Of a stretch of DNA of 64,000 nt, positions 1 through 64,000 are shown piece by piece. Origin of the DNA: Candidatus Magasanikiibacteriota bacterium (GTDB lineage Bacteria; Patescibacteriota; Patescibacteriia; Magasanikbacterales; UBA922); contig JBAYJP010000002.1 in NCBI GenBank assembly GCA_041665025.1, forward strand, positions 64,691-128,690. The letters are read 5' to 3'. The translations under genes and the position numbers were made by a program. The notes beneath the pieces are model-generated. The model had not been told where the DNA came from. It ran no database searches and worked only from the letters and a program-made list of their open reading frames with translations. Numbering within the stretch: position 1 is the first letter of the stretch; the number at the start of each line of letters is the position of its first letter.

Positions 1-39
1 GTGAATTTAAAAAGACTGGGACAAATGGTTAATAGAAAA

Positions 40-70
40 AACCAAACCCGCCTAAAGCGGGTTTTTTGAT
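40..70 (+). terminator. rho-independent terminator hairpin
   Basis: 'AAACCCGCctaaaGCGGGTTTTTT' stem-loop plus T-tract at the window start, before the first ACGTG-repeat array. Confidence 0.5.
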
Positions 71-77
71 ACTCCAA

Positions 78-171
78 AACGTGATACAATACACCACATA
101 ACATGACACACGTATCACGTAACAATTGATAAATGATACGTGTTATGTGATATGTGTTACGTGCTACGTGA
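78..171. repeat. ACGTG-family heptamer palindrome array (R1)
   Basis: Left arm 'cacgtatcacgtaaca' and right arm 'gatacgtgttatgtgatatgtgttacgtgctacgtg' are imperfect inverted copies built from G[ATC]TA[CT]GT heptamers around 'aattgataaatg'. Confidence 0.8.
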
Positions 172-173
172 TT

Positions 174-965
174 ATGAAATACACCCAACTCTTCAAAACA
201 TTCCTTCAACGCCATCTCGCATATAGAGCCAGAGTAACTATCTGGGCTTTTGTTGATTTGATAAATTTCCTTATTTTTCCCTTTTTGTGGTTGTCTATTT
301 ACGGAGACCGAATGAGTATTGCCGGTTATTCACGCGCTGATATTGTTACCTACTATATTGTTATCATGTTTATTAGTCTCGGATTTAGTTCGCATATTTT
401 AAAACAAATAAGAACCGACATTTTGAATGGCGAAATCAATGGCTTGTTACTAAAGCCAATATCCTATCTATATTATCGTTTTATTCACGAGTTAAGTTAT
501 AAATGCATTGTATTATTAGTCGCAGTACTCTTTTTTATAGGTGCGGATATCCTGGCACCTTCATATATTGAATTCCCGCATTCGTGGCTTTATATTTTAT
601 CATTTTTTCTATCCCTTGCATGTTCATACGTACTTTCACACGCCACACAAATGATTGTGGGTCTATCCTCGTTTTGGCTTGGCGAGAATTTTGGACCTGA
701 TCGATTGCGTCATATTTTGGAAAAAATTTTTTCTGGCGAGCTGGCTCCGTTGATATTTCTTCCCGGAATCCTTCAGACTGTCGCCGTATATTTACCATTC
801 AAATATCTTTCCTATTTCCCCTCACAACTATATTTGGAACAAATAACACTCCCTGATGCCCTCAACAATTTTTTCGTGCTTGGAATTTGGATAATAGTGA
901 GTTGGTCTATTGTATGGATTATGTGGAAACGAGGGCTAAAGAGGTATGAAGGAGTAGGAATATGA
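174..965 (+). CDS. ABC-2 family transporter permease, type A (module 1)
   Basis: ~263 aa polytopic membrane protein. Paralogous to 1828..2619 and 3475..4266 (all end in K[RK]G[LV][KR]..EG[VI]G). Start moved to MKYTQLF because ORF-track residues MINDTCYVICVTCYVI are translation of the repeat. 4-nt overlap with next gene. Confidence 0.7.
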   Translation: MKYTQLFKTFLQRHLAYRARVTIWAFVDLINFLIFPFLWLSIYGDRMSIAGYSRADIVTYYIVIMFISLGFSSHILKQIRTDILNGEINGLLLKPISYLYYRFIHELSYKCIVLLVAVLFFIGADILAPSYIEFPHSWLYILSFFLSLACSYVLSHATQMIVGLSSFWLGENFGPDRLRHILEKIFSGELAPLIFLPGILQTVAVYLPFKYLSYFPSQLYLEQITLPDALNNFFVLGIWIIVSWSIVWIMWKRGLKRYEGVGI

Positions 966-1750
966 AAAAATATTTCCGCATCTACAAAGTATTTGTTGAA
1001 AACGGCATTTCGTTTCTGGTCCAGTACCGCCACGATACGCTATTCAACCTATTCATGCATCTCGTATGGATGGGTATGATGTTTTTGATTGTCGAAATTT
1101 TATTTGGTCAGACAAACGCTATAGCAGGATGGTCAAAACAAGAAGTGTATATGCTCACGCTCATATGGACTTTGATAGGAGAAACATATATTACTTTTTT
1201 TGGAGGCAATTTACCTGAAATCCCCGATACAATCACCGATGGAAAACTGGATAATCTCATAACCAAGCCCGTGAATACATTATTTTTGGTAAGCACAAAA
1301 TTTTTTCTTGTACGAGCAACATATCGCGTATGCACAGAATTAATATTAATTGGCTGGTTGGTATGGCAATTTGATTTTGCTCATTCTCTCTCCGCTATTC
1401 TATCTTGTATTCTTCTTACTCTGTGCGGAGTTATGATATATTATGCGTCATTTTTGATAGCAAATACATTCAGTTTCTGGCTATTACGTATAGACAATAT
1501 CAATGACGCGGTAGATACAATAAGCACATTTGGCCGCTACCCCGTAAGTGTATTTCCTCTTACTATCCGAGCGTCCATATTCGTCTTTGCTCCGATCGTC
1601 TTTGCATCCTATGCTCCGGTTGCTGTTCTCACAGGCAAATGGCCATTGTACACGTCGTTGTTTATTATTGCCTTTACGATTATACTATGCGTTATTGCCG
1701 TTAAATTCTGGAATTTCGCGATTAAGAGGTATACGAGTGCGTCCAGCTAG
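962..1750 (+). CDS. ABC-2 family transporter permease, type B (module 1)
   Basis: 262 aa membrane protein. Paralogous to 2621..3412 and 4268..5056 (all end in [KR].Y[TS]SASS). Translationally coupled to the type-A gene. Confidence 0.7.
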   Translation: MKKYFRIYKVFVENGISFLVQYRHDTLFNLFMHLVWMGMMFLIVEILFGQTNAIAGWSKQEVYMLTLIWTLIGETYITFFGGNLPEIPDTITDGKLDNLITKPVNTLFLVSTKFFLVRATYRVCTELILIGWLVWQFDFAHSLSAILSCILLTLCGVMIYYASFLIANTFSFWLLRIDNINDAVDTISTFGRYPVSVFPLTIRASIFVFAPIVFASYAPVAVLTGKWPLYTSLFIIAFTIILCVIAVKFWNFAIKRYTSASS

Positions 1751-1823
1751 ACACGTAACAGGTATCACATAGCACCTAACAAATAAACTTCTTGTTATGT
1801 GTTACGTGTTATTTGATACGTGA
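1751..1823. repeat. ACGTG-family heptamer palindrome (R2)
   Basis: 'acacgtaacaggtatcacatagcacc...gttatgtgttacgtgttatttgatacgtg' with inverted arms, between permease modules 1 and 2. Confidence 0.8.
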
Positions 1824-1827
1824 ATAT

Positions 1828-2619
1828 ATGGGTAAATACCTTGCTGAATTCAAGTTCAATATACAAGCATCATTCGCTTATCGCGGTGTAATAATATTAT
1901 GGATCATAGTAACGTTTCTTCAGGTTGCGGTGCTTCCATTTGTCTGGCTTTCCGTATATGGAACTCAAGATAGTATCGTAGGTTTTAGCAAAAGCATGAT
2001 GATAACCTACTTTGTCCTCATACCATGTATAGACGTGCTCGTGCAAAGTTGGGCTGACTTTGAGATAAAAGATGATATAAAAGAAGGCAGATTGAATACC
2101 TTCCTTATTAAACCTATCAATTACTTGCTTCGCGTGTTCTGGGTGGAAAATGGATGGAAAGTCTCACGCCCATTTATTGTCATATTGATTGTGCTGCTTC
2201 TATATCCCTTTATACACACGTATTTTCAACTCTCATTGCACGCACGCCTCGTGTGGATCTTACCGGCAATCATTGCGTCGAGATTCCTCAATTTTCTTAT
2301 TTCAAGCATTATTGGCATGGCAGCTTTCTGGACAGTACGAAGCAATTGGGCTTTACAAATCTGGTGGGCACTGCAAACATTAGCTGCAGGATATGTCGCC
2401 CCGCTTAGTTTTTATCCGCCAAATATCCAAAAAATTATTTCATATACTCCCTTCCCCATGTTGCTTCAAACGCCTATCAATATTATTCTTGATAACATTT
2501 CAACAGAACAAATTGTGAGACAACTATTATTAGCTTCTCTATGGATTATCATACTATTAATAATATCAAATTTTCTATGGAAAAAAGGGGTAAGAAAAAC
2601 AGAAGGTATAGGTATGTAA
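1828..2619 (+). CDS. ABC-2 family transporter permease, type A (module 2)
   Basis: Paralog of 174..965. Start set at MGKYLAEFK (parallels MGKYSTTFK of module 3). ORF-track prefix MLCVTCYLIREY derives from the repeat. Confidence 0.7.
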   Translation: MGKYLAEFKFNIQASFAYRGVIILWIIVTFLQVAVLPFVWLSVYGTQDSIVGFSKSMMITYFVLIPCIDVLVQSWADFEIKDDIKEGRLNTFLIKPINYLLRVFWVENGWKVSRPFIVILIVLLLYPFIHTYFQLSLHARLVWILPAIIASRFLNFLISSIIGMAAFWTVRSNWALQIWWALQTLAAGYVAPLSFYPPNIQKIISYTPFPMLLQTPINIILDNISTEQIVRQLLLASLWIIILLIISNFLWKKGVRKTEGIGM

Positions 2620-2620
2620 T

Positions 2621-3412
2621 ATGAAAAACAAATACCTCAAAATTCTCTCACGCACGTTCTCAAACAGTATTTCAGAATTTTTTATGTATCGCGCGGATTT
2701 TTTCTTTCGAATCTTTATGGGATTGCTGTGGAGTACCACGAGCCTTGTCATTGTTGAACTTATTTTCTACCATACCCCGAGCCTGGACGGTTGGTCTCAA
2801 TCAGATATTTTACTTCTGTATATAACGCTCAATCTTGCATTTGTAGTACAGGATGTATTGACAAACTCAATATTTGAACTGAGTAGCCATATTGCCGAAG
2901 GAAGGTTTGATTTTATCATTATTAAACCAATAGATTCACAGTTCTTTGCAATGTTCAATAGGCCAGATCCCGGAGCGTTACTCTTTTTTTTCACATACAA
3001 TATTCCACTCATATATGGACTCTACCTACACTCTGACTCACCCATACATTGGTTATATTTTCCTTTATATATACTGCTGATTTTGGCTTCAAATATATTG
3101 TGGATGCTCATGCGTACTATTATCATGACATTAAATTTCTGGTGGCAGAGGCTTGATAATATTGGCCAAATTTTAAATTCCATGCAAGAAATAGGCAGAT
3201 ATCCCATATCAATTTACCCTCGACCGCTAAAAATTATTTTCTACACCATATTCCCTATCGCCTTCTCAGGTGTTGTACCCGCGGAGGTCTTGCGTGGAAA
3301 TATATCATGGGTCTCTCTAATTGGAATGTTTATTGTGCTCTGTATCCTATCTCTATTTTCCCGTTTTCTTTGGAAAAAAGCTATTAGAAATTATACGAGT
3401 GCGTCCAGCTAG
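2621..3412 (+). CDS. ABC-2 family transporter permease, type B (module 2)
   Basis: 263 aa. Shares QxLxxxxxIGRYPxSIYP and C-terminal NYTSASS with the other type-B paralogs. Confidence 0.7.
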   Translation: MKNKYLKILSRTFSNSISEFFMYRADFFFRIFMGLLWSTTSLVIVELIFYHTPSLDGWSQSDILLLYITLNLAFVVQDVLTNSIFELSSHIAEGRFDFIIIKPIDSQFFAMFNRPDPGALLFFFTYNIPLIYGLYLHSDSPIHWLYFPLYILLILASNILWMLMRTIIMTLNFWWQRLDNIGQILNSMQEIGRYPISIYPRPLKIIFYTIFPIAFSGVVPAEVLRGNISWVSLIGMFIVLCILSLFSRFLWKKAIRNYTSASS

Positions 3413-3470
3413 ACACGTAACACATAACAAACGAACTTTTTGTTATGTGTTACGTGTTATTTGATACGTG
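3413..3470. repeat. ACGTG-family heptamer palindrome (R3)
   Basis: Near-perfect 19-bp hairpin 'acacgtaacacataacaaa / tttgttatgtgttacgtgt', followed by 'tatttgatacgtg'. Confidence 0.8.
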
Positions 3471-3474
3471 ATGT

Positions 3475-4266
3475 ATGGGTAAATATTCCACCACATTCAA
3501 AAATTCCCTATCCGTCTTTATACAGTACCGGTTGAATTTGGGTTTAATTTTAGTGAGTCAATTAGTAAGTCTCAGCGGCTTAGTTTTTTTGTGGCTCTCC
3601 ATATATTCATCGGGTCAACAGATGGGAAACTATGGACTGCAAGAGATTATTACCTACTATGTACTCGTCACGCTCATCGCAACGATTATTGGGGATGGCA
3701 TTGGGATGGCATTTGATGTTGTGGAAGATATAAACCGGGGAGAAATAATACACTACCTGCTTAAACCTTTTTCTTATGTAAAATATCGATTTTTAACGCT
3801 CGTCGGAGCTATTACTATCAATCTTATGTTTATGGCGCCTCTTATAATTATAGGTGGGTACCTCATGCGGCAGTCTTTTTCCTTTCCCAGTGCAAGCGGT
3901 TGGGTATATTTTTGTATTACCCTGTCTTTTGCAATATTATTTGAATTTCTCATTTTTATGCTAGCTTCACTATCTTCTTTTTGGGTAGTCCGAGGAAGCA
4001 GTTTTATATATGCCACGATACTAATCACTGGATTATTTGATGGATCCCTCATTCCACTCGACTTATTTCCTTACTGGGCATATCACATTACAAGCTATCT
4101 GCCATTTCAATTCATAATTTTTACACCCATCCAAGCTTTTCTGGAAAATATCTATAGCCCAGCAAAATTATTTTCTGTAGCAATGGTATGGATTATTATT
4201 CTGCTTTTACTATTACTATGGGTATGGAAAAGAGGCGTAAAAAAATTAGAAGGGGTAGGAAGATAA
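3475..4266 (+). CDS. ABC-2 family transporter permease, type A (module 3)
   Basis: 263 aa paralog. C-terminal KRGVKKLEGVGR. Confidence 0.7.
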   Translation: MGKYSTTFKNSLSVFIQYRLNLGLILVSQLVSLSGLVFLWLSIYSSGQQMGNYGLQEIITYYVLVTLIATIIGDGIGMAFDVVEDINRGEIIHYLLKPFSYVKYRFLTLVGAITINLMFMAPLIIIGGYLMRQSFSFPSASGWVYFCITLSFAILFEFLIFMLASLSSFWVVRGSSFIYATILITGLFDGSLIPLDLFPYWAYHITSYLPFQFIIFTPIQAFLENIYSPAKLFSVAMVWIIILLLLLLWVWKRGVKKLEGVGR

Positions 4267-4267
4267 T

Positions 4268-5056
4268 ATGTTAAAATATTTTCGATTATACAAAATATTT
4301 TTCAAAATCAATTTCATGAAAGACATGACATACCGGGGCAACTTCTTTTTTGGCTGTACCCTCACTATTTTTGAGTCTGTCATATCATTTTTAATAATAA
4401 CGATTATCTACAGCCACATACGGAGCATCTCTGGCTGGAGTTATGAGGATACACTAGTACTTACGGGTATAAACATGCTTTCAATTAGCTTTGGATGGCT
4501 TTTCTACAGAGGAGGTTTGAGTGACCTAGACAGAGTAGTCAATCGGGGTGACTTTGATTGGATGCTTGTAAAGCCAATAGATACACAATTTTTATCTACC
4601 GTTAATAGAATAGACATCGAGGATGGATCCCGTTCGTTAGTAGGATTTGCGATCATTGTTTATGGCATGACAGGAACAAAATTGTTCGATGTCTGGTATC
4701 TATTTCCTTTATGTATTATTACATTTTTATGTGGGCAAGTAGTGTTATACGCAGTTTTTTTAATTTTTAAAACCGTAACATTCAAATCTATACAAGGCTG
4801 GGCGACAAATGGCATTGCACATCGATTTCAACAACTCGCACAATACCCTACTGATATTTACAAAGGAATAGTGCGCGTCATATATACATACATGTTGCCT
4901 TTGATCTTTGTCGCAACAGTTCCTGCAAAAATACTTACCGGAAAATTTACGTGGCAACTATGTGCAGGTTCTCTCATTGCAGCAATACTCAGCTTTATCA
5001 TCTCACGAACAATCTGGAAATTTGCAGTGAAAAAATATAGTAGTGCATCATCTTAG
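4268..5056 (+). CDS. ABC-2 family transporter permease, type B (module 3)
   Basis: 262 aa paralog. C-terminal KKYSSASS. Confidence 0.7.
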   Translation: MLKYFRLYKIFFKINFMKDMTYRGNFFFGCTLTIFESVISFLIITIIYSHIRSISGWSYEDTLVLTGINMLSISFGWLFYRGGLSDLDRVVNRGDFDWMLVKPIDTQFLSTVNRIDIEDGSRSLVGFAIIVYGMTGTKLFDVWYLFPLCIITFLCGQVVLYAVFLIFKTVTFKSIQGWATNGIAHRFQQLAQYPTDIYKGIVRVIYTYMLPLIFVATVPAKILTGKFTWQLCAGSLIAAILSFIISRTIWKFAVKKYSSASS

Positions 5057-5136
5057 CACGTAGCACGTACCACATACCAAAACCGATTGATATGTGATAC
5101 GTGTTATGTGATACGTGTTATGTGCTATGTGTTATG
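5055..5136. repeat. ACGTG-family heptamer palindrome (R4)
   Basis: 'agcacgtagcacgtaccacatacc ... atatgtgatacgtgttatgtgatacgtgttatgtgctatgtgttatgg'. Confidence 0.8.
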
Positions 5137-5187
5137 GAAAATTTACTAAAAAACGCTAAAATGCTATAATTCACCTCGTCATAACTA

Positions 5188-6183
5188 ATGTATATGCCTA
5201 TTATCAGCGTAAACAACCTCTCCAAAACCTACGAGTACTACAAAAAGCAGGCGGGTTTATGGAATTCAGTGAAAAGTTTGTTTCATCGTGAAAAGCTCTT
5301 TACAGAAGCGGTGAAACAAGTTAACGTCACTATAGAGGAGGGAGAATTGGTTGGGTTCTTAGGCCCCAATGGTGCAGGAAAGACAACAACGCTCAAAATG
5401 CTCTCTGGCATTCTTTATCCAACATCAGGAGAAGCAACCGTGCTTGGATATACACCGTGGAAACGCCAAAAAGAATTTCAAAAGCAATTTGCCCTTGTCA
5501 TGGGACAAAAAAATCAGTTATGGTGGGATTTGCCAGCCATGGAAAGTTTTATTTTGAACAAAGAAATATACGAGGTGCCCGATGCTGAGTTCAAAGAAAC
5601 GCTCGATGAATTAACTGAACTGCTTGATATCAAAGACATCTTGGATGTCCAGGTACGCAAACTTTCACTGGGCCAACGGATGAAATGCGAACTGGTCACC
5701 GCGCTCCTCCACTCCCCAAAAGTATTATTTTTGGATGAGCCTACAATTGGACTCGATGTCGTTTCTCAAAACAATATCCGACAATTTTTGAAAAAATATA
5801 ACACGACCAAAAAAACAACGATTATCCTCACTTCCCACTACATGGAAGATGTGGAAGCACTGTGCAAGAGAGTTGTTATTATCAATCATGGACAGGTCAT
5901 GTATGATGGCGATCTACATGAATTGATTAATACCTATGTTGACCACAAAGTGCTCGAGGTAACATTTACTGAAGACGTGACGCGAAAGACATTTGAAAAA
6001 ATGGGGCGCATAAAAGAATACACGGAAAGGCGTATTGTCCTTGAAGTGCCAAAAGCTGAAGCAAAAAAAGTCGCGACCAAAATGCTTTCCAAATTGCCTA
6101 TTGATGATATACTTATCAATGAACCTAATATCGACGACGTGATACGCACCATCTTCCAACGCGAAAAACCACACAGCACATAG
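5188..6183 (+). CDS. ABC transporter ATP-binding protein (partner of the ABC-2 permeases)
   Basis: Walker A GPNGAGKTT, ABC signature LSLGQRMK, Walker B LFLDEPT, H-loop TSHYMED. Start could be the MPIIS ATG at 5194. Confidence 0.85.
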   Translation: MYMPIISVNNLSKTYEYYKKQAGLWNSVKSLFHREKLFTEAVKQVNVTIEEGELVGFLGPNGAGKTTTLKMLSGILYPTSGEATVLGYTPWKRQKEFQKQFALVMGQKNQLWWDLPAMESFILNKEIYEVPDAEFKETLDELTELLDIKDILDVQVRKLSLGQRMKCELVTALLHSPKVLFLDEPTIGLDVVSQNNIRQFLKKYNTTKKTTIILTSHYMEDVEALCKRVVIINHGQVMYDGDLHELINTYVDHKVLEVTFTEDVTRKTFEKMGRIKEYTERRIVLEVPKAEAKKVATKMLSKLPIDDILINEPNIDDVIRTIFQREKPHST

Positions 6184-6272
6184 CACATATCACGTAACAC
6201 ATAGCATATATCACATAACAAAACACCATGGTCCAATTGTCTGATGTGTGATATGTGTTACATGTTACGTGA
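6173..6272. repeat. ACGTG-family heptamer palindrome (R5)
   Basis: 'cacagcacatagcacatatcacgtaacacatagcatatatcacataaca ... gatgtgtgatatgtgttacatgttacgtg', closing the transporter block. Confidence 0.8.
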
Positions 6273-6336
6273 AAAAAAATAGACAAACCTCAATCATATT
6301 ATTATCTTACGCGTTACTCAATTAACCAACAACGCT

Positions 6337-7401
6337 ATGCCCCAAGAAACATCCATAAGCTTTACCAGGATGAAATCCATCTTCTTTTTTACGCTTATTA
6401 TCATACTCTCAATTACCATGCTGTATATTTTTCGTCCTTTTATATATCCCCTTTTTTGGGCGGCTGTTGTTGCAATAATGTTTTATCCTGCCTACTTAAA
6501 ATTAGTAAAACTTTTAAAACGTGAGGGTCTTGCTTCTATACTCACCGTTTTAACAGTTCTTCTCACTATTTTTATACCTCTCATCCTTATATTAATTTTA
6601 CTATTCAATGAATCACTCAAACTGTACAATGCGGTGACAGAAACCGGCATATTTACCGAGCCGGAAAAAGTTTCAACCTGGCTATCACAAACATTTTTGG
6701 CTCCTTATGTCGAATATATACGCAACCAATGGACGGAGTACGCTGCTTCTTTCGCACGGACGCTGAGTAATTTCCTATTTTTAGGTCTCAAAAGTCTTGC
6801 ATCAAATTCTTTTAGGTTTATCTTCATGTCGTTCATCATGTTTTACACATTATTCTATTTTCTCAAAGATGGAAAACGAATGCTTAGACGCCTTATGCAT
6901 CTTTCACCCCTTGGCGACACGTACGAAAATATGCTCTATGAAAAATTTACATCAACTGCTCGCGCAACATTAAAAAGCACACTCATTGTTGGAGGCATAC
7001 AAGGCACACTTGGTGGTTTAGTTTTTTGGATAACAGGGGTCGAAGGTGCATTTGTCTGGGGAGTCATAATGGTCGCTCTTTCTCTTATTCCAGCGATCGG
7101 TCCTTCAATAATCTGGCTTCCCACAGGAATTATTATGCTGGCTATTGGAAACATTTGGCAGGGGCTGACCATTCTTCTTTTTGGTATCTTGGTAATAAGT
7201 ACTATAGACAATTTCTTACGTCCTAAACTTGTTGGTAGAGACACACAGATGCACCCCCTCATCGTACTCCTTTCGACTTTGGGCGGCCTTGTACTGTTTG
7301 GTATTTCAGGATTTGTAATCGGACCTGTCATTGCTGCGCTCTACTTGTCGGTCATATCAATATATGACCACTATTACAGCAGCCAACTACAAAAAAATTA
7401 A
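6337..7401 (+). CDS. AI-2E family transporter (PerM/UPF0118-like permease)
   Basis: 354 aa, about 8 TM. Motif region 'GGIQGTLGGLVFWITGVEGAFVWGVIMVALSLIPAIGPSIIWLPTG...IDNFLRPKLVG' is typical of the AI-2E/UPF0118 family. Confidence 0.7.
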   Translation: MPQETSISFTRMKSIFFFTLIIILSITMLYIFRPFIYPLFWAAVVAIMFYPAYLKLVKLLKREGLASILTVLTVLLTIFIPLILILILLFNESLKLYNAVTETGIFTEPEKVSTWLSQTFLAPYVEYIRNQWTEYAASFARTLSNFLFLGLKSLASNSFRFIFMSFIMFYTLFYFLKDGKRMLRRLMHLSPLGDTYENMLYEKFTSTARATLKSTLIVGGIQGTLGGLVFWITGVEGAFVWGVIMVALSLIPAIGPSIIWLPTGIIMLAIGNIWQGLTILLFGILVISTIDNFLRPKLVGRDTQMHPLIVLLSTLGGLVLFGISGFVIGPVIAALYLSVISIYDHYYSSQLQKN

Positions 7402-7412
7402 GTACGTGCACA

Positions 7413-7450
7413 AAAAACCCTGTACCATTTGTGCAGGGTTTTTGTTTTTT
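7413..7450. terminator. bidirectional intrinsic terminator
   Basis: 'AAAAAACCCTGtaccatttgtgCAGGGTTTTTGTTTTTT' between convergent 6337..7401(+) and rpsA(-). Near-identical module to the terminator at 12821. Confidence 0.6.
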
Positions 7451-7464
7451 CAATTTTACACTAT

Positions 7465-8675
7465 CTAATTATTTTTCTCATCTTCTGGTTCTGTTTTTTC
7501 TTGCTGAGCTTCTGCCACGACTTCATCTTTCTTACTGTCTTCTTTTTTTTCGTCTTTTTTCTCTTCTTTCTTTTTTCCCGTTCCTTCGAGTCGCAGTCCA
7601 AGACGATGTTCAGCTGGTTCCATAGAAATTATTTCAAAATTTCTATTTTCACCGACTTTAAACTGGGACAAAACGATCTTTGGATCAGTTGTACGCTTGT
7701 CAGAAAGATCAGAAATGTGAGCCAAACCATGAATCTCGTCATCAAGCTTTACCATAAGTCCAAATGGCTCTACTTTGTGGATTTCACCTCCAATTATCTG
7801 GCCTACTTTGTATTTTTCTTTCACCTTTTTCCATGGATCATCGACAAGACGTTTGAGAGACAAATAAATTTTGGACTTATTGAGATCAATAATCTGAGCT
7901 TTTACTTTGTCTCCAACTTTCAAAATGTCTTTTGGATGTCCAATGCGTTGCCATACAATTTCTGAGATATGTACCAAGCCTTCTAAACCTTCTCCAAACT
8001 TGATAAACGCCCCAAATGGAGTAAGCGCACTCACCTGTCCTTCAATTACATCGCCTATTTTGTATGAATCAAGGATATTTTTTTGTTCTTCTTCCCACAC
8101 TTCTTTTTCAGAAAAAATAAGTTTTTCATCATCCATGTTTGCATCAAGCACTTTGACGCGGATGTTTTTCCCGACAAATTTGCGGAGGTGTTCCAAAATT
8201 CTATTTTTGTCTCCACCCTGAACACGAGGATAATTGTCTGGGTTGAGCTGAGACACCGGCATAAAACCCATAAGGGCATCTGCCGCAATCATAAGTCCAC
8301 CTTTGTTTGCCTGAACCACTTTTGCGGTGATTACGACACCGTCTTTGACATATTTTGCCATGCGATCCCAGACCAAACGATGGCCTGCAACGCGGAACGA
8401 AAGTTCCATTTCTCCATTTTCATTCTCGTCTTCGACAACAGTCGACTCGACCTCATCGCCGATTTTGATATCTGAAAATTCTTTTGATTCAGCATATAAT
8501 TCTGAACCACGGACAACACCGACGATAATCCCGCCAATGTCGACGCGTACTTCTCCTTTATCTATAGAAATGATTTTACCTTTGACCAAGTCGCCAACTT
8601 TTGGAATATTGGCAAAATAGTCTTTGAGCAAATCACCAAAATTTTGGTTTGCTGTCATAGTATATGCGTACATTT
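7465..8675 (-). CDS. rpsA: 30S ribosomal protein S1
   Basis: Multiple tandem S1 RNA-binding repeats plus a Lys/Glu-rich C-terminal tail. Start trimmed to MYAYTMTANQ; the longer ORF-track N-terminus has no S1 homology. Confidence 0.85.
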
Positions 8676-8976
8676 TTGTACGCCCTATGTTAACCCGAAA
8701 CATATTCGAGTCCCTTGGCATAAGCCGAGGAGTAATTAAAAAAGCCCGATAACTATACCAGCTGATTTCAAAAAAGTCAAGCATCGTGTACAAAATCGTA
8801 ATAAAAACAAAATTTTGCTTATTTAAGCGTTTTTTAAAACTATTTTTACTTAACTTTAGACACAACCTTCTGTTGCGAATTATATGTGAATCAGGTATAA
8901 TAATCACGTTCATAGTTCAAAAATCGTAAGCCAGGATTGTTTTGACTTTTGATTTTTGATTTTTAACTTTCAATAT

Positions 8977-9591
8977 ATGCATATTTCTTGGCTCGGCTCC
9001 ACTGCCATACGTATCCAGACGAAACCATTTGATAAGGATATTGTGATTGTTATTGATCCCTATCGCCCTGAACATGGCACATTCCCTCGCAGTCTTACTC
9101 CCGACATTGCGTTGTTTACGCATGGAGAAAAAGACAGTATTACACTGTCTGGCGAACCCTTTGTACTCTCTATGCCAGGGGAAGTAGACACCAAAGGCGT
9201 GCTCATTACCGCCGTAGAAGGGCATGAGCCCGGGCAGACGATGTTGCGCATAGATTCAGAGCAACTGTGTGTGGGGCATATCGGACTTATCAATAAGCCC
9301 CTAACCTCACGCCAACTTGAACTCTTTTCAAATATTGATATTTTATGTGTCCCAGTCGGGCAAGGAGAAGGATTTGATGCCGAAGCCGCAGTAAAGCTTA
9401 TCAATGAAATCGAACCGCGCATTGTCATCCCTATGGCTTTCAAATCTGACAATGACCCTCAAGCAAAACCAGTCGAACTGTTCCTCAAAGAAATAGGCGC
9501 ACAGCAAGTAACGCCTGAAACAAAAGCTATTGTTAAAAAGAAGGATTTGCCGGAAGAAGAAACCAAAGTCATAGTACTACAGAAAGAGTAA
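8977..9591 (+). CDS. MBL-fold (UPF0173-like) metal-dependent hydrolase homolog, degenerate
   Basis: N-terminus 'MHISWLGSTAIRIQ' resembles UPF0173/MBL proteins ('MKITWLGHS.FLIE'), but the canonical HxHxDH is replaced by 'FTHGEKDS'. ORF-track start is a TTG; first ATG at 8977. Confidence 0.4.
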   Translation: MHISWLGSTAIRIQTKPFDKDIVIVIDPYRPEHGTFPRSLTPDIALFTHGEKDSITLSGEPFVLSMPGEVDTKGVLITAVEGHEPGQTMLRIDSEQLCVGHIGLINKPLTSRQLELFSNIDILCVPVGQGEGFDAEAAVKLINEIEPRIVIPMAFKSDNDPQAKPVELFLKEIGAQQVTPETKAIVKKKDLPEEETKVIVLQKE

Positions 9592-9632
9592 TCATTAATA
9601 ATTTTATCAGATACAAAAGATCCAAATTAGTA

Positions 9633-9720
9633 TAACTCAAAAGTCAAAAATTAAATCTCAAAACTAGAACTTAAAACTAAAATCTTATTTTGACTTTTGA
9701 ACTTTGAGTTTTCAATTTTA
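9633..9720. repeat. 'TTTGAGTTTTGA' palindromic intergenic element (family 2)
   Basis: 'actcaaaagtcaaaaattaaatctcaaaactag...ttttgacttttgaactttgagttttcaatttt', inverted arms of CAAAACT/TTTGAGT-type heptamers. A partial copy lies at 8925..8962. Confidence 0.7.
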
Positions 9721-9725
9721 AACGT

Positions 9726-10301
9726 ATGCCTGTCAGCAAACTAAAAAAATCCACAACTAAGCGTGGACCGAAGAAAAAAAATCAAAAAACAAAGGCTATT
9801 GAAGAAGCAGTAAAAAATATTCCAAGCATGATCATGAACGAAACATACAACCGCAGTAAAGCCGAGGCTACTACGGTGATTTATCCTGATACAGCCCAAG
9901 AAACCCGCCGCATCCCAAATCCAACAGAGAAACGTGCTGTTGCGCCAATATACGAACCTCCCAAAGGAAGCCACGCGTGGCTATGGACAGGAGTGGTCGT
10001 ATTTGTCGCCGTTATACTCACGATGTGGATATTAAACATGGGAACATTATTTTATCAATCAAAACAAGATCAAGACCCTGCTGAAAGAATTATTGAGACA
10101 AGCAGACAGGATTTACGATCAATCATGGAAACACTGGGGCAAAAAGAAAAAAATAATATACCCGTAACAACTACTACTTCTGAAATAAATCTCGATGAAA
10201 TAGAAAAAATGTTAGAAAAAACAGTTAATGAACTGCCACGCGCAACAACATCCACGTCATCAACTGAATACGGAAGAAATTCGGTACATAGAGAATTATA
10301 A
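9726..10301 (+). CDS. hypothetical protein (basic N-terminus, single TM)
   Basis: 191 aa. Lys-rich N-terminus, one hydrophobic helix (WLWTGVVVFVAVILTMWIL), no recognisable domain. Confidence 0.4.
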   Translation: MPVSKLKKSTTKRGPKKKNQKTKAIEEAVKNIPSMIMNETYNRSKAEATTVIYPDTAQETRRIPNPTEKRAVAPIYEPPKGSHAWLWTGVVVFVAVILTMWILNMGTLFYQSKQDQDPAERIIETSRQDLRSIMETLGQKEKNNIPVTTTTSEINLDEIEKMLEKTVNELPRATTSTSSTEYGRNSVHREL

Positions 10302-10315
10302 TATAATGTAAGCTT

Positions 10316-12805
10316 ATGAAAATTGTTTCAAAAAAAGAAGAAGGGGAAGAAACAAAATTTGAAGGAAGGGTAGAGCCTGTCAATCTCGTAGACGAAATGC
10401 AAACGTCATATCTTGACTACGCCATGAGTGTCATTGTTTCACGTGCTTTGCCAGATGTGCGCGATGGCTTGAAGCCTGTGCACCGCAGAATTCTCTATGC
10501 GATGTGGGATATTGGCCTCAAACATACTTCAAAATTTAGAAAGTCTGCTCACGTGGTCGGTGAAGTGATGGCCAAATACCACCCTCATGGAGACAGTGCT
10601 ATTTATGATTCTCTCGTACGCATGGCCCAAGATTTCAACATGCGCCACATGCTTGTGCACGGTCAAGGTAACTTTGGTTCTATGGATGGAGATAGCGCGG
10701 CTGCCATGCGTTATACCGAAGCAAAACTACATGCGATAGCCGAAGAAATGCTTTTAGATATAGAAAAGAAAACTGTAGACTTTTCACCCACATACGATGG
10801 CTCACACCGTGAACCGCGTGTATTGCCAAGCAAGCTCCCCAATCTTTTACTCAACGGCAGTATGGGTATTGCAGTTGGTATGGCAACCAATATTCCTCCT
10901 CATAATTTGGGAGAATTATGCGACGGTGTCACCCACCTCATAGACAATCCAAAAGCAACCGTTGAAGACCTCATGACATATATCAAAGGGCCTGACTTCC
11001 CCACCGGTGGTATTATTTATAATGCAAAAGATATTGAGGTTGCCTATGCCACAGGACGAGGCGGCATCCTTATGCGCGCGCGCACTGACATACAAGAGGA
11101 TAAGACTGGCTATTTCAAAATAATCGTGAGCGAGGTTCCCTATCAAGTAAACAAAGCAGTGTTGATTGAAAAAATTGCCACATTAGTTCAAGAAAAAAAA
11201 TTAGAAGATATTAGAGATCTGCGCGACGAGTCAAATAAAGACGGCGTGCGTATTGTTATTGAACTCAAAAAAGACGCCTATCCCAAAAAAGTTTTGAACC
11301 GTTTGTTCAAACTCACCGAACTCCAGACAACATTCCATGTCAATTTGCTCGCACTTGTCGATGGGCTCCAGCCTCGTGTCTTGAACATCAAAACAGTACT
11401 CGAGGAACATATCAAACATCGTCAAGAAATTATCCGCCGGCGCACTGAATTTGATTTGGATAAGGCAAAAGAACGCGCACATATTTTGGAAGGTTTGAAA
11501 AAAGCGTTAGACAAAATTGATTTAGTTATTGCAACCATTCGCAAATCAAAAGACAAAGAAGAGGCAAAACTAAACCTCATGAAAAAATTTGATTTTACCG
11601 AACGCCAGACCGTCGCTATTCTTGAGATGAGATTGCAACAACTTGCCAACCTTGAACGCCAGAAGATTGAAGATGAGCTAAAAAAGATGAAAGAGCTCAT
11701 AAAGGAATACGAAGCAATTCTTGCAAGTCCTAAAAAAATACTCGGTCTTATCAAAGACGAAATACAAGATATCAAATCAAAATTTGCCGATGAAAGACGC
11801 ACCCAAATTGTCGCTCATGGTGTTAAAGAATTTAGTATAGAAGACCTCGTGCCAAATGAACCGACACTTGTCATTACTACGCGTGACGGCTACATCAAAC
11901 GCTTGCCTCCTGATACATTCAAAACTCAAAGCCGTGGAGGCAAAGGTGTTATGGGATTGACTACCAAAGAAGAAGACGTGGTAGATGAGATTATTTCGAC
12001 CAACACGCATGACAATATTTTGTTCTTTACCACTCGTGGACGCGTATTCCAACTCCGTGCATATGACATGCCCGTTGCGTCACGCACATCCAAAGGACAG
12101 GCTTTGGTAAATTTCTTGCAACTCGCTCCAAACGAAAAAGTGAGTGCTATGCTCTCTGTAAGCGACATGAGTAAATATAAATACCTTATCATGCTCACGA
12201 CCAAAGGCACTATAAAAAAGACCGCTCTTGAGGATTTCTCCAATGTGCGCCGCTCAGGACTTATTGCACTCAAGCTCAAAGAAGACGACATGCTCGAATG
12301 GGTACGCCCTACAAGCGGCAGTAATGACATTATGGTCATAACAGCCCAAGGACAGTCCATCCGCTTCAAGGAAGCCAATGTACGGCCTATGGGACGTACG
12401 GCAAGTGGAGTGCGTGGCATGAGACTCAAGTCAAATGACCACGTCGTAGGCATGGATGCAGTCTCATCTGACTTGGTAAAACGAAAAGTCCTTGAACTCC
12501 TGGTCATTTCTGAACATGGGCTTGGCAAACGCACCAATCTAAATGAATACAAAATTCAAGGTCGTGGCGGTAGTGGTGTAAAAACAATGGCAGTAACCCA
12601 AAAAACAGGAAAAATTATTAGCGCGCACATTATCAATAATACTGAAAATAATGACCTCATGATTATTTCAGTAAATGGCCAGGTCGTACGCACACCGCTC
12701 AAATCAATTTCAGTGCTCGGTCGTGCAACCCAAGGCGTACGGGTGATGCGATTTAAAGAAGAGAATGATAAAGTTGCCAGTATTGCAGTGCTTCTGGGAG
12801 AATAA
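10316..12805 (+). CDS. gyrA: DNA gyrase subunit A
   Basis: 829 aa. N-terminal breakage-reunion domain (AAMRYTEAKL, active-site Tyr region) and C-terminal beta-pinwheel repeats (QGRGGKGV, RTASGVRGM, QGRGGSGV). Confidence 0.95.
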   Translation: MKIVSKKEEGEETKFEGRVEPVNLVDEMQTSYLDYAMSVIVSRALPDVRDGLKPVHRRILYAMWDIGLKHTSKFRKSAHVVGEVMAKYHPHGDSAIYDSLVRMAQDFNMRHMLVHGQGNFGSMDGDSAAAMRYTEAKLHAIAEEMLLDIEKKTVDFSPTYDGSHREPRVLPSKLPNLLLNGSMGIAVGMATNIPPHNLGELCDGVTHLIDNPKATVEDLMTYIKGPDFPTGGIIYNAKDIEVAYATGRGGILMRARTDIQEDKTGYFKIIVSEVPYQVNKAVLIEKIATLVQEKKLEDIRDLRDESNKDGVRIVIELKKDAYPKKVLNRLFKLTELQTTFHVNLLALVDGLQPRVLNIKTVLEEHIKHRQEIIRRRTEFDLDKAKERAHILEGLKKALDKIDLVIATIRKSKDKEEAKLNLMKKFDFTERQTVAILEMRLQQLANLERQKIEDELKKMKELIKEYEAILASPKKILGLIKDEIQDIKSKFADERRTQIVAHGVKEFSIEDLVPNEPTLVITTRDGYIKRLPPDTFKTQSRGGKGVMGLTTKEEDVVDEIISTNTHDNILFFTTRGRVFQLRAYDMPVASRTSKGQALVNFLQLAPNEKVSAMLSVSDMSKYKYLIMLTTKGTIKKTALEDFSNVRRSGLIALKLKEDDMLEWVRPTSGSNDIMVITAQGQSIRFKEANVRPMGRTASGVRGMRLKSNDHVVGMDAVSSDLVKRKVLELLVISEHGLGKRTNLNEYKIQGRGGSGVKTMAVTQKTGKIISAHIINNTENNDLMIISVNGQVVRTPLKSISVLGRATQGVRVMRFKEENDKVASIAVLLGE

Positions 12806-12820
12806 GAATAATGAAAAAAT

Positions 12821-12860
12821 AAAAAACCCTGTGCCAGAACGGTACAGGGTTTTTGTTTTA
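12821..12860. terminator. bidirectional intrinsic terminator
   Basis: 'AAAAAACCCTGTgccagaacggtACAGGGTTTTTGTTTT' between convergent gyrA(+) and ruvA(-). Confidence 0.65.
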
Positions 12861-12937
12861 AAAAAATTTCAAATCAGGCGGAGATACCGTTTGCTTCAAC
12901 AGTACGGATTTCAAGAAGTTCTCCCATATATGTATTA

Positions 12938-13513
12938 TTACTTTGATAATAATTTCAAACTTTCTCTAAGCAAAACTCCCGCATCTTTTCCTTCAGAATC
13001 TAAATTATTTACCACTCTACGAGCTTCTTCTCTACTATAACCCATATTCACTAATGCCTCAACTACTTCACCCAAAACGCCACTCGCCTGTTCCCTGTTC
13101 CCTGTTCCCTGTTCCCTGATCTTTGATTTCAAATCCACAACTATCCTCTCTGCTGTCTTTTTTCCAATTCCACTCACACCCGTCAAATAAGCCACATCTC
13201 CCCTGCCAATCGCAGATTGAATATGTTCAAGACTTCCGAGACCCATGATATTCATGGCAGTACGCGGCCCAACACCATTGACTGAAATGAGAAGTTCAAA
13301 AAATTCTTTTTCTTCTAACGTCTTAAACCCAAATAATTCCATGGCATTTTCTGAAACTTTTAAATATGTATAGACTGTTACTTCTTGCCCATTTTTTAAT
13401 TCAACAAAAAAAGGCGCGGATACATGTACTTCATATCCAACGCCTGATTGTGTAAACAAAACAATGATATTATTTCTTTGAAAAATTATTGTACCAAAAA
13501 GTGCAGAGATCAT
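12938..13513 (-). CDS. ruvA: Holliday junction DNA helicase subunit RuvA
   Basis: 191 aa. OB-fold N-domain, twin helix-hairpin-helix (ELLISVNGVGPRTAMNIM / LTGVSGIGKKTAERIV) and C-terminal RuvB-interaction domain. Contains an in-frame (ccctgtt)x4 microsatellite in the domain II-III linker (13081-13110, encoding GTGNREQ). Confidence 0.9.
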   Translation of the reverse strand: MISALFGTIIFQRNNIIVLFTQSGVGYEVHVSAPFFVELKNGQEVTVYTYLKVSENAMELFGFKTLEEKEFFELLISVNGVGPRTAMNIMGLGSLEHIQSAIGRGDVAYLTGVSGIGKKTAERIVVDLKSKIREQGTGNREQASGVLGEVVEALVNMGYSREEARRVVNNLDSEGKDAGVLLRESLKLLSK

Positions 13514-13539
13514 GTTACTACGATTAAAAAACCGGAATA

Positions 13540-14349
13540 CTACATTCTTGCCTCTCGACGATTTTGTGACGACTGCAAATCTCCAGCCCTCCTACGCAGA
13601 TCTTCGACCTTAGATAGCAGGGCCCCACCATCCGCCAGACGGACTTTGCTCGAACCCATGTTAGCTCTTAGACCATTTGCAACAACATTTAGTCGTTCAG
13701 TTTGAACTTGAGCCAAGTCATTGAACGACCCATCAATTCCCTGTGCTTCAATTGCACTTCTATCTGTATCCTGTAAAATATCTATTTCTTTCCCAATAGC
13801 CCGAAGTTCTTTAAAAATCAATTCATAGTCAGGACCTTTCGCTTGTGCTTCTATATCTTCAATCTGTTCTACTACTCGCTCTAAATCACGCTGTGTTGGC
13901 ACCATTTCTAAATTAACAGAATTTGAATCTCCCATCGCATACCCTTGGTTGAAAAGTTCTTTTGCATTTGCAAATCTCTCGCGATACAAAGTAAGGATAT
14001 TTTCGAGTGCTGGTTTAACCCTTCGCACCACCATAGAGACATACAATGGCAAATTTGGGGAGTTTAACAATTCTTGAACTGACCCAACATAGTCTCTCAC
14101 AGCATGAACATTTTCTGTACTTGAGAACTCGTTGCTTTCCTTTGCTATATGCTGAAGTTCTTCCAAACCAGAATTTACAATGTTGTAAAAGCGAACATCC
14201 ATTTCTTGGTCAAGCTCATCACCAGTAAGAGTCTCGCTTCTATCCCGTCTCTGTAATTCTTTCCTCTTTTTTTCATCCAGCTTAGCTCGCTCTGCATGTC
14301 CTGATTGAAAGTTAGATGCTGCTTCATAACGCTCAGAAATTTCAGACAT
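13540..14349 (-). CDS. hypothetical coiled-coil protein
   Basis: 269 aa, charged and heptad-rich, no recognisable motif. Confidence 0.4.
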   Translation of the reverse strand: MSEISERYEAASNFQSGHAERAKLDEKKRKELQRRDRSETLTGDELDQEMDVRFYNIVNSGLEELQHIAKESNEFSSTENVHAVRDYVGSVQELLNSPNLPLYVSMVVRRVKPALENILTLYRERFANAKELFNQGYAMGDSNSVNLEMVPTQRDLERVVEQIEDIEAQAKGPDYELIFKELRAIGKEIDILQDTDRSAIEAQGIDGSFNDLAQVQTERLNVVANGLRANMGSSKVRLADGGALLSKVEDLRRRAGDLQSSQNRREARM

Positions 14350-14489
14350 ATTTTTTGAAGATTAAATCTTTAAATCCACATGAGGGTAAAAAATACATGA
14401 ACTTCATATCCAACGCCACAAAGGGTTAATAGAGAAATTTTATTATTATTTTTTGAGACAATTGTACCTTTCAGAAAGGGGAACATACG

Positions 14490-14882
14490 TTATGCAGCCA
14501 TTTTTTTCTTAGATGCAACTGCTCTATTCAAATCGTCTTTAAATCGAACAAGTGTCTCTCTCCTTACTCCTGCACCAGGGATATCTCTGCTTTCTTGCAA
14601 CACTTCCCTAATACGCTGTGCTTCCAAAACCAATTTTTGTACCATTTTGGGATCTGCTCCTTCTAATGCTTGTCCCAATCCTTCTATCAGTCCATTCCAA
14701 TATATTAAACTACCTGACTCTCTATCGTTTCCTGGCAACAGGTACTCCTGACCTGCTCGTATAAAACTCAAATCTTCTTGTGCTTGATGAGCTAAAAAAT
14801 TTAAATCAGCGCCTATGGATTGTCTTGATTCAATACGCGATGTCATAATAATATAGTTAAAAATAACAAACAAATATACCAC
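14490..14882 (-). CDS. hypothetical protein
   Basis: 130 aa ORF co-oriented with neighbours; no recognisable domain. Confidence 0.35.
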   Translation of the reverse strand: MVYLFVIFNYIIMTSRIESRQSIGADLNFLAHQAQEDLSFIRAGQEYLLPGNDRESGSLIYWNGLIEGLGQALEGADPKMVQKLVLEAQRIREVLQESRDIPGAGVRRETLVRFKDDLNRAVASKKKMAA

Positions 14883-14906
14883 AAATTACCCTTTTTGTCA
14901 ATGTAT

Positions 14907-15335
14907 TCACCTACGTGAACTTGATGTATATTTTTCGTGTAAGCTATGTGCTTCTTGTCTAACTTGTTCCAAGCGACTAGTGGGTATACCATAACGTACG
15001 AACAAACTATGGGGGTTACTCTTCTGGTCGTTTAGGATATCAACTTCATAGTCCATCAAAAGCGAAGTAATAAGTATATCTATCTTCATCAAAACTTCTT
15101 CTATACCCCACTTACTACCTATCTCGGTTGCTTTTTTATAATATCTTTTCAGAAACTCAATGCTATCGCACACTTGAGCTAAAACTCTTACTCGTTCGGA
15201 TTTACGAATATCAAATTCTCTAAGATCAATATTCATCTGGAGAGATTCAATGCGCTCTTTGGTCATGAGAAAAAATTCTTGTATTTTATTTTCTTGAGCA
15301 TCTCTTAGTGCTTCATCCGAAAGTCTTTCGCCCAT
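14907..15335 (-). CDS. hypothetical protein
   Basis: 142 aa ORF, 5-nt gap to the U32 peptidase gene; no recognisable domain. Confidence 0.35.
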   Translation of the reverse strand: MGERLSDEALRDAQENKIQEFFLMTKERIESLQMNIDLREFDIRKSERVRVLAQVCDSIEFLKRYYKKATEIGSKWGIEEVLMKIDILITSLLMDYEVDILNDQKSNPHSLFVRYGIPTSRLEQVRQEAHSLHEKYTSSSRR

Positions 15336-15340
15336 ATTAT

Positions 15341-16654
15341 TTATTTCTTCTTAAACAAAATACTAAATGGCTTAACTTCTTTTTTTAATTCAAATATATA
15401 CGTTCCATTAGCTCCACCATGGCAACTGTCTACTGTTTGTCCATGTACAGTATATATGTTTTGTATGGTAATCTGCAAGTCTTTTGCGTCTGGCTGAAGA
15501 ATATGGATCTTATCACCAACTACAACCGTATTGTGGGGTTTAAAAGTAATTTTAAATATCTTTTTTTCTTTTTCACATGCTAGCACTTGACCCACAAATT
15601 GCTCCTCTCCACCTACATGGCTATTTTCTGTATTTTGTTCAACTGTGTCTCGGCCAAACAAAAATCCAGCGGTATACCCGCGGTGAATGAGGTTTTCTAA
15701 ATATTGTTTTTTAATTAATTTTAATTTCTTCTTATCTGAAATTCCATCCACTGCTTGTCGATATGCCTTAATAACGCTTGAGAGATACGCCACACTTTTT
15801 GCCCTGCCTTCAATTTTGAAACTTGTTATGCCAGCATCAATTAATTCAGGTATATGTTCAATAAGACACAGATCTTTTGAATTGAAGATGTATGTCCCAT
15901 GCATATCTTCTTCCACAGGTATTTTCATACCCGGACGATTTGGCTCTTCAACTTCAACCGCTAAAACATCTCCGAAGCCCACTCGTTTGCTCCCCCTCAT
16001 AGGGGGAGCTGTCTCCGCAGAGACAGAGGGGGTATCTATGTTGTATTTCCAACGACACGGCTGTGCACAATCACCTAAATTTGCACTTCGTCCGGTAAGC
16101 CATGCCGAGAGCATACACCTCCCAGAATAACTCATACACATGGCTCCGTGCACAAAATACTCAAGTTCACATTTTGGAACTCGCTTATGAATTTCTTTTA
16201 TTTCTTTTAGCGTTACTTCCCTGCCTAAGATAACGCGAGAAACGCCTTGCTCATACCAAAATTTTACCGCCTGCCAATTCGTCGCATTTGCTTGAGTAGA
16301 AAGATGAATTGAAATATTTGGTGCGTATTGTTTGACCATTTGTATTACACCTGGGTCAGACACGATAAGTCCATCGGGTTTCCACTGATTTAGTTTTTTC
16401 AAATATGCAGGCAATTGTTTAATATGTTCATTATGCGCGTAAATATTTGCCGTTACATATATTTTTTTTTCCATTGCATGTGCGTATTCGATTGCTTCGC
16501 GCACTTGGTCCAACGTAAATGAATTGATACGTACACGCAAACTAAAATCGGGGATGCCTAAATACACGGCATCAGCTCCATAGGCAAACGCGTATTTCAT
16601 TTTTTCAAAATCACCCGCTGGAGCGAGTAATTCTTTACTTTGCTTTTTAAGCAT
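15341..16654 (-). CDS. peptidase U32 family protein
   Basis: Canonical U32 signature 'ELEYFVHGAMCMSYSGRCMLSAW...GDCAQPCRW' plus N-terminal TIM-barrel 'LLAPAGDFEKMKYAFAYGADAVYLG'. Confidence 0.85.
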   Translation of the reverse strand: MLKKQSKELLAPAGDFEKMKYAFAYGADAVYLGIPDFSLRVRINSFTLDQVREAIEYAHAMEKKIYVTANIYAHNEHIKQLPAYLKKLNQWKPDGLIVSDPGVIQMVKQYAPNISIHLSTQANATNWQAVKFWYEQGVSRVILGREVTLKEIKEIHKRVPKCELEYFVHGAMCMSYSGRCMLSAWLTGRSANLGDCAQPCRWKYNIDTPSVSAETAPPMRGSKRVGFGDVLAVEVEEPNRPGMKIPVEEDMHGTYIFNSKDLCLIEHIPELIDAGITSFKIEGRAKSVAYLSSVIKAYRQAVDGISDKKKLKLIKKQYLENLIHRGYTAGFLFGRDTVEQNTENSHVGGEEQFVGQVLACEKEKKIFKITFKPHNTVVVGDKIHILQPDAKDLQITIQNIYTVHGQTVDSCHGGANGTYIFELKKEVKPFSILFKKK

Positions 16655-16663
16655 ACCTATGTG

Positions 16664-18184
16664 CTACTTATGTTTCAAAAAATATTCCACAATAGTTTGT
16701 ACCCCAAATCCATTTGCTCCAGCGCGAATCCATGGTTTTCCTTTTCCGTCATAAATAGCACCAGCCAAGTCAATATGCGCCCATGGGTAGAAAGGATTTT
16801 CGTCTTTATCTTGTGTAAAAAACTCCAAAAATGCAGCACCGATGCTTGCCTGTCCATACTTATCAGCACCATTTCCTGCCGCGTTTCTGATATCTGCGAT
16901 TTCACTTTTGTTTACTTCTTTGAACTCTTCACCGAGTGGTAATCTCCATAGTTGTTCACCACATTCCTGCGAAGATGAAAGGAGGCGCTCAACTATTTTC
17001 TCTTCTTGACTAAAAAGCCCAGAACGTTCGAGGCCAACCGCAACCATACAACCACCCGTAAGTGTAGCTAAATCAATAACCTCTTTCGGATTATATTTAT
17101 TTGCATAGCAAAGGGCATCTGCCAAAATCAATCTGCCCTCGGCATCAGTATTTTTTATTTCAACGCTTTTTCCATTATACGCAGTCAAAATATCATCTGG
17201 TCTAAATGCTGAACCGCCTGGCATATTCTCGGCTGCAGGGATAAGGGCGACGATATTTTTCTTGATCTTTAATGACGCAGACACATACATAATACCCAAT
17301 ACTGCTGCGGCGCCCAGCATATCATATTTCATATCTACCAAATAATCCCGCGGCTTAAGGCTCAAACCCCCTGAATCATAGGTCACGCCTTTTCCAACTA
17401 GCACAGTAGGTTTCTCTGTTGCTTTTGAAGCTCCCTTATATTCCACCACAATAAATTTTGGTTCTTCCTGCGAGCCTTTTGCAACACCGAGCAATAAACC
17501 CATTCCCATTTTTTCTAAATTTTTTTTTGAAAAAATCGTGACATTGAGAGAGCCAAACTTCTTGGTATGCGACTGGGCTTCCTTGGCCAAATAACTTGGC
17601 GTCATAATTGTAGGAGGATGATTTCCCAAATGGCGCGCCAAATTGACGCCTTCACCAATAACACGACCGAGCTCAATACCTGCTTCAAACAATTTTTGTT
17701 CAGACGATTTTACATCCAAAATACATTCAATATGTGTCACGAGGGAGACTCGGCTTTCTTTGTCGGTCTTGTGTTCATCATACGCATACGAAGCAATCTC
17801 TACAGCCACAGCAGTTTCCTTGCCTACACGTTTTTTATCCCATTTTTTCGTGATTTCCACAGGCACAACCACTGCAATGTTCTGATTTTTCTTATTCTGT
17901 GCATATACTATGGCAGCGCCAATCACTTCCTTATATCGCTTTATGGTTATGTCTCTTTCTCTGCCCATACCAACAAATAAAACTTTTTTCACCATACTAT
18001 GAGAACCATAAACAAGCGTCATTTCTAATTTTTTGCCCGTTAGATCACCCTCAATCAAATTCTCAACTGCTCTATCAAGCGTCACTCCATAAAATTGAAC
18101 GCCTTTATTTTTTTTATCCTCAAATAAAGGAACGACGAGGATGCTTGACCTTCGAGGCTCAGACAAATAACTATATGAAATCAT
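16664..18184 (-). CDS. pepA: leucyl aminopeptidase (M17 family)
   Basis: M17 signature 'NTDAEGRLILADAL' and metal-binding residues in 'VGKGVTYDSGG'. Confidence 0.9.
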   Translation of the reverse strand: MISYSYLSEPRRSSILVVPLFEDKKNKGVQFYGVTLDRAVENLIEGDLTGKKLEMTLVYGSHSMVKKVLFVGMGRERDITIKRYKEVIGAAIVYAQNKKNQNIAVVVPVEITKKWDKKRVGKETAVAVEIASYAYDEHKTDKESRVSLVTHIECILDVKSSEQKLFEAGIELGRVIGEGVNLARHLGNHPPTIMTPSYLAKEAQSHTKKFGSLNVTIFSKKNLEKMGMGLLLGVAKGSQEEPKFIVVEYKGASKATEKPTVLVGKGVTYDSGGLSLKPRDYLVDMKYDMLGAAAVLGIMYVSASLKIKKNIVALIPAAENMPGGSAFRPDDILTAYNGKSVEIKNTDAEGRLILADALCYANKYNPKEVIDLATLTGGCMVAVGLERSGLFSQEEKIVERLLSSSQECGEQLWRLPLGEEFKEVNKSEIADIRNAAGNGADKYGQASIGAAFLEFFTQDKDENPFYPWAHIDLAGAIYDGKGKPWIRAGANGFGVQTIVEYFLKHK

Positions 18185-18289
18185 ATAAAAAACATTAATG
18201 TGTAAGTTTTTTGATTGTAACGTGTTTTATTCTCAAAGTCAATAAAACCCACCGTCGGTGGATTTTATTGTACATAACTTTTATAAATA

Positions 18290-19219
18290 TTAAATCCTTT
18301 CAATTTTTTTGCCCGTAAAATCTGTAAACTCGCTCCTATCCACTTTCCAAAAATTCAAAGCAACCGGCACTTTGCCAGATCCTCCGGGCGTGTCTATAAC
18401 ATACATAGGACATGCAAGCCCACTAAGACGTGAACGCAATTCTGTCATCATCTGCACTTCTTTATCAAAATCTACAATAAAATGCTCTGCGCCACGAACT
18501 AAATCGCATCTATAAAAATAATATGGTTTTACGCCTATTTCGACGAGACCGCTAAATAAATCATACAACACTCCAACTGAGTCATTTACGCCTGCCAAAG
18601 ATACAGTCTGGGACAAAAGCATGGTAGAAACTTTTTGTAATTTCTTTATTGCTTTCAGTGTCTGTGGTGTTATCTCGGCTGGATGTTCAAAATGAACCAT
18701 GAGATATAATGGCTGTGTTTTTACTACTTTAAGCGCATCAATTACCTTCTGATTTACCATTGAGGGATTAGAGGCGTGAAGCCGGGTGCCCACGCGAATA
18801 ATTTTAATCTGTGGCAAGGCAGAAAATTTTTCTAGTGCTTTCTTCAGCAAACCTGGGACAGTCAAGGGGTCGCCACCGGAAAAAACAAGTTCTCGTATTT
18901 CTGGATGTTTTTTCACATAGGTAACCATCTTATTTAGATCTCTTCCATTGATGACACCTTTTTGGATATCTGATACCTTTCTTCTGCGTGTACAAAAACG
19001 GCAATACGCTGCACAGTTCATGGTTAATAAAACCAGCGCTCGATTTCCATACTTATGGACAAGCCCACGCGTTACTGTGTGTTCTTCTTCCATCAATGGA
19101 TCTACCATGGTTAATTCTTCGTCCTTTTCCTCTTTATCTGAAGGGACGAATTGATTGTATATCGCGGGACAAACCTTGGTGAGTTTTTTTAGATATGGTG
19201 ATAATCGAGTTGCGAGCAT
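18290..19219 (-). CDS. KamA-family radical SAM protein (lysine 2,3-aminomutase / EpmB-like), short form
   Basis: 'CAAYCRFCTRRRK' matches the KamA/EpmB CxxxCRFCxRR radical-SAM motif. 309 aa, shorter than canonical KamA. Confidence 0.65.
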   Translation of the reverse strand: MLATRLSPYLKKLTKVCPAIYNQFVPSDKEEKDEELTMVDPLMEEEHTVTRGLVHKYGNRALVLLTMNCAAYCRFCTRRRKVSDIQKGVINGRDLNKMVTYVKKHPEIRELVFSGGDPLTVPGLLKKALEKFSALPQIKIIRVGTRLHASNPSMVNQKVIDALKVVKTQPLYLMVHFEHPAEITPQTLKAIKKLQKVSTMLLSQTVSLAGVNDSVGVLYDLFSGLVEIGVKPYYFYRCDLVRGAEHFIVDFDKEVQMMTELRSRLSGLACPMYVIDTPGGSGKVPVALNFWKVDRSEFTDFTGKKIERI

Positions 19220-19234
19220 ATTAAAAATAATTAA

Positions 19235-19825
19235 TCAATTTAATTTTAAAATATCCAATATAATTTTTTTATGCTTATCTTTATTTTCGATACAATCTTT
19301 TTTAATTTTGGAAAAATAATTCTGTATTGTTTTATTATCCTCTTCAACTAATTTCAGTGCTTCCCAAACTGATATACCCGACTGACCCATAAGACAGTCC
19401 GCTTCTTCGCCAGGCTCATATACTACTTCCCCTTTCTCATCAACCCAAAAAGGATATATCTTACAAACTAACGGCCTATTATCTCTTAATGTACAGCCGT
19501 GCCCATCGCTAAGAAAAATACAGTCGCCATTTTTATTTTTCTTTATATTAGTTTTAAAAAAATTCTTACCAATTTTAATTAAGCTATTTTTCCACCACGC
19601 TTCATCATCATGCATGCTTTCAAGCTTATATTCGCCAGCAATCACAAAATCTTGAATTTGATATCCGAGGGAAGTTATTGTATTAATATCTTCAATCATC
19701 AGCGGAAATTTCAGCCATCCTTCACAACATGAAACTTTATTTATTTTTTTACATTCAAGACATTTGTTAAATGTGATAGTATCTGCCATACATACCTGCT
19801 TAAAATTATCGACCTGGATATTCAA
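19235..19825 (-). CDS. Cys-rich protein, YkgJ/UPF0153-like putative Zn/Fe-S binding
   Basis: 'FNKCLECKKINKVSCCEGW' clustered cysteines plus further Cys/His downstream. Overlaps the next gene by 20 nt (operon). Confidence 0.3.
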   Translation of the reverse strand: MNIQVDNFKQVCMADTITFNKCLECKKINKVSCCEGWLKFPLMIEDINTITSLGYQIQDFVIAGEYKLESMHDDEAWWKNSLIKIGKNFFKTNIKKNKNGDCIFLSDGHGCTLRDNRPLVCKIYPFWVDEKGEVVYEPGEEADCLMGQSGISVWEALKLVEEDNKTIQNYFSKIKKDCIENKDKHKKIILDILKLN

Positions 19826-20837
19826 TATTATAACGTTTACATGAGGATTTTAAAATTTCCTCAATCATTTGTTCGTAGCTCATTCCTGAACTTTTCGCAG
19901 CCCTCACAAAACGTGAATTCCCTTCAATATGAGGCGTTATTCCTGGCGGACAATTCACTTCAATAAAATATGGTTCTCCATCCACATCTAGTCGGATATC
20001 AAATCGTGCCCAATCTAGCATTTGTAACTTCTCAAAGGCCATAAAACATAGATCACCTATTTTCTTCTCTAACTCTACATCGATGTTTGCAGGACAAACC
20101 AACGGATCTTTTCCTTTGGCTGGATCATCGTACACCCATTTTGATTCGTAATGTTCAAACTTAGGCATATTTTCTGGCAGGTCATCAAATGTGATTTCAA
20201 CAATAGACAATATTTTTGGCGGATTTCCTAACATCCCCACCGTGAATTCCCTCCCCGGTAAATATTCCTCCACAATAACTGGCTGTCTAAATTCTTCTAG
20301 TAATTTCCTTACAACTTTTTTTAAAGAAAAAGAGTCATTAACAAGGTTGCTACTTTTAATACCCTTGCTTGAGCCCTCGCCTAAGGGTTTTGCAAGAGCA
20401 GGATAAAAATCAACGCCCCCATTTTCAATTTCTCCTAAATTTCTAAATACTTTCCACCTAGGAGTCTTGATACCATAAAATCCCAAGATCTCTTTAGCAA
20501 CTGATTTATTTAAACCAACTGCATAACTCAAAGGTTTAGGGCCCGTATACGGGATGCCAAGCATTTCAAGCATCGCAGGAATTTGCGCTTCCCGATCTGC
20601 TCCATGTATACCTTCAGCAATATTAAATACAATATCTATGGTTCCTTTCAAATCTTTCAATTTCAAATATGCATTTTCGTCTGCCTCCACATGAAAGACC
20701 TTATGACCCAACGCCTCAAGTGCCTTAGTAATTCCTTCAATGGTGATTGGCTCATCAAATTCAGCTTCTTTTATATACTGAGGGTCATTGATGTCGGGTT
20801 TAACATGGCGAATATTGTAAGTTAATCCGATGTTCAT
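19806..20837 (-). CDS. ATP-grasp ligase, D-alanine--D-alanine ligase family (paralog 1)
   Basis: Ddl-like N-domain ('EAEFDEPITIEGITKALEALGHKV...FNIAEGIHGADREAQIPAMLEMLGIPYTGP') and ATP-grasp core. Confidence 0.75.
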   Translation of the reverse strand: MNIGLTYNIRHVKPDINDPQYIKEAEFDEPITIEGITKALEALGHKVFHVEADENAYLKLKDLKGTIDIVFNIAEGIHGADREAQIPAMLEMLGIPYTGPKPLSYAVGLNKSVAKEILGFYGIKTPRWKVFRNLGEIENGGVDFYPALAKPLGEGSSKGIKSSNLVNDSFSLKKVVRKLLEEFRQPVIVEEYLPGREFTVGMLGNPPKILSIVEITFDDLPENMPKFEHYESKWVYDDPAKGKDPLVCPANIDVELEKKIGDLCFMAFEKLQMLDWARFDIRLDVDGEPYFIEVNCPPGITPHIEGNSRFVRAAKSSGMSYEQMIEEILKSSCKRYNIEYPGR

Positions 20838-20847
20838 AATTAATATC

Positions 20848-21657
20848 TTATACCGTATCTATGTTATTACTAATCGAAAAGTCATTATCTTCTGTTCTTT
20901 GTTCATCTCTTTGATTGAAAGAATCGTCGAGTTTTTTCCAATCCAAAACCCATACTGTATCTTCTTTTTCTGAATCTTCATCATAATTAATCTGCCCTAC
21001 TCTCACAAAACCACATCTTTCCAACACGCGCTCGGAGTCCACATTCTCTGGGTCAGTGTAAGCTGTTATGGTTAAGTTGGGCTTTAATTCAGGTACTATA
21101 CCTTCGCCCCCACGAGATGGATCAAAACTTCTGCCTAACGTCTGACAAATTTGTCTAACGCCGCTAGATACAAGTCCTCGCTCCTCTTTTTTATCATATC
21201 TCCTCGTGTCGTGTAGACGGGCGTAACTTAATTCCATAACTAGATTTTGTTCGGGTATTTTTACCATTTCTTTTGTGGTCATCTCTTCGATTCTTCTCCC
21301 ATCTTCAGGAAGCATTTGCACCCAGCCCTCTATTTCGCCTTCACTTTCACGGCCACTTACACCATACAGCAATCTATCATTTCCATGTCCTTCAATAAGA
21401 TCTTTTATTTCATCGTCGGTCATTGGATCACCTATCATAAATTCTAAAGCTTTTGGGTTAACATCAGTTTCATGATACCTGTCTATATCTTCTTGTCTCA
21501 TTGCATTTAGAGGACGAATCCTTGCTCTTTCACCTTCGCCAAATGTCCATACACCTGTATCCTCAATTGTTTTCCCAGGTTCAGCGTCGATGTGGTTCCT
21601 TCCTCCTTCTGGGGCGTGCCATTGTCCTAACTCCTTTAGTCCTCTTTCATTTTCCAT
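20848..21657 (-). CDS. GNAT family N-acetyltransferase (RimJ/RimL-like)
   Basis: 'LLYGVSGRESEGEIEGWVQML...ELSYARL' and 'ITAYTDPENVDSERVLERCGFVRVG' match the GNAT A/B motifs; acidic tails. Confidence 0.55.
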   Translation of the reverse strand: MENERGLKELGQWHAPEGGRNHIDAEPGKTIEDTGVWTFGEGERARIRPLNAMRQEDIDRYHETDVNPKALEFMIGDPMTDDEIKDLIEGHGNDRLLYGVSGRESEGEIEGWVQMLPEDGRRIEEMTTKEMVKIPEQNLVMELSYARLHDTRRYDKKEERGLVSSGVRQICQTLGRSFDPSRGGEGIVPELKPNLTITAYTDPENVDSERVLERCGFVRVGQINYDEDSEKEDTVWVLDWKKLDDSFNQRDEQRTEDNDFSISNNIDTV

Positions 21658-21678
21658 ATCATTAATTTAAAACTTTTG

Positions 21679-22680
21679 TTACATGCGTTCACACGCAGAA
21701 TCAATGATCTTCCGTATAAGTTCTTCGTAAGAAATCCCAACTGCTGTACATGCCATAGGTAAATCTGAATGTGTAGGATTCAACCCTGCGAGCGGATTTA
21801 TTTCAAGAAATTGTAACCTTCCATCTCTATCCATTTTTATATCCACTCTCCCGGCGTCCCGACACTCCAAGGCTTGATAGGCTTTTACCGCAATATCAAA
21901 GGCATCCTTGACGATTTCTTGGTCAGTGACAAGTTCATATTTTACTAGTTCTTCACACAATTCTTTGTTTACAAACGAGTAGACATCCTTTTCAGCGTTC
22001 TCAAGCAATTTTATTTCTAGCACTGAGATAGCTCGCGCTTTTTCTCCTGTTCCCCATACGCCGACTGTAAATTCCCTTCCAGGTAAAAATTCTTCTACTA
22101 AGACGGGCTGTTTGTATGTAGATAACAACTCTTGTGTCACTTTCGTCAACTCATCCTGATTATGTACAATGGAATGAGGGTTTACACCCTTACCCGTGCC
22201 CTCACTATTTGGCTTTACAAAGAGAGGAAAAAGTAATAAAAGTGTGTCGAGTTTCTGTAGATCTTCATACGACTTTATCGTATAAAAACCTGGCGTTTTT
22301 ATTCCCGCATCTCGTATTATTCTTTTGGCAACAGATTTATCTAAACTTACAGCCAACGTAAGAGGATCACTAAATGTGTAAGGAATATGGTAGGCTTCCA
22401 ACACAGCAGGAATTTGAGCTTCTCTATTTCTTCCATTCTCACCTTCGGCTATGTTAAACACAAGATCCCAACATCTACCATCGACAAGTTTTTTTTGAAG
22501 TTCAAAAAAATTCCCAATCCGCTCAACGGTATGACCAAGTTTTTCTATAGTATTAAACAAAGCGTCTATAGTAGCCGGGCTATCAAATTCAGCCTCTTCA
22601 AGAGAGCTGATATCTTTTTGATCTTCTTCCACAACAGAGGAACGTAAATTAAATGTCAAACCAATATGCATATAAGACAT
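21679..22680 (-). CDS. ATP-grasp ligase, D-alanine--D-alanine ligase family (paralog 2)
   Basis: 'EAEFDSPATIDALFNTIEKLGHTV...FNIAEGENGRNREAQIPAVLEAYHIPYTFS'; same architecture as paralog 1. Confidence 0.75.
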   Translation of the reverse strand: MSYMHIGLTFNLRSSVVEEDQKDISSLEEAEFDSPATIDALFNTIEKLGHTVERIGNFFELQKKLVDGRCWDLVFNIAEGENGRNREAQIPAVLEAYHIPYTFSDPLTLAVSLDKSVAKRIIRDAGIKTPGFYTIKSYEDLQKLDTLLLLFPLFVKPNSEGTGKGVNPHSIVHNQDELTKVTQELLSTYKQPVLVEEFLPGREFTVGVWGTGEKARAISVLEIKLLENAEKDVYSFVNKELCEELVKYELVTDQEIVKDAFDIAVKAYQALECRDAGRVDIKMDRDGRLQFLEINPLAGLNPTHSDLPMACTAVGISYEELIRKIIDSACERM

Positions 22681-23729
22681 TATGTGACCCTTGTCTTTAA
22701 TCTATATGATAAGTTATTCAGTATGGTCTTTAATGTATCTTCAAAAGATATACCATACAAATTCAAAACATTACTAATAGCACAGTTACACTCAAGAGAT
22801 CCAAAAGCAGGGTTTGCATTAGAATCTATAATATAATATTTTCCGTTTCTCACATCCTCGCGAATATCAAACTTGGCATAGTCATTCATCTTCAACACAC
22901 AAAAAGCTTTCTGAATTTCCATTTCAAACTGGGTCCCTTTGATGTCTTCTCTTTTTTTATATTCAAATATGTCTTCATCCCCCCACTTGCCAATATGCGT
23001 ATCAATAACATACTTGCCCTGGCGTGTAAATTTTTTTTCTGTCACGTACACATGCATCTTATCTTCGGAGGCATTGTCCTCCAATACCATAGCAGTCAGT
23101 TCTTTTCCTTCAATATATTCTTCCACTATAACCGACTGGTGATATATAGACATCAATTTTTTCACCCTCTTCTGTAAATGCACCACGTCTTCGCTAATCG
23201 CTGACTCATCTATTTCTATGCTGCCATGAATCCCATTAAGTTTCGAAATCAATGGAAAATTCAACGTGTCGTGCAAAACAAAATCCTCTTTTTCAACAAG
23301 CTGATACGGGGGGATAGATATGTCATATTTTTCTAAAATAATATGCGATAGAAACCTATTACGATCATATATTAATCCCTCTGTTCCTGTACCTAAATAA
23401 GGTATACCCAATATGTCTAATACCGCCGGAAGACCAGGCCCAAAATCCTCTCTTCCATGGATAGTATCAGCCAAATTCAAGACGAATAGTGGATTATTTT
23501 TTGTGAGATAATCTATCATCTTATCGTCAGCGGGGACCGTGTCGACTGCAAATCCCAAATTCTCAAAATATGGAACTATTTTCCGAGCGTCATCACGCAA
23601 ATATGATTCTGCTACGTATTCAGCTTCGGTATTAAAGTATTCTCTTTTTGCCTCAGTATAAAGAATTACTACTTTTTTAGGTAAAAAAAAATTGTTTCCT
23701 TCTCTAATCATATTTTTGTCCTTTGACAC
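22680..23729 (-). CDS. ATP-grasp ligase, Ddl-like (divergent paralog 3)
   Basis: 'LNLADTIHGREDFGPGLPAVLDILGIPYLGTGTEGL' plus C-terminal ATP-grasp fold. 1-nt overlap with paralog 2. Confidence 0.65.
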   Translation of the reverse strand: MSKDKNMIREGNNFFLPKKVVILYTEAKREYFNTEAEYVAESYLRDDARKIVPYFENLGFAVDTVPADDKMIDYLTKNNPLFVLNLADTIHGREDFGPGLPAVLDILGIPYLGTGTEGLIYDRNRFLSHIILEKYDISIPPYQLVEKEDFVLHDTLNFPLISKLNGIHGSIEIDESAISEDVVHLQKRVKKLMSIYHQSVIVEEYIEGKELTAMVLEDNASEDKMHVYVTEKKFTRQGKYVIDTHIGKWGDEDIFEYKKREDIKGTQFEMEIQKAFCVLKMNDYAKFDIREDVRNGKYYIIDSNANPAFGSLECNCAISNVLNLYGISFEDTLKTILNNLSYRLKTRVT

Positions 23730-23960
23730 AGAAAATTATTTTGCCAACTAAAAAACCCAGACGGCTTTTGTCGTTTGGGTTATGTCAAATAAATAATTGT
23801 TTATCTTAGGAAAAGGATCCAAATCTTGTGACCTTTCAAGGTCCATAAATACATATAATGGCTCTCGCCAATTTACCACACTGCGTGGAGCAGGCAGTAG
23901 AAGAACGGTTTCGTTCTCTCAAATTGTACCACCACCATACGTGGTGTCAATAGATTTTTG

Positions 23961-26927
23961 CTACTTTTCCACAGAAAGGCTAAGAGACATTCCATCCAGC
24001 TTGACTTCAATTCCGCCAGCATGTTTTTTCAAATCTGTCGCAAGCGTTCCTTTTTTTATTTCATCGCCATATTCCTTAAACACTGTGTTTAGAAGTTCAT
24101 CAGACGTCTCATAGCCTACCACAACCGAGTCTTGAATAGTTAACTTTTGTTCTTTGCGCATTTGATTGATGGTGCGGACAATTTCTCGGACAAGGCCTTC
24201 TTTTTTAAGCTCACCATTAATCTCTGTATTCAACGCAACCTTTAAACTACCGTCTTCTTTCATTATCCAATTTTTTTCTAAATCTACAGCTTCACTTATT
24301 TCCTTTATATTTAATTCTTCAGAAATAATAACCTTCAATTCGTTTGAAAATTGAAAATTAAAAATTGAAAATTGTGAAAGTGGCTGTCGTACTTTTATAC
24401 CTGCTTCAGCACGTAACGCAAGACCCATCTCAACAACCTTCCTCACCTGTGCCATATCAATTATAACTTGATCATCTATCATTTTTTCATCAACCTCTGG
24501 CCACTTTTCTAAATGCACACTTTCACAATCAGTTCCTTGTTCGTTGTTCCTTGTTCCTTGGTACACTTTTTCTGCAATAAAAGGTGTAAATGGAGCCATT
24601 ACTTTGGACAAAGTTAGAAGCACTTCGCGCAAAACTGATGTCGCAACTTCCACGTCTTCGGAATTGTCGCCTTTGAAACGATCACGTGAGCGACGAACAT
24701 ACCAAGTTGACAGTTCATTAATAAATTCAAGAATTGGTCTACTTGCTGCAGTCATATTATAACCTTCCATGGCAACTGTCACATCTTTAACTAGTATCTG
24801 CAATTTGGCGAGAATCCATTTGTCCAATACACTCAAAGATTTCGAATTTCGAATCCTTAGACCCGGACTTAGGGTTTCGAATTTCGAATTTTTCGATCCG
24901 TACATCTCATAAAAAGCTACAACATTCCATAAGGTGTTATTCAATTTGTTAAAAATGTCTTTAACCTCGCGATCATTAAAATATAAATTATCTGCCTGCA
25001 TCACTACACTACTCATAAGATAATAACGCAAAGCATCTACGCCATATTCTTCAATTATTTTCCATGGATCAGTATAATTCATTTTTGACTTAGACAATTT
25101 TTCTCCTTTTTCATTCAAGATAGTACCCGTACATACCACATTTTCAAAACTAACATTATCAAACAATAAAACGGCCATGACATGCATGTAATAAAACCAC
25201 GCGCGCGTTTGAGCGATGTATTCTGCGATATACTGGCCTGGGAATCTTTTTTTGAAGGTCTCAACATTTTCAAATGGATAATGAAATTCAGCAAAAGGCA
25301 TAGACGCTGATTCTACCCAACAATCTATGACTTCTGGAATGCGTGTCATTTCTCCTCCACATTTCTCGCATTTCAGCTTGATTTTGTCCACGTTGTGCTT
25401 GTGCAAATCTAATTCTTCGACTTTGTCTGTTTTATAGACTTCATCAAAATTAATTGCTTTTTCTTTTAGCTCTTGTACACTCCCAATACATACCGTTCCG
25501 TCACATTCTTTATTATTACATTTCCAAAATGGCAAGGGGGTTGCCCAAAAACGATTACGGGAAATATTCCAGTCTGGCGCGGTTTCCAAAATATTCAAAA
25601 ACCGTCCGTGCTTAAGATTGTCTGGGAACCAATTAACTTTTTCGTTAAATTCAATAATTCTTTTTTTCTTGTCTTGGATATTTATAAACCATGCAGAAAT
25701 AGCGTTGTAAAAAAGTTGTGTATCACAACGCCAGCAATGTGGGTATGAGTGTGTATGACTCTGTCGTGCAAACAACAATCCGCGATTTTCCAAATCATCT
25801 TTAATCGCTTTCTCTGCTTTTTTGAAATATTGACCTCGTATAAACTCCGGAGATAATTCATTGAAATGTCCTTTGTCATCAAGCAAGGGAACCACCGGCA
25901 AACCAATTTTCAACCCTAAGTTATAATCGTCCTCACCATATACAACAGCGGTATGTACCACGCCAGTTCCTTCTTCAGTCGTCACAAAATCCGCGCTAGT
26001 CACATACCACGCTTTTTTGCCCGTTTCGTGAATAGCGGGAATATCAAATAATGGTTCGTATTCCAAACCTACTAAATTTCCACCCAATACCTGCTGTACT
26101 ACTTCAAACTCCTTTCCTTCAACATAATTCATCAATCTATCCTTGGCAATAATATAGTGATCTTCTCCCAATTTTACGAGGCTATATTCAATTTTTTCTC
26201 CTACTGCCAATGCCACATTTCCCGGCAATGTCCACGGCGTAGTCGTCCATGCTAGAATATATGTATTTTCCGGCAACTCAATCTTTTGATCTTTTGATCT
26301 TTTGATCTTAAATTTCGCGGTTACCGTCTCTTCTTTAATATCCTTATAACTATCGTCCATCGCAATTTCTGCTTTTGAAACCGGCGTTTCACAGTGCGGA
26401 CAATACATAAGTACTTTTCTGCCTTCGTAAATCAAACCTTTATCCCAAATTGTTTTGAGAGACCACCATACGGATTCCATGTACACAGGATCCATGGTCT
26501 TGTACGCATTATCAAACTCAACCCAGCGGCCAATTCTATTGACCATTTTTTTCCACTCCTTTGTGTACATGAGAACTTTTGATTGACATGCTTCATTAAA
26601 TTTATCCACACCCAAATTTTCTTCAATCTGTTTTTTTCCTGAAACTTTCAATTCTTTTTCGACCAAATTTTCAATTGGTAACCCATGACAATCCCACCCC
26701 CAACGCCTTCGCACACGATAACCTTTCATAGTCCAGTAGCGAGGGACTACATCTTTAATTACTGAACTCAAGATATGCCCGTAATGAGGCAAGCCTGTCG
26801 CAAACGGAGGTCCATCATAAAATACATACGGATTATTTTCCGGACGTTCACTCACTGATTTTTCAAAACACTGGTGCTCGTCCCAGTACTTCAAAATTTC
26901 TTGTTCGTTTTGGTTGGCATTGTACAT
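23961..26927 (-). CDS. ileS: isoleucine--tRNA ligase (type 2, archaeal/eukaryote-like)
   Basis: HIGH region 'YDGPPFATGLPHYGHIL', KMSKS 'LSKSKMNY', 988 aa. Contains several in-frame heptamer microsatellites (24346-24372, 24536-24556, 24838-24895, 26282-26312). Confidence 0.9.
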   Translation of the reverse strand: MYNANQNEQEILKYWDEHQCFEKSVSERPENNPYVFYDGPPFATGLPHYGHILSSVIKDVVPRYWTMKGYRVRRRWGWDCHGLPIENLVEKELKVSGKKQIEENLGVDKFNEACQSKVLMYTKEWKKMVNRIGRWVEFDNAYKTMDPVYMESVWWSLKTIWDKGLIYEGRKVLMYCPHCETPVSKAEIAMDDSYKDIKEETVTAKFKIKRSKDQKIELPENTYILAWTTTPWTLPGNVALAVGEKIEYSLVKLGEDHYIIAKDRLMNYVEGKEFEVVQQVLGGNLVGLEYEPLFDIPAIHETGKKAWYVTSADFVTTEEGTGVVHTAVVYGEDDYNLGLKIGLPVVPLLDDKGHFNELSPEFIRGQYFKKAEKAIKDDLENRGLLFARQSHTHSYPHCWRCDTQLFYNAISAWFINIQDKKKRIIEFNEKVNWFPDNLKHGRFLNILETAPDWNISRNRFWATPLPFWKCNNKECDGTVCIGSVQELKEKAINFDEVYKTDKVEELDLHKHNVDKIKLKCEKCGGEMTRIPEVIDCWVESASMPFAEFHYPFENVETFKKRFPGQYIAEYIAQTRAWFYYMHVMAVLLFDNVSFENVVCTGTILNEKGEKLSKSKMNYTDPWKIIEEYGVDALRYYLMSSVVMQADNLYFNDREVKDIFNKLNNTLWNVVAFYEMYGSKNSKFETLSPGLRIRNSKSLSVLDKWILAKLQILVKDVTVAMEGYNMTAASRPILEFINELSTWYVRRSRDRFKGDNSEDVEVATSVLREVLLTLSKVMAPFTPFIAEKVYQGTRNNEQGTDCESVHLEKWPEVDEKMIDDQVIIDMAQVRKVVEMGLALRAEAGIKVRQPLSQFSIFNFQFSNELKVIISEELNIKEISEAVDLEKNWIMKEDGSLKVALNTEINGELKKEGLVREIVRTINQMRKEQKLTIQDSVVVGYETSDELLNTVFKEYGDEIKKGTLATDLKKHAGGIEVKLDGMSLSLSVEK

Positions 26928-26951
26928 ATTTAAAAAATTATAAGATAATAG

Positions 26952-27027
26952 ATGTACGAAATACGAAAACTGCGAAAGGTGCGAAAAATATATTTCGAAT
27001 ATTTCGTAGTTTTCGTATTTCGTACAT
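26952..27027. repeat. 76-nt near-perfect hairpin (TTCGAAT/GTACGAAATACG heptamer arms)
   Basis: 'atgtacgaaatacgaaaactgcgaaa ... tttcgtagttttcgtatttcgtacat' with one mismatch, about 25 nt upstream of the ileS ATG. Confidence 0.8.
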
Positions 27028-27029
27028 AA

Positions 27030-27200
27030 ATAAAAAACACGCTTTCACACGTGCCAAGAGTCGCGTGGTCCAAAGGACTTTACGCGACGGTACCATCTTG
27101 AGCTTTAACTTGATTACAGCTTTTACGGGCTTACCCGTGGAGTTCTACTCATCTTTCAGACTTTCTTCTCCAGGCTTGCCGCTGATAACGGCTTAACGCT
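27030..27200 (-). promoter_or_regulatory. structured ileS leader with intrinsic terminator (possible T-box-like attenuator)
   Basis: Locally GC-rich. Minus-strand RNA reads '..GAUGGUACCGUCGCGUAAAGUCCUUUGGACCACGCGAC..' (T-box-like 'GGUACCG..CGCG') then 'GCACGUGUGAAAGCGUGUUUUUUAUUU' (hairpin + U-tract) before the CDS. An AUC-containing loop 'GCCGUUAUCAGCGGC' lies further 5'. Confidence 0.35.
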
Positions 27201-27217
27201 TTTGTGATTATATTGAA

Positions 27218-27245
27218 ATTATACTAAATAATAACAAAAAGTCAA
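27218..27245 (-). promoter_or_regulatory. sigma70-like promoter for ileS leader
   Basis: Minus strand TTGACT-16nt-TATAAT. Confidence 0.5.
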
Positions 27246-27248
27246 CAG

Positions 27249-27277
27249 TTGAGCCAAACAAAACATCATGATACAAT
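27249..27277 (+). promoter_or_regulatory. sigma70-like promoter for rpiB
   Basis: TTGAGC-17nt-TACAAT, about 30 nt upstream of the rpiB ATG; divergent from the ileS promoter. Confidence 0.45.
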
Positions 27278-27306
27278 ACTCACGTCATACACTCTAAGCC
27301 AACCAT

Positions 27307-27759
27307 ATGTACACCAACCCCCTTTTCATCGCCTCTGATCACGGCGGTTATCAACTCAAAAAACGAGTTATACGTTATATTGAAAATGAACTCAAAGGTA
27401 AGGTCGAAGATCTTGGACCACATGAACATGTTGAAACTGATGACTATCCAGACTACGTCATACCGCTTGCGCATAAAGTCGTTGAAACACAAGGACGCGG
27501 TATTGTAATATGTCGCAATGGAGTTGGGGTTTGTATTGCCGTAAATAAAGTGAAAGGAATAAAATGTGGTATTGGGTATAATATTGCTGCAGCAGAAAGT
27601 ATGATGAAGGATGATAACACAAATATTATTTCCCTTGCTGCGGATCATCTGTCCGAAGATCACGCCATGGCAGTGGTAAAAAAATGGTTAGAGACTGAGT
27701 TTAGTGGAGAAGAAAGACACGTCCGGAGATTGAAAAAGGTTGAAGAAATAGAGAAATAA
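27307..27759 (+). CDS. rpiB: ribose-5-phosphate isomerase B
   Basis: 150 aa RpiB/LacAB family: 'FIASDHGGYQLK', 'GIVICRNGVGVCIAVNKVKGI'. Confidence 0.85.
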   Translation: MYTNPLFIASDHGGYQLKKRVIRYIENELKGKVEDLGPHEHVETDDYPDYVIPLAHKVVETQGRGIVICRNGVGVCIAVNKVKGIKCGIGYNIAAAESMMKDDNTNIISLAADHLSEDHAMAVVKKWLETEFSGEERHVRRLKKVEEIEK

Positions 27760-27761
27760 AA

Positions 27762-27866
27762 ATTCAAAACGCAAAACTCAAAAATCAAAATTTGCAACTA
27801 AAAACTAATAAACTTTAAGTTTTAAGTTTACATTTTGAGTTCTGAGTTTTGAACTTTGAGTTATTT
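27762..27866. repeat. 'TTTGAGTTTTGA' palindromic intergenic element (family 2)
   Basis: 'aattcaaaacgcaaaactcaaaaatcaaaatttgcaactaaaaacta...ttttgagttctgagttttgaactttgagtta', near-identical to the copy at 28548. Confidence 0.8.
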
Positions 27867-27867
27867 T

Positions 27868-28515
27868 ATGCAAATCATCCCCTCAATCCTCGTTCAATCT
27901 AAAGAAGAATTTCTTCGTGAAATAAAGTCTGTCCAAAAATCAGTAGATATGGTTCAGCTTGATATCGCTGATGGAATTTTTGTACCACACACAACGTGGA
28001 TGGATCCAGATATAGTAAAAAAGAATGCAAAAATTGATGTGGAACTTCATCTCATGGTTAGTGAACCTCTGAAAGAATTAAAAAAATGGGCCACAGTCGA
28101 ACAAGTACAGCGCATTTACGTACATTTTGAATCCGAAGAAAACTTGAAAAATATTATGCCCACACTCCATGCGTATGGATGGGATATTGGTATCGCATTA
28201 AATCCAGACACACCAACAAGTGTACTTGATCCATATATAAAAGAAATCAAAGCAGTGATGTTTATGGGAGTAACTCCGGGAAAACAGGGACAAAAACTGA
28301 TTCCTGAAGTGCTAGAGAAGATGGTTGATTTTATTTCCAAAAATCCAAACATATTTACCGCAATCGACGGAGCTGTAAATGAAGAAACGCTGACAGATAT
28401 TGTAAAAACGGGTGTTAAAGCTATTTGCCCAGGGAGTGCAATATTTAAAAATGAGAGAGAACCGAGGGAGAACGTAAAAAGAATGGGGGAAATAATTAAC
28501 AGGTTGACAGTTTAA
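27868..28515 (+). CDS. rpe: ribulose-phosphate 3-epimerase
   Basis: RPE family ('QLDIADGIFVPH', 'HLMVSEP', 'MGVTPGKQGQ'). ORF-track TTG start lies inside the repeat; first ATG (MQIIPS) used. Confidence 0.8.
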   Translation: MQIIPSILVQSKEEFLREIKSVQKSVDMVQLDIADGIFVPHTTWMDPDIVKKNAKIDVELHLMVSEPLKELKKWATVEQVQRIYVHFESEENLKNIMPTLHAYGWDIGIALNPDTPTSVLDPYIKEIKAVMFMGVTPGKQGQKLIPEVLEKMVDFISKNPNIFTAIDGAVNEETLTDIVKTGVKAICPGSAIFKNEREPRENVKRMGEIINRLTV

Positions 28516-28547
28516 TTAGCTCGGGATACAATTTCTGCACTCTGTGA

Positions 28548-28656
28548 AAATTCAAAACGCAAACCTCAAAAGTCAAAACTATAGCTAAAAACTAACAAGC
28601 TTTACGTTTTGATTTTACATTTTGATCTTTGAGTTTTGAATTTTGAGTTATCTAAT
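28548..28656. repeat. 'TTTGAGTTTTGA' palindromic intergenic element (family 2)
   Basis: 'aattcaaaacgcaaacctcaaaagtcaaaactatagctaaaaacta...ttttgatctttgagttttgaattttgagtta'. Confidence 0.8.
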
Positions 28657-29631
28657 ATGAAAAATAACGACATTCTCGACCTGGTCATCATTGGTGCCGC
28701 CGCTGCTGGTTCAGCAGCTGCTGTCTATGCTGCACGCAGAAATCTTAATTTTGTTGTGGTTACGAAAGATATTGGGGGTGAAGTGGCACTATCTGGCGAA
28801 GTAGAAAATTGGCCTGGTACCGTGCATACGACTGGCTTTAAACTCGCACAAGATTTTCATGAGCACATGAAATCATACAATGTACCCATAGAAGAAGGAT
28901 ACGAGGTTGTAAGTATACAAGCAGTAAAAAATTACCATATAGTAACAACGAAAAATAGCCTGGGCGAAAAAAAAACATATACCGCAAAAGCAGTTATTAT
29001 CTCAAGTGGAATCCATCCGCGCCTTTTGAATATTCCTGGCGAAAAAGAATACTACGGCAGAGGTGTAACATATTGTACCGTATGCGATGGTCCCCTATAT
29101 AGAGGAAAAGTGACTGCAACAGTGGGCGGTGGAAATTCTGCTCTCGAGTCAGCACTCATGATGGCTGGTATTGCCACAAAAGTATATTTGATAACCAAAT
29201 ATCCAAATACCAAAGAAAATAACTGGGGATTCCCAAAAGGGGAAAATATTTTGATTGAAAAAATAAAAGAACATGCAAATATAGAAGTGATATACAACGC
29301 AAATACAAAAGAAATAGTAAACGATGGAAGTTTTGTGAGTGGGCTGATATATGAAGATACCGATTCAAAAGAAGAAAAGAGAATTGATATCCAGGGAGTG
29401 ATGGTACACGTCGGACAAATCCCTAATTCAAATTTTGTATTATGCGGATCAAAAAATACGATCGGTGAGATAGAAGTAGATACCAAGTGCAAGACAAATT
29501 GCCCGGGTATTTTTGCTGCCGGAGATGTTACCAATGTTCCATTTAAACAAATTGCCATTGCCGCAGGACATGGAGTAACGGCAGCCTTGAGTGCAATAGA
29601 GTATATAAATAAGTGGAAAGAAGAAGTGTAA
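28657..29631 (+). CDS. trxB: thioredoxin-disulfide reductase-like FAD-dependent oxidoreductase
   Basis: FAD motif 'DLVIIGAAAAGSAAAVYAARR', redox CxxC 'CTVCDG', NAD(P) motif 'TVGGGNSALE'. Start set at MKNNDILD; the upstream ATG lies in the repeat. Confidence 0.75.
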   Translation: MKNNDILDLVIIGAAAAGSAAAVYAARRNLNFVVVTKDIGGEVALSGEVENWPGTVHTTGFKLAQDFHEHMKSYNVPIEEGYEVVSIQAVKNYHIVTTKNSLGEKKTYTAKAVIISSGIHPRLLNIPGEKEYYGRGVTYCTVCDGPLYRGKVTATVGGGNSALESALMMAGIATKVYLITKYPNTKENNWGFPKGENILIEKIKEHANIEVIYNANTKEIVNDGSFVSGLIYEDTDSKEEKRIDIQGVMVHVGQIPNSNFVLCGSKNTIGEIEVDTKCKTNCPGIFAAGDVTNVPFKQIAIAAGHGVTAALSAIEYINKWKEEV

Positions 29632-29702
29632 ATAAAGATTACCCGCCCAAGGCGGGTCCGCCAGGGGGCGGAAAAGATTGTAAAATTACAAGATTACGAA
29701 TA

Positions 29703-29730
29703 AAAACGAGCAAGACTCGTTTTTATTATA
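29703..29730 (+). terminator. intrinsic terminator after trxB
   Basis: 'AAAAACGAGcaagaCTCGTTTTTATTAT', preceded by GC hairpins 'CCCGCCcaagGCGGG' and 'CCGCCagggGGCGG'. Confidence 0.55.
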
Positions 29731-29832
29731 TCAATTTACATAATCTTTCAATCTTAGGCTCGCAGGGCCATAATCTTCAGTCTTTTGTGTTATTTTGCTA
29801 TAATCAGCTTATATTATTGCTGACTTCGCATA

Positions 29833-31466
29833 TGAAAATAAACAAAACTACAGCTTACCACCTCTCGTTTATCATGCTTGTCTTTCTAGCGCAATTCTTA
29901 TTTATAAATCCTATTGGCGAATTTGCTTTGAATGATGACTGGGTTCATACAGAAATAGCCAAACACCTGGTCGATACCGGAGAATTTCGTATGTCTCCAT
30001 ACGCGGGGCCCACGTTTTATATACCTATTCTGTATGGTGCAGCCCTTATCAAAATCTTTGGCTTTTCTTTTTCAATGCTTCGAATTTCAACACTCATTTT
30101 AAGTCTGTTCTCAATATTAATCTTTTACTTTTTACTGAACAAAACAAACAACAAACCACATATTAACCTGCTCATTACTCTTGCACTCTGGCTCAACCCA
30201 ATTTTTTACAATCTGTCATTCACCTTCATGACTGATATTCCTGCATTATTTTTATTCATTGCAAGTATATTTTTATATTACATCGGATTTGAAAAAAAGA
30301 ACGCGTGGTATTTATTTTTTGGTTCACTCGTCTCAGTTGTCGGGTTTTATACGCGGCAAACAAACATATTGCCTATGGTTGCTGCTGGACTCTATGTCAT
30401 CCTGAATCCCGATGTAATCTGGATGAAAAATCTTTCTTACCACAAAATTCCTTTGACACATCTTGTATTATCTTTCGGCGTTCCATCTCTACTATGGCTC
30501 TCCATGTATATCTTCTTGCAAAAAAATAACCTGCTTCCTCAAGGCGCTTCCCTTCACTATGTATACAAACTAAATGAACTTTTAACACACACGTTGTGGT
30601 GGTTGTGGTATAGCCTCGTATATCTCGGTTTATTTGCCTTGCCATTTGCTGCCGGATACGTACTCAAACATCCTTTCAAGCGAATCAAAAATACCAAACT
30701 GCTCATTCTTACAAGTATTCCGGTTATTGTTGCTCTTGTCATTTTCAAAATTAAACATGTCCGTCTGCCATATGTCATGAATATAATTACTGAATACGGA
30801 CTTGGGCCTATGTACAATGTTATCAACGGTCAATTCAAACCTATGTTTCATGGTTGGGTATGGCTTTTGGTTACCTGTGCTGCGACTGGAGCTGGCGGAT
30901 GGCTCATTTACATATTTTTACGAGCAAAAAAATTTCATGAATCACCTTTTGGGTATATATACACGACAGGTATAGTATTTTTAATCCCTATTTTATTATT
31001 TCATAGTTTTGACCGATATTACTTAGCGCTATTTGTCATTGTAGGAATCATTATTGCAAAGCAACTTACATTTAAAAATTTCTACGCGCCAGCTACATTA
31101 CTTGTGTTAACCATATATGCAGTGTTTAGCATAAGCCAAACGCAATTTTATTTAAACTGGAATAAGGCACGATGGGAAATGGCATCCCACGCTCTCGCGG
31201 TTTCCCAACTCCAACCGCATACTATTGACGGCGGATATGAATGGAATGGCTGGCACGCGTATTGGTCTGCATGGTCTGCTCGATATGAACAAGGAACTCT
31301 CCAGGGACCATGGACAGCTCCGTGGTGGATCAAATATCTTTTTGTAAATAATACCGAAGACTATATTGTCAGCTTTTCTCCTCTGAAGCCATATTCAGTA
31401 ATTCAGACAAAACAAATTCCCGGGTGGAATCCCAATAACACCTTATATCTCCTTAAAAAACCGTAG
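29833..31466 (+). CDS. ArnT/PMT-like (GT39/GT83) membrane glycosyltransferase
   Basis: Polytopic protein whose N-terminal region ('GEFALNDDWVHTEIAKHLVDTGEF...YAGPTFYIPILYGA...FMTDIPALFLFIASIFLYY') is typical of ArnT/dolichyl-phosphate-mannose transferases. Start placed at MKINKTT after the trxB terminator and a TATAAT box; the ORF-track 5' extension overlaps trxB. Confidence 0.55.
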
Positions 31467-31519
31467 ACTGGAACGACGTAGAGTGGTATAATCGGTATAT
31501 AATTTAGCTACTTAAACAT

Positions 31520-31828
31520 ATGCTTCTCCAAAATCTCATTCCCTATGTACCCTCGTCTCTCACCGTGACAATCATATATGTAGTCGCCATGCTTGGACTC
31601 ATCTTAATTATATATGGCATTTTTCTCGAACGAGAACGACGCCAGGACATTGTCATCATGCTTGGCGCGCTTTGTTTGCTTGATTACGCAATATATATCA
31701 AAAATACGATATTTATTATTGCTATGGCTGGCATTGCCGTAGCGTCACTTATAGAGCTTATTGAGATACTTGCAGGGATACACAAACATTCACAAACTGA
31801 TCTGAAAGAATATAAAAACTTAAAATAG
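31520..31828 (+). CDS. small membrane protein, hypothetical
   Basis: 102 aa with three hydrophobic helices. Confidence 0.4.
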   Translation: MLLQNLIPYVPSSLTVTIIYVVAMLGLILIIYGIFLERERRQDIVIMLGALCLLDYAIYIKNTIFIIAMAGIAVASLIELIEILAGIHKHSQTDLKEYKNLK

Positions 31829-31831
31829 ACT

Positions 31832-32800
31832 ATGTTTGATCTTATCACCATTGGTGACGCCACCATGGACACATTTCTTGCTATAGATGATGCAACACTC
31901 AGTTGCGACCTCAATCGCGAACACTGCAAACTATGCATCAACTACGCAGACAAACTTCCTATTACCCATACAGGACAATCGGTGGGTGGTAATGCAGCCA
32001 ATGTGGCAGTAGCGTGCCAAAAACTCGGATTTAATACTGCGCTCGTAACTGAACTTGGCGATGATATCAATGGCCTCATTATAAAAGAAGAACTCGAAAA
32101 TAGCGGCGTACACACTAAATTAGTAAAAGTACACAAAGGAAAAGAAACCCGTTATTCTGTGGTATTACATTACAAAAGTGAACGAACTATTTTGTCGTAT
32201 CATGTAAAACGCGCATATTCTTTGCCAAAACTACCACAAACAAAATGGATATACTATTCCTCCTTGGGTTCTTCATTTGAAAAACTTCAGGAAAAACTGG
32301 TTGCGTATGTGAAAAGACATCCGGAAACTAAACTTGCCACAAATCCAGGCTCATACCAGATAAAATTTGGCCTGCAAACATACAAAAAAATACTTCCTTT
32401 GACAGAATTGCTATTTGTAAACAAAGAAGAAGCAACAAAACTCGTAGGTCAGCGCGATTCAATACAAAAAACCATGCACGCGTTACATCTACTTGGACCA
32501 CGGATAGTAGCACTCACAGATGGAACCAAAGGCTCATATGCATCTGACACAAAGACGCTCTATTTCATGGAGCCGTTCCCTGCTAAAGCAATAGCACGTA
32601 CGGGTGCGGGCGATGCATATGCAAGTGGATTTTTGTCTGCAATTTTATCTGAAGAAACAATAAAAACTGCCATACAATGGGGCAGTGCAAATGCGGGTGG
32701 TGTTATTCAAAAGTTCGGTGCACAAAAAGGATTACTCACCAAAAATCAAATCAAACAATATATAAAAAAACATTCGCGTGTTGTACCGCGAGTTATATAA
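31832..32800 (+). CDS. PfkB-family carbohydrate kinase (ribokinase-like)
   Basis: 'LITIGDATMDTFL' N-terminal fold and PfkB signature 2 'GAGDAYASGFL'. Confidence 0.75.
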   Translation: MFDLITIGDATMDTFLAIDDATLSCDLNREHCKLCINYADKLPITHTGQSVGGNAANVAVACQKLGFNTALVTELGDDINGLIIKEELENSGVHTKLVKVHKGKETRYSVVLHYKSERTILSYHVKRAYSLPKLPQTKWIYYSSLGSSFEKLQEKLVAYVKRHPETKLATNPGSYQIKFGLQTYKKILPLTELLFVNKEEATKLVGQRDSIQKTMHALHLLGPRIVALTDGTKGSYASDTKTLYFMEPFPAKAIARTGAGDAYASGFLSAILSEETIKTAIQWGSANAGGVIQKFGAQKGLLTKNQIKQYIKKHSRVVPRVI

Positions 32801-32835
32801 AAATGTATAAACTAAAACGGCCCATAATGGCCGTT

Positions 32836-33204
32836 TTAAAATTCTTTAGTTAACATGTCCAAATCCCTTTCTAGACCACTCTTTTCGATATCCAATTTCC
32901 TTTCTAATTCTTCCGATGGCAATTTTGCACGTTTTCTAGCACCAATTTCATCTTCTTCTTCATCAGTATCATGTGAGTATTTCCCCTGAGGACGTAAATC
33001 ATTAAATTTCATCAATCCAAAATTCCTCTCCTGCGCACGCAATGCATTGAGCTGATCGTGCATCGTGCGTATCACCTCTGCCTCGTCGACTTTCCCTTGT
33101 ACAAAAAGTTCTCCTCCATACTTAACCAATATATCCCGACGTATTACTATCCTTCGCTCCCTGTCTACCTCTAAAAACTTTTGACTTTTTTCTTCCGTAC
33201 TCAT
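32836..33204 (-). CDS. hypothetical protein
   Basis: 122 aa charged protein; 4-nt overlap with the upstream gene. Confidence 0.35.
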   Translation of the reverse strand: MSTEEKSQKFLEVDRERRIVIRRDILVKYGGELFVQGKVDEAEVIRTMHDQLNALRAQERNFGLMKFNDLRPQGKYSHDTDEEEDEIGARKRAKLPSEELERKLDIEKSGLERDLDMLTKEF

Positions 33205-33893
33205 AGTATTTTCTTTTCATCTTTCTTCCCCTGATAATAACCTTTCAAATTTTTCACTTCATTGATATCCACTCTCGGACCAAGCAAGGAAAAACCATGA
33301 TCAAATGAATTGACATGACTATATATATCTTGTTTTAGGTTATCATGCCCTATTTCATCGGCAAATTTCTTCACATCTTCAACAACAGTATTTATCTCTT
33401 CTATCATCTTGCCATACTTATCTATTGCCGCCTCATACATAGGACGGTCATGAGACAACGCGGCTTGTGTGGCATGACGTCTAATATCATGTTTTAGATC
33501 AATGAGTAGCCCTACGAGCTCCTGACGTTCCCCAACGCCTAAAAAATCGCTTCCAGAGCCCCTATATACATCCTGGTATGTCCCACCCATTTCTTTAAAA
33601 ATCTGAAGTTTCCTTTTCAAACCTGTAGAAGCACGCTGATGCAATAATTCCTGGCCAAGCTTATCAGTATAATGCTTGTGAACATCTTCAAACGCGCGCA
33701 TATAGGGCCAAATCTTTTTGCCAACCTCAGCCATTATCTGTTCAACTTCTTCCAATGCAATATCATGCTGGTTGCGTACACCCTCCAGACGTTTTTCAAA
33801 CAACTCAAGAATTTCACTCGGTATCAGAGGTGGCAAATGATCATGCATGCGTTCAAAAATATAGAGTGTGTGTTGTACGGCGGGGATGTGCAT
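33201..33893 (-). CDS. hypothetical protein
   Basis: 230 aa, His-rich segments, no confident domain. Confidence 0.35.
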   Translation of the reverse strand: MHIPAVQHTLYIFERMHDHLPPLIPSEILELFEKRLEGVRNQHDIALEEVEQIMAEVGKKIWPYMRAFEDVHKHYTDKLGQELLHQRASTGLKRKLQIFKEMGGTYQDVYRGSGSDFLGVGERQELVGLLIDLKHDIRRHATQAALSHDRPMYEAAIDKYGKMIEEINTVVEDVKKFADEIGHDNLKQDIYSHVNSFDHGFSLLGPRVDINEVKNLKGYYQGKKDEKKIL

Positions 33894-33904
33894 ACAGACA
33901 AAGA

Positions 33905-33950
33905 TTAAAAGATTGTAAGATTAGAAGATTATATCGATTTGTTATCACTC
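33905..33950. repeat. 'AAGATTAAAAGATT' heptamer repeat arm (family 4, left arm)
   Basis: 'aagattaaaagattgtaagattagaagatt', inverted partner at 34300..34352. Confidence 0.75.
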
Positions 33951-34303
33951 TTCAGACTGTTAATAAATAAATTCAAGTCTTTTGCCAAATCACAGTATTT
34001 TGTATTTAAATCCACAAAAATATCTTCTGCTATATATTTACGTCCAGATGCAACGGCTAAATGACTCCTTGTTTCTGTAATTTCTGCCCGTGCAATATAT
34101 AGAGTACGAATTTTATCTGCATAATAATATCTTCCATGTGCCTCGGCTATGTTGGCAACTATGGAATTAGCGGATCGACGAATTTGAGAAGTCAGTGCAT
34201 ACAATTCAGTTGGCGGAAATTCATCAGTTGCATCATATATCTTCATCAGTAAAGTATACCCGTTTTTCCAAATATCCAATTGATAAAAATCTTTATATCC
34301 CAT
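33929..34303 (-). CDS. four-helix-bundle protein (23S rRNA intervening-sequence protein family, TIGR02436-like)
   Basis: 'GYKDFYQLDIWKNGYTLLMKIYDATDEFPPTELYALTSQIRRSANSIVANIAEAHGR' matches the family consensus. Confidence 0.75.
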   Translation of the reverse strand: MGYKDFYQLDIWKNGYTLLMKIYDATDEFPPTELYALTSQIRRSANSIVANIAEAHGRYYYADKIRTLYIARAEITETRSHLAVASGRKYIAEDIFVDLNTKYCDLAKDLNLFINSLKSDNKSI

Positions 34304-34352
34304 AATCTTTTCGCCAAAATCTTCTAATCTTACAATCTTTTAATCTTCACAC
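34300..34352. repeat. 'AATCTTTTAATCTT' heptamer repeat arm (family 4, right arm)
   Basis: 'aatcttttcgccaaaatcttctaatcttacaatcttttaatcttc', reverse complement of the left arm; together they bracket the four-helix-bundle gene. Confidence 0.75.
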
Positions 34353-34393
34353 GAAGATAGTATACCAAACCCTTCACACTACTCCAAACTTTT

Positions 34394-35092
34394 CTAACGG
34401 TCTTTAAACGCCATATACTCTTTCCACCTCAGATACAACTCCCTCGTTGCATGCAAATCACCTGCACAATACTGCGCAATTTCTTTGTATTTTCCCTGTT
34501 CAAACATGGGCTTTACATCATGACCAGTGACACCGTGAGATTTGGGAGATTCTATGCCAAATGCTTTGCAATAAAAATCAAGATTAAACTTGCGCGTGCT
34601 GCTGTAATACGTGAGATGTTCAAGCAAATCTACATGTACATCCGAACTATACCGATAGGGCATGAGATTTTTACTTGGTTTAACCTTATGTATGGCAGAA
34701 CGCATCATAAGCACGGGGCAATCAAATCCACGCCCGTTAAACGTAACAAACTTATTGGCATACGAAATCGCTTTCCAAAATTTTTCTAGAATTTCTCTTT
34801 CTGTCCCTGGGACATACTTTATATTTCCATCTTCCCATTCAACGACTTCCTGTTCACGTGATTGGAAATAAACCGCTCCTTTCTGCGTTTCAACAGACAG
34901 CATGCCTATTGCCACGATTTCATTCGTCGGCGCCCACAGTGCCATTTGATCCTTTATCTTTTCTCTTTCTTCCTCATCTTCAGCAAACTTCAAAAGATAC
35001 TGCTGCTGGGCTTCATCAAGGGAATCAAAAACTTTCGGAATTGTCTCGATGTCGAAGATGATGGTGTTCATAAAATTAAACTCAAAATTCAA
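34394..35092 (-). CDS. RNase H-like 3'-5' exonuclease (DnaQ/PolB-exo superfamily)
   Basis: Exo motifs I 'IFDIETIP', II 'FNGRGFDCPVL', III 'YCAGDLHATRELY'. Confidence 0.6.
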   Translation of the reverse strand: MNFEFNFMNTIIFDIETIPKVFDSLDEAQQQYLLKFAEDEEEREKIKDQMALWAPTNEIVAIGMLSVETQKGAVYFQSREQEVVEWEDGNIKYVPGTEREILEKFWKAISYANKFVTFNGRGFDCPVLMMRSAIHKVKPSKNLMPYRYSSDVHVDLLEHLTYYSSTRKFNLDFYCKAFGIESPKSHGVTGHDVKPMFEQGKYKEIAQYCAGDLHATRELYLRWKEYMAFKDR

Positions 35093-35184
35093 AGTTCAAA
35101 ACTCAAAACTACATTTTAAAACTTTAAAATTTGTGAATAGTTTTGGGTTAAAAATTTGATTTTTGACCTTTGAGTTTTGAGCTT
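35078..35184. repeat. 'TTTGAGTTTTGA' palindromic intergenic element (family 2)
   Basis: 'aactcaaaattcaaagttcaaaactcaaaac...ttttgacctttgagttttgagctt'. The right arm encodes the last ~11 codons of the SpoU methyltransferase. Confidence 0.75.
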
Positions 35185-35642
35185 ATGAGATACATCGCAA
35201 TCCCCGCGGCAACACTCACATTCAAACTCTCTTTCTTTCCATACATCGGTATATGCACGACTTTATCGCATAGTTTCAAAATATTTTCAGCGATTCCATC
35301 AACTTCATTACCCACCACTAGGGCGATATCACTGTCAATCTTCCAATCTTTTAGTCTTTCAATCTTCTCGCTCGTTTCATTCTTCTCCAACCCCACAATC
35401 ATAACTCCTTTCTTTTTTAAAGAAATAATCAATCGTTTTAAATCTTTCCTTTGTTCCCACGGCATCCATGTCTCTGCACCGAGCGAAACCTTGTCTATCT
35501 GTGGTCGAGGAGGACAAGGAGTATACCCAACTAAAAAAATCTTTGTAACCCCACATGCGTCGGCAGTTCGAAACATGGCCCCCACATTATGGCACGAGCG
35601 GATATCGGGTAAAATGAGATAAAATTGTCTTTGTTTATTCAT
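35148..35642 (-). CDS. SpoU/TrmH-family (SPOUT) RNA 2'-O-methyltransferase
   Basis: 'LILPDIRSCHNVGAMFRTADACGV' and 'VGNEVDGIAENI' motifs of TrmH/TrmL class. Confidence 0.75.
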   Translation of the reverse strand: MNKQRQFYLILPDIRSCHNVGAMFRTADACGVTKIFLVGYTPCPPRPQIDKVSLGAETWMPWEQRKDLKRLIISLKKKGVMIVGLEKNETSEKIERLKDWKIDSDIALVVGNEVDGIAENILKLCDKVVHIPMYGKKESLNVSVAAGIAMYLISSKLKGQKSNF

Positions 35643-35749
35643 AATCTCTCTCAGTGTAATCCTTATGAATCTGCGTAATCAGTGTTTAAAATCAGTGGTA
35701 TTATAACAAAACAGCCCGGCTTTTGGAACGGACTGTTCAATGTAATGAT

Positions 35750-36745
35750 TTACTGGGTATCAACAGCATTCTGAGTAGTTTCGACCCGTTGTTTTACCGT
35801 GTCTCTCAGTTCTCGCACCTTTTCAAGCGCTCTAGTTTCTGGTTGAGTTTTACGTTCTTCAATCTTTTGTATTATTTTGCGTGTAGAAGTATTTGAATCC
35901 GCTTTTTCTTTAAAATCACTCCTTACTTCTTCCATCTTTTGTTTTCTTTCTTGCCACAACTGGTCTAATTTTTCCTTTGCCTGCTCATCACCATTTTTGG
36001 CTGCATCCAAAAGTTCTTTCTTTTGTTCTTGAAATTGTTTAACCCCCTGTGTATGCTCTTCGACACGATTTTGCACCTGTTGTAAATGTTCGCGAACCTG
36101 CTCAGGTATTTTTTCATTATTAATAGCATTCAAAAAACGCTGCCCATCCTTGAGGCCCTTTTCACGAAGCTCGCGCAATTTGTTCATTTGTTCGTCAGTC
36201 AATTTCCCCTCAAATTTCTCTTCTAGTGTATCCATTACCTGCTCACGGCTGATTTGGTGGATTCCAATATTCTTCATCAATCGCTGAACTCGTTCATCAG
36301 GATTTTGTAAAAATTTGTCTTTATGTTCTTCAACTCGGCTCATGAGATCCTGAGAGCGTTCAACCATTTTTTGCGCTTTTGCCTGAACCTCTTGTTTGTC
36401 TGATTTTTGAGCTATAAGTTCGGCCAACTTCATGCGTTCTTCGGCGTATTTTAGACGAAGCTCATCTTTTTTAACCGGGTCAAATGTAGTAACAATTTTT
36501 ACACGTTCTTTTATCCCGCGCCACCACAAACCAAAAGTGGTAGGCAATTGAGTAGGCATGTCTATGTTCACTCCTTCCAGACTTTCAAGCGAATCTGGCT
36601 GACTCGCAGAAGCTGTAAGTAGTGGTTGACTTGTTTGTATCGAACTTAAATCACCTAAACTCTCTTCCAACGCGAAGACAGGGGTTAAAAAACAAAGTGA
36701 TAAAACGCAGGCTAGACCCATGCGCATGACAACCTTTTTTTTCAT
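35750..36745 (-). CDS. secreted coiled-coil protein with LTxxQ-like motif (possible Spy/CpxP-like)
   Basis: Signal peptide 'MKKKVVMRMGLACVLSLCFLTPVFA', long charged helices, 'LTDEQMNKLRELREKG'. Confidence 0.3.
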   Translation of the reverse strand: MKKKVVMRMGLACVLSLCFLTPVFALEESLGDLSSIQTSQPLLTASASQPDSLESLEGVNIDMPTQLPTTFGLWWRGIKERVKIVTTFDPVKKDELRLKYAEERMKLAELIAQKSDKQEVQAKAQKMVERSQDLMSRVEEHKDKFLQNPDERVQRLMKNIGIHQISREQVMDTLEEKFEGKLTDEQMNKLRELREKGLKDGQRFLNAINNEKIPEQVREHLQQVQNRVEEHTQGVKQFQEQKKELLDAAKNGDEQAKEKLDQLWQERKQKMEEVRSDFKEKADSNTSTRKIIQKIEERKTQPETRALEKVRELRDTVKQRVETTQNAVDTQ

Positions 36746-37032
36746 ATCTTGTATAGATTACTAATTTATCCTATTGAAACCTTTGGCACAAATAAAAAAA
36801 CAGCTACTGCAATGGCAATACCTGCTACTAAATAAAGATAGACCCACGAAAAATCCGCCTGCTGTACGCCGAAATCCCCTTGTTTGTGTTGCATATGTGT
36901 TTTTTAATATTAACTCTACTGACCGTGATCAATTAGGCCAATAAAATCAATATTATGTATACAGTATAGCAGAAAAAAGTACGTTTGTCAATAGATTTTT
37001 TATTGATTTTTAATAAAAAGTGTCGTACAATA

Positions 37033-37107
37033 TACACGTACCACGTATCACATAACACATATCAAATATTTAAATTGATACGTGATACGTGCTATGTGAT
37101 ACGTGAA
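37033..37107. repeat. ACGTG-family heptamer palindrome (R6)
   Basis: 'acacgtaccacgtatcacataacacatatcaaatatttaaattgatacgtgatacgtgctatgtgatacgtg', ending 3 nt before the recombinase ATG. Confidence 0.8.
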
Positions 37108-37110
37108 CAT

Positions 37111-38136
37111 ATGGCGACAACTCTCAAACAATATCTCACCGAATTTCTTGAACACCTGGAAATCGAAAAAAACCGCAGCCCAAAAACACTGCAGAATTAT
37201 GATTTTTATTTAAGACGTTTTATAGAATGGTTTGGAGACAAACATCCTGAAAAAATAACTGGCGAGGATGTACGTCAATACCGACTTTGGCTCAATAGGC
37301 TCTGCGATGTACACGGAGAACCACTGAAAAAAAATACCCAAAACTACCATCTCATTGCTTTGCGTTCATTTCTGAAATACTTGGCCAAACGCGATGTAAA
37401 GACACTGCCCCCTGAAAAAATAGAACTAATGAAAATGCCTGATCGTGAGGTTAGTTTTCTTGAAGGTGGGGATTTGAATCGTATTCTAGAAGCGCCGTTC
37501 AAACACTTGAGCACGAAAGCACTTGCCTGCCCGCCAAATGGGAGGGAGCACGAAAGCACAAAGACAAAAATACCGCCCACACTCCTCATAGCCCATCGCG
37601 ACAAAGCGATTTTGGAGTTGTTATTCTCGACGGGTTTGCGCGTGTCTGAGCTCGCCAAGTTAAAAAAGGAAGATGTAAATTTAAACCGAGACGAATTTAC
37701 CGTAACGGGAAAAGGACGAAAAACTCGTGTTGTATTTTTATCAGAACAAGCGCGATATGCTATAAAAAAATATATAGAAATCCGCGGAGATCTAAATCCG
37801 TATTTATTTATTTCTCACGACAAACGCACGGGACCTAACAAAAAAATAAAAAATGGTAAGATGGCTGATGACGACCAACCATTGACACCTCGTTCTATTG
37901 AACGGACGGTGCAAAAATATGCCCGAGAAGCAGGGATTACCAAGCATGTCTCGCCACATACCCTGCGACACTCTTTTGCTACAGATTTACTCCAAAATGG
38001 AGCCGACATCCGCAGTGTACAAGCAATGCTTGGACACTCGTCTATTACGACAACTCAAATTTATACGCATATAACAGACAAAGAACTTAGAAATATCCAT
38101 AAGAAATTCCATGGCAAACACAGAGCTGATGATTGA
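37111..38136 (+). CDS. site-specific tyrosine recombinase (XerC/XerD / phage-integrase family)
   Basis: N-terminal SAM-like domain ('LEHLEIEKNRSPKTLQNYDFYLRRF') and catalytic 'HTLRHSFATDLLQNGADIRSVQAMLGHSSITTTQIYTHI' (R..H..R..Y). Start at MATTLKQ; the ORF-track prefix is repeat read-through. Confidence 0.8.
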   Translation: MATTLKQYLTEFLEHLEIEKNRSPKTLQNYDFYLRRFIEWFGDKHPEKITGEDVRQYRLWLNRLCDVHGEPLKKNTQNYHLIALRSFLKYLAKRDVKTLPPEKIELMKMPDREVSFLEGGDLNRILEAPFKHLSTKALACPPNGREHESTKTKIPPTLLIAHRDKAILELLFSTGLRVSELAKLKKEDVNLNRDEFTVTGKGRKTRVVFLSEQARYAIKKYIEIRGDLNPYLFISHDKRTGPNKKIKNGKMADDDQPLTPRSIERTVQKYAREAGITKHVSPHTLRHSFATDLLQNGADIRSVQAMLGHSSITTTQIYTHITDKELRNIHKKFHGKHRADD

Positions 38137-38161
38137 CAATTGGGCTAAAAAGCGATAAAAT
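38133..38161 (+). promoter_or_regulatory. sigma70-like promoter for tRNA-Arg
   Basis: TTGACA-17nt-TAAAAT; the -35 lies inside the last codons of the recombinase gene. Confidence 0.5.
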
Positions 38162-38181
38162 TTGCATATTAATTATGCCTT

Positions 38182-38253
38182 GCGCTCGTAGTTCAATGGA
38201 TAGAATAGAAGCCTTCTAAGCTTTAGATCAAGGTTCGATTCCTTGCGGGCGCA
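38182..38253 (+). tRNA. tRNA-Arg (anticodon TCT)
   Basis: Cloverleaf: acceptor GCGCTCG/CGGGCGC, D-arm GTTC..GAAT, anticodon stem GAAGC/GCTTT with loop CTTCTAA, T-arm CAAGG-TTCGATT-CCTTG. No encoded CCA. Confidence 0.8.
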
Positions 38254-38340
38254 CTATAATATGGTATGATAGAATAGTTGTTTCCTAATTAAGTAATAAT
38301 TTTATAAAAAATAGCAACCTTTATTCTTAACCTTTCACAT

Positions 38341-39078
38341 ATGTGGGGAACACTCTTGGGAATTGTAGTCGTTGTGCTTCTCATTAGCATACGACAAGTC
38401 AACCAATACCAACGTGGCGTCAAATTTCAACTGGGTAAATTTACCAAAATGGTACAACCTGGATGGCGTTTAGTCTTGCCCATTATCCAAAGCATGACAA
38501 AAGTAGACATTCGTACCAAAGCAGTAGATATGCCTTTGCAAGAAGCACTTACCAAGGATAATGTATCTGCAAAAATTAACGCGGTCATTTACTACAAAAT
38601 TGTAGATGTTGCAAAAGCAATTTTGGAAGTAGAAAATTTCTGGTTTGCCGTTAGTCAGCTCGCCCAGACAACCATGAGAAATGTGGTCGGTGAACTTGAG
38701 CTCGATGAACTCTTGGCAAATCGTGATGCGGCCGCACGACGCATCCAACAAATTCTTGAGAAGACAACACAATCGTGGGGTATACAGGTAGAAAGCGTGG
38801 AACTCAAAGATATTGTATTGCCTGACAACATGCAACGCGTCATTGCCAAACAAGCTGAGGCAGAACGTGAAAAACGTGCAGTTATTATCAAAGCAAGTGG
38901 TGAATATATCGCAGCGGAAAATATTGCAAAGGCTGCTCAAGTACTTTCTGGCACTCCTGGAGCCCTTCATTTGCGCACGCTAAGCACTATAAACGATTTG
39001 AGCTCTGACCAGTCAAATACCGTGATATTTGCAATTCCTCTTGAGGTTTTGCGCGCGTTTGAACGGATGGGAAAATAA
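38341..39078 (+). CDS. SPFH/Band-7 domain protein (stomatin/prohibitin-like)
   Basis: N-terminal TM then SPFH core ('VDIRTKAVDMPLQEALTKDNVSAKINAVIYYKIVD...VVGELELDELLANRDAAARRIQ'). Confidence 0.8.
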   Translation: MWGTLLGIVVVVLLISIRQVNQYQRGVKFQLGKFTKMVQPGWRLVLPIIQSMTKVDIRTKAVDMPLQEALTKDNVSAKINAVIYYKIVDVAKAILEVENFWFAVSQLAQTTMRNVVGELELDELLANRDAAARRIQQILEKTTQSWGIQVESVELKDIVLPDNMQRVIAKQAEAEREKRAVIIKASGEYIAAENIAKAAQVLSGTPGALHLRTLSTINDLSSDQSNTVIFAIPLEVLRAFERMGK

Positions 39079-39132
39079 ACACAGAATACACGCCTGCCTG
39101 CCGGCAGACAGGAATTAAAATGAATTAGACTG

Positions 39133-39162
39133 AAATCCGCCTACTGCAAAGGCGGATTTTTA
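39133..39162 (+). terminator. intrinsic terminator
   Basis: 'AAATCCGCCtactgcaaaGGCGGATTTTT' after the SPFH gene, preceded by palindrome 'cctgcctgccggcagacagg'. Confidence 0.6.
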
Positions 39163-39196
39163 CTTGTGAAATCTTTTAAAATCAGTGTAATCAATG

Positions 39197-39225
39197 TTGA
39201 CAAATGTGAAATATCCCAGTATACT
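39197..39225 (+). promoter_or_regulatory. sigma70 promoter for tRNA-His
   Basis: Consensus TTGACA-17nt-TATACT about 45 nt upstream of the tRNA. Confidence 0.6.
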
Positions 39226-39270
39226 TTCTCCGTTAAAAGTCAGACTCAAGGTAAATTTTAAAAAAAGAGG

Positions 39271-39343
39271 TTCTCTCAGGGGTGGCTATGGTATAACGGT
39301 TATTACTTCGGTTTGTGGTACCGACAATACGGGTTCAATTCCC
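39271..39343 (+). tRNA. tRNA-His (anticodon GTG) with extra 5' G(-1)
   Basis: Anticodon stem TCGGT/ACCGA with loop TTGTGGT, T-arm ACGGG-TTCAATT-CCCGT, acceptor GTGGCTA/TAGCCAC, discriminator C. D-arm parse is ambiguous by 1 nt. Confidence 0.7.
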
Positions 39344-39491
39344 GTTAGCCACCCCCAAGGGAATCTCCCGACAAAAAGCCTACAATAGGCTTTTTTATTT
39401 ACCTGTTTAAAAGTGATATAATGAGGGTACCAATCATTTTTGCATAGGGAATTCACTCTGTTTATTGCTCCCCTATGCCAAAATTTAATAT

Positions 39492-40607
39492 ATGAAAACG
39501 ACAAAACTTCTTATTATTTCTTTATCAGCAGGCTCTGGACATGTACAAGCGGCCAAAGCAATAAAAGAAACAGCAGATACCTACCCACAGGTAGTCTGTG
39601 AACATATCGACATGGCCGGCTATATCACAAGAGTATTCAAGGCATCGGCTATCTCCTCATACCACGTTATTATTGAACATTTTCCAAAACTTTGGAAATC
39701 ATTTTTTGATATTACAGACAATGAAAATTTTCTCAATGCATATTACACCATTACAAAATATTTAAAACTTATTAATTCTTTCCCTCTATACAAAAAAATA
39801 CAACAATTTAATCCTGACTATATCTTGTGCTCTCATTTCCTGGCCGCTGATGTACTACTCAACACAACATCGAGCAACAGACCCCGTGTACCTGTATCTG
39901 TTCTCGTGACAGATTATGGACTCCACCCCTTGTGGGCAGTATCGGGCGTGTCGCATTATTTTGTAGCAACCTCGTCAATCGAACAAACCCTAAAAAAAAA
40001 CCACCACGTACCAAAATCTCATATCACCGTAAGTGGTATTCCTGTCTACCGCTCATTTTATGAAAATTCCAAAAAAGAAGATCTACGGACCAGATATCAT
40101 TTACCATTAAAAAACCAGACCATACTCCTACTGTCCGGAGGGCAAGGGTTGATGGAAACTGATACATTGGCAAAAAAAATATTTTCATATTCAAAACCTG
40201 TTACCCTTATTGCCATCGCAGGAAAAAATGAAGAACTGCGGCAAAATCTGCTTAGACTTTCTGCACCTCCCCATATCAATTACCGTGTCATTGGATGGAC
40301 ACATGATATGGCGTCATACATAAAGTTGTCTGATGTCGTGATAAGCAAACCCGGCGGATTGACCACAACCGAATGCATGATCTCGGGAGTACCACTTATC
40401 GCAGTTAATCCTATTCCTGGGCAAGAAGAATTTAATGTCGAATTTATACAACAAAAAAACCTTGGCGCGCTTGCCAAGGATAGTGAAAGCCTCTTGAAAT
40501 TATTGCATCATTTTCTTGAAAAGAAAGAGCCTCTCGAGTCCGAAAAAATCCAGCCTGCTTCAGATATAATACTCAAAAAAATTATTACCGCACCCACGGC
40601 GCATTGA
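39492..40607 (+). CDS. GT28-family glycosyltransferase (MGDG synthase / UgtP-like diacylglycerol glycosyltransferase)
   Basis: N-terminal 'LLIISLSAGSGHVQAAKAIKE' and 'VLVTDYGLHPLWAVSGVSHYFVAT', hallmarks of the MGDG-synthase/UgtP family. Confidence 0.6.
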   Translation: MKTTKLLIISLSAGSGHVQAAKAIKETADTYPQVVCEHIDMAGYITRVFKASAISSYHVIIEHFPKLWKSFFDITDNENFLNAYYTITKYLKLINSFPLYKKIQQFNPDYILCSHFLAADVLLNTTSSNRPRVPVSVLVTDYGLHPLWAVSGVSHYFVATSSIEQTLKKNHHVPKSHITVSGIPVYRSFYENSKKEDLRTRYHLPLKNQTILLLSGGQGLMETDTLAKKIFSYSKPVTLIAIAGKNEELRQNLLRLSAPPHINYRVIGWTHDMASYIKLSDVVISKPGGLTTTECMISGVPLIAVNPIPGQEEFNVEFIQQKNLGALAKDSESLLKLLHHFLEKKEPLESEKIQPASDIILKKIITAPTAH

Positions 40608-41145
40608 CTTCCGGAGGTGTAGTGCTCTGTTCAAGCGGATCTCGCTGATAGAATTGCTCCTGACTTGGAAGCACATCAAACTCAAAAAATGAACCATAGG
40701 GATTTTCATTTCCTTTTCCATACAAATACCACACAAACCCAGCAATACTATACGAGGTAAGCATAATAAATACGCCCAAAACTCCATAAAATATTATTTG
40801 CTTTCCCTTTTTTATTTTTTCTTCTTCTCCGCTTGAGGTCATGACCAAATATCCTCCGTATATCGTGTACACAGTGGCAAGTGTTCCTACAATACTCAAA
40901 AATATTTTGATTATCTGCGCCACAATCAGACGCGGATCGCGAGGAGAACCCAAATTTGCACCCTGCTCTCCGGCAAATGCGTCCAATTGCCTGAACATAT
41001 CTGAACCTGCGTATGGCACGGTCCCATTTTTTTGTTCATCTGTCCCTTCTGCGTATGTAAATTGGGCAATGAAAAAAATTCCTGTAATTATTCCACTCAG
41101 GAGAATTAGAGATGCTATTTTTTTTCTATGTGTTAGCTTCAACAT
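40585..41145 (-). CDS. VirB2/TrbC-like 'T4SS-pilin' family protein (paralog P1, with C-terminal extension)
   Basis: N-terminal TM, then TM-'IYGGYLVMTSSGEEEKIKKGKQII'-TM core shared by the whole array, plus an extra ~50-aa tail. Confidence 0.6.
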   Translation of the reverse strand: MLKLTHRKKIASLILLSGIITGIFFIAQFTYAEGTDEQKNGTVPYAGSDMFRQLDAFAGEQGANLGSPRDPRLIVAQIIKIFLSIVGTLATVYTIYGGYLVMTSSGEEEKIKKGKQIIFYGVLGVFIMLTSYSIAGFVWYLYGKGNENPYGSFFEFDVLPSQEQFYQRDPLEQSTTPPEVNAPWVR

Positions 41146-41151
41146 AGTATA

Positions 41152-41601
41152 TTACTCAAAAAACTGAGGTTGCGAGGCAGACGGAATAATTCCTGATGCC
41201 TGCGTTATTCTGCTCATCACAAAATTGGTAATACTGTATGCCGACAAAATCACCAAAATCCCTATGACTGCTCCCTGCATGGTTTTGCGTGCTTTGGAAA
41301 TTTTTTCTTCTTCACCATGTGAAGTAATAAACCAATATCCTGAAATAAAAAACAGAAATACAAATACAGTACCAAGCAACCCAAGTCCTATTCGAACAAA
41401 CCGCATGGCTGTCAGACGAGGATCCACCGCTCCCTCTCCATAGCCAGCTTGCAGGGTACCTGCCTGAAGCTGTCGAATTACCTCGTTTGTCGTATCTTCA
41501 TTCACCGACTGGGCAAAAACGTTTGAATACACAGAAAAAATGCCCACAAAACAGATGAGAAAGACAAAGGCCAAGATGTATAATTTTCTATAATATTTCA
41601 T
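41152..41601 (-). CDS. VirB2/TrbC-like 'T4SS-pilin' family protein (P2)
   Basis: Signal/TM N-terminus, core 'FFISGYWFITSHGEEEKISKARKTMQGAVIGILVILSAYSITNFV'. Confidence 0.65.
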   Translation of the reverse strand: MKYYRKLYILAFVFLICFVGIFSVYSNVFAQSVNEDTTNEVIRQLQAGTLQAGYGEGAVDPRLTAMRFVRIGLGLLGTVFVFLFFISGYWFITSHGEEEKISKARKTMQGAVIGILVILSAYSITNFVMSRITQASGIIPSASQPQFFE

Positions 41602-41610
41602 AGCATGCTT

Positions 41611-42021
41611 TTATTCTATACCTGCACCCGGGGCTGTCTGTGGCGTAGTGCCTGCCAATATGCGCGGTACGATAAATGCCGTGATACTATATGCGGCCAA
41701 TACAATGATAAGTCCAATTATCGCCGCTTTGATAATCTCTTTTGATTTGTCTATTTGTGCTTCTTCTCCACGGGCAACCATCCACAAATACCCTCCATAT
41801 ATCATAAGCACGGTAAACAAGACGCCCATGATTGAAAGAGCGATGCTAATAATAGTACCAATATTGGCTGCCAAGGTCGTATCATTTGTCTCAGGATTAA
41901 ACCCGGCTTCAGCTCCGGCGTTTTTTACATAACTATTTATCCCGAAATCAAGGGCAAGAGACATTGAGGGGACTGCAAGCAACACAAGGGCAAAAATAAA
42001 TGTAATTATCTTTTTGAACAT
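41611..42021 (-). CDS. VirB2/TrbC-like 'T4SS-pilin' family protein (P3)
   Basis: Core 'MIYGGYLWMVARGEEAQIDKSKEIIKAAIIGLIIVLAAYSITAFIV'. Confidence 0.7.
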   Translation of the reverse strand: MFKKIITFIFALVLLAVPSMSLALDFGINSYVKNAGAEAGFNPETNDTTLAANIGTIISIALSIMGVLFTVLMIYGGYLWMVARGEEAQIDKSKEIIKAAIIGLIIVLAAYSITAFIVPRILAGTTPQTAPGAGIE

Positions 42022-42029
42022 ACTATGCT

Positions 42030-42140
42030 TAAAGATTAAAAGATTGCAAGATTAAAAGATTGAAAGATTAAAAGATTTTGAAATACTGTAATTTGGTATC
42101 CAATCACAATCTTATAATCTTTCAATCTTTTAGTCTTTCT
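42030..42140. repeat. family-4 heptamer inverted repeat pair ('AAGATTAAAAGATT' / 'AATCTTTCAATCTT'), no gene enclosed
   Basis: 'aaagattaaaagattgcaagattaaaagattgaaagattaaaagatt...aatcacaatcttataatctttcaatcttttagtcttt'. Confidence 0.75.
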
Positions 42141-42205
42141 CTTTTGTATCTATGACCTTAAAACTAAGGACGACGTCTGGAAGATATCACCCCCCATGCA
42201 ACGCG

Positions 42206-42586
42206 CTACGTCACCCCAAACTTACTCGTCACAAATATGGTGATCGCGTAGGCACTCACCGTAATAAACAACCCAATAATGGCCGCATAAATAATATTTC
42301 GTGCGCTTTCAATTTTGCTCTCTTCACCGCGCGCAGTCATCCATAGTACGCCCGCATACACCATAAGTGCCAAAAAGATAATACCTACCAAACTCAAAAC
42401 ACCCTTTATCAATCCGCCTACCAATAATCCAATATCACTTTGTGTAGTACCTGCTTTACCAGCAACAGTGGTCAAATTTGGACCTGAACTCTTTACACCT
42501 TGCGCAACTACAGATGAAACCAATGCCGTACACATGAATACACTGAGTAAGATAACTGAAATTATTTTTTTGAACATACACTTCAA
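42206..42586 (-). CDS. VirB2/TrbC-like 'T4SS-pilin' family protein (P4)
   Basis: Core 'MVYAGVLWMTARGEESKIESARNIIYAAIIGLFITVSAYAITIFV'. Confidence 0.7.
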   Translation of the reverse strand: MKCMFKKIISVILLSVFMCTALVSSVVAQGVKSSGPNLTTVAGKAGTTQSDIGLLVGGLIKGVLSLVGIIFLALMVYAGVLWMTARGEESKIESARNIIYAAIIGLFITVSAYAITIFVTSKFGVT

Positions 42587-42609
42587 TTATTCTATAATAT
42601 TTTTTATTT

Positions 42610-43296
42610 TCAACGATTTTCCTTGCACTGTTCGGCTTCCTGTCCTTCAAAAAATTGCCATGTCCCTTCCCCCTCTGGTCCATATAGACAATCATCTATT
42701 CCTTCTCTGACAGCTTCACCAAAATACTTGCAATCCGCATATGTTGTTATGCGCCATGCCTTAGTTTCAACACCCAAAAGAAGTTCCTCGGAACACGCGC
42801 CTGACTCTCCTCCGCTCGCCTTCACCCAGTCATAACAGCATCCTGTTGGTTCATTGCCTACTTGGCTTGGGTTATCGGTAATCGAAAGACCTCCACCTGC
42901 CTGGTTATCTATAATTCTCTGCTGGACAAATGTGGTAATCGCATACGAACTTACCAAAATAATCATACCTATGGTCGAAGCAATAAGTGTTTTCCGCGCT
43001 TTGTCCACTTTGTCTTCTTCTCCACGCGCAGTCATCCACATAAGACCCGCATATACCATAAGGCCAAAAAATATAATTCCCGCTATACTCAGCGCATATT
43101 TTATTAACGTACCAATGTATGTGCCAACATCGCCCTGGTCAATGCCTGACTTTTGCACTACGGTGCTTAGTGCCGAGTCTGCGTCGCTCAAGGTTTTTTT
43201 GGCATAAATTTTTTGTTGCCCATACCCCAAAACTCCCGTCAACACCAATATTAACATTACAATAATTTTATAACGAAAAAAATACATACTCTCCAT
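42610..43296 (-). CDS. VirB2/TrbC-like 'T4SS-pilin' family protein with Cys-rich C-terminal ectodomain (P5)
   Basis: Core 'MVYAGLMWMTARGEEDKVDKARKTLIASTIGMIILVSSYAITTFV' followed by a ~90-aa Cys-rich tail (CCYDW..C..C..C..C). Confidence 0.65.
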   Translation of the reverse strand: MESMYFFRYKIIVMLILVLTGVLGYGQQKIYAKKTLSDADSALSTVVQKSGIDQGDVGTYIGTLIKYALSIAGIIFFGLMVYAGLMWMTARGEEDKVDKARKTLIASTIGMIILVSSYAITTFVQQRIIDNQAGGGLSITDNPSQVGNEPTGCCYDWVKASGGESGACSEELLLGVETKAWRITTYADCKYFGEAVREGIDDCLYGPEGEGTWQFFEGQEAEQCKENR

Positions 43297-43299
43297 AAT

Positions 43300-44142
43300 T
43301 TAGTTACACTGATCTGTAGCGCCACAAATATCAGTGCCGTCTAGCATACAGGTAGTCCATACTACAATTTCTCCAGGTAGATCACATTCAGGTGGTTTGT
43401 CTGTTACACAATTTGAACCGGCACATGCTATTCTTATTTCTTCTTCGGTTCCTCCAGTAGTAGCCCCTCCTACACAAGCACAATAAGTTGTTCCCTCAGA
43501 TGCAGTACAGAAATCTGGAGCTGTACAAGGAGGAGGAGTACTACCACTTGGTGTACAACATTTATCATCTCCGGGGCATCCTCCTGCCGTAGTCTCAGAA
43601 TAAGCGTCCCATGCCTTACATTTTGTTGCATCGCCCCAATTAGTCGCACCTGCTGCTGTCTGAGATTGGCAAGTAAACGTGACCCAACCTGGTGGTTGAG
43701 TAAACACTGCTTTTAATCCTTCTGTTTTTCCACACAAACTTGCGGTTGGGGTTGTCCCTCCACCACCACCATCGCCCGTACCGCCTACACTCTTAAACAC
43801 AAAATTCGTAATGGCGTATGCTGACATGACGATAATAATACCAATAATCGCGGCAAACACGGTATTCAAAGCTTTTTTTGCTTGTTCTTCATTTCCTCTG
43901 TCTGTCATCCACAATATCCCGCCGTAAATCATGAGTACAAAAAAGACAACCGAGACCATGGATAATGCCGTGCCTATCACATTACCTATAATTTCTGGAA
44001 GATTGCCCTTTTTCAAATTTGCAGCACCTGCGGCAGTGTCTAGGCCATAATTACTATCTTGGGCAAAAACACCAACAGCGGACATAATTCCTACTGAGAT
44101 AATAATTCCCAAAAACAGATAGAGGAATTTTTTGGACAACAT
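43300..44142 (-). CDS. VirB2/TrbC-like 'T4SS-pilin' family protein with Gly linker and Cys-rich tail (P6)
   Basis: Core 'MIYGGILWMTDRGNEEQAKKALNTVFAAIIGIIIVMSAYAITNFV', linker 'GGTGDGGGGGTTPT', 16-Cys C-terminal domain. Confidence 0.65.
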   Translation of the reverse strand: MLSKKFLYLFLGIIISVGIMSAVGVFAQDSNYGLDTAAGAANLKKGNLPEIIGNVIGTALSMVSVVFFVLMIYGGILWMTDRGNEEQAKKALNTVFAAIIGIIIVMSAYAITNFVFKSVGGTGDGGGGGTTPTASLCGKTEGLKAVFTQPPGWVTFTCQSQTAAGATNWGDATKCKAWDAYSETTAGGCPGDDKCCTPSGSTPPPCTAPDFCTASEGTTYCACVGGATTGGTEEEIRIACAGSNCVTDKPPECDLPGEIVVWTTCMLDGTDICGATDQCN

Positions 44143-44149
44143 ATAGTAA

Positions 44150-44200
44150 AATTATTCTAATTGTTCTAATTATACTAATTATTCTAAATAAAACTTAATA
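44150..44200. repeat. 'TAATTAGAATAATT' heptamer repeat arm (family 3)
   Basis: 'aattattctaattgttctaattatactaattattctaaa', inverted partner at 44598..44655; together they bracket the four-helix-bundle gene. Confidence 0.75.
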
Positions 44201-44202
44201 AA

Positions 44203-44592
44203 CTAACTATTTTTATTTTTAACCTTGTGATAAATTGCATTAAATATCAGATGCAATTGGCGAGCTTCATCCCACAAAACTCTAGCTTCATTTTTTAGAT
44301 CTTCATCTCCAAAGCTCACAGCAAGCATTCTCAAAAAATGTTTTACCTCTCGAGTTTCTTTTTTACAAATACCTATTTTATGCACGAAATCTTTAGATGA
44401 TTCTGCATCGTCTGCCTCGCAATAATTCGCCCCTATACTCGTACCTGCCGCAACAAATTGTGGTATCAGCCGCTCTGTCACTTTATTTACTAAAATTTTC
44501 TTAGCAAATTTGACAACATGTTCTCCAAACTTCGCTGTTCTCTCTTCGAGGTCATATTTTCTTAATGTTGTGCCTGTTTCCTCCTTATTCAT
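44203..44592 (-). CDS. four-helix-bundle protein (23S rRNA intervening-sequence protein family)
   Basis: 129 aa. 'LIPQFVAAGTSIGANYCEADDAESSKDFVHKIGICKKETREVKHFLRML' matches the family's conserved 'S.GANI.EA......DF.....IA.KE..E..YWL'-type core. Second copy of the type at 33929. Confidence 0.6.
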   Translation of the reverse strand: MNKEETGTTLRKYDLEERTAKFGEHVVKFAKKILVNKVTERLIPQFVAAGTSIGANYCEADDAESSKDFVHKIGICKKETREVKHFLRMLAVSFGDEDLKNEARVLWDEARQLHLIFNAIYHKVKNKNS

Positions 44593-44597
44593 TCCTT

Positions 44598-44655
44598 AGG
44601 TTAATTAGAACAATTAGTATAATTAGAATAATTTACGTAATTAGGTGAATTCAAA
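44598..44655. repeat. 'TTAGAATAATTAG' heptamer repeat arm (family 3, inverted)
   Basis: 'ttaggttaattagaacaattagtataattagaataatttacgtaattaggtgaattc'. Confidence 0.75.
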
Positions 44656-44662
44656 ATATTTT

Positions 44663-45082
44663 CTACGAACTCCACCCGCTTTGTAACTCTGTTGCATCCA
44701 TGAGATTCTCTAAGACAAAATTTGAAATTGCAAAAGCCATAAGTATAATGACTATACCAATAACGGCCGCAAAAATAATTTTGCGGGCTTCTCCAGCCTT
44801 TTCTTCATTTCCGCCGGCAGTCATCCAGAGGAAACCTGCATAAATAATAAGGACAGTAGCAATAATACCCAATAATCCAAGCGACGCATTGATAATTTTG
44901 GCAGTCAGAATGCGCGGATCGCGAGCACTAAGTCCTGTATCTGCAACACAACCAAGTCCCAATGGATCGGTAGGATCATCACACTCGTCTACCATCTGGG
45001 CAGAAACCAAAAGTGGGCTTTGCAAAAAACCTACAGCTAAAACAAAACAAAGGATAATGAAAGACAATACCTTTTTGGACAT
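44663..45082 (-). CDS. VirB2/TrbC-like 'T4SS-pilin' family protein (P7)
   Basis: Core 'IIYAGFLWMTAGGNEEKAGEARKIIFAAVIGIVIILMAFAISNFV'. Start trimmed to MSKKVLSF because the ORF-track N-terminus is translation of the family-3 repeat. Confidence 0.65.
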   Translation of the reverse strand: MSKKVLSFIILCFVLAVGFLQSPLLVSAQMVDECDDPTDPLGLGCVADTGLSARDPRILTAKIINASLGLLGIIATVLIIYAGFLWMTAGGNEEKAGEARKIIFAAVIGIVIILMAFAISNFVLENLMDATELQSGWSS

Positions 45083-45094
45083 ATGAAAATGAAT

Positions 45095-45200
45095 TATTCT
45101 AATTAACCTAATTGTTCTAATTATTCTAAACAATTTCTAATATGGTTTTTAATTTAGGGGTTTGTTTAGAATAATTAGTATAATTAGAATAATTTTTGTA
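45095..45200. repeat. family-3 heptamer inverted repeat pair
   Basis: 'aattattctaattaacctaattgttctaattattctaaa' ... 'tttagaataattagtataattagaataatt', a ~40-bp-arm hairpin with a 25-nt loop. Confidence 0.8.
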
Positions 45201-45259
45201 TGGATATTCAAAATCTGAGGGCAAGGAGCATTTTTTCCCCTTGCCCTCTATAATCCAGA

Positions 45260-45703
45260 TTATAAAGTATATGTTGTGTCACTAGTCGTACCCGTAGCTC
45301 TACCAAGCTGTATCAAAGCAAACCGAGCAATTGCCCATGCTGCCAAGATTACTGCCATACCAATAATTCCCGAGAAGATCCATTTGCGAGCTTCTCCCAC
45401 TTTTTCTTCATTTCCGCCAGCAGTCATCCATTTGAATCCGCCGATAAGGACAATAACAACTGCGATAATACCGAGCATGCTCAAAGCAATGTTGATAATT
45501 TTGGTCGCAGTAACACGTAAATCTGCCTTTCCTAAGGCAATCCCGGTGCTATCTGCATCTCCGTCTTGAATTACATCAATTCCAAATGGATCGTCTCCAC
45601 TAGCTGCTCCAACAAAAGATGGTGAAAGCACTAAACCAAACACTGCGATTGCAAGTATGGTTAAAACTGTTCTGTATTTTGTCAATTTGTACAATAAGTT
45701 CAT
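45260..45703 (-). CDS. VirB2/TrbC-like 'T4SS-pilin' family protein (P8)
   Basis: Core 'LIGGFKWMTAGGNEEKVGEARKWIFSGIIGMAVILAAWAIARF'. Start set at MNLLYKL, preceded by GGAGGTGA (one of the few SD-like sites). Confidence 0.65.
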   Translation of the reverse strand: MNLLYKLTKYRTVLTILAIAVFGLVLSPSFVGAASGDDPFGIDVIQDGDADSTGIALGKADLRVTATKIINIALSMLGIIAVVIVLIGGFKWMTAGGNEEKVGEARKWIFSGIIGMAVILAAWAIARFALIQLGRATGTTSDTTYTL

Positions 45704-45762
45704 GTGTCTCACCTCCCTTCTAAAAGAAGGATTATTTTTTATTAATCCAATAAATTTATAGT

Positions 45763-46728
45763 TTATTGACTCACAGCAGCGCCTCTTACTGTCTTTTCTG
45801 TTGTCCATTCACAAGTGTCAAATTCAGGAAATCCAGCCCGTGATTGTTCACATTCACCTTGCGTATTAAATTCAACACGCACTTCCCAATTTCCCCTCGA
45901 TTCATTTTGAAAACCACAATAACAATTTTTTATTTGTTCAACGCATTCTTCTCGTATTTCATATTCTGTTCCTGTACAAGGACCCCCACCACCTGGGATA
46001 CATTGATTGTCTATCAAACAAAACGTAGTTTGTTGGACAGGGGCTGTATACCCCACGCCAAGCCCTTTTAAAATTAAATCAATTATAGCATAACTGCTAA
46101 AAATAACAACAATTCCCAACACTGCCCAGGTGATTGCCATGGTGCCTTTTTTTATTTGTTCTGCATTGCCAGCAGAAGTAAGCCACATGAAACCTCCATA
46201 CACGACAACAAGCAGAGTGACAGCCCCCAAAATTCCCATTCCAACTCGTATGGCCCCGCCAAAAACTTCCAAAGCATTATTTGCGTTTACTGGATTTGTA
46301 AGAGACACACAACCAGGGGGAGTACATGGTCCGCCATATTGCTGTATAAGAGAATTTCTCAAAGATTCTGGATCAATCGGACTTCCCGCACTACCTCCAC
46401 CTCCAGCAGCAGCACCATCTCCAGCAGCAGCACCATCTCCAGCAGCAGCAGCACCATCTCCAGCAGCACCACCACCAACCTGTTCAATACAAAGTCCTTC
46501 TTTACATGCTGAACCAGCCACACATTCTATATCTCCTTCCTCTTCACCACAAGACCCGCCTTCAAAAATACATATGCTACCAGTGTCACCATCAACACAG
46601 CTAAAATTTGGTAATGTACAACTTTCATCACTAAGACAAGTCCTGTCTTCAGATCTCACAATTTCTCTATAACTAAAAATTGTTGCGACTGTCATTACTA
46701 TAATCGCTGTTTTCAAAAAAAATTTCAT
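45763..46728 (-). CDS. VirB2/TrbC-like 'T4SS-pilin' family protein with Cys-rich N-domain and Gly/Ala repeat (P9)
   Basis: Core 'VVYGGFMWLTSAGNAEQIKKGTMAITWAVLGIVVIFSSYAI'. N-terminal Cys-rich domain, 'GDGAAAAGDGAAAGDGAAAGGGGS' encoded by a 15-nt tandem DNA repeat, second Cys-rich module C-terminal. Confidence 0.65.
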   Translation of the reverse strand: MKFFLKTAIIVMTVATIFSYREIVRSEDRTCLSDESCTLPNFSCVDGDTGSICIFEGGSCGEEEGDIECVAGSACKEGLCIEQVGGGAAGDGAAAAGDGAAAGDGAAAGGGGSAGSPIDPESLRNSLIQQYGGPCTPPGCVSLTNPVNANNALEVFGGAIRVGMGILGAVTLLVVVYGGFMWLTSAGNAEQIKKGTMAITWAVLGIVVIFSSYAIIDLILKGLGVGYTAPVQQTTFCLIDNQCIPGGGGPCTGTEYEIREECVEQIKNCYCGFQNESRGNWEVRVEFNTQGECEQSRAGFPEFDTCEWTTEKTVRGAAVSQ

Positions 46729-46745
46729 AAGTTCATAAGCTATAA

Positions 46746-47963
46746 TTAAAATCTAAAATCAGATTTTACTTGCAACATCTTCAATAAGAAATCAACCAAA
46801 ATATACGCGCTAAACGTGACAACAAGACCCATAGTTGCCGACGTAAGCATGCTTTTGCCTTTTTCAACTTTTTCGCTATTGCCAAAAGACAACACCCACG
46901 TAAATCCTCCATAGACAAACATAACAAATGCAAATCCTGCAGCACCTCCCATAAATATTTTCCCCGCGTTTATCATAAGTTGAAGCAGATCATTAATATT
47001 TCTGCACTGTCCACTATATGCACAATCCGGCAAGAGTCCTGATGCGTCTTCGGGGACGGGATATTGTTGAGAAATAGATTGTTCAACTGCAACGCTGTCA
47101 ATAGGTTTGCATTCTCCTCCCTCTTTTCCAGTAACAGTGCTCCAAGCACAGGTGTCTTTTAATTTTTCACGTTCACAAATGCTTTTGGGAAATTTTGTAC
47201 ACAAACTACCATCTCTAGCAGACACACAACTTGATTCATTCCAAATACACAATACATTGGAATCACAGTCAGTTTTTTCAAAACCAGAACAAGCTAATTT
47301 GGATATGGTGATTGAAAAATCTTTCAAGCCATATTTTGCTGGTGTACCACTCGTATATGCAAGAAAAGAAAATTTTACTTCTTTTGGCAACGAAACATCA
47401 GATATACTTCCCAAATATTCAGTTGGATTAAAACTAAAAACTATATTCGCAGGATTCCCGCTTGCCTGCAAAGGTCCAGTATAACCCGATATTTTATCAC
47501 AATTGAGACACAAAAGTGTAAAATTATATGAACCACTTTTTGTAGCTTTCACCATAACATTATTTAACATCTCACCAGGCGTGACTTCAGTTGACCCTAC
47601 ATATGTTATTATGGAACTATCTGGAGCTCCACTTAAATTCATGACTGACTGGATACATCTGGGTTCCTGGGTACATCCCACTTCTCTGCCCTTCAAAGGT
47701 GTGTTACATATTCGACCTGGATTTGGAGTATTCGGATCAAGAACCTCGCAAGGTCCTGTATGCATATAATCGGCCCTACACGAACCTTCAGGTTTAGGGC
47801 TACAAGAGACTGCTGTTTCCCCTAAATATCCCGCACAACATCTGCCACTCAAGTCTGCTGCAAAAATAAAATTTGGATTTAACAAATAAATGGATAAACC
47901 CAAAGTAAGAAAAAAAAATATCACTTTTTTTATTTTTGATGCACTTACAAGTAATTTTTTCAT
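46746..47963 (-). CDS. VirB2/TrbC-like 'T4SS-pilin' family protein with large Cys-rich ectodomain (P10)
   Basis: 405 aa: signal peptide, ~330-aa Cys-rich domain, then core 'FVYGGFTWVLSFGNSEKVEKGKSMLTSATMGLVVTFSAYILVDFLLK'. Confidence 0.6.
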   Translation of the reverse strand: MKKLLVSASKIKKVIFFFLTLGLSIYLLNPNFIFAADLSGRCCAGYLGETAVSCSPKPEGSCRADYMHTGPCEVLDPNTPNPGRICNTPLKGREVGCTQEPRCIQSVMNLSGAPDSSIITYVGSTEVTPGEMLNNVMVKATKSGSYNFTLLCLNCDKISGYTGPLQASGNPANIVFSFNPTEYLGSISDVSLPKEVKFSFLAYTSGTPAKYGLKDFSITISKLACSGFEKTDCDSNVLCIWNESSCVSARDGSLCTKFPKSICEREKLKDTCAWSTVTGKEGGECKPIDSVAVEQSISQQYPVPEDASGLLPDCAYSGQCRNINDLLQLMINAGKIFMGGAAGFAFVMFVYGGFTWVLSFGNSEKVEKGKSMLTSATMGLVVTFSAYILVDFLLKMLQVKSDFRF

Positions 47964-47972
47964 ATACCTTTC

Positions 47973-49346
47973 TTACATCGTCTGCTGTACGCGTGCAGCA
48001 GTATTAATAATTAATTTTCTATCTCTGTCAATTGGTTCTTCTCTATCTCCATACGGCTTTAGAAGTTCACTTACCAAAGTCTTCATCGCATCACGCGCAG
48101 TATCTATATCACGGCCCGTATACCAATTTTCTGCATACAACGCTTGGGTCGCAAACGGTTCCATATTTTCATCTTTTTGCTGTTCAGTAATTTGAGTACG
48201 CAAAGGACTCGGCCTAAACATGGCATCGGTATATATCTTCACATTTGCAGGTGATGTAATATAACGCACAAAATCCCACGCTTCGTTTTGGTGCTTTGAC
48301 TTGAGAGCGACTGATTCAACCCAATAATTTGCAACATTGCGCGGGCTGTCTGGATTGAGCTGAAACACCGGCAATATTTTCATATTCATTTGTGGAGCGC
48401 GCGCTTTTATGCGCGGATAGTCGTATGCGTATCCAAAATAAAATACGACTTTACCCCGTACAAATGCGTCTAATGCATTTTCCATTTTTTCATTCCACGA
48501 ATAAACTTTTTTGGTAGGACGGGCAAAGTCAGTATAAAAATCCAACGCGCGAAATGTCGGATGCGTCCTATCTGAAAGGTCAACACCATCGGCAAAACGA
48601 ACATATCCACCCTGTGACATGTCTACTCCGCTTTGAAGCATAAATAATGATAGAATATCGAAACTAGCATCAATATTATTGCCTGTTCCGAGCGCTGCGC
48701 CGGACTGCACAATATCTCCACGTGAATTAAATTTGGTTGTTTTTTCTATAATTTTTACAAATTCATCCCATGTCTTGGGCGCTTCAGAAATTCCTGCGCG
48801 ATCAAGCAAATCTTGATTATAATACACACCCAAAGAATCCATGGCTATAGGCAAGCCATATATTTTGTTATCAAAAACGACATCCTGATACACGGTCTTC
48901 ACATATCCATCTTTTACTTCTTTTACGGAAGGCAGTGGTATGGTATCAATAATAACTTCTTTTTCATCAGTATATTTATTTGTGACAACTATCCGTGCCA
49001 TTTTCACTGATGCGGGCATAGGAGCCAAACGATTTTTTTGTTTCTTAAGCCACTGTACATGCATCGACACGATATCTGGCCCTACGTCATCAGCAAGAGC
49101 AGTCGTAAATAATCGATCAAATTCTTCATAACGCACTTGGCGTATATTAATTTTTACATAGGGACGAGCTTTTTCATATTCAGCAGCCATTTTTTGCAAT
49201 TGGGATACGTCATCAAAGATAGTCCAATATTCAAGCTGGACGCGTTTGAGCGCGGCCTGTTGTTCGGCATTGAGACCCTTACAACCCAAGCCAGTCGTAA
49301 GAAGCAAAATTGTGAGTATAAAAATAGATATTAGCCTCTTGTACAT
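47973..49346 (-). CDS. extracellular solute-binding lipoprotein (ABC transporter SBP, family 1, sugar-type)
   Basis: Lipobox 'LLLTTGLGCKG' and SBP_bac_1-like fold. Inserted inside the pilin array. Confidence 0.65.
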   Translation of the reverse strand: MYKRLISIFILTILLLTTGLGCKGLNAEQQAALKRVQLEYWTIFDDVSQLQKMAAEYEKARPYVKINIRQVRYEEFDRLFTTALADDVGPDIVSMHVQWLKKQKNRLAPMPASVKMARIVVTNKYTDEKEVIIDTIPLPSVKEVKDGYVKTVYQDVVFDNKIYGLPIAMDSLGVYYNQDLLDRAGISEAPKTWDEFVKIIEKTTKFNSRGDIVQSGAALGTGNNIDASFDILSLFMLQSGVDMSQGGYVRFADGVDLSDRTHPTFRALDFYTDFARPTKKVYSWNEKMENALDAFVRGKVVFYFGYAYDYPRIKARAPQMNMKILPVFQLNPDSPRNVANYWVESVALKSKHQNEAWDFVRYITSPANVKIYTDAMFRPSPLRTQITEQQKDENMEPFATQALYAENWYTGRDIDTARDAMKTLVSELLKPYGDREEPIDRDRKLIINTAARVQQTM

Positions 49347-49349
49347 AAT

Positions 49350-49470
49350 TTATTTTAAAAACAATTATTCTAATTAACCTAATTGTTCTAATTATTCTAA
49401 AAATAACTGGCTCTACTTCCCTATTAACTACCTTTTTTTAGATTCAACAATATTTTAGAATAATTAGTAC
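49350..49470. repeat. family-3 heptamer inverted repeat pair
   Basis: 'aattattctaattaacctaattgttctaattattctaaaaa ... ttttagaataattagtacaattaaaataatt'. Confidence 0.8.
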
Positions 49471-49552
49471 AATTAAAATAATTTGGGAACAACAAACTGA
49501 AAACAAATTTCATTATAAAATACACCTTAATTCTTTGCGGTTGATATCCGTA

Positions 49553-50410
49553 CTATCTAAAAGCTTCAAACACAATATCTACCACTGCATAACTTGCAAA
49601 TATAAGCACAATGCCAAGCGAGGACCAAATAAATATTTGCATTGCCTTAGCACCTTTTTCTGCGTTACCACCCGCAGTCATCCAGAGCACACCGCCATAT
49701 ACAATCATAGCTAGTGCAATAGATCCCATGATGCCCATTGCGGCTTTGATAACTCTGCCTATGAGTTCTGGCAAATAAATATCTCCTAATGTATTGAGAA
49801 CCGAGACATCGGGGATAATAAGACCAGCTTCCTCCTCACCCTGTGTAGGTGTTGTAGGTACGGCTGTCGAAGAATCATATTTATCTGCTTTAGGCATGCA
49901 TGACACAAGCAAATTTACTACGGGCGAACCGACAAAACTCTGCCTAATATTAAAATTACAATCTGACAGTACGCGCGCCTCTGAAAAAGCTGGTGGTAAA
50001 GTTATATCACTTGATATTTTTCCATTTAGTATCTGAGATAAGGTAAATTGGTAACGAACCTGAACTGAAGTCGCAGCATCTACTCTGAATCCTTCTCCAT
50101 CTACCTGTAATCGACATGCACAAGAATTATCCGAATCACTACCTATAATCGCAAGGCCATCTGAAACAGTTACCATATTAGGAGTCTGGCCAACTTTGAG
50201 ACAAATACCCTGATGACACCTTCTCCCTCCCGGACATGGAGCGCCCGGATCACACAGTGCTGTTTCACAGTTCATGTCGTCTGTGCATATTTCGTCACTG
50301 CCGCAGTCATTATCGTTTATACAATCTGCCTTGGCCTCTGCAGGAAAAAAATTAAGCACGGTCTGAAACATGATAAGAAGTACCACAAAAATATATTTCT
50401 TATACCTCAT
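49553..50410 (-). CDS. VirB2/TrbC-like 'T4SS-pilin' family protein with Cys-rich N-domain (P11)
   Basis: Signal peptide, Cys-rich N-domain (CINDNDCGSDEICTDDMNCETALC..), core 'MIVYGGVLWMTAGGNAEKGAKAMQIFIWSSLGIVLIFASYAVVDIV'. Confidence 0.65.
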   Translation of the reverse strand: MRYKKYIFVVLLIMFQTVLNFFPAEAKADCINDNDCGSDEICTDDMNCETALCDPGAPCPGGRRCHQGICLKVGQTPNMVTVSDGLAIIGSDSDNSCACRLQVDGEGFRVDAATSVQVRYQFTLSQILNGKISSDITLPPAFSEARVLSDCNFNIRQSFVGSPVVNLLVSCMPKADKYDSSTAVPTTPTQGEEEAGLIIPDVSVLNTLGDIYLPELIGRVIKAAMGIMGSIALAMIVYGGVLWMTAGGNAEKGAKAMQIFIWSSLGIVLIFASYAVVDIVFEAFR

Positions 50411-50429
50411 ATGTCCTGAAAGAAAAAAT

Positions 50430-51281
50430 TTATTTTTTTGAAAAATATAATGCTGTCTTCAACAAACTCTCGGGGGTCCCTGTATCAAAATACTTGCCCT
50501 CATATTCATACGCATACATTGTTTCATTGTGCGCCATCGCGTTCACGGCATCAGCCACCCATATCTCTCCGGCTCTACTCTTTTTTGTTTTTTCCAAATA
50601 AGACCAAATCTTTGGAGTAAAGATGTAGCGCATACCACCCACAATAAAACCTTCGGGTGAAACCTCTTCTATGGAGGGTTTTTCCTTAATGCAGTCTACT
50701 TCAAAAGCATACTTTGATAATTTTGAATTTTGAATTTTGAATTTTGAATTCTTTGTATAAACATTTCCATACTTCGTCATCGCTTGTTTATCTTTCAACC
50801 GCTGTACCCCAATAACTGGCACGCCTGTCGCTTCGAAAACCTCTTTTACTTGTTTTACCGCAGGAATTTTTGAATCGATAATGCTATCACCATCTGAAAA
50901 TGCAAATGGTCTATTGCCACAAAGTTTTTTGGCGCACAACAATGCATGGCCATTACCAAGCGGTTTGTTTTGATACGTATAAAAAAATCTTACCTTTTTT
51001 GTAAGATCAATAAGAGACTGTATGCGATCAAGCTTATTTTGTTTTTTGAGTGTGGCTTCTAATTTTTTATCACGCGTGAAATGATCTTTTATTGCTTGCT
51101 TTGTCGGACTCGTAACCAATATGATATCTCGTATACCGCTCTGCGCCATCTCTTCTACAATATACTGAATAACCGGCTTATCAAGCACAGGCAACATCTC
51201 TTTTGGTACAGCTTTTGTCGCCGGCAAAAAACGGGTTCCAAGCCCTGCGACTGTGATGACTCCCGTACGGACGCTTTGCAT
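50430..51281 (-). CDS. galU: UTP--glucose-1-phosphate uridylyltransferase-like sugar nucleotidyltransferase
   Basis: 'GVITVAGLGTRFLPATKAVPKEMLPVLDKPVIQYIVEE'. Contains an in-frame (ttttgaa)x4 microsatellite at 50712-50750. Confidence 0.75.
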   Translation of the reverse strand: MQSVRTGVITVAGLGTRFLPATKAVPKEMLPVLDKPVIQYIVEEMAQSGIRDIILVTSPTKQAIKDHFTRDKKLEATLKKQNKLDRIQSLIDLTKKVRFFYTYQNKPLGNGHALLCAKKLCGNRPFAFSDGDSIIDSKIPAVKQVKEVFEATGVPVIGVQRLKDKQAMTKYGNVYTKNSKFKIQNSKLSKYAFEVDCIKEKPSIEEVSPEGFIVGGMRYIFTPKIWSYLEKTKKSRAGEIWVADAVNAMAHNETMYAYEYEGKYFDTGTPESLLKTALYFSKK

Positions 51282-51410
51282 ATATTCTATGATTTTAATA
51301 CATCAGCAGTATAACAAATATTTTATGTTTATGCTACATTTTTGGGGCGATAGGTTAAGAAACCAGACTCCGGAAAATAATCTCCGGTTTCCTAGCCTAT
51401 CGCCCATCAC

Positions 51411-52793
51411 TCACTCAATTTCTTCCCAAGAAATTAACTCATACATCGTCCCTACGGGGAAACCAGGTGGTGGATAATATTTCAAATTGCCATCATACAC
51501 ATGATTGGTGTCGTGAAAACCAGAAATCACATTACCCCACCCGTTCACGTATTTCCATCCTCCTCCTTCATACGAAATTTGGGACCCAAAAAAAGTTAGA
51601 GAATCTTTGAGCCCATTGAGGTTTTCATCTGGATCATAGTACGGAGTATATATTGAACCAAACTGAGATAAGGCCGCGGCATTCACTTCCATTGTCCGCG
51701 AAGCCTCGTAAGGAACCACGATATCTCCCTGGGCCATGAGCCCGACAACGTCATCGCCGCCTTTTTCCGCATACGTTAAATTATTATTTATATACAATGT
51801 TTTGTATGGTTCTTGTACAGGAAACTTTCCCACGCCAATAGTGACACGCCCATTTACCGTTCCTTGAACCCATACATTATCTTCAAAAAACATGGCTCCA
51901 TTTGAGGGGATAGCCAGTCTCTCAAAAAATTGGCGATTCCCTACATCAAAACAATACGTATTTCCATCCCAATACCATCCTCCCCATCTCCTGCGCCATC
52001 TACCCTCGCCCTTATAGCAATCGCGGCTTGTCACTTTGTATAGATCAAATTGATTGCCGTCAAAAATTATTTGCCAACCCTCTGTACCAGATGATCCGCG
52101 ACGGATTCCTCCATTGTTTGATGCAGTGCGTATGTCATCGAGATCTCCAGTAACTGAATAAAAGTCAATGATAGGAACAGGAAAATCCCAAAAGGTCTTT
52201 GGTCCTCCACCACCCTGGATATCTCCATGTGCCCTCACCCACGAATCTGTTGTCCCATCAAAACGAATATTTCCATTTGAATGAACGATGCCATGAACCA
52301 CGGTCGTAAAACTAAAACTCATATCTGCATTTTCCAAAAATGCATAATCAGTCATAGCAGGAAATCCCACTCGTACCTGCAGTGTCCGTGAGGCATTGGG
52401 TTCCTGTACAGTCCAACCAGTTGAACGCACTGTGACAACAGAACTCCCGGCAAGTGGTTCATCAATATCTAAAGAAAAATATCCTACCAGATTTCCGTCT
52501 TTGTCATGATATTCATGTACATAAGGGCCAGGCTGGCCAGTGCCATCCGTATATTCATCATTATCATGCGCCAAATGCCAACGATAATAATTCACACCGG
52601 CTTCGGCAATATGCAAAGCCATATCACGCCGATAAAGTTTCGTTGATGCGCGATGTTCAAATAATGCATAGCCAGACACGCCCAAAATAATAATCGTGAA
52701 TGCGATAGAACCGAAAATCATCGCGAAGATGAGCATTGAACCACGGGCGTATTTTCTGTGTAGTTTTGCAGTAATATACTTATTTTTTTTCAT
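51411..52793 (-). CDS. type IV pilus minor-pilin/PilX-like protein (large pseudopilin)
   Basis: Basic leader then hydrophobic helix 'GSMLIFAMIFGSIAFTIIILGVSGYAL...ALHIAEAGVNY', typical of PilX N-terminus. Large beta-rich ectodomain. Start trimmed to MKKNKY. Confidence 0.45.
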   Translation of the reverse strand: MKKNKYITAKLHRKYARGSMLIFAMIFGSIAFTIIILGVSGYALFEHRASTKLYRRDMALHIAEAGVNYYRWHLAHDNDEYTDGTGQPGPYVHEYHDKDGNLVGYFSLDIDEPLAGSSVVTVRSTGWTVQEPNASRTLQVRVGFPAMTDYAFLENADMSFSFTTVVHGIVHSNGNIRFDGTTDSWVRAHGDIQGGGGPKTFWDFPVPIIDFYSVTGDLDDIRTASNNGGIRRGSSGTEGWQIIFDGNQFDLYKVTSRDCYKGEGRWRRRWGGWYWDGNTYCFDVGNRQFFERLAIPSNGAMFFEDNVWVQGTVNGRVTIGVGKFPVQEPYKTLYINNNLTYAEKGGDDVVGLMAQGDIVVPYEASRTMEVNAAALSQFGSIYTPYYDPDENLNGLKDSLTFFGSQISYEGGGWKYVNGWGNVISGFHDTNHVYDGNLKYYPPPGFPVGTMYELISWEEIE

Positions 52794-52837
52794 AACAATA
52801 TTTATTGGTATTGGGTTAGGAAACCAGAAACCTTGCG

Positions 52838-53455
52838 TCAATTTGTCTTTAGATTGCGTACCTGGACCATACTCTCCACATGCAGAGGAACTGGAGTCGC
52901 AGTTGGATCTTTTTCGAGCTCAAGCTGAACTTTGATAAGATGGACATGGGTTACATCAACCGGTTGAGGCAAAGAATTCTCAATCCCTGTGTATGATTCA
53001 TTAAAGTAGGTGAAAATAGGTATTCCTTGCACTTGATTTTTTACATTGTGAGCCAGCTCAATTACTGTCTCGACTCCAGAATATGACAATGGACTACCTG
53101 ATGGCTTTATGACTCCTTGTTTTAGAGTCGTTCCATCAAGCCAAAAGCGTACACGTTCGCGAAAACTATCTTCATCAATATTTGCATAAAAAATTAACTC
53201 ATTCGCACCAGCTATCACAATAGGATATGAACCTATACTCGATTCTTCTGCTTTGCGTGCCTCATTTACCACCTGAAACATCACTTTTCTTCCTTCACTC
53301 TGAGTAGTGAGCTGTTCCCACATGACATCATTTGATCGTAAACTGGTAATCAAAAGCCATACAGCGCCAGTCGTAATAATCGAAAAAATACCAATCACTA
53401 CAGCGAGTTCAAGCAGTGTTGTACCCTGATTATCATGTTTTACTTTAGATAACAT
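52838..53455 (-). CDS. type IV pilin-like protein (class III signal peptide)
   Basis: Prepilin motif 'NQG|TTLLELAVVIGIFSII' with Glu at +5; 4-nt overlap with the upstream gene. Confidence 0.65.
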   Translation of the reverse strand: MLSKVKHDNQGTTLLELAVVIGIFSIITTGAVWLLITSLRSNDVMWEQLTTQSEGRKVMFQVVNEARKAEESSIGSYPIVIAGANELIFYANIDEDSFRERVRFWLDGTTLKQGVIKPSGSPLSYSGVETVIELAHNVKNQVQGIPIFTYFNESYTGIENSLPQPVDVTHVHLIKVQLELEKDPTATPVPLHVESMVQVRNLKTN

Positions 53456-53456
53456 A

Positions 53457-53486
53457 CTGATACGTGATATGTGATACGTGTTATAT
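53457..53486. repeat. ACGTG-family heptamer array (R7, half site)
   Basis: 'ctgatacgtgatatgtgatacgtgttatat' between two prepilin-like genes. Confidence 0.75.
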
Positions 53487-55262
53487 CGCCACCAAATCTA
53501 CAATAACAACTTGATCTCCATCCACAGGCACAGTGGTCGTAAATGTTTGATACCCTTCGTGTGTAATTTCTACCGTATACTCTCCCTCTAGAAGATTTCC
53601 AAAATATGACTGTCCGGGAGGAGTACATTCATTTGTATATACAATAGAAACATCGGACAATGTTGGTGTCACGGTCGCATCATCTGTGTGCAAATATACT
53701 TTATAACGCACATATTGATTCCCTTCGTGTATCTCGTGAATCGTTTGGCTATCTTGCGTATAAAATGTGGATGCTGTTCCGTCTGGACCCACATACTCCC
53801 ATGTTTCAGATGTGCTCGATGCACTACTCGCTATTTGAAATCTAAGTCCATCTACACCTACTTCTGGTGTCTGACCCAATGGATTCCATTCCAATGTTAC
53901 GTAATGCGCCTGCGTACCCACATCAATGACAGAAGATTCAAGAACCCCATTACTTATATAGTTTTCTCCAATTTTTCTCAATACTACATCTCCTGCAGTT
54001 TCACTCACATCCACATTATTGTCATCTGACCAATATCTGGTATTGTCCAAAAAATCGAGCTGTCCTGCACCGCCAGACCAATCGGTTTGGGCAATGCTCC
54101 CTACTCCTGTTGATTTGGTGACATCATATACATCAAAACTCGCACGCACCTGTGCATTGGCAACAGGTAAACCATCATCATTGACCATTACCAAAAGAGA
54201 ACGCAAGGTATTTGGTGCAATGACTAGCTGAACAGGTTGAGTAACTCCGGGATTAAGTGCAAATGGAACATCGGGAATAGTGCCAACGAGATCATATCCA
54301 GACACAGAAAATCCATAACTATCCCATTGTAATGACGAAAATGAATAAGCGCCCGATCCATTTGTTGTATACGTGCCATCCACTTGATAAATATCTGGAT
54401 TTGTCCCCATGAGATGAGTCCCACGCACAGCAAATGACACAGATGATATGGGCTGACACTGAGTATTTACCGCCTCAATATCTATGTGCGATATATAATC
54501 AATAGAAAAACTAATTTCAGTGACATCTTGAGCTTGTACTGAAGCGGGAGGTTTTGTAGGGTGAGGATTGATATCCGATGGCAAGGTAGTTCCATCGATA
54601 GTAAAACCCGGTTTGGTGACGGTAATGGTATATGCATCTGTCCCTTCTGCCACATCAACAATACGCAACATTCCGTCGTTATCTGTAACATCTTCAAAAT
54701 CATATGTGGGAGTTGTAGATGTAGAAACAATATGCACAGTGGCTCCGACAACTGGCTGAGCTTGTGCGTCAAATACCTCTATGTATAATGCACCATGCGT
54801 TGGGTCGCCTTCCAACAATTTTGGCGCGACATATGTCTGTACGGTGAGCGGTTGATTTTGTCCGCATTGTGTACATACAATAGCAATATCAACTAGTTTA
54901 TAATCCGCAGGAGCCGTGTCATTTGGCGTACCGCCAATAACTCCGTCAAAGGGATCATCAATATTGCGAATAGTACGTGTTATCAAAAAATCAATACCAT
55001 TACGTGTCATCGTCACATTTCTTTGTAATAAACCGGATGGACTTCCATTTACAATACCCACATCATAAAAAGATAGGTTACGAACAAGCTCAATTTGTTC
55101 ATTAAGCACAGCTGTCTCAATAATTCTCACGCGTGACTGATATATAATTTTGAAAATAAGCTGTATGCCGCCATACACCCCCATCGCAAACATTACAAAA
55201 ATAGCAATGGCGATGACGGCCTCTAATAATGAGAAAGCTTTTTTGTTTAAACAAATGGACAT
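53481..55262 (-). CDS. large type IV pilin-like protein (prepilin N-terminus plus ~550-aa beta-rich ectodomain)
   Basis: 'KKA|FSLLEAVIAIAIFVMF' class-III signal (Glu+5), then long Thr/Val/Gly-rich Ig/carboxypeptidase-regulatory-like repeats. Start trimmed to MSICLNKK. Confidence 0.6.
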   Translation of the reverse strand: MSICLNKKAFSLLEAVIAIAIFVMFAMGVYGGIQLIFKIIYQSRVRIIETAVLNEQIELVRNLSFYDVGIVNGSPSGLLQRNVTMTRNGIDFLITRTIRNIDDPFDGVIGGTPNDTAPADYKLVDIAIVCTQCGQNQPLTVQTYVAPKLLEGDPTHGALYIEVFDAQAQPVVGATVHIVSTSTTPTYDFEDVTDNDGMLRIVDVAEGTDAYTITVTKPGFTIDGTTLPSDINPHPTKPPASVQAQDVTEISFSIDYISHIDIEAVNTQCQPISSVSFAVRGTHLMGTNPDIYQVDGTYTTNGSGAYSFSSLQWDSYGFSVSGYDLVGTIPDVPFALNPGVTQPVQLVIAPNTLRSLLVMVNDDGLPVANAQVRASFDVYDVTKSTGVGSIAQTDWSGGAGQLDFLDNTRYWSDDNNVDVSETAGDVVLRKIGENYISNGVLESSVIDVGTQAHYVTLEWNPLGQTPEVGVDGLRFQIASSASSTSETWEYVGPDGTASTFYTQDSQTIHEIHEGNQYVRYKVYLHTDDATVTPTLSDVSIVYTNECTPPGQSYFGNLLEGEYTVEITHEGYQTFTTTVPVDGDQVVIVDLVAI

Positions 55263-55297
55263 GTGACAGGCTATTTTATTGCACCTACTAATGTAAC

Positions 55298-55372
55298 TAA
55301 ATTCACCTAATAAAATTCCAAATAACAAAAATTTTAATTTGACTTTTTGATTTTTTATTAGGTGAATTCTAC
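55298..55372. repeat. 16-bp perfect inverted repeat hairpin ('aattcacctaataaaa'/'ttttattaggtgaatt')
   Basis: Arms enclose a ~40-nt loop. Shares the 'taggtgaattc' word with the family-3 element at 44640. Confidence 0.7.
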
Positions 55373-55385
55373 AATAAAAAAATTA

Positions 55386-55859
55386 TCATTCACCAAGCTC
55401 GGTAATTATTCTCTCTACCAATTCCTTAGATTTTGCTCTCAATTCTGCATCGCTCAACCCCGCTCCTCCACCTTTCCGTATTTCTTCTACCTGTGTATTA
55501 ATTAATTCTTCTTTCATTTTCAAAAGTTCATCTTTGTGTACAATAATTTTTTTCTTCAATGTTTCAATTTGTTTTTTATCTTGCTCGACCGAAGATACTG
55601 ATCCGTCTGTTTGTAGTTGGAGCTGTTGTCGAAGAGCCTGAATCGCAACCAAAACCTGTTGCATGTGCAACATAATATTTTGAACTTGCTGTTTTCCGCT
55701 TTTGACTTCTTTTACCAAAAAATCAGCTCGCTCCATGGTCGCGGCGGCCTGCGCTTCCGGATCCATTTCTTTTTCTTTTGATTCGCGAACTTCTACCGCG
55801 CGCTCCTGAGCTTCACGTGAACGGCGACGGATTTCAGATTGTTCAACTTCGAGAGACAT
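55386..55859 (-). CDS. hypothetical coiled-coil protein
   Basis: About 157 aa charged helical protein. Start trimmed to MSLEVEQ because the ORF-track prefix MLRDMCYVF is repeat read-through. Confidence 0.4.
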   Translation of the reverse strand: MSLEVEQSEIRRRSREAQERAVEVRESKEKEMDPEAQAAATMERADFLVKEVKSGKQQVQNIMLHMQQVLVAIQALRQQLQLQTDGSVSSVEQDKKQIETLKKKIIVHKDELLKMKEELINTQVEEIRKGGGAGLSDAELRAKSKELVERIITELGE

Positions 55860-55860
55860 A

Positions 55861-55912
55861 AACACGTAACACATATCACGTAACACATATCAATTGTTTT
55901 GTGTTACGTATG
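55861..55912. repeat. ACGTG-family heptamer palindrome (R8)
   Basis: 'aacacgtaacacatatcacgtaacacatatcaattgttttgtgttacgtatg'. Confidence 0.8.
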
Positions 55913-55941
55913 TTTTTTATTATGTAACAAGTATACCATTT

Positions 55942-56709
55942 TTAATCTACTACTTCTAATTTCTTCGCCCCAACCCATGACAAATAATACGCCTGCCGCA
56001 TTGCGTCGGCAATTGCCTTGCTTTCAATAAGTACAGAATTGTTTTCCACAAAATTCATAAAGACAACTTTGTTGGCATATATGTTGACCTCTATGCCAGG
56101 CCAAAATATATTTCGCGGGACCACAACAGTTTCAGATAATTCTTGTTCATCATGTGGCTTGTTTCGCGTATGCCACACTGATCCTTCGCCGGCAATTCTT
56201 TTTGCATGCATATTCAACTTCACACGATTATTTATATAGTCCTTATCGAGTCCATATTTATCAAAATCAAAATACAAATCTGTATTCCACATCAATATCT
56301 CATCTGGCTTAACTTCGAGTGTATCATCAAACGCTTTTCGTATTGCGCCTTTCCCTTCGTAAAAATATATTTTTGGTTTCGTTTCACTCGTATTGTACAT
56401 GGCTTCAAAACGGGGTAATTCTTTTTCAACCTGCGTCTTCAAATCAGTTATTATGGTCAAAAGTTTTTCTGGAGGGTCAGCGACGAATTTATTTTTCCCT
56501 TGTTCCGTGGTCTTTCCCATCACACCGCGATCAATAAGCGCATTGAGTATGAAATAAACAGTGGTTCTCGGCAATCCTGCTTCATTTGCAAGTTTACTTG
56601 CTGTTGACGGCCCTGATTCTAGAGCAGACAAATACACCTTTGCCTCATTTTTTGAAAATCCTATTTGGGTCAAAAGACGGTCTAACTGCATATTTTTAGA
56701 GTTATACAT
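55942..56709 (-). CDS. TrmB-family transcriptional regulator
   Basis: N-terminal winged-HTH 'LTQIGFSKNEAKVYLSALESGPSTASKLANEAGLPRTTVYFILNALIDRGVM' typical of TrmB, plus C-terminal effector domain. Confidence 0.6.
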   Translation of the reverse strand: MYNSKNMQLDRLLTQIGFSKNEAKVYLSALESGPSTASKLANEAGLPRTTVYFILNALIDRGVMGKTTEQGKNKFVADPPEKLLTIITDLKTQVEKELPRFEAMYNTSETKPKIYFYEGKGAIRKAFDDTLEVKPDEILMWNTDLYFDFDKYGLDKDYINNRVKLNMHAKRIAGEGSVWHTRNKPHDEQELSETVVVPRNIFWPGIEVNIYANKVVFMNFVENNSVLIESKAIADAMRQAYYLSWVGAKKLEVVD

Positions 56710-56906
56710 AAAAAGTGTCTAACACATTGTAGTCAATATATAACTTTTTTTTAGCTTAGTCAAGAGAAAAAATATGTGTTATCAAAATTTACTCGTCAAA
56801 CTGTCTAAAATCATTGACATATAAGCAATTCTATGATAATGTAGCTAGTCTCATGAACGAAGCTCGTTCTGAGAGACTGTAAGCTCATCGTCTGGGAGGT
56901 AAAGAT

Positions 56907-57179
56907 ATGGAACTACGCATGGAACTACACTGTAGAAGAAAAGCGAACAAAAAAAACGCTCGAATCACGAAAATTTCATTCCCATGCCCCAACTGCGGGC
57001 ACAACAACTGCCCTCGTAGAAACGTTCGTGAGGCGATTGAACTCTGGTTTCGAGACCGGTTGCCCCCGTGCAAGAAGTGTCACGTGCCTCTGAAAAAAGA
57101 TAATTTCCTATTTCCAGAAGAGACGACAAGGCACCTTCAGAAACTGAAGGAAAAAAGTGGCACCAAGTCAATTGAATGA
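56907..57179 (+). CDS. small zinc-ribbon protein, hypothetical
   Basis: 'CPNCGHNNCPRRN...CKKCHV' two Cys pairs. Confidence 0.4.
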   Translation: MELRMELHCRRKANKKNARITKISFPCPNCGHNNCPRRNVREAIELWFRDRLPPCKKCHVPLKKDNFLFPEETTRHLQKLKEKSGTKSIE

Positions 57180-57233
57180 CGATGAGTCTCAGGGAGGAAA
57201 GGAGGGACTCAACTCTCGTACGAGTGAGAACAA

Positions 57234-57268
57234 AAAACCACAGCATTCCGGCTGATGGTTTTTTGTTT
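57234..57268 (+). terminator. intrinsic terminator
   Basis: 'AAAAAACCACAGCattccgGCTGATGGTTTTTTGTTTT' imperfect stem plus T-tract. Confidence 0.45.
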
Positions 57269-57363
57269 TAAAAATATTTCAATACCTCAATATCAAAATA
57301 TCCCAATATCTATAATCTTTAATCTTGAATCAAAAAACACCACCCTATCCGGATGGTGTTATT

Positions 57364-57393
57364 TATTACGTGATATGTGTTTCGTGCTACGTG
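57364..57393. repeat. ACGTG-family heptamer array (R9)
   Basis: 'tattacgtgatatgtgtttcgtgctacgtg' immediately downstream of rpsR. Confidence 0.75.
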
Positions 57394-57398
57394 ACAAA

Positions 57399-57632
57399 TT
57401 ATTTTGGTACAAACGCCAATAACCCTGCGATACGAGCTTGTTTGATAGCGCGTGCAATAAGCCGCTGATGCTTTGCACACAAACCACTTCGTCTGCGTGG
57501 CTGGATCTTCATATATGAAGATGTGAACCGACGCAATGTTTCATTGTCTTTGTAATCAATTGCTTTGTCCTTGTGCACGCAGAAAAAACATTGTTTTGGT
57601 TTTCTACTTTTCACGATTTTCTGTTGTTGCAT
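57399..57632 (-). CDS. rpsR: 30S ribosomal protein S18
   Basis: 'CFFCVHKDKAIDYKDNETLRRFTSSYMKIQPRRRSGLCAKHQRLIARAIKQARIAGLL'. Confidence 0.9.
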   Translation of the reverse strand: MQQQKIVKSRKPKQCFFCVHKDKAIDYKDNETLRRFTSSYMKIQPRRRSGLCAKHQRLIARAIKQARIAGLLAFVPK

Positions 57633-57647
57633 ACATTATTCAATAAT

Positions 57648-58088
57648 TTAAAATGGTATATCCTCTACTTTGATCTCTTCATCGCTTACATGTGAAGTTG
57701 GTTGGGATGACGATCCTGATGGAGGCGGAGGCACATCACTACCTTGTGCAGAAGAAGAACGAGGAGCATCAAGCATAATAAGATTTTCTGCTATGATTTC
57801 TGTCCGGTATCTCTTCACACCGTCCTGACCAGTCCAATCGCGTGTTTCAATACGTCCTTCTACATACACACGTCGTCCTTTGCTCAAGTATTGTCCGGCA
57901 ATATCTGCCAATTTACCCCACAATACGCAATTGTGATATTCAACACGTTCTTGGCGTACGCCGGTGTTATCTGTCCAGACACGATTTGTCGCAATGCCAA
58001 TAGTTGCAACGCTTTGTCCAGAAGGAGTTGTCCGAACTTCTGGGTCTCGAGTTAAACGACCGAGAATCGTAGCGCGATTGAGATCCAT
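57648..58088 (-). CDS. ssb: single-stranded DNA-binding protein
   Basis: OB-fold 'LNRATILGRLTRDPEVRTTPSG..VATIGIATNRVW' and acidic C-terminal tail ending 'DIPF'. Confidence 0.9.
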   Translation of the reverse strand: MDLNRATILGRLTRDPEVRTTPSGQSVATIGIATNRVWTDNTGVRQERVEYHNCVLWGKLADIAGQYLSKGRRVYVEGRIETRDWTGQDGVKRYRTEIIAENLIMLDAPRSSSAQGSDVPPPPSGSSSQPTSHVSDEEIKVEDIPF

Positions 58089-58090
58089 AT

Positions 58091-58180
58091 GACGTAAGTT
58101 AACTAAGTAACTAAGTTATCTAAGTAAAAGAGTAATTGTTAATCTTTCAATCTTGAAATCTTTTAATCTTCAATCTTGGC
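58091..58180. repeat. composite heptamer repeats ('TAAGTTAACTAAG' plus family-4 'AATCTTTCAATCTT')
   Basis: 'taagttaactaagtaactaagttatctaagtaaaag...ttaatctttcaatcttgaaatcttttaatcttcaatctt' fill the rpsF-ssb spacer. Confidence 0.7.
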
Positions 58181-58254
58181 TCTTCAGACCTGTGGTTGCA
58201 AGATGTAAGGTTAATTAACTCAGATGTTCGGATTAATTATATTCGTTTACTATT

Positions 58255-58908
58255 TTACACCTTATCAATATCTTGCTGCAAGATCTCATCGAGCTTCTGG
58301 TCGATATCATCTATACTTAAGGAAACTTTTTTCTTTTCCTCTTTCTTACGCGTTCGTGTTGCTGTTTTTACTGGCTCTACTGTTTCCTCTTTCTTTTCAG
58401 GCTCGACTGGAGCAGAAACGGGAACATCTTCTTTAACCTCGACAACAGGTACTTCTTCTTTTTTGTCTGCTACTTCTACTTTTGTCTCTTCAACTCTCTC
58501 GTGTCTAACTTCTGGAACAGAGGGAGAAACAAAAGTTCCACCCAAAATAGCATTCTCTTTTGCCAAACGAGCATTGCTTGGTGCGGTTGGGTCTTGTGCC
58601 AATTTATAGGATACCACATGTGCAGGATCATACAAACGTACGACAACACGAAGCAACCCACCGAGAAGCCGTACTTTTCTCTCTATATCTTGAATATTTT
58701 CTGGTTCAAGGCCAAAACGAAAGATGTGGAAATATCCGTATCTAATGTTTTTTATTGGATATGCCAGACGGCTTTTCCCCATGTCTTCCATGGCTATGTT
58801 TTCTGCATTATTTGCCTGAAGAATTTTGTCTACCTCAGCAACGGTTGGAGCTACTTCAGCTTCAGCCAATGTGCCTGGCAAAACGCAAAACATTTCATAA
58901 TGATTCAT
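58255..58908 (-). CDS. rpsF: 30S ribosomal protein S6 with long charged C-terminal extension
   Basis: N-terminal ~100 aa 'MNHYEMFCVLPG...YGYFHIFRFGLE' is S6; 110-aa Glu/Lys/Val/Pro-rich tail. Confidence 0.85.
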   Translation of the reverse strand: MNHYEMFCVLPGTLAEAEVAPTVAEVDKILQANNAENIAMEDMGKSRLAYPIKNIRYGYFHIFRFGLEPENIQDIERKVRLLGGLLRVVVRLYDPAHVVSYKLAQDPTAPSNARLAKENAILGGTFVSPSVPEVRHERVEETKVEVADKKEEVPVVEVKEDVPVSAPVEPEKKEETVEPVKTATRTRKKEEKKKVSLSIDDIDQKLDEILQQDIDKV

Positions 58909-59099
58909 AACAATCTCCCTAAAAAAATTAATCCCATGGCATTTTGGCAGATCGACTCATGCCAACCACGGAATTTTTATAATAAATTAGCGTTTAATGT
59001 GTTTTCTGGTACACATATATTAACGCCATTAACCACCAAAGGTGCGCTTACTATAGCAATAGAATAGAAAAATGTCAAGCTAAATATGCTCCCTACCAA

Positions 59100-59561
59100 C
59101 TATAGCTCAACTGGGCTGCTACCTGTCGCTTGACCCAGAGAACGCAACAAAAAAATCACCATGCTATTTGATAGGAGTATTATAATAAGTCCGATTATTG
59201 CATTGAAGAGAACACGTCGAGCTTTTTTCGTGCGTTCTTCATCTCCTCCCGAAGTCATCCAGAGCAGACCACTATATATTATAAGTAAAACAAGCAAAAT
59301 ACCCAAAAATCCGAGAGCAATATTAATGAGGCGTATGACGATAGTACGCAAGTCAGCTGAACCCAAATTAATAAACTCATCAATACTCCTAATACCAAGC
59401 AAATCATCCAAACCATACGCATCTGACGCTTCAACGGTAGTCGTAGTAACCTGAGCCTCCGTGGTCGAAGTAGCTACGTCTGGTGGCGCCTGTGCAAGTA
59501 CAAAAGTTGCATACCCAGAGAAAAAGGATAGCGTAGTTAGAATATATGCAAAAATTTTCAT
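59100..59561 (-). CDS. VirB2/TrbC-like 'T4SS-pilin' family protein (lone paralog P12)
   Basis: Core 'IIYSGLLWMTSGGDEERTKKARRVLFNAIIGLIIILLSNSMVIFLL'. Confidence 0.65.
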   Translation of the reverse strand: MKIFAYILTTLSFFSGYATFVLAQAPPDVATSTTEAQVTTTTVEASDAYGLDDLLGIRSIDEFINLGSADLRTIVIRLINIALGFLGILLVLLIIYSGLLWMTSGGDEERTKKARRVLFNAIIGLIIILLSNSMVIFLLRSLGQATGSSPVEL

Positions 59562-59640
59562 AGTATATAATTTTAGTATTATATCATCTATAGTAGCACG
59601 TAAACAAAAATATCAACAATTTACTGTTGATATTAAAGCT

Positions 59641-59718
59641 TGGTCGGGGTGATAGGACTTGAACCTACGGCCTCATCGTCCCAAACGACGCGCTCTAGCC
59701 AACTGAGCTACACCCCGC
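59641..59718 (-). tRNA. tRNA-Pro (anticodon TGG), CCA encoded
   Basis: Minus-strand cloverleaf GCGGGGT-GT-AGCTC..GAGC-CGTCG-TTTGGGA-CGATG-AGGCC-GTAGG-TTCAAGT-CCTAT-CACCCCG-A-CCA. Confidence 0.85.
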
Positions 59719-60387
59719 TTTTAAACCATCTATAAAACCAATTATTGTATGAAATAAATCAACACGATAGACACGGACATGAACAGTTCCATTCGTTAAG
59801 TACCTCTTCTGCTTCCCTCTGCTGGCGCTACTTCTCACTATTGAAGTTGCAATAAATTGAGTAGCAGGAACACCTATTATTTTCTGCCAATATTCAAGTG
59901 CCTTTTTCCTTTGTTTTTGTGAATGTACTGCCAATTGTATTCTAAAATCTTTTTCTTTTACATGGCAAATCTCCCTAAAAAATCTCATCATCATCCGTAT
60001 CATGTCTGGATCTGAATTGGTAAAATCAACACATTTCCAAAGACTTCCTTCAGCTCCTTTTTTGTATCCTTCTCCCCAATACAAAGCAATCCCCATCATA
60101 AACAAATCCCTCTGAGAAATCTTTCCAATCTGTTTTGCAAAATATTCTCTGATTTGTTGAGCTTTTTGTTTTGCGTGTGTGGTCTGATCTTTATTCCTTC
60201 GAATAAGGGCCCGTACACTCTTTTGCCTTCCCTTTTTTTGTATTTTTTCTTGAGCAGAATGAGATAAAACAATGTCTGAGAGCCAAAAAGATAGTGTACT
60301 TTTGGGAACAGACGTCGCACGAGAAATTTCAGTATAGCTTCTGCCTCTCTTTCTGAGTTGTATTGCAATTGATTTATCTGTTCTCAT
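59695..60387 (-). CDS. HTH-domain protein with LAGLIDADG-like motifs (possible free-standing homing-endonuclease-like gene)
   Basis: N-terminal HTH 'SYTEISRATSVPKSTLSFWL'; 'LFMMGIALYWGEGYK' and C-terminal 'IIGFIDGLKAG' resemble LAGLIDADG blocks. Lies between tRNA-Phe(intron) and tRNA-Pro; the 3' end overlaps tRNA-Pro by ~24 nt, so the stop or extent is uncertain. Confidence 0.3.
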   Translation of the reverse strand: MRTDKSIAIQLRKRGRSYTEISRATSVPKSTLSFWLSDIVLSHSAQEKIQKKGRQKSVRALIRRNKDQTTHAKQKAQQIREYFAKQIGKISQRDLFMMGIALYWGEGYKKGAEGSLWKCVDFTNSDPDMIRMMMRFFREICHVKEKDFRIQLAVHSQKQRKKALEYWQKIIGVPATQFIATSIVRSSASRGKQKRYLTNGTVHVRVYRVDLFHTIIGFIDGLKAGCSSVG

Positions 60388-60436
60388 ATAATTGAACCTA
60401 CGGCACGTTGACGAAATTAGTATACCGTAGGTTCAA
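60381..60436. repeat. 14-bp perfect-stem hairpin
   Basis: 'aattgaacctacgg cacgttgacgaaattagtata ccgtaggttcaatt' between the tRNA-Phe 3' exon and the downstream ORF. Confidence 0.7.
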
Positions 60437-60448
60437 TTATACTGCAAG

Positions 60449-60744
60449 TGCCGAGGGCCAGGATTGAACTGGCGACACAAGGATTTTCCTTTTGACTTAT
60501 ATTTCTATAAGGATCGGACTATATCTTCATCCCGATTAAATCGGGAGTTGGGCGCTTATGCATGATTATTGTTGATACTCACACGCTAGTCTCTACACCT
60601 TTTCTGGGAGTCTAATCGCCAGAACTTGGCTCGGGATTGCCTTTTTAATAAGGTTTCCCCGAATTCACCCAAATTTCTCATTCTAAATTACTTTAGAAGG
60701 GACCGAAAACCAGTCCTCTGCTCTACCACTGAGCTACCTCGGCA
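60449..60744 (-). tRNA. tRNA-Phe (anticodon GAA) interrupted by a ~220-nt intron in the anticodon loop
   Basis: Exon 1 (60744->60711) GCCGAGG-TA-GCTCAGTGGTAGAGC-A-GAGGA-CTG. Exon 2 (60487->60449) AAAA-TCCTT-GTGTC-GCCAG-TTCAATC-CTGGC-CCTCGGC-A. Spliced product matches bacterial tRNA-Phe nearly base for base. Confidence 0.75.
60488..60710 (-). ncRNA. group I-like self-splicing intron in tRNA-Phe
   Basis: 5' exon end GGACU can pair with intron 'GGUCC' (P1, U.G at splice site). Internal 'AGACUA'/'GAGACUAGC' and downstream 'UAGUCC' resemble P7 strands. Intron ends in G before exon 2. No ORF inside. Confidence 0.5.
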
Positions 60745-60780
60745 TTTAACGTGGTAAAACAAATTCCTTTAGTCAAGGAA

Positions 60781-60856
60781 TGGTGGACCCGAGGAGATTC
60801 GAACTCCTGACCTCATGCGTGCAAAGCAAGCGCTCTACCAACTAAGCTACGGGCCC
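60781..60856 (-). tRNA. tRNA-Ala (anticodon TGC), CCA encoded
   Basis: GGGCCCG-TA-GCTT..AGAGC-G-CTTGC-TTTGCAC-GCATG-AGGTC-AGGAG-TTCGAAT-CTCCT-CGGGTCC-A-CCA with G3.U70. Confidence 0.85.
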
Positions 60857-60919
60857 TTGTATTTAAAAACGAAAAAAGTATACCAATCTAACTAAAAAAA
60901 GTCAAGGAGTATTATATGA

Positions 60920-60952
60920 CAAAAATCGCCTTTTCAGCGATTTTTGTTTTTC
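60920..60952. terminator. bidirectional intrinsic terminator
   Basis: 'gacAAAAATCGCcttttcaGCGATTTTTgtttt' just downstream of the CPA2 antiporter gene. Confidence 0.6.
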
Positions 60953-60957
60953 CGCTT

Positions 60958-62655
60958 TTACGAATGCCCTGTTGTATACCTCAACTTCATCTCATTTTTT
61001 TGTTCAACTCTCAAATCTTTAAACGTTTTTGAACTCCACGGTTTATGCTTGAGTACATCCACAATCCACTGCCCTCCAAGCAAATGCGGCATCATCACAT
61101 AATCTGCACCAGCTTCGTACAAGTCTTCCAAATAGGTATTGTGATATAAATTTGCAATAATAAGTGGCTTGCTACTCAAGCGACGAACATGTGTAATGAG
61201 TGTTTTCTCATCATCTGGTTCGGGAATGGTTGAGATAATAAGTTTCGCTTTATCAAGTGGCAACCCGTCTAAAAATTCCACATCTGATGCATCACCAAAA
61301 AATGCTGGAATACCTCGACGTTTAAGTTTTTCTACTGATTCTGGATTGTAGTCAACAACAGCAAACGAAATTTTTTGTTCTGCCAATGCTTCGCAGACCT
61401 TCCATCCAATACGATGATACCCAAATACCCACACGGTAAATACCTCCTCCTCGTTAGGCTCTTTTTTCTGTGTTTTATCTTTTCCAAAATAATTGAGCAA
61501 AGGAATTAATTTTTGATACAATTGCTCGTTGTACGTAATCAAATATGACGAGACTACAATCGTGATCAATGCAACAATAGTTAAGACAGCAAGCTCATGG
61601 CCGTGTAAATAACCAAGCTCAGTTCCTTTGAAAACCAAAATAAAACCAAACTCGCTTACTTGCGCCGCAGTAATCCCGGCCAAAAAGGCACTCCGGCGCG
61701 TGTATTTCAATTTGCGCATGACATGATACAAAACAAATGGATCTATAATGAGAACAAACAGTGAAAGTACAAGCCCTGGCGCAAGTGCCTGCCGTACGTC
61801 TCCAAACTGGAGTTCACTACCAAGTACCACGAAGAACAACACAATAAAAAAATCACGCAATGGCCGAATACGGCTACTTATCTCGCTTTGATATACGGTT
61901 GCACCAAGGGAAATGCCCGCGATAATAGCACCAATCTCTATACTAAAACCAACCACATACACGAGGCTTGCAACGCCAAAACACCACGCAATAGTAAAAA
62001 TAAATAATAGTTCTCCCGACCGCGCAATTTTATCCATGATAAAAGGCAAAAGATATTTTGACATAATCACCACAAGACCTACCAGTACAAACCCTTTGCC
62101 AAGCGTCAGAAGCGTGGTCACATACCACGACTCGCCATACGTCTTGCTTGTGTTCAAAAATATCATGATGCCAATTGCAATAATATCCTGAACGAGGAGT
62201 ACACCAATGACATACCGACCATACACGGTCTCCAAATCTTTCTTCTCTGCCAAAAGTTTAATGACAATAATCGTGCTTGAAAATGCTACGGAAATAGAGA
62301 TAAAAAGCGATGAAATAAAACTAAAATGAAATAGTGTCATGAGCACATATCCAAGTCCTGCGGTCACCACGAATTGCAAAAATGTACCAACAAATATCGG
62401 CCTGCCCATTTTCTTTATATGTTCAACATCCAGACTCAGACCAACAATAAACAACAAAAGTACAATACCGAACTGCGCAAACGTATCAAAAAAATTTTCT
62501 GCTCCATGCACAATATCCAAAAAAAGAGGGCCGGCGACAAGACCTGCGACAATATATGCAACTACCAGCGGCTGACGCAACAAACGCATGATACACGCGA
62601 TTGAAACCGTAATGCCGAGTATAACTGAAATTTGAAGAAAAATGTTGTCAGACAT
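60958..62655 (-). CDS. monovalent cation:proton antiporter-2 (CPA2/Kef-type) with C-terminal RCK/TrkA-N domain
   Basis: About 12 TM helices then Rossmann 'VWVFGYHRIGWKVCEALAEQKISFAVVDYNPESVEKLKRRGIPAFFGDASDVEFL'. Confidence 0.8.
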   Translation of the reverse strand: MSDNIFLQISVILGITVSIACIMRLLRQPLVVAYIVAGLVAGPLFLDIVHGAENFFDTFAQFGIVLLLFIVGLSLDVEHIKKMGRPIFVGTFLQFVVTAGLGYVLMTLFHFSFISSLFISISVAFSSTIIVIKLLAEKKDLETVYGRYVIGVLLVQDIIAIGIMIFLNTSKTYGESWYVTTLLTLGKGFVLVGLVVIMSKYLLPFIMDKIARSGELLFIFTIAWCFGVASLVYVVGFSIEIGAIIAGISLGATVYQSEISSRIRPLRDFFIVLFFVVLGSELQFGDVRQALAPGLVLSLFVLIIDPFVLYHVMRKLKYTRRSAFLAGITAAQVSEFGFILVFKGTELGYLHGHELAVLTIVALITIVVSSYLITYNEQLYQKLIPLLNYFGKDKTQKKEPNEEEVFTVWVFGYHRIGWKVCEALAEQKISFAVVDYNPESVEKLKRRGIPAFFGDASDVEFLDGLPLDKAKLIISTIPEPDDEKTLITHVRRLSSKPLIIANLYHNTYLEDLYEAGADYVMMPHLLGGQWIVDVLKHKPWSSKTFKDLRVEQKNEMKLRYTTGHS

Positions 62656-62775
62656 ACTATACGATAAATGCAGAGTGACGAAAATAGTTATAAAGTTGAA
62701 AGTTGTAAAGTTATAAAGTCAATGGAAACATTGATACGTAATGCCTGTCTGCCCAAGCCTAGCACTGACGGACAG

Positions 62776-62858
62776 ATATGTTATATGTTATATGTTATAT
62801 GTTATATGTTATATGTTATGTGATATGTGTTATGTGTTACGTGCTACGTGATACGTTA
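62776..62858. repeat. ACGTG-family heptamer array preceded by (atatgtt)x5 microsatellite (R10)
   Basis: 'atatgttatatgttatatgttatatgttatatgttatgtgatatgtgttatgtgttacgtgctacgtgatacgttatc'. Confidence 0.8.
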
Positions 62859-64000
62859 TCTTACAAAAAATAATCCGACAAAACTTACTGCAATAATAAT
62901 AAGTACTGAGACCAAAAATTTAATTGAAAATTTGCGACTGCCTTGCATGAATGAAAATCCAAACTTTGAAAGCAAATTTGTTGCATTGACTAATATAAAG
63001 GTAATAAGAGCAGTCTTGAATGTAATTACTTTCCCTGCCATGTCTGCCAGGTTGATGACAATGGCATCAATGCCGGCAAATGAAGCAATAACTGAACTGA
63101 TCATAAAACCAGAATTGCCAAAGAGCACCAGACAAACCTTTGTCACGAGCTTCACACTAATCAAAATACATGCAAATTTAATTGCCGGCTTTAACGCAAA
63201 AATCTTTCTATCTCCTTCTTTTTTATCGCGCGATGCAGAACCATTTGTCTGATTTTCTTTTTTTGACAAATAAAATGCGGAAAGTATGCCCGTCGTAATT
63301 ATAATAAGTAATAGAGTTGGGGTTATAACCGCAAGCAATTGGCCATTTAGAGGTCCTACCAACAAAAATATCTGAAAAAAGCTCGCAAGATTGGCAAGCA
63401 ACGCAGCGCCGATAAGTGAATTTACCATCGGTGATTTTTTGCTTTTTTGCGCAAGTGATTGTGTGGTAGACGTAGAAGAAATAAAACCAGCGACAAAACT
63501 GGTGAGAGTAAAACTCTTTTTATTTCCTACCACCTTGCCAAGTACATACCCAAATACATCAATGCCCGTAACCAAAGCGATGATAAGCCATAATTTTCTT
63601 GGATTAAAGATTTCTAATGTTGCAAATGTTCCTAGACTCAAATCATAGCTGTTCAACAATGTCGACAAATAAGGAATATCCGTTAATAAAAACGGCTTAT
63701 TGGGCAAAAATGGCAATATCACAAGCGTAATAATCGCGTAGCTAATAAAGGACTGCAATTCTTGTTGAGAAATGCCCACCACCACCTGACGCGTATGTGT
63801 CTTGATAGACAAGATGAGCAAAACGACAATAAGCAATGCAACGACCAGTTGCAGAGCCATTAATTCTGATGTAATAAAAAAACCAATAAGAAACGCAAAA
63901 ACAACTGAAATCTCATTTGTAAGCCCTGTTCGTTTTGAAATGAGAGAGCCCAGCACATAATACGCAACAACTAACGAGCTCAGTAGAATAGAAAGAACCA
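62856..64000 (-). CDS. polytopic membrane protein (DUF4010/MgtC-family-like), 5' end beyond window
   Basis: Continuous minus-strand ORF of mostly hydrophobic helices reaching the window edge. Family assignment is tentative. Confidence 0.4.
   Translation of the reverse strand, partial: VLSILLSSLVVAYYVLGSLISKRTGLTNEISVVFAFLIGFFITSELMALQLVVALLIVVLLILSIKTHTRQVVVGISQQELQSFISYAIITLVILPFLPNKPFLLTDIPYLSTLLNSYDLSLGTFATLEIFNPRKLWLIIALVTGIDVFGYVLGKVVGNKKSFTLTSFVAGFISSTSTTQSLAQKSKKSPMVNSLIGAALLANLASFFQIFLLVGPLNGQLLAVITPTLLLIIITTGILSAFYLSKKENQTNGSASRDKKEGDRKIFALKPAIKFACILISVKLVTKVCLVLFGNSGFMISSVIASFAGIDAIVINLADMAGKVITFKTALITFILVNATNLLSKFGFSFMQGSRKFSIKFLVSVLIIIAVSFVGLFFVR

Follow-up and report, generated by a model that had tools for sequence, protein, structure and literature searches.

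The tiny genome of a member of the Magasanikbacteria (CPR) harbors a locus in which three pairs of permease genes, each consisting of an A- and a B-type gene, precede a single ABC ATPase gene. We lean toward the view that the pairs form alternative Wzm-like A/B dimers using this one ATPase, and that lineage-specific RNA hairpins punctuate the genes. The locus would accordingly encode a PF06182-type ABC-2 transporter system of type V, in which the product of one ATPase gene provides the nucleotide-binding dimer for the heterodimers A1B1, A2B2, and A3B3, presumably with distinct substrates for the three pairs. The DNA examined comprises a window of 64 kb, meaning the whole stretch analyzed here, plus 4.8 kb upstream, taken from a contig with a length of 440 kb or more. 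The relevant features are collected in Table 1.

Table 1. Features of the transporter locus and further GNTAYGT arrays in the 64-kb window.
Feature	Positions	Strand	Remarks
GC-rich hairpin	43-66		Bidirectional-terminator-like; on the + strand, A-run before and T-run after
Promoter-like extended -10, TGaTACAAT	82-90	+	Upstream of R1 and A1; read from the sequence
R1	95-170		Inverted GNTAYGT arrays; -28.6 kcal/mol, z = -3.3
A1	174-965	+	Type-A PF06182 permease, 263 aa; lineage 1 in NJ tree
B1	962-1750	+	Type-B PF06182 permease, 262 aa; start overlaps A1 stop (ATGA)
R2	1751-1822		Starts at B1 stop codon, ends 6 nt short of A2 ATG; -27.3 kcal/mol, z = -4.6
A2	1828-2619	+	Type-A PF06182 permease, 263 aa; lineage 2
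B2	2621-3412	+	Type-B PF06182 permease, 263 aa; start 1 nt past A2 stop
R3	3413-3470		GNTAYGT palindrome; -27.3 kcal/mol, z = -5.3
A3	3475-4266	+	Type-A PF06182 permease, 263 aa; lineage 3
B3	4268-5056	+	Type-B PF06182 permease, 262 aa; modeled fold Wzm-like ABC-2
R4	5058-5137		3 antisense and 7 sense units; -35.6 kcal/mol, z = -5.6
Promoter-like TTTACT-17-(TG)TATAAT	5142-5170	+	Directly upstream of ATPase gene
ABC ATPase	5188-6183	+	331 aa, DrrA/ABCA-like; Walker A GPNGAGKTT, signature LSLGQ, Walker B LFLDEPT
R5	6170-6272		Starts within last ATPase codons; -35.1 kcal/mol, z = -5.3
AI-2E family transporter gene	6337-7401	+
Canonical intrinsic-terminator-like hairpin and T-run	7413-7443	+
GNTAYGT palindrome	37036-37104		Sense array ends 6 nt before ATG at 37111; divergent promoter region
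Single GNTAYGT array	53459-53486	+	25-nt spacer, two minus-strand genes
GNTAYGT array/weak palindrome	55864-55909		Ends at ATG (55874) of minus-strand gene
Single GNTAYGT array	57358-57392	+	In spacer
Longest GNTAYGT-type array	62775-62856	+	11 units, including 5 tandem GTTATAT; abuts stop codon of minus-strand gene

The six permease genes are co-oriented and ordered as three A/B pairs, as an earlier note on this DNA had described, and all six products belong to a single Pfam family, PF06182 (ABC2_membrane_6; cutoff 22 bits), with scores of 67-79 bits for type A and 128-157 bits for type B. The C-terminal motifs given in that note were likewise recovered, reading ..K[RK]G.[KR]..EG[VI]G. in type A and Y[TS]SASS in type B. 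The A stop and B start codons overlap or are separated by 1 nt in all three cases, and each pair appears to be a translationally coupled unit whose members evolved together. Aligning the proteins, as the note had proposed, yielded only 28-33% amino acid and 52-58% DNA identity within each type, so the pairs are indeed diverged and not recent copies. Purifying selection acts on all six genes: comparison with the sister species L083 revealed no frameshifts in any of them, and the dN/dS values, also called for in the note, are 0.06-0.12 for five of the genes, dS being saturated for B2.

A view on the 80 species-representative loci of our comparison set and additional close relatives shows that the number of pairs per ATPase varies between 0, 1, 2, and 3, in the architectures NAB, ABN, ABABN, ABNAB, NABAB, ABABNAB, and ABABABN (N, ATPase). 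The arrangement is not invariant, as both number and order of the pairs differ among relatives: the order is [1][2][3]N in the window and L083, [3][X][1]N in L085, and [3][1]N in L088, and the pair adjacent to the ATPase is of type 3 in the window, type 1 in L085 and L088, and type 2 in L003. The notion that one ATPase with three pairs is unusual needs to be qualified, because two pairs per ATPase are common in Patescibacteria (about 24 of the 80 loci) and three recur in L083, L085, L020, and L082. The A and B trees are congruent and contain at least four pair lineages, as judged from NJ trees calculated without bootstrap from very divergent proteins. The pairs are old paralogues which the relatives gain, lose, reorder, and apparently exchange; the three present here belong to different lineages, which would be older than the Magasanikbacteria, with relatives keeping one to three of the at least four. 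The synteny of the ATPase and AI-2E genes is kept in L083, L085, and L088, the two genes overlapping in L085.

The ATPase is nearest to the NBDs of ABCA proteins by sequence, and no further ABC ATPase ORF was found within the 64-kb window, in agreement with the single ATPase following three pairs in the earlier note; another ATPase of this type may be encoded in the rest of the genome. Among close relatives, the ATPases are 73-83% identical versus 41-51% for the orthologous permeases. In the alignment of 20 A and B sequences, the only block conserved throughout consists of I91, G94, and P103 (B3 numbering), which sit in the loop linking helices 59-79 and 117-134 of the B3 model, which we take to be the place where type V exporters carry their coupling helix. 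The modeled position suggests that this loop may serve as a docking surface common to all pairs, which would be consistent with NBD sharing by the three of them; dimers formed across pairs (Ai/Bj) or assemblies of larger size are conceivable as well. We regard it as improbable that only one pair, e.g., the ATPase-proximal A3B3, uses the ATPase while the others employ ATPases elsewhere or are being lost. Such a division would fit the one pair per ATPase seen in most non-CPR relatives, and the ATPase search covered the window, which is a small part of the genome, but all six genes are intact and constrained where dS is measurable, the loop motif is conserved in every pair, relatives differ in which pair type adjoins the ATPase, and loci combining several pairs with one ATPase are found repeatedly among many Patescibacteria, where the ATPase gene may come first, last, or between the pairs.

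An AF2 model of B3 (pLDDT 88, pTM 0.86) gave its best Foldseek match with 7k2t_B, the Wzm subunit of the Wzm-Wzt O-antigen exporter (TM 0.62-0.65, E = 9e-5); NosY and ABCG membrane domains ranked next. The sequence identity to Wzm is just 16-17%, and a permease sequence profile did not match any PDB entry. Moreover, Wzm is a homodimer, whereas the pairs in the window imply heterodimers, and a carbohydrate-binding domain was not found on the window ATPase. The earlier suggestion of glycan or envelope export is retained in tentative form, the evidence for it being the resemblance of B3 to Wzm at the fold level. The closest known operons are those of the COG4586/COG4587/COG3694 type, which canonically encode one ATPase with one A-type and one B-type permease of PF06182. 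The locus shares with them the Pfam family, the A/B dichotomy, and the conserved C-termini, and its ATPase is 54-59% identical to orthologues of Paenibacillus, Chloroflexota, and Nitrospirota, but it differs in carrying three pairs per ATPase and in placing the ATPase last with its own promoter-like site. Precedents for shared ATPases are found in the group II ECF transporters, which share an EcfAA'T module. The type I sugar importers are served by the shared (“multitask”) ATPases MsmX, MsiK, and MsmK (PMC7658222). The likeness lies in one ATPase gene energizing several membrane modules, as proposed for the window; those systems are importers with dispersed membrane genes, whereas the window encodes an exporter-type fold with the modules in tandem with the ATPase.

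Transcription of the locus probably starts upstream of R1, where the extended -10 element at 82-90 is located. This element was missed by the -35/-10 scan because it has no -35 element, and L083/L084 carry the same sequence (tgtgatacaat) ahead of A1. The site directly before the ATPase gene was the top of 30 promoter-like matches within positions 1-7500 (10 of 12 positions plus TG); the sequence aaatgctataat is conserved at its position in L083, and inspection by eye also revealed promoter-like hexamers ahead of the ATPase genes of L085 and L088. Both sites are candidates for active promoters as judged from their sequences, and a second promoter before the ATPase could give the extra NBD copies needed by three membrane dimers. 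The hairpin at 43-66, which the scan scored as terminator-like on the minus strand (64-44) and which has an equivalent in L083, probably terminates a co-oriented small ORF, found upstream of it on the plus strand in L001, and delimits the locus on the left; on the right, the transcription unit likely ends at the hairpin at 7413-7443. In some bacteria, PF06182 transporter operons are located behind ppGpp riboswitches (PMC6003355); a riboswitch search of the window was negative.

Every spacer of the locus is occupied by one of five imperfect palindromes of GNTAYGT heptamers (R1-R5). The double heptamer GNTAYGTGNTAYGT, allowing up to 1 mismatch, was matched 55 times against 0.79 expected. As RNA, the palindromes fold with -27 to -36 kcal/mol (z about -3.3 to -5.6), R3 containing a perfect 19-bp inverted repeat with 20 pairs in the fold, and 4 nt separate the sense array of R1 (135-169) from the A1 ATG. 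GNTAYGT arrays are enriched here, being present in five of five spacers versus 5 of the 44 elsewhere in the window (Fisher p = 1.3e-4). The earlier note had placed them at the module boundaries, which holds insofar as they fill all spacers of the locus; since arrays also occur in five other spacers of the window, the repeats are not unique to such boundaries, and R5 lies between the ATPase and AI-2E genes rather than at a permease module boundary. An alternative ATG was observed 4 nt beyond the end of the array at 55864-55909. Altogether, tandem arrays of period 7-9 are found in 23 of 49 window spacers and cover 18% of the intergenic versus 0.5% of the coding bases. They comprise at least four unit families besides GNTAYGT, often inverted into hairpins, and five start codons have a sense array ending 0-6 nt upstream of them. 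No Shine-Dalgarno motifs were visible upstream of genes in the window. Among the genomes compared, the GNTAYGT motif is restricted to the window genome and the sister species L083/L084; it was not found in L085, L088 or any of the 80 genome loci. In L083/L084 the repeats are located at partly different junctions, including an insertion between A1 and B1, and the palindrome between B2 and A3 is built from a different unit. The repeat copy number did not vary between the two samples available per species, which gives no hint of phase variation.

The most consistent picture is that the palindromes are lineage-specific short tandem repeats which colonized pre-existing spacers and did not give rise to the transporter, GNTAYGT being one of at least five repeat families that jointly occupy about half of the intergenic spacers. 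That the tandem duplications which made the three modules used them as substrates or left them as scars, as the note had considered, is hardly credible. The repeats do lie at every B|A boundary, with R2 and R3 forming near-identical direct repeats around pair 2, but L085 contains three pairs, including orthologues of window pairs 3 and 1, and its spacers of 10-57 nt are repeat-free; the pair lineages therefore predate the repeats. The two pairs of L088 lack repeats as well, the motif is confined to two sister species, the pairs are strongly diverged members of lineages shared with other genomes, and the same repeats stand in unrelated spacers and behind the ATPase. The note's other proposal, DNA operators by which a transcription factor switches each module singly from its own promoter, also fails in the form given and is quite improbable. 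Arrays with ACGT cores directly upstream of A1, A2, and A3 and the position of one element within a divergent promoter region (37 kb) would be in its favor; the scan, however, detected no promoter-like site within R1, R2 or R3 on the plus strand, half of each element lies directly 3' of a stop codon, and the 7-bp periodicity with variable unit numbers poorly fits a fixed dimeric operator. In addition, other unit families form equivalent structures in many spacers, and the B2|A3 element of L083 has an unrelated unit sequence.

A harder case is made by neutral or selfish products of slippage and template switching that are tolerated only in spacers and play no role in expression, although we still consider this rather unlikely. 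Unit number and sequence shift rapidly between the sister species, arrays are distributed patchily in CPR relatives, several arrays outside the locus are single-armed and unstructured, and the five tandem GTTATAT copies reveal recent slippage. Against this stand the inverted symmetry in at least five unit families, with long stems and z values down to -9, and the consistent placement from a stop codon to a few nt before the next start; a long stem-loop in an mRNA spacer would also hardly be without effect on decay or translation. We favor that the transcribed palindromes form long stem-loops spanning these intervals and most likely act as RNA, i.e., as REP-like barriers or processing sites conferring differential stability or translation on the operon segments.

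REPs have been proposed to act in mRNA stabilization and termination (PMC3733652). The window elements resemble REP, BIME, and REPIN sequences as imperfect palindromes that occur in multiple copies between co-directional genes, but consist of variable-number tandem sub-repeats without a consistent GTAG or CGTC head. Another comparison is offered by the TAACTGA heptamer repeats found upstream of start codons in Beggiatoaceae, Cyanobacteria, and Bacteroidetes (PMC4679880), and by the heptamer tandem repeats of cyanobacterial STRR. The window heptamers are similarly tandem and intergenic, often few nt from a start codon without canonical ribosome-binding sites. The unit is different, however (GNTAYGT instead of TAACTGA), the window genome harbors several unit families side by side, with periods of 7, 8, and 9 nt, and the arrays are mostly inverted and hairpin-forming, whereas a Beggiatoa genome has 169 direct sets and one indirect (PMC4679880).

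A recombination role of the repeats, also raised in the note, finds partial backing. R2 and R3 with their flanks share identical blocks of 31 and 32 nt which extend into the neighboring coding ends, and pair 1, bounded by R1 and R2, is 77-89% identical to L083 at the nucleotide level, compared with 64-72% for the flanks. This excess extends to synonymous positions, 97 of 173 four-fold-degenerate sites in pair 1 being identical to L083 versus 147 of 445 in the flanking genes (p = 2e-7). Stronger constraint could partly account for the similarity, although the synonymous sites argue otherwise. At least pair 1 thus looks laterally exchanged with the sister species, and the palindromes may secondarily have served as homology patches for local gene conversion.

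The ORF listing returned the six permease genes and the ATPase gene at the coordinates given in the earlier note, and the permeases belong to one family rather than to unrelated ones: all six match Pfam PF06182 (ABC2_membrane_6), with scores of 128-157 bits for type B and 67-79 bits for type A at a gathering cutoff of 22, and none of the NCBIfam models fits them. The C-terminal signatures that had been ascribed to the two types were likewise recovered and are kept in relatives as Y[TSA]SASS (B) and E[GA][VI]G (A), as judged from sequence comparison, while identities of 28-33% within each type agree with the view that the pairs are diverged and not recent copies. In all three pairs, the start codon of the B gene overlaps the stop codon of the A gene or follows 1 nt later, which implies translational coupling. 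The ATPase contains a PF00005 domain (E = 1e-27), whose Walker A, signature and Walker B motifs (GPNGAGKTT, LSLGQ, LFLDEPT) are invariant in a 12-sequence alignment, and scores under every cutoff of the NCBIfam equivalogs. Its sequence was located on a 440-kb ENA metagenome contig, and a protein that differs from it solely by lacking two N-terminal residues carries the annotation Candidatus Magasanikbacteria. It is indeed alone in the window, as a phmmer search against all window ORFs matches only the ATPase itself; an Rfam scan of the permease/ATPase locus matched no family. The AI-2E family gene follows the ATPase in every Magasanikbacteria locus examined, namely the window, the sister-species locus L083 and the loci L085 and L088 of close relatives, with an overlap of 38 nt between the two genes in L085, and may be a functional part of the ATPase operon.

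Coordinates of genes, junctions and repeat arrays (window positions unless a retrieved locus, L, is named)
Feature	Coordinates	Description	Source
A1	174-965	type-A permease	ORF listing
B1	962-1750	type-B permease	ORF listing
A2	1828-2619	type-A permease	ORF listing
B2	2621-3412	type-B permease	ORF listing
A3	3475-4266	type-A permease	ORF listing
B3	4268-5056	type-B permease	ORF listing
ABC ATPase	5188-6183		ORF listing
AI-2E family gene	6337-7401	PF01594	
A-to-B junctions	945-961, 2600-2620, 4247-4267	with Shine-Dalgarno-like motif	
Spacer arrays	8940-8970, 9647-9719, 27754-27862, 28547-28649, 35078-35189, 33900-33931, 34318-34348	other unit families	
Spacer arrays	42031-42138, 44150-44187, 44602-44644, 45092-45194, 49363-49483, 26928-27306	other unit families	
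-/+ palindromes	L103:5355-5533, L105:3581-3672, L106:4651-4712	GTTAYGT units, low-GC contigs of other samples	
-/+ palindromes	L120:2720-2775, L159:9928-10005	GTTAYGT units, low-GC contigs of other samples	

Structure prediction was applied to one protein, B3, and the resulting AF2 model (pLDDT 88, pTM 0.86) adopts the fold of an ABC-2 or type V membrane domain, its best Foldseek matches being Wzm chains of the O-antigen exporter WzmWzt (TM 0.62-0.65, E = 9e-5), followed by NosY and then by ABCG membrane domains. A sequence-profile search of the PDB with a profile of 20 permeases gave no match at E <= 10, and the ATPase is nearest to the NBDs of ABCA proteins and to the uncharacterised structure 4yer. 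The sole block conserved across 20 aligned A and B proteins comprises I91, G94 and P103 (B3 numbering) and is placed by the model in the TM2-TM3 loop, between helices 59-79 and 117-134, where type V exporters have their NBD coupling helix. This motif is consistent with a docking of all pairs on one ATPase, without proving it. From the single ATPase ORF in 64 kb, together with the loop motif and the purifying selection found in all pairs, we infer that one ATPase may energise several distinct membrane modules.

A survey of one genome per species around orthologues of the ATPase yielded 80 loci, in which neighbouring permeases were classified by HMMs built from the A and B proteins of the window, with one iteration on the matches; the closest relatives (L083-L088) were found through an exact-protein look-up. 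The number of modules varies among related genomes, from one to three pairs per ATPase. Loci of Paenibacillus, Chloroflexota and Nitrospirota, i.e. outside the Patescibacteria (CPR), mostly contain one pair (N-A-B or A-B-N, N denoting the ATPase), and two pairs were recorded in about 24 of the 80 loci, nearly all of them from Patescibacteria, in the orders ABABN, ABNAB or NABAB. Most multi-pair CPR relatives carry two pairs; three were found in L020 and L082 (ABABNAB), in the sister-species loci L083/L084 (ATPase 82-83% identical to that of the window) and in L085/L086 (80%), and L087/L088 (also 80%) contain two. These closest relatives share with the window a pseudouridine synthase gene upstream and the AI-2E transporter gene downstream. 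BLASTP comparisons and neighbour-joining trees gave congruent groupings of A and B proteins, in which at least four pair lineages can be distinguished; the deep groupings are provisional because the trees were calculated without bootstrap. The lineages are ordered [1][2][3]N in the window and L083, [3][X][1]N in L085, [3][1]N in L088, [X][2]N in L003, [X][1]N in L005 and [1]N in L007, L009 and L011, and Kerfeldbacteria (L010, L013) hold counterparts of lineages 3 and X. Since pair lineages are shared across genomes, the multi-pair state is old; modules have undergone loss and rearrangement, and different pairs stand adjacent to the ATPase. The ATPase is 54-59% identical to orthologues from other phyla and 73-83% within the group, and orthologous permeases are only 41-51% identical where the ATPase shows 73-80%, indicating a far higher rate of evolution in the membrane proteins than in the motor.

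The dN/dS comparison proposed in the earlier note could be carried out for orthologues; the paralogues, at 28-33% identity, are saturated at synonymous sites, and the window genes were therefore compared with those of L083. The ratios are 0.06-0.12 in five permease genes, dS being saturated in B2. Pair 1 shares 77-89% nucleotide identity with L083, a value that falls to 64-72% in the flanking genes, in pairs 2 and 3 and in the ATPase and AI-2E genes, and 97 of its 173 four-fold-degenerate sites are identical, compared to 147 of 445 in miaA, miaB, rluA and the genes of the ATPase and the AI-2E transporter (Fisher p = 2e-7). R1 and R2, the first two of the five palindromes in the spacers of the locus, delimit this tract of high identity, and both lineages co-occur in sample ERZ27249449. 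These sequence data are most simply explained by an exchange of pair 1 between the window and L083 lineages after their split.

The palindromes R1-R5 are inverted arrays of the unit G[ATCG]TA[CT]GT (GNTAYGT), in which the antisense units start at the stop codon before them or within it, and the sense units stop 4-6 nt before the ATG of A1, A2 and A3. As RNA, they are predicted to fold at -27 to -36 kcal/mol (z about -3.3 to -5.5) into stems rich in A-U and G-U pairs. The double-heptamer pattern GNTAYGTGNTAYGT, with at most one mismatch, occurs 55 times against an expectation of 0.79, always within spacers or at their edges. The arrays, of 3-11 units each, are dispersed through the spacers, with five more in unrelated spacers of the window; those next to A1, A2, A3, the 37111 gene and the 55874(-) gene end 0-6 nt from the start codon. 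All five spacers of the locus contain them, compared to 5 of 44 elsewhere (p = 1.3e-4), an enrichment best explained by local spread through gene conversion. R2 and R3 have 31-nt and 32-nt blocks of identical sequence in common, which reach into the last seven codons of B1/B2 and the first four codons of A2/A3; this identity is missing in L083 and therefore reflects recent local gene conversion.

Among the loci compared, the GNTAYGT motif is confined to the window genome (L001, L002) and its sister species (L083/L084); none of the 80 genome loci contains it, nor do L085-L088. The latter hold multiple pairs all the same, which contradicts the proposal that the repeats are duplication junctions. 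The alternative proposal of module-specific operators does not accord with the occurrence of the same arrays in five unrelated spacers, nor with GNTAYGT being one of several repeat families. A1 and B1, overlapping genes in the window, are set apart in the sister species by an insertion of 197 nt (L083:5521-5718, L084:5432-5629), which contains a different, GC-richer hairpin-like element and then six GNTAYGT units that stop 4 nt before the ATG of B1. The B2|A3 junction of L083 carries a palindrome of the unrelated unit AAAGTAY, and a canonical terminator stands where the window has R5. R1-R5 themselves are not recognised as intrinsic terminators, as no T-run follows the stems and the scan, which finds canonical terminator-like sites at 44-64 and 7413-7443, reports none at these elements. 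Phase variation via repeat copy number was also considered and set aside, since L002 equals the window over 6.9 kb and none of the 10 positions differing between L083 and L084 concerns repeat number, although two samples per species make this weak evidence. A metagenome scan for three consecutive heptamers gave mixed matches, including high-GC microsatellites; among the matches listed, a few low-GC contigs (L103, L105, L106, L120 and L159) carry comparable -/+ palindromes of GTTAYGT units, and the palindrome of L105 ends in ...GTGATTATG, the same as at A1.

The STRR elements of cyanobacteria are direct repeats of heptamers that lie a short way before start codons, in genomes where Shine-Dalgarno sites are seldom used. 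The TAACTGA repeats are arranged in the same way and in similarly Shine-Dalgarno-poor genomes (PMC4679880). The window arrays have their closest parallels in these two groups and resemble both in that tandem heptamers are confined to intergenic DNA and end near a start codon in a spacer without a Shine-Dalgarno site, but their unit is none of those that specify these groups (TAACTGA, STRR1-3). There is also similarity to REP elements (PMC3733652), from which, as from TAACTGA/STRR, the elements described here are set apart by their unit sequence, their inverted architecture and the coexistence of several families. Membership in REP/REPIN was rejected, as no GTAG or CGTC tetranucleotide stands at one end of a 20-40-bp palindrome and the left arms have no consistent head, starting with ACACGTAAC in R2 and R3, CACGTAGC in R4, CACATAGC in R5 and ACACGTACC at 37 kb. 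TIGR arrays, which are long and composed of dual-spacer units of ~36 nt beside a Nop-domain tas gene (PMC12045711), were likewise rejected, since by their description they differ in both unit size and context from the 7-nt units found here.

TRF analysis revealed at least four further unit families in window spacers, namely AAAACTC/GAGTTTT, AAAGATTA (period 8), AATTATTCT (period 9) and an ACGAAAT-like unit, whose arrays are mostly inverted pairs abutting start codons and often form long hairpins. Altogether, arrays of period 7-9 occur in 23 of the 49 window spacers and occupy 18% of the intergenic as opposed to 0.5% of the coding bases. The window and L083 contain ~6 such arrays per 10 kb, one Uhrbacteria and one Levyibacteria locus ~4, and most relatives none. 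The Levyibacteria locus also has them at ABC module junctions: L019 (N-A-B-A-B) carries arrays at the ATPase|A and B|A junctions (11010-11037, 12631-12665), just upstream of start codons, with units (GCTAATC, AGAGTTGC) unrelated to those of the window. No GGAGG-like Shine-Dalgarno motifs were seen in the AT-rich leaders of most window genes, the exception being the B genes, which have GAAGGnGTAGG 6-10 nt upstream of the start, encoding the conserved C-terminal EG[VI]G of the A protein.

The best promoter-like site within 1-7500 is TTTACT-17-TGcTATAAT (5142-5170), between R4 and the ATPase gene; this site, aaatgctataat, is conserved in L083, and promoter-like hexamers were also recognised by eye upstream of the ATPase in L085 and L088. 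An extended -10 element, TGaTACAAT (82-90), lies upstream of R1 and is likewise conserved in L083, and the scan gave no promoter-like site within R1, R2 or R3. In L085, the pairs must be co-transcribed, given B|A spacers of 37 and 10 nt. A putative dedicated ATPase promoter would fit the supply of two NBDs per dimer for three membrane dimers.

The transporter belongs to the PF06182/COG4586-4587-3694 group, which has no assigned function; the canonical operon of this group encodes one A and one B protein per ATPase, differing from the three pairs of the window, L083 and L085. ECF transporters are known for shared energising modules. Multitask ATPases serve type I importers (PMC7658222), and the sharing proposed here resembles both cases, except that the fold is of the exporter type and all modules are encoded in one locus. 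In some bacteria, operons of the COG4586-4587-3694 type are controlled by ppGpp riboswitches (PMC6003355), an association that was the sole functional mention found in the literature on PF06182, COG4587 and COG3694; neither ATPase sharing in ABC-2 systems nor multi-pair PF06182 operons were found described in the literature searched.

The best-supported model is a shared-ATPase, multi-cassette ABC-2 system with cassettes varying among relatives, at least one of which looks laterally exchanged, overlaid by tandem-repeat hairpins that are spread genome-wide, are specific to the lineage and probably have their effect on mRNA. CPR bacteria have very few transporters, and their hosts supply lipids and other building blocks. 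This ABC system is one of the few they keep, and they multiply, reorder and apparently exchange its fast-evolving membrane pairs around a highly conserved ATPase, which points to substrate or partner specificity having diversified on a fixed engine. A more far-reaching joint reading, which we regard as rather improbable, would combine a true cassette system in the PF06182 locus with inverted arrays serving as general gene punctuation in Shine-Dalgarno-less CPR. In the Magasanikbacteria lineage of the window, and in a patchy manner elsewhere in the CPR, arrays of 7-9-nt tandem repeats would then form hairpins between stop and start codons that set the points of mRNA processing or of entry into translation, and membrane-dimer modules of different specificity would use one common ATPase while being shuffled and swapped between co-resident species at hairpin boundaries. 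If true, such cassette exchange would tune the traffic of an obligate episymbiont across its envelope. The inverted short tandem repeats abutting stop and start codons in about half of the window spacers, coupled with the lack of Shine-Dalgarno use, offer a testable lead on operon expression in CPR, and their spread is a warning against reading such repeats as locus-specific signals.

Perfect or near-perfect heptamer arrays were also observed within long ORFs (13087-13118, 50719-50750, 24344-24374, 24532-24560), e.g. 4.6 copies of CCTGTTC inside a RuvA-like ORF (12938-13513, minus strand) and 4.6 copies of AATTTTG inside the ORF 50430-51281 (minus strand), a 7-nt period being unexpected within coding sequence. 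Finally, a group I intron of 223 nt (Rfam RF00028, 87.9 bits, 60495-60723) splits the anticodon loop of a tRNA-Phe(GAA) gene (60448-60743, minus strand), the split tRNA being found by ARAGORN with introns allowed, and a tRNA-Ala gene (60781-60856) adjoins it.

Follow-up and report, generated by a model that had tools for sequence, protein, structure and literature searches.

Introduction

Several characterized systems share parts of their enzymology with the locus described here. The AblA/AblB pathway places a lysine 2,3-aminomutase and a GNAT acetyltransferase in one operon, beta-lysine being the starting point for a small solute of the cytoplasm. In the EpmB–EpmA–EF-P system (E. coli YjeK/PoxA), the KamA-family aminomutase is short and lacks the C-terminal domain of lysine 2,3-aminomutase (LAM). 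The vancomycin-resistance set VanH/VanA/VanX combines an unusual-substrate enzyme, a Ddl-like ligase and a peptidase, and other ATP-grasp enzymes (LysX/LysW, RimK, graspetide ligases) load amines onto peptide carboxylates. In the L-amino-acid-ligase pathways (BacD/YwfE, RhiM/RhiC, TabS), stand-alone ATP-grasp enzymes couple amino acids stepwise; for rhizocticin, two ligases reportedly act in series, RhiM and then RhiC (PMC13579937). The NAGGN operon (asnO-ngg-aminopeptidase; Sinorhizobium, Pseudomonas PA3459-3461) encodes a non-ribosomal N-acetyl-dipeptide pathway in which a PP-loop amidotransferase and an aminopeptidase accompany a peptide-forming GNAT enzyme (PMC8070244).

At the regulatory level, ribosome-mediated attenuators (pyrBI-type coupling; mgtP) feature a short ORF running into an intrinsic terminator and a proline-rich stall motif upstream of it. 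A polyproline stretch in this position makes terminator read-through EF-P-dependent (PMC5021804), and EF-P is known to keep such terminators open (PMC5021804; see also PMC3641672). Concerning the operon considered below, we found no earlier description of it or of its pathway in the literature, in agreement with the initial annotation, which had regarded the combination as undescribed.

Results

Genomic Organization and Conserved Unit

The analysed DNA is a 64,000-nucleotide stretch (the window) of a 440-kb contig from a Candidatus Magasanikbacteria bacterium, a tiny-genome member of the Patescibacteria. Public records carry identical gene calls for this contig. Profile searches bear out the six packed minus-strand genes of the initial annotation: two Ddl-like ATP-grasp ligases, AG1 (22680-23711) and AG2 (21679-22680), a GNAT-fold acetyltransferase of 269 aa (20848-21657), a third ligase, AG3 (19806-20837), a CxxCxxCC (YkgJ/UPF0153) Cys-cluster protein (19235-19789) and a short KamA-family radical-SAM/PLP aminomutase (18290-19219). 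The gaps of -1 to 21 nt between them are operon-like. The flanking genes are likewise present as annotated: IleRS upstream (23961-26927), and an M17 leucyl aminopeptidase (16664-18184, minus strand; 440 bits against the NF002074 cut-off of 415) and a TrhP-like U32 protein (15341-16654; 435 bits, cut-off 534) on the other side.

Conservation was assessed in 80 loci anchored on KamA orthologues. AG1, AG3 and KamA occur together in 28 of them, adjacent, co-directional and often overlapping, in lineages spanning Magasanik-, Kuenen-, Peregrini-, Roizmanbacteria and others. Co-conservation applies to this core, but not to the six-gene combination. The conserved unit consists of a promoter, a leader ORF running into a terminator hairpin, AG1, AG3 and the short KamA-family aminomutase; the GNAT and Cys-cluster genes are swappable accessories, and AG2 is an accessory paralogue that one close relative also has.

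Membership of the adjoining M17 gene is uncertain. A gap of 105 nt separates it from kamA, with a promoter-like site (18242-18214) ahead of M17 and U32, and it likely belongs to a separate transcription unit. KamA is likewise followed by M17 in L033 and in the ligase-free L021; together with U32, M17 probably represents conserved synteny, both genes being bystanders outside the conserved unit.

ATP-Grasp Ligases

All three ligases match Dala_Dala_lig_C (AG1, 40.9 bits; AG2, 108.6; AG3, 104.2). The proposed trio of Ddl-family paralogues holds in this respect, except that AG1 is much more divergent than AG2 or AG3. None of the three reaches a curated Ddl cut-off (AG1, 71.7 bits with its top Ddl model; AG2, 163.5 on the Ddl subfamily model; AG3, 161.9; cut-off 243 in each case) or any curated Van cut-off. 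The solved structure closest to AG3 is E. coli DdlB (86.7 bits). In the public gene calls, AG1 starts at the ATG at 23711 (343 aa), with an alternative GTG at 23729.

With Ddl and Van ligases these enzymes have in common their fold, Pfam domain and ATP-grasp catalytic residues: ATP, Mg and phosphate-transfer residues are retained in AG1, AG2 and AG3, and in AG3 the conserved catalytic set comprises K97, K144, E180, E187, K215, R255, D257, E270 and N272. In contrast, Ddl specificity positions are altered in all three, the alterations being fixed inside each clade. AG3 carries H63E, Y210D/E, Y216W and L282R/Y; AG1 forms a separate clade with fixed R255K, E270D, Y216W and S281C, its ATP- and Mg-binding residues being kept. 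Unlike Ddl and Van enzymes, the ligases here have omega-loop Tyr216 replaced with Trp and His63 with Glu or Asp, and they possess an insertion ahead of the N-terminal AE motif. By curated thresholds and by their substrate-loop residues, the ligases do not classify as genuine Ddl enzymes, which supports the initial reading.

In some 20 loci AG1 immediately precedes AG3, and AG3 homologues at 50-75% identity are widespread across Patescibacteria. AG2 is missing from most clusters; its orthologue (77% identical) is found in L176 and a clade-mate in L054. The window ligases differ from the L-amino-acid ligases in having no LAL domains (BL00235 scores just 29 bits), and the cluster, unlike those pathways, sits among housekeeping genes and shows vertical conservation, rather than forming a mobile biosynthetic island.

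KamA-Family Aminomutase

The aminomutase scores 214.3 bits with TIGR00238 (cut-off 199.2), under every equivalog cut-off, and carries the motif CAAYCRFCTRRRK. Alignment to LAM (2A5H) shows that all lysine 2,3-aminomutase catalytic residues are present: the CxxxCxxC cysteines (C69/C73/C76), the PLP lysine (K283 = K337) and two aspartates (D239 = D293, D276 = D330), which in LAM hold the lysine epsilon-ammonium. The C-terminal domain of LAM is absent. KamA proteins are 60-80% identical among Patescibacteria. On these residues, KamA is predicted to be a lysine 2,3-aminomutase and a source of beta-lysine.

No epmA or efp gene is present in the 64-kb window, from which the initial annotation had argued against a role in EF-P modification. 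That argument fails: in the closest relatives, the cluster adjoins epmA or lies near epmA and efp. In L015 and L020 (KamA 70-73% identical), the array reads IleRS-EpmA-DUF218-CxxC-AG1-AG3-KamA, with an EpmA that passes its cut-off; L092 has EpmA and EF-P 5 kb away from AG1-AG3-KamA; L174 has EpmA 7.5 kb upstream; and the basal relative L082 has an overlapping kamA-epmA-efp operon. EpmA is common among Magasanikbacteria, and the EF-P proteins of the lineage have an invariant PGKG loop with the lysine kept. Given this proximity to epmA (and efp), KamA probably doubles as the EpmB of the lineage. It nevertheless scores 212 bits against an EpmB cut-off of 369, and shares only 35-38% identity with EpmA-adjacent EpmB proteins, no closer than to LAM. 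An Epm system with ATP-grasp ligases was found neither in the literature nor in 80 EpmA-anchored loci.

Putative Regulatory Leader

A regulatory leader, overlooked in the initial annotation, spans 23748-23950 (minus strand) upstream of AG1; the conserved unit is smaller than first proposed and reaches further upstream. The leader begins 10 nt past the IleRS stop codon with a sigma-70-type promoter (23923-23950, minus strand; TTGACA, 16 nt, extended -10 TGgTACAAT), the top-scoring site of the region (11/12). Ahead of the leader ORF, 13 of 20 relatives have an equivalent promoter, TTGACA-17-TGnTAnAAT, by the strict pattern, and most others by eye; among them are L015 and L020, whose upstream genes are co-directional.

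Folding predicts three hairpins in a structured, untranslated 5′ leader of roughly 70 nt (23847-23916, minus strand); for the whole region 23712-23918, the folding energy is -51.6 kcal/mol (z = -2.68 vs shuffles). The hairpins recur in L010, L013, L027, L029, L033 and L176, with compensatory changes at 7 of 12 predicted pairs, and the element is missing or short in L011, L032, L174 and L019. The 5′ leader matches no Rfam family.

The leader ORF (23748-23846, minus strand) has 32 codons and encodes MDLERSQDLDPFPKINNYLFDITQTTKAVWVF, followed by a stop codon. Its conserved portion is the N-terminal 13 residues, with the motif (D/E)(D/E)-P-x-P at their end; within the motif, variation concentrates at third-codon positions, and in other lineages the peptide motif persists although the nucleotides differ (DEPPP, DDPPSGC, SEPPSGC, DDHPPDC). 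A second leader-peptide class has a conserved Cys, PP(S/P)(G/D)C. Homologous short ORFs occur at the cluster 5′ end in 17-18 of 25 ligase-containing loci versus 1 of 51 KamA-only loci (Fisher p = 4e-10, loci not phylogeny-corrected); the leader is missing from about a third of ligase clusters.

The ORF translates through a terminator-like hairpin with a U-run (23750-23779, minus strand), CCCAAACGAC-AAAA-GCCGTCTGGG followed by UUUUUU, and terminates at the end of the U-run. The hairpin was missed by a consensus scanner because its stem is mismatched. The leader ORF of relatives ends within the hairpin loop, just past the hairpin or at most 10 nt ahead of it, and the promoter–ORF–terminator architecture is kept at the cluster 5′ end irrespective of which gene comes first. 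Unlike known attenuators, the leader ORF lacks a Shine-Dalgarno sequence in every locus examined, no conserved antiterminator was found in the leaders, and the motif is acidic-Pro-x-Pro rather than a run of one regulatory codon; the P-F-P of the Magasanik-type motif also differs from a classical polyproline stall.

Accessory Genes

The initial six-gene unit does not survive comparison: none of the other clusters examined has an orthologue of its GNAT, and its Cys-rich gene recurs in just two others. M17 and U32 are probable bystanders. The window GNAT, which has acidic tails, matches Acetyltransf_3 weakly (30.7 bits; cut-off 25.4) and has no match among PDB sequences; the only sequences elsewhere that are like this GNAT are portions of ~785-aa proteins in L036 and L037. 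Non-orthologous GNATs occur in the clusters of L010, L023, L046, L051 and L176, and at least four unrelated GNAT types exist among the clusters. The L010 type resembles SpeG/AAC(6′) amine acetyltransferases, and the L051 type matches PDB 2R7H (E = 9e-36).

The Cys-cluster protein (PF03692, 29.7 bits; cut-off 23) has 184 aa counted from an ATG or 196 aa from the TTG at 19825; a promoter-like site lies near its gene (19854-19827). Its orthologues, confined to L015 and L020, are located there upstream of the leader promoter.

Elsewhere, the accessory slot holds other GNATs; C39, S51, S58 and M17 peptidases; LAL-type ligase fusions; or a PP-loop-like enzyme. C39-like peptidases are encoded inside the cluster (L048) or directly after the leader ORF (L176), an S51 peptidase (PepE/cyanophycinase family) in or beside that of L030, and S58 peptidases (DmpA/BapA family) in or beside those of L057 and L058. 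L033 carries a SET-domain protein and two fusions of a LAL-type module (ATP-grasp_4 + LAL_C2) to a Ddl-like one, a point of likeness to the L-amino-acid-ligase pathways. The PP-loop-like protein adjoins or replaces AG1 in L028, L033, L091 and L092. Peptide-forming, GNAT, PP-loop-type and aminopeptidase classes recur as in the NAGGN operon, a likeness drawn at the level of enzyme class. However, NAGGN has no aminomutase, the ligases here are separate Ddl-type proteins, and the PP-loop-like protein is absent from the window.

Discussion

We tentatively favor, with slightly less than even confidence, a self-contained operon under leader control that would use ATP to assemble a small peptide or amide containing beta-lysine, optionally acetylated. 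KamA would convert L-lysine to beta-lysine, as its conserved catalytic and lysine-binding residues suggest. AG1 and AG3 (and AG2 in the window) would each make one amide bond, via activation of a carboxylate to its acyl phosphate, since their ATP-grasp catalytic sets are intact and their substrate loops are non-Ddl; that they use beta-lysine is inferred from adjacency alone, and adjacency is weaker evidence in Patescibacteria than in other phyla because their gene arrays mix functions. The GNAT could then acetylate a free amino group on the product or an intermediate, and the Cys-cluster protein, we speculate, may either assist the radical-SAM enzyme or carry out a modification of the lysine amine. 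The extra amide-forming enzymes, GNATs and unusual peptidases recruited in relatives fit a small peptide that is built step by step and broken down again, lending partial support to the assembly scheme first put forward.

One alternative, which we consider improbable, is cell-wall peptide remodelling, along the lines of vancomycin-resistance operons or of interpeptide-bridge ligases: KamA would supply a non-standard amino acid and the ligases an alternative dipeptide or side-chain of the peptidoglycan precursor, with peptidases stripping the standard form. Ddl and Van ligases are the nearest characterized relatives of AG2 and AG3, and an unusual-substrate enzyme with a Ddl-like ligase and a peptidase is the VanH/VanA/VanX pattern. 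Some clusters or their surroundings fit as well, with a Fem/CelD-like Acetyltransf_6 protein (L176), S58 peptidases of the D-Ala-amidase family, YkuD L,D-transpeptidase neighbors (L001/L026) and an L051-type GNAT whose structural match was named a "putative D-alanine N-acetyltransferase" by its depositors. Yet mur, murF and racemase genes are absent from all ~30 clusters examined, a dipeptide swap needs fewer than two or three ligases, SpeG-like GNATs and the PP-loop-like enzyme are hard to place in the scheme, and we know of no peptidoglycan with beta-lysine as a constituent.

It is similarly unlikely that there is no joint pathway at all, with KamA acting as EpmB, AG3 as a housekeeping D-Ala-D-Ala ligase, AG1 and AG2 as its paralogues and adjacency as inherited synteny. 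The linkage of KamA orthologues with EpmA/EF-P agrees with this reading, and no ligase lies near KamA in 52 of the 80 loci. L090 has an AG3 orthologue alone in a housekeeping array, after dnaJ, and L174 has AG1-AG3 without adjacent KamA, so the ligases may not need KamA. AG3, labelled "D-alanine--D-alanine ligase" by NCBI, could be a housekeeping Ddl, and ~1.4 Mb of Patescibacterial DNA contains no canonical Ddl, although a stretch of that length would be expected to hold only about one. Against this stand the scores far under curated Ddl cut-offs and the clade-fixed H63E, Y210D and Y216W at Ddl specificity positions. The tight, overlapping AG1-AG3-KamA order with one promoter and leader, moreover, persists in deep lineages, and repeated gain of GNATs, peptidases and extra ligases is unexplained by housekeeping synteny.

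The conservation of the leader ORF as a peptide, with two invariant acidic residues beside prolines and a Cys in the second class, would also suit a substrate or scaffold whose Glu/Asp pair receives beta-lysine or amines from the ligases, the product being released by C39-like or other peptidases; in a variant, the ligases would extend the beta-lysyl group on EF-P. ATP-grasp chemistry on peptide carboxylates has the precedents named above, and the C39-family peptidases of L176 and L048 and the SET-domain protein of L033 are compatible with it. We regard this as quite doubtful: Ddl-type ligases belong to a family with small-molecule substrates, about a third of the clusters have no ORF, a double-glycine site is absent, the peptide C-termini are unconserved (down to four residues beyond the motif) and set by the hairpin of the terminator, and a stop codon within the terminator loop is attenuator geometry.

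A plain AblA/AblB-type route to an N-epsilon-acetyl-beta-lysine osmolyte, with the ligases irrelevant, is very improbable: KamA and a GNAT do share an operon in the window, L010, L023, L046 and L051, but KamA scores 243.6 bits against an AblA cut-off of 525, the GNAT matches no NCBIfam model (AblB included), and across relatives the two or three amide ligases are the constant partners and the GNATs the dispensable, variable part.

For the favored beta-lysine peptide operon, transcription would start at the dedicated promoter, and the leader ORF would gate it. The acidic-acidic-Pro-x-Pro motif may slow or arrest the ribosome upstream of the terminator that the ORF reads through: a ribosome in step with the polymerase would melt the terminator and leave the operon on, and a stalled one would let it form and turn the operon off. 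Candidate signals are the activity of EF-P, the supply of Asp/Glu/Pro-tRNA or a cationic metabolite, for example the product itself. KamA would probably also feed beta-lysine to EpmA for modification of EF-P Lys34. As for the product in these bacteria, our guess is that a compatible solute with an N-acetyl group, of the same type as acetyl-beta-lysine or NAGGN, would be the most economical role.

Organization and Conservation of the Ligase–KamA Cluster

The window derives from a 440-kb contig (~38% G+C) of a Candidatus Magasanikbacteria (Patescibacteria) genome, a MAG obtained from sample ERZ27249449. ORF and domain searches recovered the six minus-strand genes of the initial annotation, at the positions and with the domains it had assigned. 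They encode two Dala_Dala_lig_C ATP-grasp ligases, AG1 (22680–23729) and AG2 (21679–22680), a GNAT acetyltransferase with a weak Acetyltransf_3 match (20848–21657), a third ligase of the same domain type, AG3 (19806–20837), a Cys-rich CxxCxxCC protein (19235–19825) and a KamA-family radical-SAM protein, hereafter KamA (18290–19219). Intergenic spacing within the cluster is −1 to 21 nt. The upstream neighbor encodes IleRS; genes for an M17 leucyl aminopeptidase and for a U32 protein resembling TrhP lie downstream. The latter two genes are preceded by their own promoter-like site and likewise follow KamA in L021, a related locus without ligases (L-numbers denote loci compared with the window); we treat their position as synteny.

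Using an alignment of KamA orthologues as an anchor, one genome per species was scanned, yielding 80 loci in which ORFs were called and then searched with the window proteins. KamA is found throughout Patescibacteria (45–80% identity) and in a clade of Armatimonadota (~50%). In 28 of these 80 loci, Ddl-like ligase genes of the same orientation immediately precede KamA, often with overlaps; the ligase–aminomutase neighborhood pointed out in the initial annotation is conserved beyond the window. The commonest order is AG1-type, AG3-type, KamA. AG2 is matched by a 77% identical orthologue in L176, a sister genome of the same sample, and by a member of its clade in a Peregrinibacteria locus; the Cys-rich protein recurs in L015 and L020 only, and no orthologue of the window GNAT was found in any other cluster. 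The constant part of the clusters consists of a single aminomutase, two ligases forming amide bonds and a single leader, whereas acetyltransferases, peptidases and further amide-forming enzymes vary.

In 13 Magasanik-type loci, a gene encoding a 324-aa NIF3/DUF34-like protein lies immediately 3′ of KamA (including L015, 11049–12023); in the window, the M17–U32 pair occupies its place.

Ligases AG1, AG2 and AG3

All three ligases exceed the Dala_Dala_lig_C cut-off of 24 (AG1 40.9, AG2 108.6 and AG3 104.2 bits). Their scores remain below the curated NCBIfam cut-offs for Ddl, both for PRK01372 (71.7, 163.5 and 161.9 vs. 243 bits) and for TIGR01205 (51, 142 and 148.4 vs. 245.65 bits); no curated cut-off for Ddl or Van ligases is approached, with 163.5 vs. 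243 bits as the highest value. The orthologous ligases of L015, with 91.8 and 182.5 bits, are likewise under the Ddl cut-off.

Catalytic, ATP- and Mg-binding residues were compared in DdlB numbering (K97, K144, E180, E187, K215, R255, D257, E270, N272). In the alignment, AG2 and AG3 keep the full set of Ddl residues for ATP and Mg binding and phosphoryl transfer; the AG1 clade carries the conservative substitutions R255K and E270D, and at K215 its members differ. At the positions tested for D-Ala specificity (H63, Y210, Y216 of the omega loop and L282), the AG3 clade possesses E, D/E, W and R/Y, AG2 possesses E, Y, E and D, and AG1 possesses D/G, A/D, W and A, the N-terminal columns of the alignment being less reliable. 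The D-Ala specificity set of Ddl is thus not retained, and the changes in the amino-acid pocket are fixed clade by clade. Neighbor-joining trees on BLOSUM distances, suitable for coarse grouping only, resolve three clades corresponding to AG1, AG3 and AG2. By these sequence criteria, the three proteins are members of the Ddl family, yet they fall outside Ddl proper.

KamA and Its Probable Relation to EF-P Modification

Compared with Clostridium lysine 2,3-aminomutase (LAM; 2A5H), KamA conserves the CxxxCxxC motif (C69/C73/C76), the PLP lysine (K283, corresponding to K337) and the aspartates D239 and D276. The latter correspond to D293 and D330 of LAM, which bind the ε-ammonium group of the substrate lysine. 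These catalytic and lysine-binding residues are invariant or nearly so across 30 orthologues. KamA scores 214.3 bits on the family model TIGR00238 (cut-off 199.2) and reaches no equivalog cut-off. Since the catalytic and ε-ammonium-binding residues of LAM are kept and the family cut-off is passed, the predicted and likely reaction is the conversion of lysine to β-lysine. The protein is short: the C-terminal Zn/oligomerisation domain of LAM (~345–416) is missing, with KamA ending 19 residues past the aligned core, and ~55 N-terminal LAM residues are missing as well.

In 18 Armatimonadota loci (L061–L088; e.g., L064, 8596–11200), a gene for a 467-aa protein precedes KamA and a gene for an 80-aa glutaredoxin follows it. 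The 467-aa protein produced no Pfam, NCBIfam or PDB match; its identification as a cryptic ATP-grasp enzyme is unsupported by hhalign against the AG3 profile (probability 1.4%).

The initial annotation considered the lack of a nearby EpmA/EF-P partner an argument against a role in EF-P modification; five related loci speak against this argument. In L082, kamA, epmA and efp overlap in one operon. L015 and L020, whose KamA proteins are 70–73% identical to that of the window, encode an EpmA scoring above both curated cut-offs in the array IleRS–EpmA–DUF218–CxxC–AG1–AG3–KamA. EpmA and EF-P are encoded 5 kb from the cluster in L092, and EpmA 7.5 kb upstream in L174. Together these represent three to four independent cases in ~85 loci, a frequency only modestly above chance except for the overlapping L082 operon. 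As the promoter and leader of L015 and L020 lie between CxxC and AG1, we regard AG1–AG3–KamA as a transcription unit of its own and EpmA there as a neighbor, not an operon partner.

On TIGR03821, the EpmB equivalog model, the window KamA reaches 212 bits vs. a cut-off of 369.3. The KamA of L082, located inside an epmA–efp operon, scores the same (212.7 bits), hence the model does not cover this clade. In trees of the same kind, again suited to coarse grouping, the short KamA clade is roughly equidistant (35–38% identity) from LAM and from EpmA-adjacent EpmB, with L082 in a basal position. Proteins with and without accompanying ligases interleave and hence represent one KamA orthologue, not two paralogues. 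In view of the epmA/efp links in relatives, we take KamA to be probably the EpmB of the phylum, whatever else it supplies.

EpmA is common in Magasanikbacteria, and EF-P proteins of related Magasanikbacteria and other Patescibacteria keep the target Lys in the PGKG loop. In the Magasanikbacteria locus L175 (8629–12009), EpmA, a small ORF and EF-P come after S6–SSB–S18; unlike L175, the window (~57400–58000) has a TrmB-like gene after SSB–S18, with no EpmA or EF-P at that place. Neither epmA nor efp was found in the 64-kb window, and in this genome they are either located elsewhere or lost.

An EpmA-anchored scan of metagenomes served as a negative control and provided genuine EpmB sequences. 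It returned at least 80 loci, mostly with canonical non-Patescibacterial EpmA (≤41% identity) and showing the classical EF-P/EpmA/EpmB arrangement. Among the matches listed, no ligase adjoined EpmA, which argues that the ligase association is specific to this KamA clade.

A Proline-Motif Leader Upstream of the Cluster

The 230-nt spacer between IleRS and AG1 harbors a regulatory leader (23748–23950) overlooked in the initial annotation. It contains, in this order, a promoter, a folded 5′ leader, a 32-codon ORF and a hairpin with a U-run. The promoter, TTGACA-16 nt-TGgTACAAT, is the best promoter match of the region; the ORF starts with MDLERSQDLDPFPK and reads through the hairpin. This layout is kept at the 5′ end of clusters regardless of the first gene, be it C39 (L176), a fusion ligase (L033), AG3 (L027) or KamA (L023). 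A leader-type ORF is present in 17 of 25 ligase loci vs. 1 of 51 KamA-only loci (p = 4e-10 for one fixed pattern, uncorrected for phylogeny).

The encoded peptides form two classes: MDLxRSxx(E/D)(D/E)P(F/L/Y/N)P in the Magasanik group (class I) and x(8-12)(D/E)(D/E)PP(S/P)(G/D)C elsewhere (class II). Conservation is confined to ~13 N-terminal residues ending at the motif, the tail being set by the terminator. Third-codon positions are the most variable, and distant classes have the peptide motif in common but not the nucleotides, both of which argue for translation of the ORF.

The leader stop codon lies in the terminator loop, just past the terminator or at most 10 nt before it, which by sequence is the geometry of an attenuator; a promoter and a short ORF whose end overlaps an intrinsic terminator are conserved in relatives. 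The class II motifs DPP, EPP and EPPP are classical EF-P-dependent stalls, and the class I P-F-P is not. A ribosome translating the ORF to its end would melt the terminator, while one stopped at the proline motif would not; the activity of EF-P, a metabolite that the nascent chain senses or the supply of Asp/Glu/Pro-tRNA could be the signal read. EF-P is known to hold intrinsic terminators open downstream of polyproline stretches (PMC5021804). Counting against the attenuator reading, a Shine-Dalgarno-like sequence 5–12 nt before the leader ATG is absent from every locus examined, the predicted folds contain no conserved antiterminator, and about a third of the ligase clusters have no leader ORF. 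The leader start codon sits in a small hairpin.

Rfam searches, with a permissive threshold for the spacer and the gathering threshold for the whole window, revealed no riboswitch or known leader, and a lysine riboswitch or T-box in the spacer was dropped on this ground. Sequestration of the Shine-Dalgarno sequence through pairing of the leader CCUUUUCC with AAAGGA of AG1 in the fold was also dropped, not being conserved in L010. The 5′ leader before the short ORF forms two to three hairpins with some compensatory changes (window 23847–23916, L010, L013, L027, L029, L033 and L176); it may represent an unrecognized RNA element, without an Rfam match, in a subset of lineages. In the ligase-free Shapirobacteria locus L087 (~9840–10010), a class II-like sequence, MKSEDEPPSS..., either shares the frame of the KamA start or continues into it. 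As an N is present in the sequence, this may be an assembly artefact.

Accessory Genes in Related Clusters

The accessory slot is plastic, its contents differing between clusters. L010 encodes an Acetyltransf_3 GNAT resembling the SpeG/AAC(6′) amine acetyltransferases; L051, L023 and L046 encode an Acetyltransf_1 GNAT matching PDB 2R7H (E = 9e-36), and L176 an Acetyltransf_6 protein. Peptidases are represented by C39-like proteins (L048 and L176), an S51 peptidase of the PepE/cyanophycinase family (L030) and S58 peptidases of the DmpA/BapA family (L057 and L058). A PP-loop-like family of 450–530 aa with an SFGK(D/E)S motif occurs beside or in place of AG1 in four loci (L033, 8618–9991; L092, 5344–6825; L091, 6374–7957; L028, 66–1571). 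It possesses a C-terminal Cys cluster, SC...WCxxCxKCA, and its sole PDB matches are PP-loop ATPases, at a weak E of ~0.1. Enzymes that form amide bonds, acetylate amines and cleave unusual peptides would be the expected recruits of a small-peptide pathway.

A variant cluster of Magasanikbacteria (L033, 6212–14108) encodes two ~795-aa fusions flanking KamA, the PP-loop-like protein and a SET-domain protein; the fusions join an LAL-type ATP-grasp module (ATP-grasp_4 + LAL_C2) to a Ddl-like one. The cluster is preceded by the same leader ORF, MDLLRSLDEDPFPQKFK. In two Peregrinibacteria loci (L054, 4900–5865; L059, 3920–4885), a three-ligase/KamA cluster is followed by a gene for a 321-aa CxxC-repeat protein producing no Pfam match.

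Other Features of the Window

An array of ~12 paralogous T4SS_pilin (PF18895) genes occupies 40585–50410 on the minus strand, with genes for a solute-binding protein and an NTP-transferase interspersed or adjacent. A tyrosine integrase gene (36985–38136, plus strand) adjoins tRNA-Arg(TCT) (38182–38254), and tRNA-His is located at 39281–39357; the region 36985–39357 may be an integration site flanking the pilin array. A group I intron match on the minus strand (60495–60723; 87.9 bits, gathering score 50) is located between tRNA-Ala(TGC) (60781–60856) and a 230-aa ORF (59695–60387), ~60 nt downstream of the tRNA gene. No rRNA genes were detected in the window.

A Possible β-Lysine Peptide Pathway

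The reading we favor, tentatively and at a little under an even chance, is a regulated pathway in which the ligases would build a small peptide or amide containing β-lysine; acetylation of the product would be optional, and peptidases would turn it over. This fits the constant and variable features of the clusters best. We go no higher since the link between ligases and β-lysine is positional.

Van-like or bridge-type remodeling of the cell wall is a real alternative, as the nearest characterized relatives of the ligases are Ddl and Van ligases; however, mur genes occur in none of the ~30 clusters examined, nor was any found in the 64-kb window. The ligases and KamA may also share no pathway at all, a real alternative to which two loci point: L090 contains AG3 alone, and L174 (18581–20856) has the order IleRS–AG1–AG3–NIF3 with KamA missing between AG3 and NIF3 and the leader ORF retained. 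Action of the ligases on the short leader peptide or on EF-P is a further alternative. A plain AblAB pathway has to be weighed too, but KamA scores 243.6 bits on the AblA model vs. a cut-off of 525.4, and the GNAT has no NCBIfam match at E ≤ 0.01 that would identify it as AblB. The genes do not fit a graspetide/RiPP cluster, the ligases being Ddl-type and the leader peptide conserved over ~13 N-terminal residues only, with a tail set by the terminator.

Among known systems, the closest working analogues of the proposed β-lysine peptide pathway are the AblA/AblB acetyl-β-lysine pathway, the NAGGN operon, in which a peptide-forming enzyme of the GNAT type is combined with a PP-loop amidotransferase and an aminopeptidase (PMC8070244), and two-ligase LAL pathways such as RhiM/RhiC. 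Searches of the literature on KamA or EpmB in connection with ATP-grasp enzymes, and on Ddl in the Candidate Phyla Radiation, returned nothing relevant. All the enzyme classes are known; the literature searched describes neither their combination nor the way it is conserved in Patescibacteria, and neither the three ligase clades outside Ddl nor the leader with its proline motif.

We further speculate, as an unlikely extension, that the leader is a nascent-peptide sensor of the EF-P modification state or of the cationic β-lysine product, gating the cell's only β-lysine synthase together with ligases that make a β-lysine peptide new to biochemistry. If so, the product would be either a metabolite restricted to Patescibacteria or an extension of the EF-P modification, and translation of proline motifs would be tied to a dedicated small-molecule pathway in organisms almost devoid of biosynthesis.

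AG1, AG2 and AG3 are currently annotated as "D-alanine--D-alanine ligase", which may inflate the peptidoglycan capacity inferred for these genomes. Should they accept β-lysine, they would constitute a new Ddl-like enzyme family with β-amino-acid substrates, making a natural product or solute that would itself be new. The finding also puts a name on the likely EpmB of Patescibacteria. The leader peptide is compact and testable; through its stall motif it may respond to EF-P function or to a metabolite, in which case it would be a new example of nascent-chain control. Patescibacteria have stripped-down genomes with very little biosynthesis, and are largely uncultured and host-dependent; a multi-enzyme operon that is costly in ATP, tightly regulated and kept across several classes of such gene-poor bacteria should therefore matter to the cells.

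Follow-up and report, generated by a model that had tools for sequence, protein, structure and literature searches.

Four-helix-bundle genes of the rRNA intervening-sequence type between inverted tandem-repeat arms in protein-operon spacers of a Candidatus Magasanikiibacteriota genome

The DNA analysed here (the window) is a stretch of 64,000 nt from a Candidatus Magasanikiibacteriota genome (assembly GCA_041665025.1, contig JBAYJP010000002.1, positions 64,691 to 128,690). Two of its genes, named A and B, were matched in profile searches to the four-helix-bundle (4HB) families PF05635 and TIGR02436, with scores of 105 bits (E=2.9e-30; cut-off 33.8) and 100.6 bits (cut-off 24) for gene A, and of 40.1 bits (E=4.7e-10) and 57.1 bits for gene B against the same cut-offs. 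The family motif GxxRxxxSxxxNxxE (Lin 2006; Zhang & Ye 2013) is present in protein A as R43-S47-N51-E54, and N51, E54 and E77 of this protein are invariant in a broad homologue alignment; protein B keeps S52-N56-E59 and lacks the Arg. The sequence of protein A also resembles PDB 2GSC (E=2.7e-12) and 2RLD, both five-chain entries. No extra or degenerate 4HB copy was found in the window by tblastn with 86 homologues, and there was no extra copy in about 9 kb of contig extension on each side.

Both genes were bracketed by inverted arms, as had been proposed from the letters alone, but the arms measured 30-42 nt instead of the 40-55 nt proposed, and their units, described as heptamers, were resolved by TRF as 8 nt in cassette A (AAAGATTA) and 9 nt in cassette B (Table 1). 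The arms of cassette A (37 nt) were 92% complementary with a perfect 30-nt core, and those of cassette B (42 nt) were 83% complementary. The 5' arm of cassette A ends about 14 nt before the ATG at 34303, and the 3' arms of both cassettes end 7 nt 5' of the ATG of the next gene (33893 for A; 44142, a pilin gene, for B). Folding, suggested as a check of the arms, predicted for both cassettes a terminal stem that loops out the ORF, at -136.8 kcal/mol with z=-3.9 and about 37 continuous pairs for A and with z=-2.1 for B.

Table 1. Positions in the window of the two cassettes and of the hairpins that carry no ORF.
Feature	Position	Strand	Details
4HB gene A	33929..34303	-	124 aa; PF05635, TIGR02436
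Cassette A 5' arm (gene sense)	34311..34348	-	four AAGATTA-type 8-nt units
Cassette A 3' arm	33901..33937	-	overlaps gene A stop codon 33929-33931
TGGTATACT, extended -10-like motif	34359..34367	-	just upstream of cassette A 5' arm; read from sequence
4HB gene B	44203..44592	-	129 aa; PF05635, TIGR02436
Cassette B 5' arm (gene sense)	44601..44642	-	CTAATTNNN 9-nt units (TRF)
Cassette B 3' arm (gene sense)	44150..44191	-	AATTAG-type units
ORF-less hairpin, A unit type	42031..42148	-	22-nt loop; 9 nt before ATG 42021
ORF-less hairpin, B unit type	45092..45194	-	28-nt loop; 8 nt before ATG 45083
ORF-less hairpin, B unit type	49363..49483	-	50-nt loop; 16 nt before ATG 49346
ORF-less hairpin, AAACTCA-type 7-nt units	35077..35189	-	5 nt before ATG 35071
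ORF-less hairpin, rpe/trxB-like spacer	28547..28649	+	7 nt before ATG 28657
ORF-less hairpin, AAAAYNC-type units	27754..27862	+	5 nt before ATG 27868
ORF-less hairpin, TGATACG-type units	37030..37106	+	4 nt before likely ATG 37111, Xer-type recombinase gene
ORF-less hairpin, TGATACG-type	108..172	+	1-3 nt before ATG 174
Array element, ABC-2/ABC ATPase spacer	1752-1822
Array element, ABC-2/ABC ATPase spacer	3413-3470
Array element, ABC-2/ABC ATPase spacer	5054-5136
Array element, ABC-2/ABC ATPase spacer	6170-6272
76-nt near-perfect palindrome, CGAAATA-type units	26952..27027	.	24 nt upstream of ileS start codon

Cassette A was syntenic in three other species (loci L003, L005 and L006), with a protein identity (61-72%) similar to that of the neighbour genes. 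The arms of these syntenic cassettes co-vary, and in L006 both arms have moved to a 7-nt period. Gene A and the same upstream neighbours were also present in an independent assembly (L002), in which one arm was checkable, its contig stopping 27 nt past the gene. The -10-like motif is kept in the three syntenic loci, as TGGTATACT in L003 and L005 and as TGCTATACT in L006. This TGnTATACT motif may be the cassette's own promoter, in which case operon read-through would not be needed for cassette A. A promoter scan revealed no enrichment and placed one weak promoter-like site within a hairpin.

The only nearby tyrosine recombinase gene, 2.7 kb away from cassette A, is of the Xer type (best score XerD/XerC) and is syntenic in related genomes. 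Integron cassettes share with the present ones a promoter-less small ORF in the orientation of host transcription and an imperfect hairpin-forming inverted repeat. However, integron cassettes carry attC at their 3' end alone and form arrays beside intI, whereas here the arms bracket the ORF; with the nearby recombinase being Xer-type and syntenic, an identity as integron cassettes was rejected.

Cassette B lies within an array of PF18895 T4SS_pilin paralogues, in agreement with the original prediction. For its subfamily 7,860 homologues were detected, the name-bearing ones from Patescibacteria; no conserved functional neighbours of B-type cassettes were found, and few of the loci are near pilin genes.

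Also as predicted, both cassettes lie outside rRNA, between protein-coding genes, and a long stem encloses the ORF as in the ORF-bearing intervening sequences (IVSs) of rRNA. The window had no rRNA match, and none of 131 metagenome or genome homologue loci showed rRNA signature motifs. When the window was scanned with Rfam at the gathering thresholds, tRNAs and a group I intron were detected and nothing else, and scans by E-value yielded only sub-threshold matches to eukaryotic miRNA hairpins. Cassettes A and B have the long stem of terminal inverted repeats around an insert that characterises an IVS, and an insertion in a 23S or 16S rRNA helix was found neither in the window nor at the 131 homologue loci. 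No description of 4HB cassettes outside rRNA was found in the literature searched.

When bracket scores were compared for the 67 called genes of the window, A (30) and B (24) stood out together with an ABC ATPase gene (27), the remaining genes having scores of 14 or less (median about 8), and the arms thus exceed what chance would give. Short tandem repeats are, however, abundant in the window (96 TRF rows). This abundance and the bracketed ABC ATPase gene would suit an explanation in which nothing specific is present and the arms are merely common terminators, or low-complexity repeats that in an AT-rich genome happen to lie beside two small genes. The ABC ATPase gene (5188-6183) was rejected as a cassette: its flanks are two separate local hairpins, and it is bracketed because these share one unit type. 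Matches of its homologues near other 4HB genes were likewise dismissed as generic ABC ATPases.

In the 4HB family itself, 38 of 43 A-type homologue loci were bracketed, compared to 14/860 random brackets, and 72 of 75 B-type loci, compared to 17/712. Both types together amount to 110/118 loci from independent assemblies, against about 2% of the controls, and other genes in the same loci were bracketed in 17 of 278 cases, several of which are second 4HB copies. In cultured cyanobacteria, where the plasmid carriers of such 4HB genes include Nostoc and Calothrix, inverted 7-8-mer arms were present at 9/12 plasmid loci; at one locus (Pseudanabaena) the flanking repeats were direct, not inverted. 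Carriers available in culture include Nostoc punctiforme (pNPUN01, gene NPUN_RS33770), Calothrix brevissima (NIES22_67910) and Picosynechococcus PCC 7003, whose gene AWQ21_RS15215 is flanked by cas10 and cmr3. The identity of the arms as intrinsic terminators was also rejected. The hairpin arms of the window are AT-rich (GC mostly 0.13-0.35, up to 0.48 in some TGATACG-type hairpins) and without a T-run, and the terminator scan called none of them, whereas canonical GC-rich terminators with T-runs are present elsewhere in the window. The arms are therefore not generic terminators found equally around many unrelated genes, the outcome that had been named as fatal to the original prediction. Bracketing is a trait of the 4HB gene family, not of this genome, and an explanation by nothing specific is extremely improbable.

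Across the homologue loci, the cassettes occupied a consistent position. The neighbours were co-directional in 38/41 cases upstream and in 37/42 downstream, compared to a baseline of 129/189 (Fisher p=6e-5), with median gaps of about 50 nt, and the downstream arm began at the stop codon (median -0.5 nt). The unit type followed the subfamily, with CTAAT cores in B, AAGATTA or GAATTAGTG in A, and purine-rich heptamers in cyanobacteria. In B, both core and handedness were conserved across 76 loci, each arm having 3-4 exact copies (CTAAT upstream, ATTAG downstream) at a spacing of 9 or 7 nt.

The original prediction had also noted 'empty' arm pairs at three sites, all of which exist (arms at 42031-42081/42104-42148, 45092-45133/45162-45194 and 49372-49402/49453-49483). 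They are not simply vacant sites, and the window contains 14 or more hairpins without an ORF, which represent several unit types. In 10/14 of them the 3' arm ends 1-9 nt before an ATG, the upstream distance being loose; when the two cassettes are included, the 3' arm ends at most 9 nt before an ATG in 12/16 elements, with a unit period of 7-9 nt. The hairpin at 108-172 is the first of five TGATACG-type elements in the spacers of an ABC-2/ABC ATPase array. Hairpins are retained in orthologous spacers even as their sequences change: the one at 35077-35189, one gene upstream of cassette A, has a counterpart in the same spacer of L003 and L005, and that at 27754-27862 has one in locus L047. The ORF-less hairpins are tied to the start codon that follows them, which suggests that they have a role in their own right.

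One of these spacers, that between rpe and a trxB-like gene, is ORF-less in the window (28547-28649), contains a 4HB gene in locus L012 and carries a decaying, 5'-truncated 4HB copy in L047, where the left arm of the empty hairpin is nearly identical to the occupied arm of L012. This comparison shows that a hairpin site gains or loses its ORF in the course of evolution. The proposal of a mobile or excisable cassette is upheld as far as this occupied/empty polymorphism goes, whereas there was no sign of excision or of an active mechanism of movement.

The strand on which arm complementarity is kept was analysed from predicted pairing energies. No strand asymmetry in duplex or hairpin energy was detected for A cassettes (22 sense versus 16 antisense, p=0.59), B cassettes (36 versus 32, p=0.76) or the ORF-less hairpins (7 versus 7). 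The sense RNA therefore shows no detectable selection of a G·U-tolerant kind. Taken alone, this G·U strand test would slightly favour maintenance at the level of DNA or of the motif. When arms were swapped between B loci, they paired almost like true partners (median 15 versus 16, p=0.03), so that their complementarity comes mostly from the shared motif; in the AATTAG group of A, the same exercise gave a weak covariation signal (p=0.17). Only the four syntenic A cassettes showed clear cassette-specific covariation of their arms. Overall, the complementarity of the arms is apparently maintained as DNA or as a motif, and not by selection on RNA pairing.

Strand-symmetric complementarity would fit upkeep at the DNA level in a mobile element. 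Its arms would be terminal inverted repeats that contain several sub-repeats for protein binding, with the 4HB cassette as its autonomous form and the ORF-less hairpins as miniature, MITE-like derivatives. It would move by way of the 4HB protein, of a recombinase of the host or of hairpin/cruciform DNA. As in MITEs, terminal inverted repeats occur in several dispersed near-identical copies: the left arms (45092-45134 and 49363-49402) of the hairpins at 45092-45194 and 49363-49483 are identical over 39 nt, imperfections included, and a cassette arm and an ORF-less arm in the window share 34 nt at 94%. The presence/absence polymorphism with its decaying copy and the near-identical arms of L047 and L012 point the same way, as do the diverse contexts of B-type loci, only 13/80 of which share any neighbour with the window. 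A-type proteins 53-60% identical were found in MAGs labelled Pirellulales, Phycisphaerae, Proteobacteria, Elusimicrobiota and Patescibacteria, although such taxonomic labels may be unreliable. Arm GC in the homologue cassettes (0.20-0.25) was independent of host GC (r about 0.1-0.17), whereas ORF GC followed it (r about 0.74).

Several findings speak against such an element. Target-site duplications were absent from 35 well-defined cassettes (direct repeats outside the arms, by eye), no clean empty site was found, and profile searches revealed no transposase or nuclease domain in the cassette ORF. Random transposition does not predict the orientation bias of the ORF or the closeness of the 3' arm to start codons, and cassette A and several hairpins keep a stable position across species even as their sequences change. 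The active mobility suggested originally is unsupported, with no target-site duplication seen and cassette A stably syntenic in three other species. An explanation of the whole arrangement as a mobile element is unlikely.

The missing G·U bias and the compatibility of arms across loci fit conservation of a motif better than that of a stem, as would be expected if the 4HB protein were a cognate regulator that binds tandem units of its own type, as RNA or DNA, autoregulates through its own arms and controls the genes behind hairpins of the same type, like TRAP on its spaced triplets or like an operator array. The subfamily-specific core at fixed 7/9-nt spacing is in line with this, and so is the finding that paralogous cassettes of one locus differ in unit type (L017, L023 and L100, and A versus B in the window), although arms and ORF inherited as one cassette would explain the link between unit and clade equally well. 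Near each cassette of the window lie ORF-less hairpins of its unit type and handedness, that at 42031-42148 having the handedness of cassette A. The short distance to the ATG and the loose upstream one, the persistence of hairpins at orthologous spacers and the homopentameric state of the solved relatives, a ring of four-helix bundles with five chains in 2GSC and in 2RLD, would also suit a regulator, and a study in Nostoc infers an unnamed binding partner of heptamers near start codons (bioRxiv 10.1101/2022.06.06.494920). On the other hand, sequence-specific nucleic-acid binding is unsupported for any PF05635 protein, and in the 82 kb of sequence covered the TGATACG, AAAAYNC and CGAAATA hairpins of the window are without a 4HB gene of their own. 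Nor is there any need for a regulator gene to lie inside its own operator hairpin, and the IVS copies in rRNA have no downstream gene to control. Regulation of this kind is a somewhat unlikely explanation.

The reading that we favour, at a probability of about 45%, is that genes A and B represent the ORF-bearing form of palindromic spacer elements of the rRNA-IVS kind, located in the spacers of protein-coding operons. In these elements, the 5' arm consists of 3-6 copies of a 7-9-nt unit and the 3' arm is its inverted complement, the loop being either 7-50 nt long, without an ORF, or made up of a ribosome-binding region and a PF05635 ORF of ~120 aa. The 3' arm reaches from the stop codon to a few nt before the ATG of the next gene, and the cassettes occupy short spacers between co-directional genes. 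They were found in unrelated contexts and in several phyla, and the 4HB protein shows about the same degree of conservation as the housekeeping proteins encoded beside it.

Judging from the length of the stem and by analogy with rRNA IVSs, the elements are probably transcribed together with their neighbour genes, and RNase III probably cuts the stem. The element would be transcribed within the host operon, and the arms would zip into an AU-rich duplex of 30-45 bp, looping out the ORF and bringing the flanking cistrons together. Cleavage of the stem by RNase III, as in rRNA IVSs, would then free the 4HB message and leave the downstream cistron with a defined 5' end and with the 3' arm as its leader. 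No rnc gene was seen in the sequence at hand.

The closest known relatives are the IVSs of 23S rRNA, such as those of Leptospira and of Coxiella burnetii ('S23p'), in which a PF05635-family ORF also lies in the loop of an inverted-repeat stem, directly downstream of tandem heptamers and within the host transcript. ORF-less rRNA IVSs, consisting of the hairpin only, also exist. The Coxiella IVS has a 28-bp stem with tandem GACAGAT heptamers before the ORF, and its cleavage by RNase III in the stem was demonstrated by experiment (PMC4990558). In contrast to the elements described here, rRNA IVSs sit in helix 25 or 45 of 23S rRNA, and their ORF decays, whereas the present one is conserved like its neighbours; here the 3' arm abuts the start codon of the next gene, and cutting by RNase III is inferred.

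Many hairpin-forming inverted repeats in transcribed spacers are also known from Correia/NEMIS elements (Neisseria), ERIC/IRU and REP/BIME, and RNase III acts on Correia hairpins, which affect how neighbour genes are expressed. Unlike in Correia-like MITEs, the present arms consist of 7-9-nt units in tandem, of several types; no target-site duplication was seen, the long form encodes a 4HB protein instead of a transposase, and the position is tied to the downstream ATG.

No function is assigned to the very large family PF05635/TIGR02436 ('23S rRNA IVS protein', 'S23 ribosomal protein'). Apart from the Avd proteins of diversity-generating retroelements (DGRs), its members are to our knowledge known only from the ORFs that rRNA intervening sequences carry. 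The homology of the 4HB family to Avd has been noted (PMC10053308), and weak matches were obtained to bAvd (PF22296) and to NF033474 (24.4 bits), the scores being below the respective cut-offs of 40 and 80 bits. There was no reverse transcriptase among the cassette neighbours. Although they share the fold family of Avd, the cassette proteins are by these scores and neighbours not assigned to DGR Avd.

Intergenic tandem heptamers that end at or just before start codons have been reported with neither partner nor function assigned (PMC4679880; bioRxiv 10.1101/2022.06.06.494920). Like these STRR-type repeats of cyanobacteria, TTTTGAA of Nostoc and TAACTGA of Beggiatoaceae, the elements of the window are intergenic tandem arrays close to start codons, but the reported arrays are mostly direct and without a link to PF05635, whereas here they form inverted pairs with 4HB genes between them. 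Finding 4HB genes between inverted unit arrays and ORF-less copies before genes links the two puzzles, an uncharacterised protein family and unexplained repeats in front of genes, and makes both testable. PF05635 proteins might be the missing partners of the 7-9-nt start-codon repeats in cyanobacteria (STRR-type), Beggiatoaceae (TAACTGA) and Patescibacteria, each pentameric paralogue reading its own units, a generalisation that we regard as rather unlikely. If it held, cassettes, ORF-less hairpins and rRNA IVSs would belong to a single widespread system, which would be a network of post-transcriptional regulation or else a new class of mobile elements without a conventional transposase. The 4HB genes inside cas loci, once taken as cas-associated, look like intercistronic insertions.

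Both four-helix-bundle (4HB) proteins, A and B, were members of PF05635/TIGR02436: the PF05635 (23S_rRNA_IVP) profile was matched with 105 bits by A and 40 bits by B (cut-off, 33.8), TIGR02436 ('four helix bundle protein') was matched by both, and A also matched PDB entries 2GSC and 2RLD, both of five chains. In a window of 39% G+C, inverted arms bracketed both genes as the original prediction had described, although the supposed heptamers were found by Tandem Repeats Finder to be arrays of 8-nt units in A (AAAGATTA) and of 9-nt units in B (AATTATTCT, i.e. CTAATTNNN). Gene B lay among about a dozen PF18895 T4SS_pilin paralogues, in agreement with the predicted insertion into a pilin array. When the 67 called genes of the window were scored for the strength of their brackets, A reached 30, an ABC ATPase gene 27 and B 24, with all others at 14 or below. 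The ABC ATPase bracket differed in kind, as each flank was a local hairpin, both of the TGATACG unit type, whereas the arms of A and B had no local partner.

Features of the window and arm units of cyanobacterial plasmid loci
Feature	Position	Strand	Description
4HB gene A	33929-34303	(-)	ORF, 124 aa
4HB gene B	44203-44592	(-)	ORF, 129 aa
Cassette A arms	33901-33937 and 34311-34347		37 nt, 92% complementary, perfect 30-nt core
Cassette B arms	44150-44191 and 44601-44642		42 nt, 83% complementary
Hairpin without 4HB gene	28547-28649		4HB gene present in L012 and L047
Direct arrays upstream of ssb (ATG 58088)	58095-58177	(-)	GAAAGATT x4.8, then GTTAACTTA x3.6 (sense strand)
Arrays within coding genes	13087-13118, 50719-50750, 24344-24374, 24532-24560, 26281-26309		units of 7-8 nt
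Group I intron	60495-60723	(-)	87.9 bits (Rfam)
tRNA exons	around 60724-60760 and 60455-60494		
Calothrix plasmid arms			GGGTGTA/TACACCC
Nostoc plasmid arms			AGCAGGGG/CCCCTGCT
N. punctiforme plasmid arms			TCAGGAG/CTCCTGA
Geminocystis plasmid arms			GGGAAAA/TTTTCCC

Relatives of A were compared at 51 genome loci (38-72% identity) from MAGs labelled Patescibacteria, Pirellulales, Phycisphaerae, Gamma- and Deltaproteobacteria, Elusimicrobiota and WOR-3. A direct inverted-arm bracket with a score of at least 11 was present at 38 of the 43 loci with an intact ORF. Of 860 random brackets drawn with identical geometry from these loci, only 14 reached that score, as did 17 of 278 other genes there, several of which were second 4HB copies. 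The unit period was 7-9 nt, most commonly 8, and the unit sequence depended on the lineage: Magasanikbacteria had AAGATTA, Pirellulales and Phycisphaerae had GAATTAGTG, and one Falkowbacteria MAG had GTTAACC. The B subfamily comprised 7,860 proteins at E ≤1e-5, the named matches being all Patescibacteria, and in 80 metagenome loci 72 of the 75 usable ORFs scored as bracketed (random brackets, 17/712). Arm sequence was conserved in B relatives, with three to four exact CTAAT cores upstream and three to four ATTAG cores downstream, spaced by 9 or 7 nt and almost never of reverse handedness. These bracket controls reject chance repeats or terminators as the nature of the arms, a reading that we regard as highly improbable.

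Inverted 7-8-mer arms were also detected at 9 of 12 4HB loci examined on closed plasmids of cultured cyanobacteria; therefore, the bracketing is not an assembly artefact. A Pseudanabaena locus among these 12 carried direct arrays in place of inverted arms. Where one homologue locus held two 4HB cassettes, their unit types differed, as for A and B in the window. The G+C content of the ORFs followed that of the host (r about 0.74), and that of the arms stayed at 0.20-0.25 regardless of the host (r about 0.1-0.17).

The cassettes occupied short spacers between co-directional genes, with a same-strand neighbour upstream at 38 of 41 loci and downstream at 37 of 42, compared to a baseline of 129/189 (Fisher p=6e-5), and a median gap of about 50 nt on either side. 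The stop codon marked the start of the 3' arm (median offset, -0.5 nt), the 5' arm ended about 23 nt before the ATG, and the ATG of the next gene followed within a few nt of the 3' arm (7 nt for both window cassettes).

No rRNA was found in the window by Rfam search, and no rRNA signature motifs in 131 metagenome and genome homologue loci; these elements share the architecture of rRNA intervening sequences (IVSs) but lack their defining location. The window cassettes have the layout of ORF-bearing IVSs. The Coxiella element carries a terminal stem of 28 bp and tandem GACAGAT heptamers ahead of its S23p ORF, and RNase III cuts within that stem (PMC4990558). Folding predicted a similar arrangement for both window cassettes: about 37 continuous pairs and -136.8 kcal/mol (z=-3.9) in A, and z=-2.1 in B. 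From this layout and these folds, the cassettes may be read as IVS-type elements resident in mRNA spacers, to which we give a probability of roughly 45%. The cassette would be co-transcribed with its neighbours, the ORF being looped out by a stem most likely cut by RNase III, and the following cistron would take the 3' arm as its leader. Immediately ahead of the 5' arm of cassette A, a conserved TGnTATACT motif suggests that this cassette may have its own promoter.

The three predicted 'empty' arm pairs were all present, and ORF-less hairpins of tandem units numbered at least 14 in the window, with loops of 7-50 nt and units of the types TGATACG, AAAAYNC, CGAAATA, AAAGATTA and CTAATTNNN. Those of A and B type had the handedness of the cassettes, and two B-type copies had one arm identical over 39 nt. 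With gene boundaries taken from the annotation of the source contig and from direct reading, 10 of these 14 hairpins had a 3' arm ending 1-9 nt ahead of the downstream ATG; among the hairpins, the 5' arm lay -42 to +75 nt from the upstream stop codon. The SpoU/RNase H-like spacer contained a hairpin in the window and in L003 and L005, two loci with A relatives; the unit sequences differed, but each hairpin stopped just short of the ATG. A terminator scan rejected the identity of the hairpins as intrinsic terminators, and Rfam scans returned no matching bacterial family.

At 126-6272, three successive pairs of ABC-2 permease paralogues preceded one ABC ATPase gene, and a TGATACG-type hairpin between successive pairs stopped 1-5 nt short of the following ATG. 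With an arm of the neighbouring ORF-less hairpin (45092-45134), the 5' arm of cassette B (44591-44633) paired over 43 nt at 86%, enclosing a pilin gene; its pairing with the true partner was weaker (42 nt, 83%). Other pairings could therefore loop out different genes.

Neither kind of cassette, A or B, showed any sense/antisense (G·U) asymmetry, nor did the ORF-less hairpins, and arms swapped between B loci paired almost as well as true partners. Together with the conserved core and handedness, this argues against pairing as the selected property, and the same three results are consistent with arms that present repeated binding sites for a protein, or with maintenance of the palindrome at the DNA level. 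One such alternative, which we consider possible but doubtful, is that a 4HB pentamer binds its cognate unit type and controls both its own expression and that of genes that follow ORF-less hairpins; the 4HB protein would then be the heptamer-binding partner inferred in Nostoc (bioRxiv 10.1101/2022.06.06.494920), with a link also to the TAACTGA repeats of Beggiatoaceae (PMC4679880).

The site of cassette A, between an RNase H-like gene and a 230-aa gene, was kept in L003, L005 and L006, where the 4HB protein was 61-72% identical to A, a value similar to that of the neighbours; this conservation favours vertical inheritance and purifying selection. Among the four orthologous cassettes, the arms were mutually different and paired best with their own partner in three of four; in L006, both had moved to a 7-nt period. 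Presence/absence polymorphism between genomes, as foreseen, was found in the spacer whose flanking genes match window genes 27856-28515 and 28636-29631 by homology: a 4HB gene is present there in both L012 and L047, and the hairpin alone in the window; the L047 copy was 5'-truncated and had lost most of its 5' arm. B-type cassettes occurred in many unrelated genomic contexts. A DNA-level mobile element with MITE-like derivatives seems unlikely, as neither target duplication nor transposase was found. Both this and cognate binding are compatible with IVS-type elements in mRNA spacers.

In the Magasanikbacteria loci L012 (740-800 and 1180-1235) and L047 (3165-3290), a small internal hairpin split each arm, with paired changes between copies in the right arm (TTCAAC/GTTGAA versus TCCGAC/GTCGGA), suggesting that these arms form not a simple stem but a four-way junction. 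On metagenome contigs L109 and L112, a B-type cassette directly followed an RNase H-like gene homologue (42% identity), the position of the A-type cassette in the window, which may reflect a site preference.

Diversity-generating retroelement (DGR) Avd genes, integron cassettes and terminators were considered, and none fits these elements. No description of repeat-bounded 4HB cassettes outside rRNA was found in the full-text literature, within its incomplete coverage. In one paper, 18 4HB genes within cas loci were noted and interpreted as cas-associated (PMC3936711). In cyanobacteria, 4HB genes lay between cas10 and cmr3 (L144, Picosynechococcus PCC 7003 plasmid) and between cas6 and cas4 (L136, Pseudanabaena galeata plasmid NZ_CP112875.1, 46052-46740), and look like intercistronic insertions rather than cas-associated genes. 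Direct arrays bordered the L136 gene, one of (AAAAGCT) x about 14 and one of (AAAAGCC) x about 9, and an inverted array lay farther upstream.

Upstream of ssb, two direct arrays without an inverted pair were present; therefore, the A-type unit also exists as a single arm. Perfect or near-perfect arrays of 3.6-4.6 copies were located inside intact coding genes, namely a 191-aa ORF (RuvA-like by eye), an NTP_transferase gene and ileS (three sites), so tandem-unit arrays are not restricted to spacers. Separately, a group I intron split a tRNA gene 58 nt downstream of tRNA-Ala; its flanks, joined at several nearby splice points, gave tRNA-Phe, with anticodon GAA in some joins and AAA in most others.
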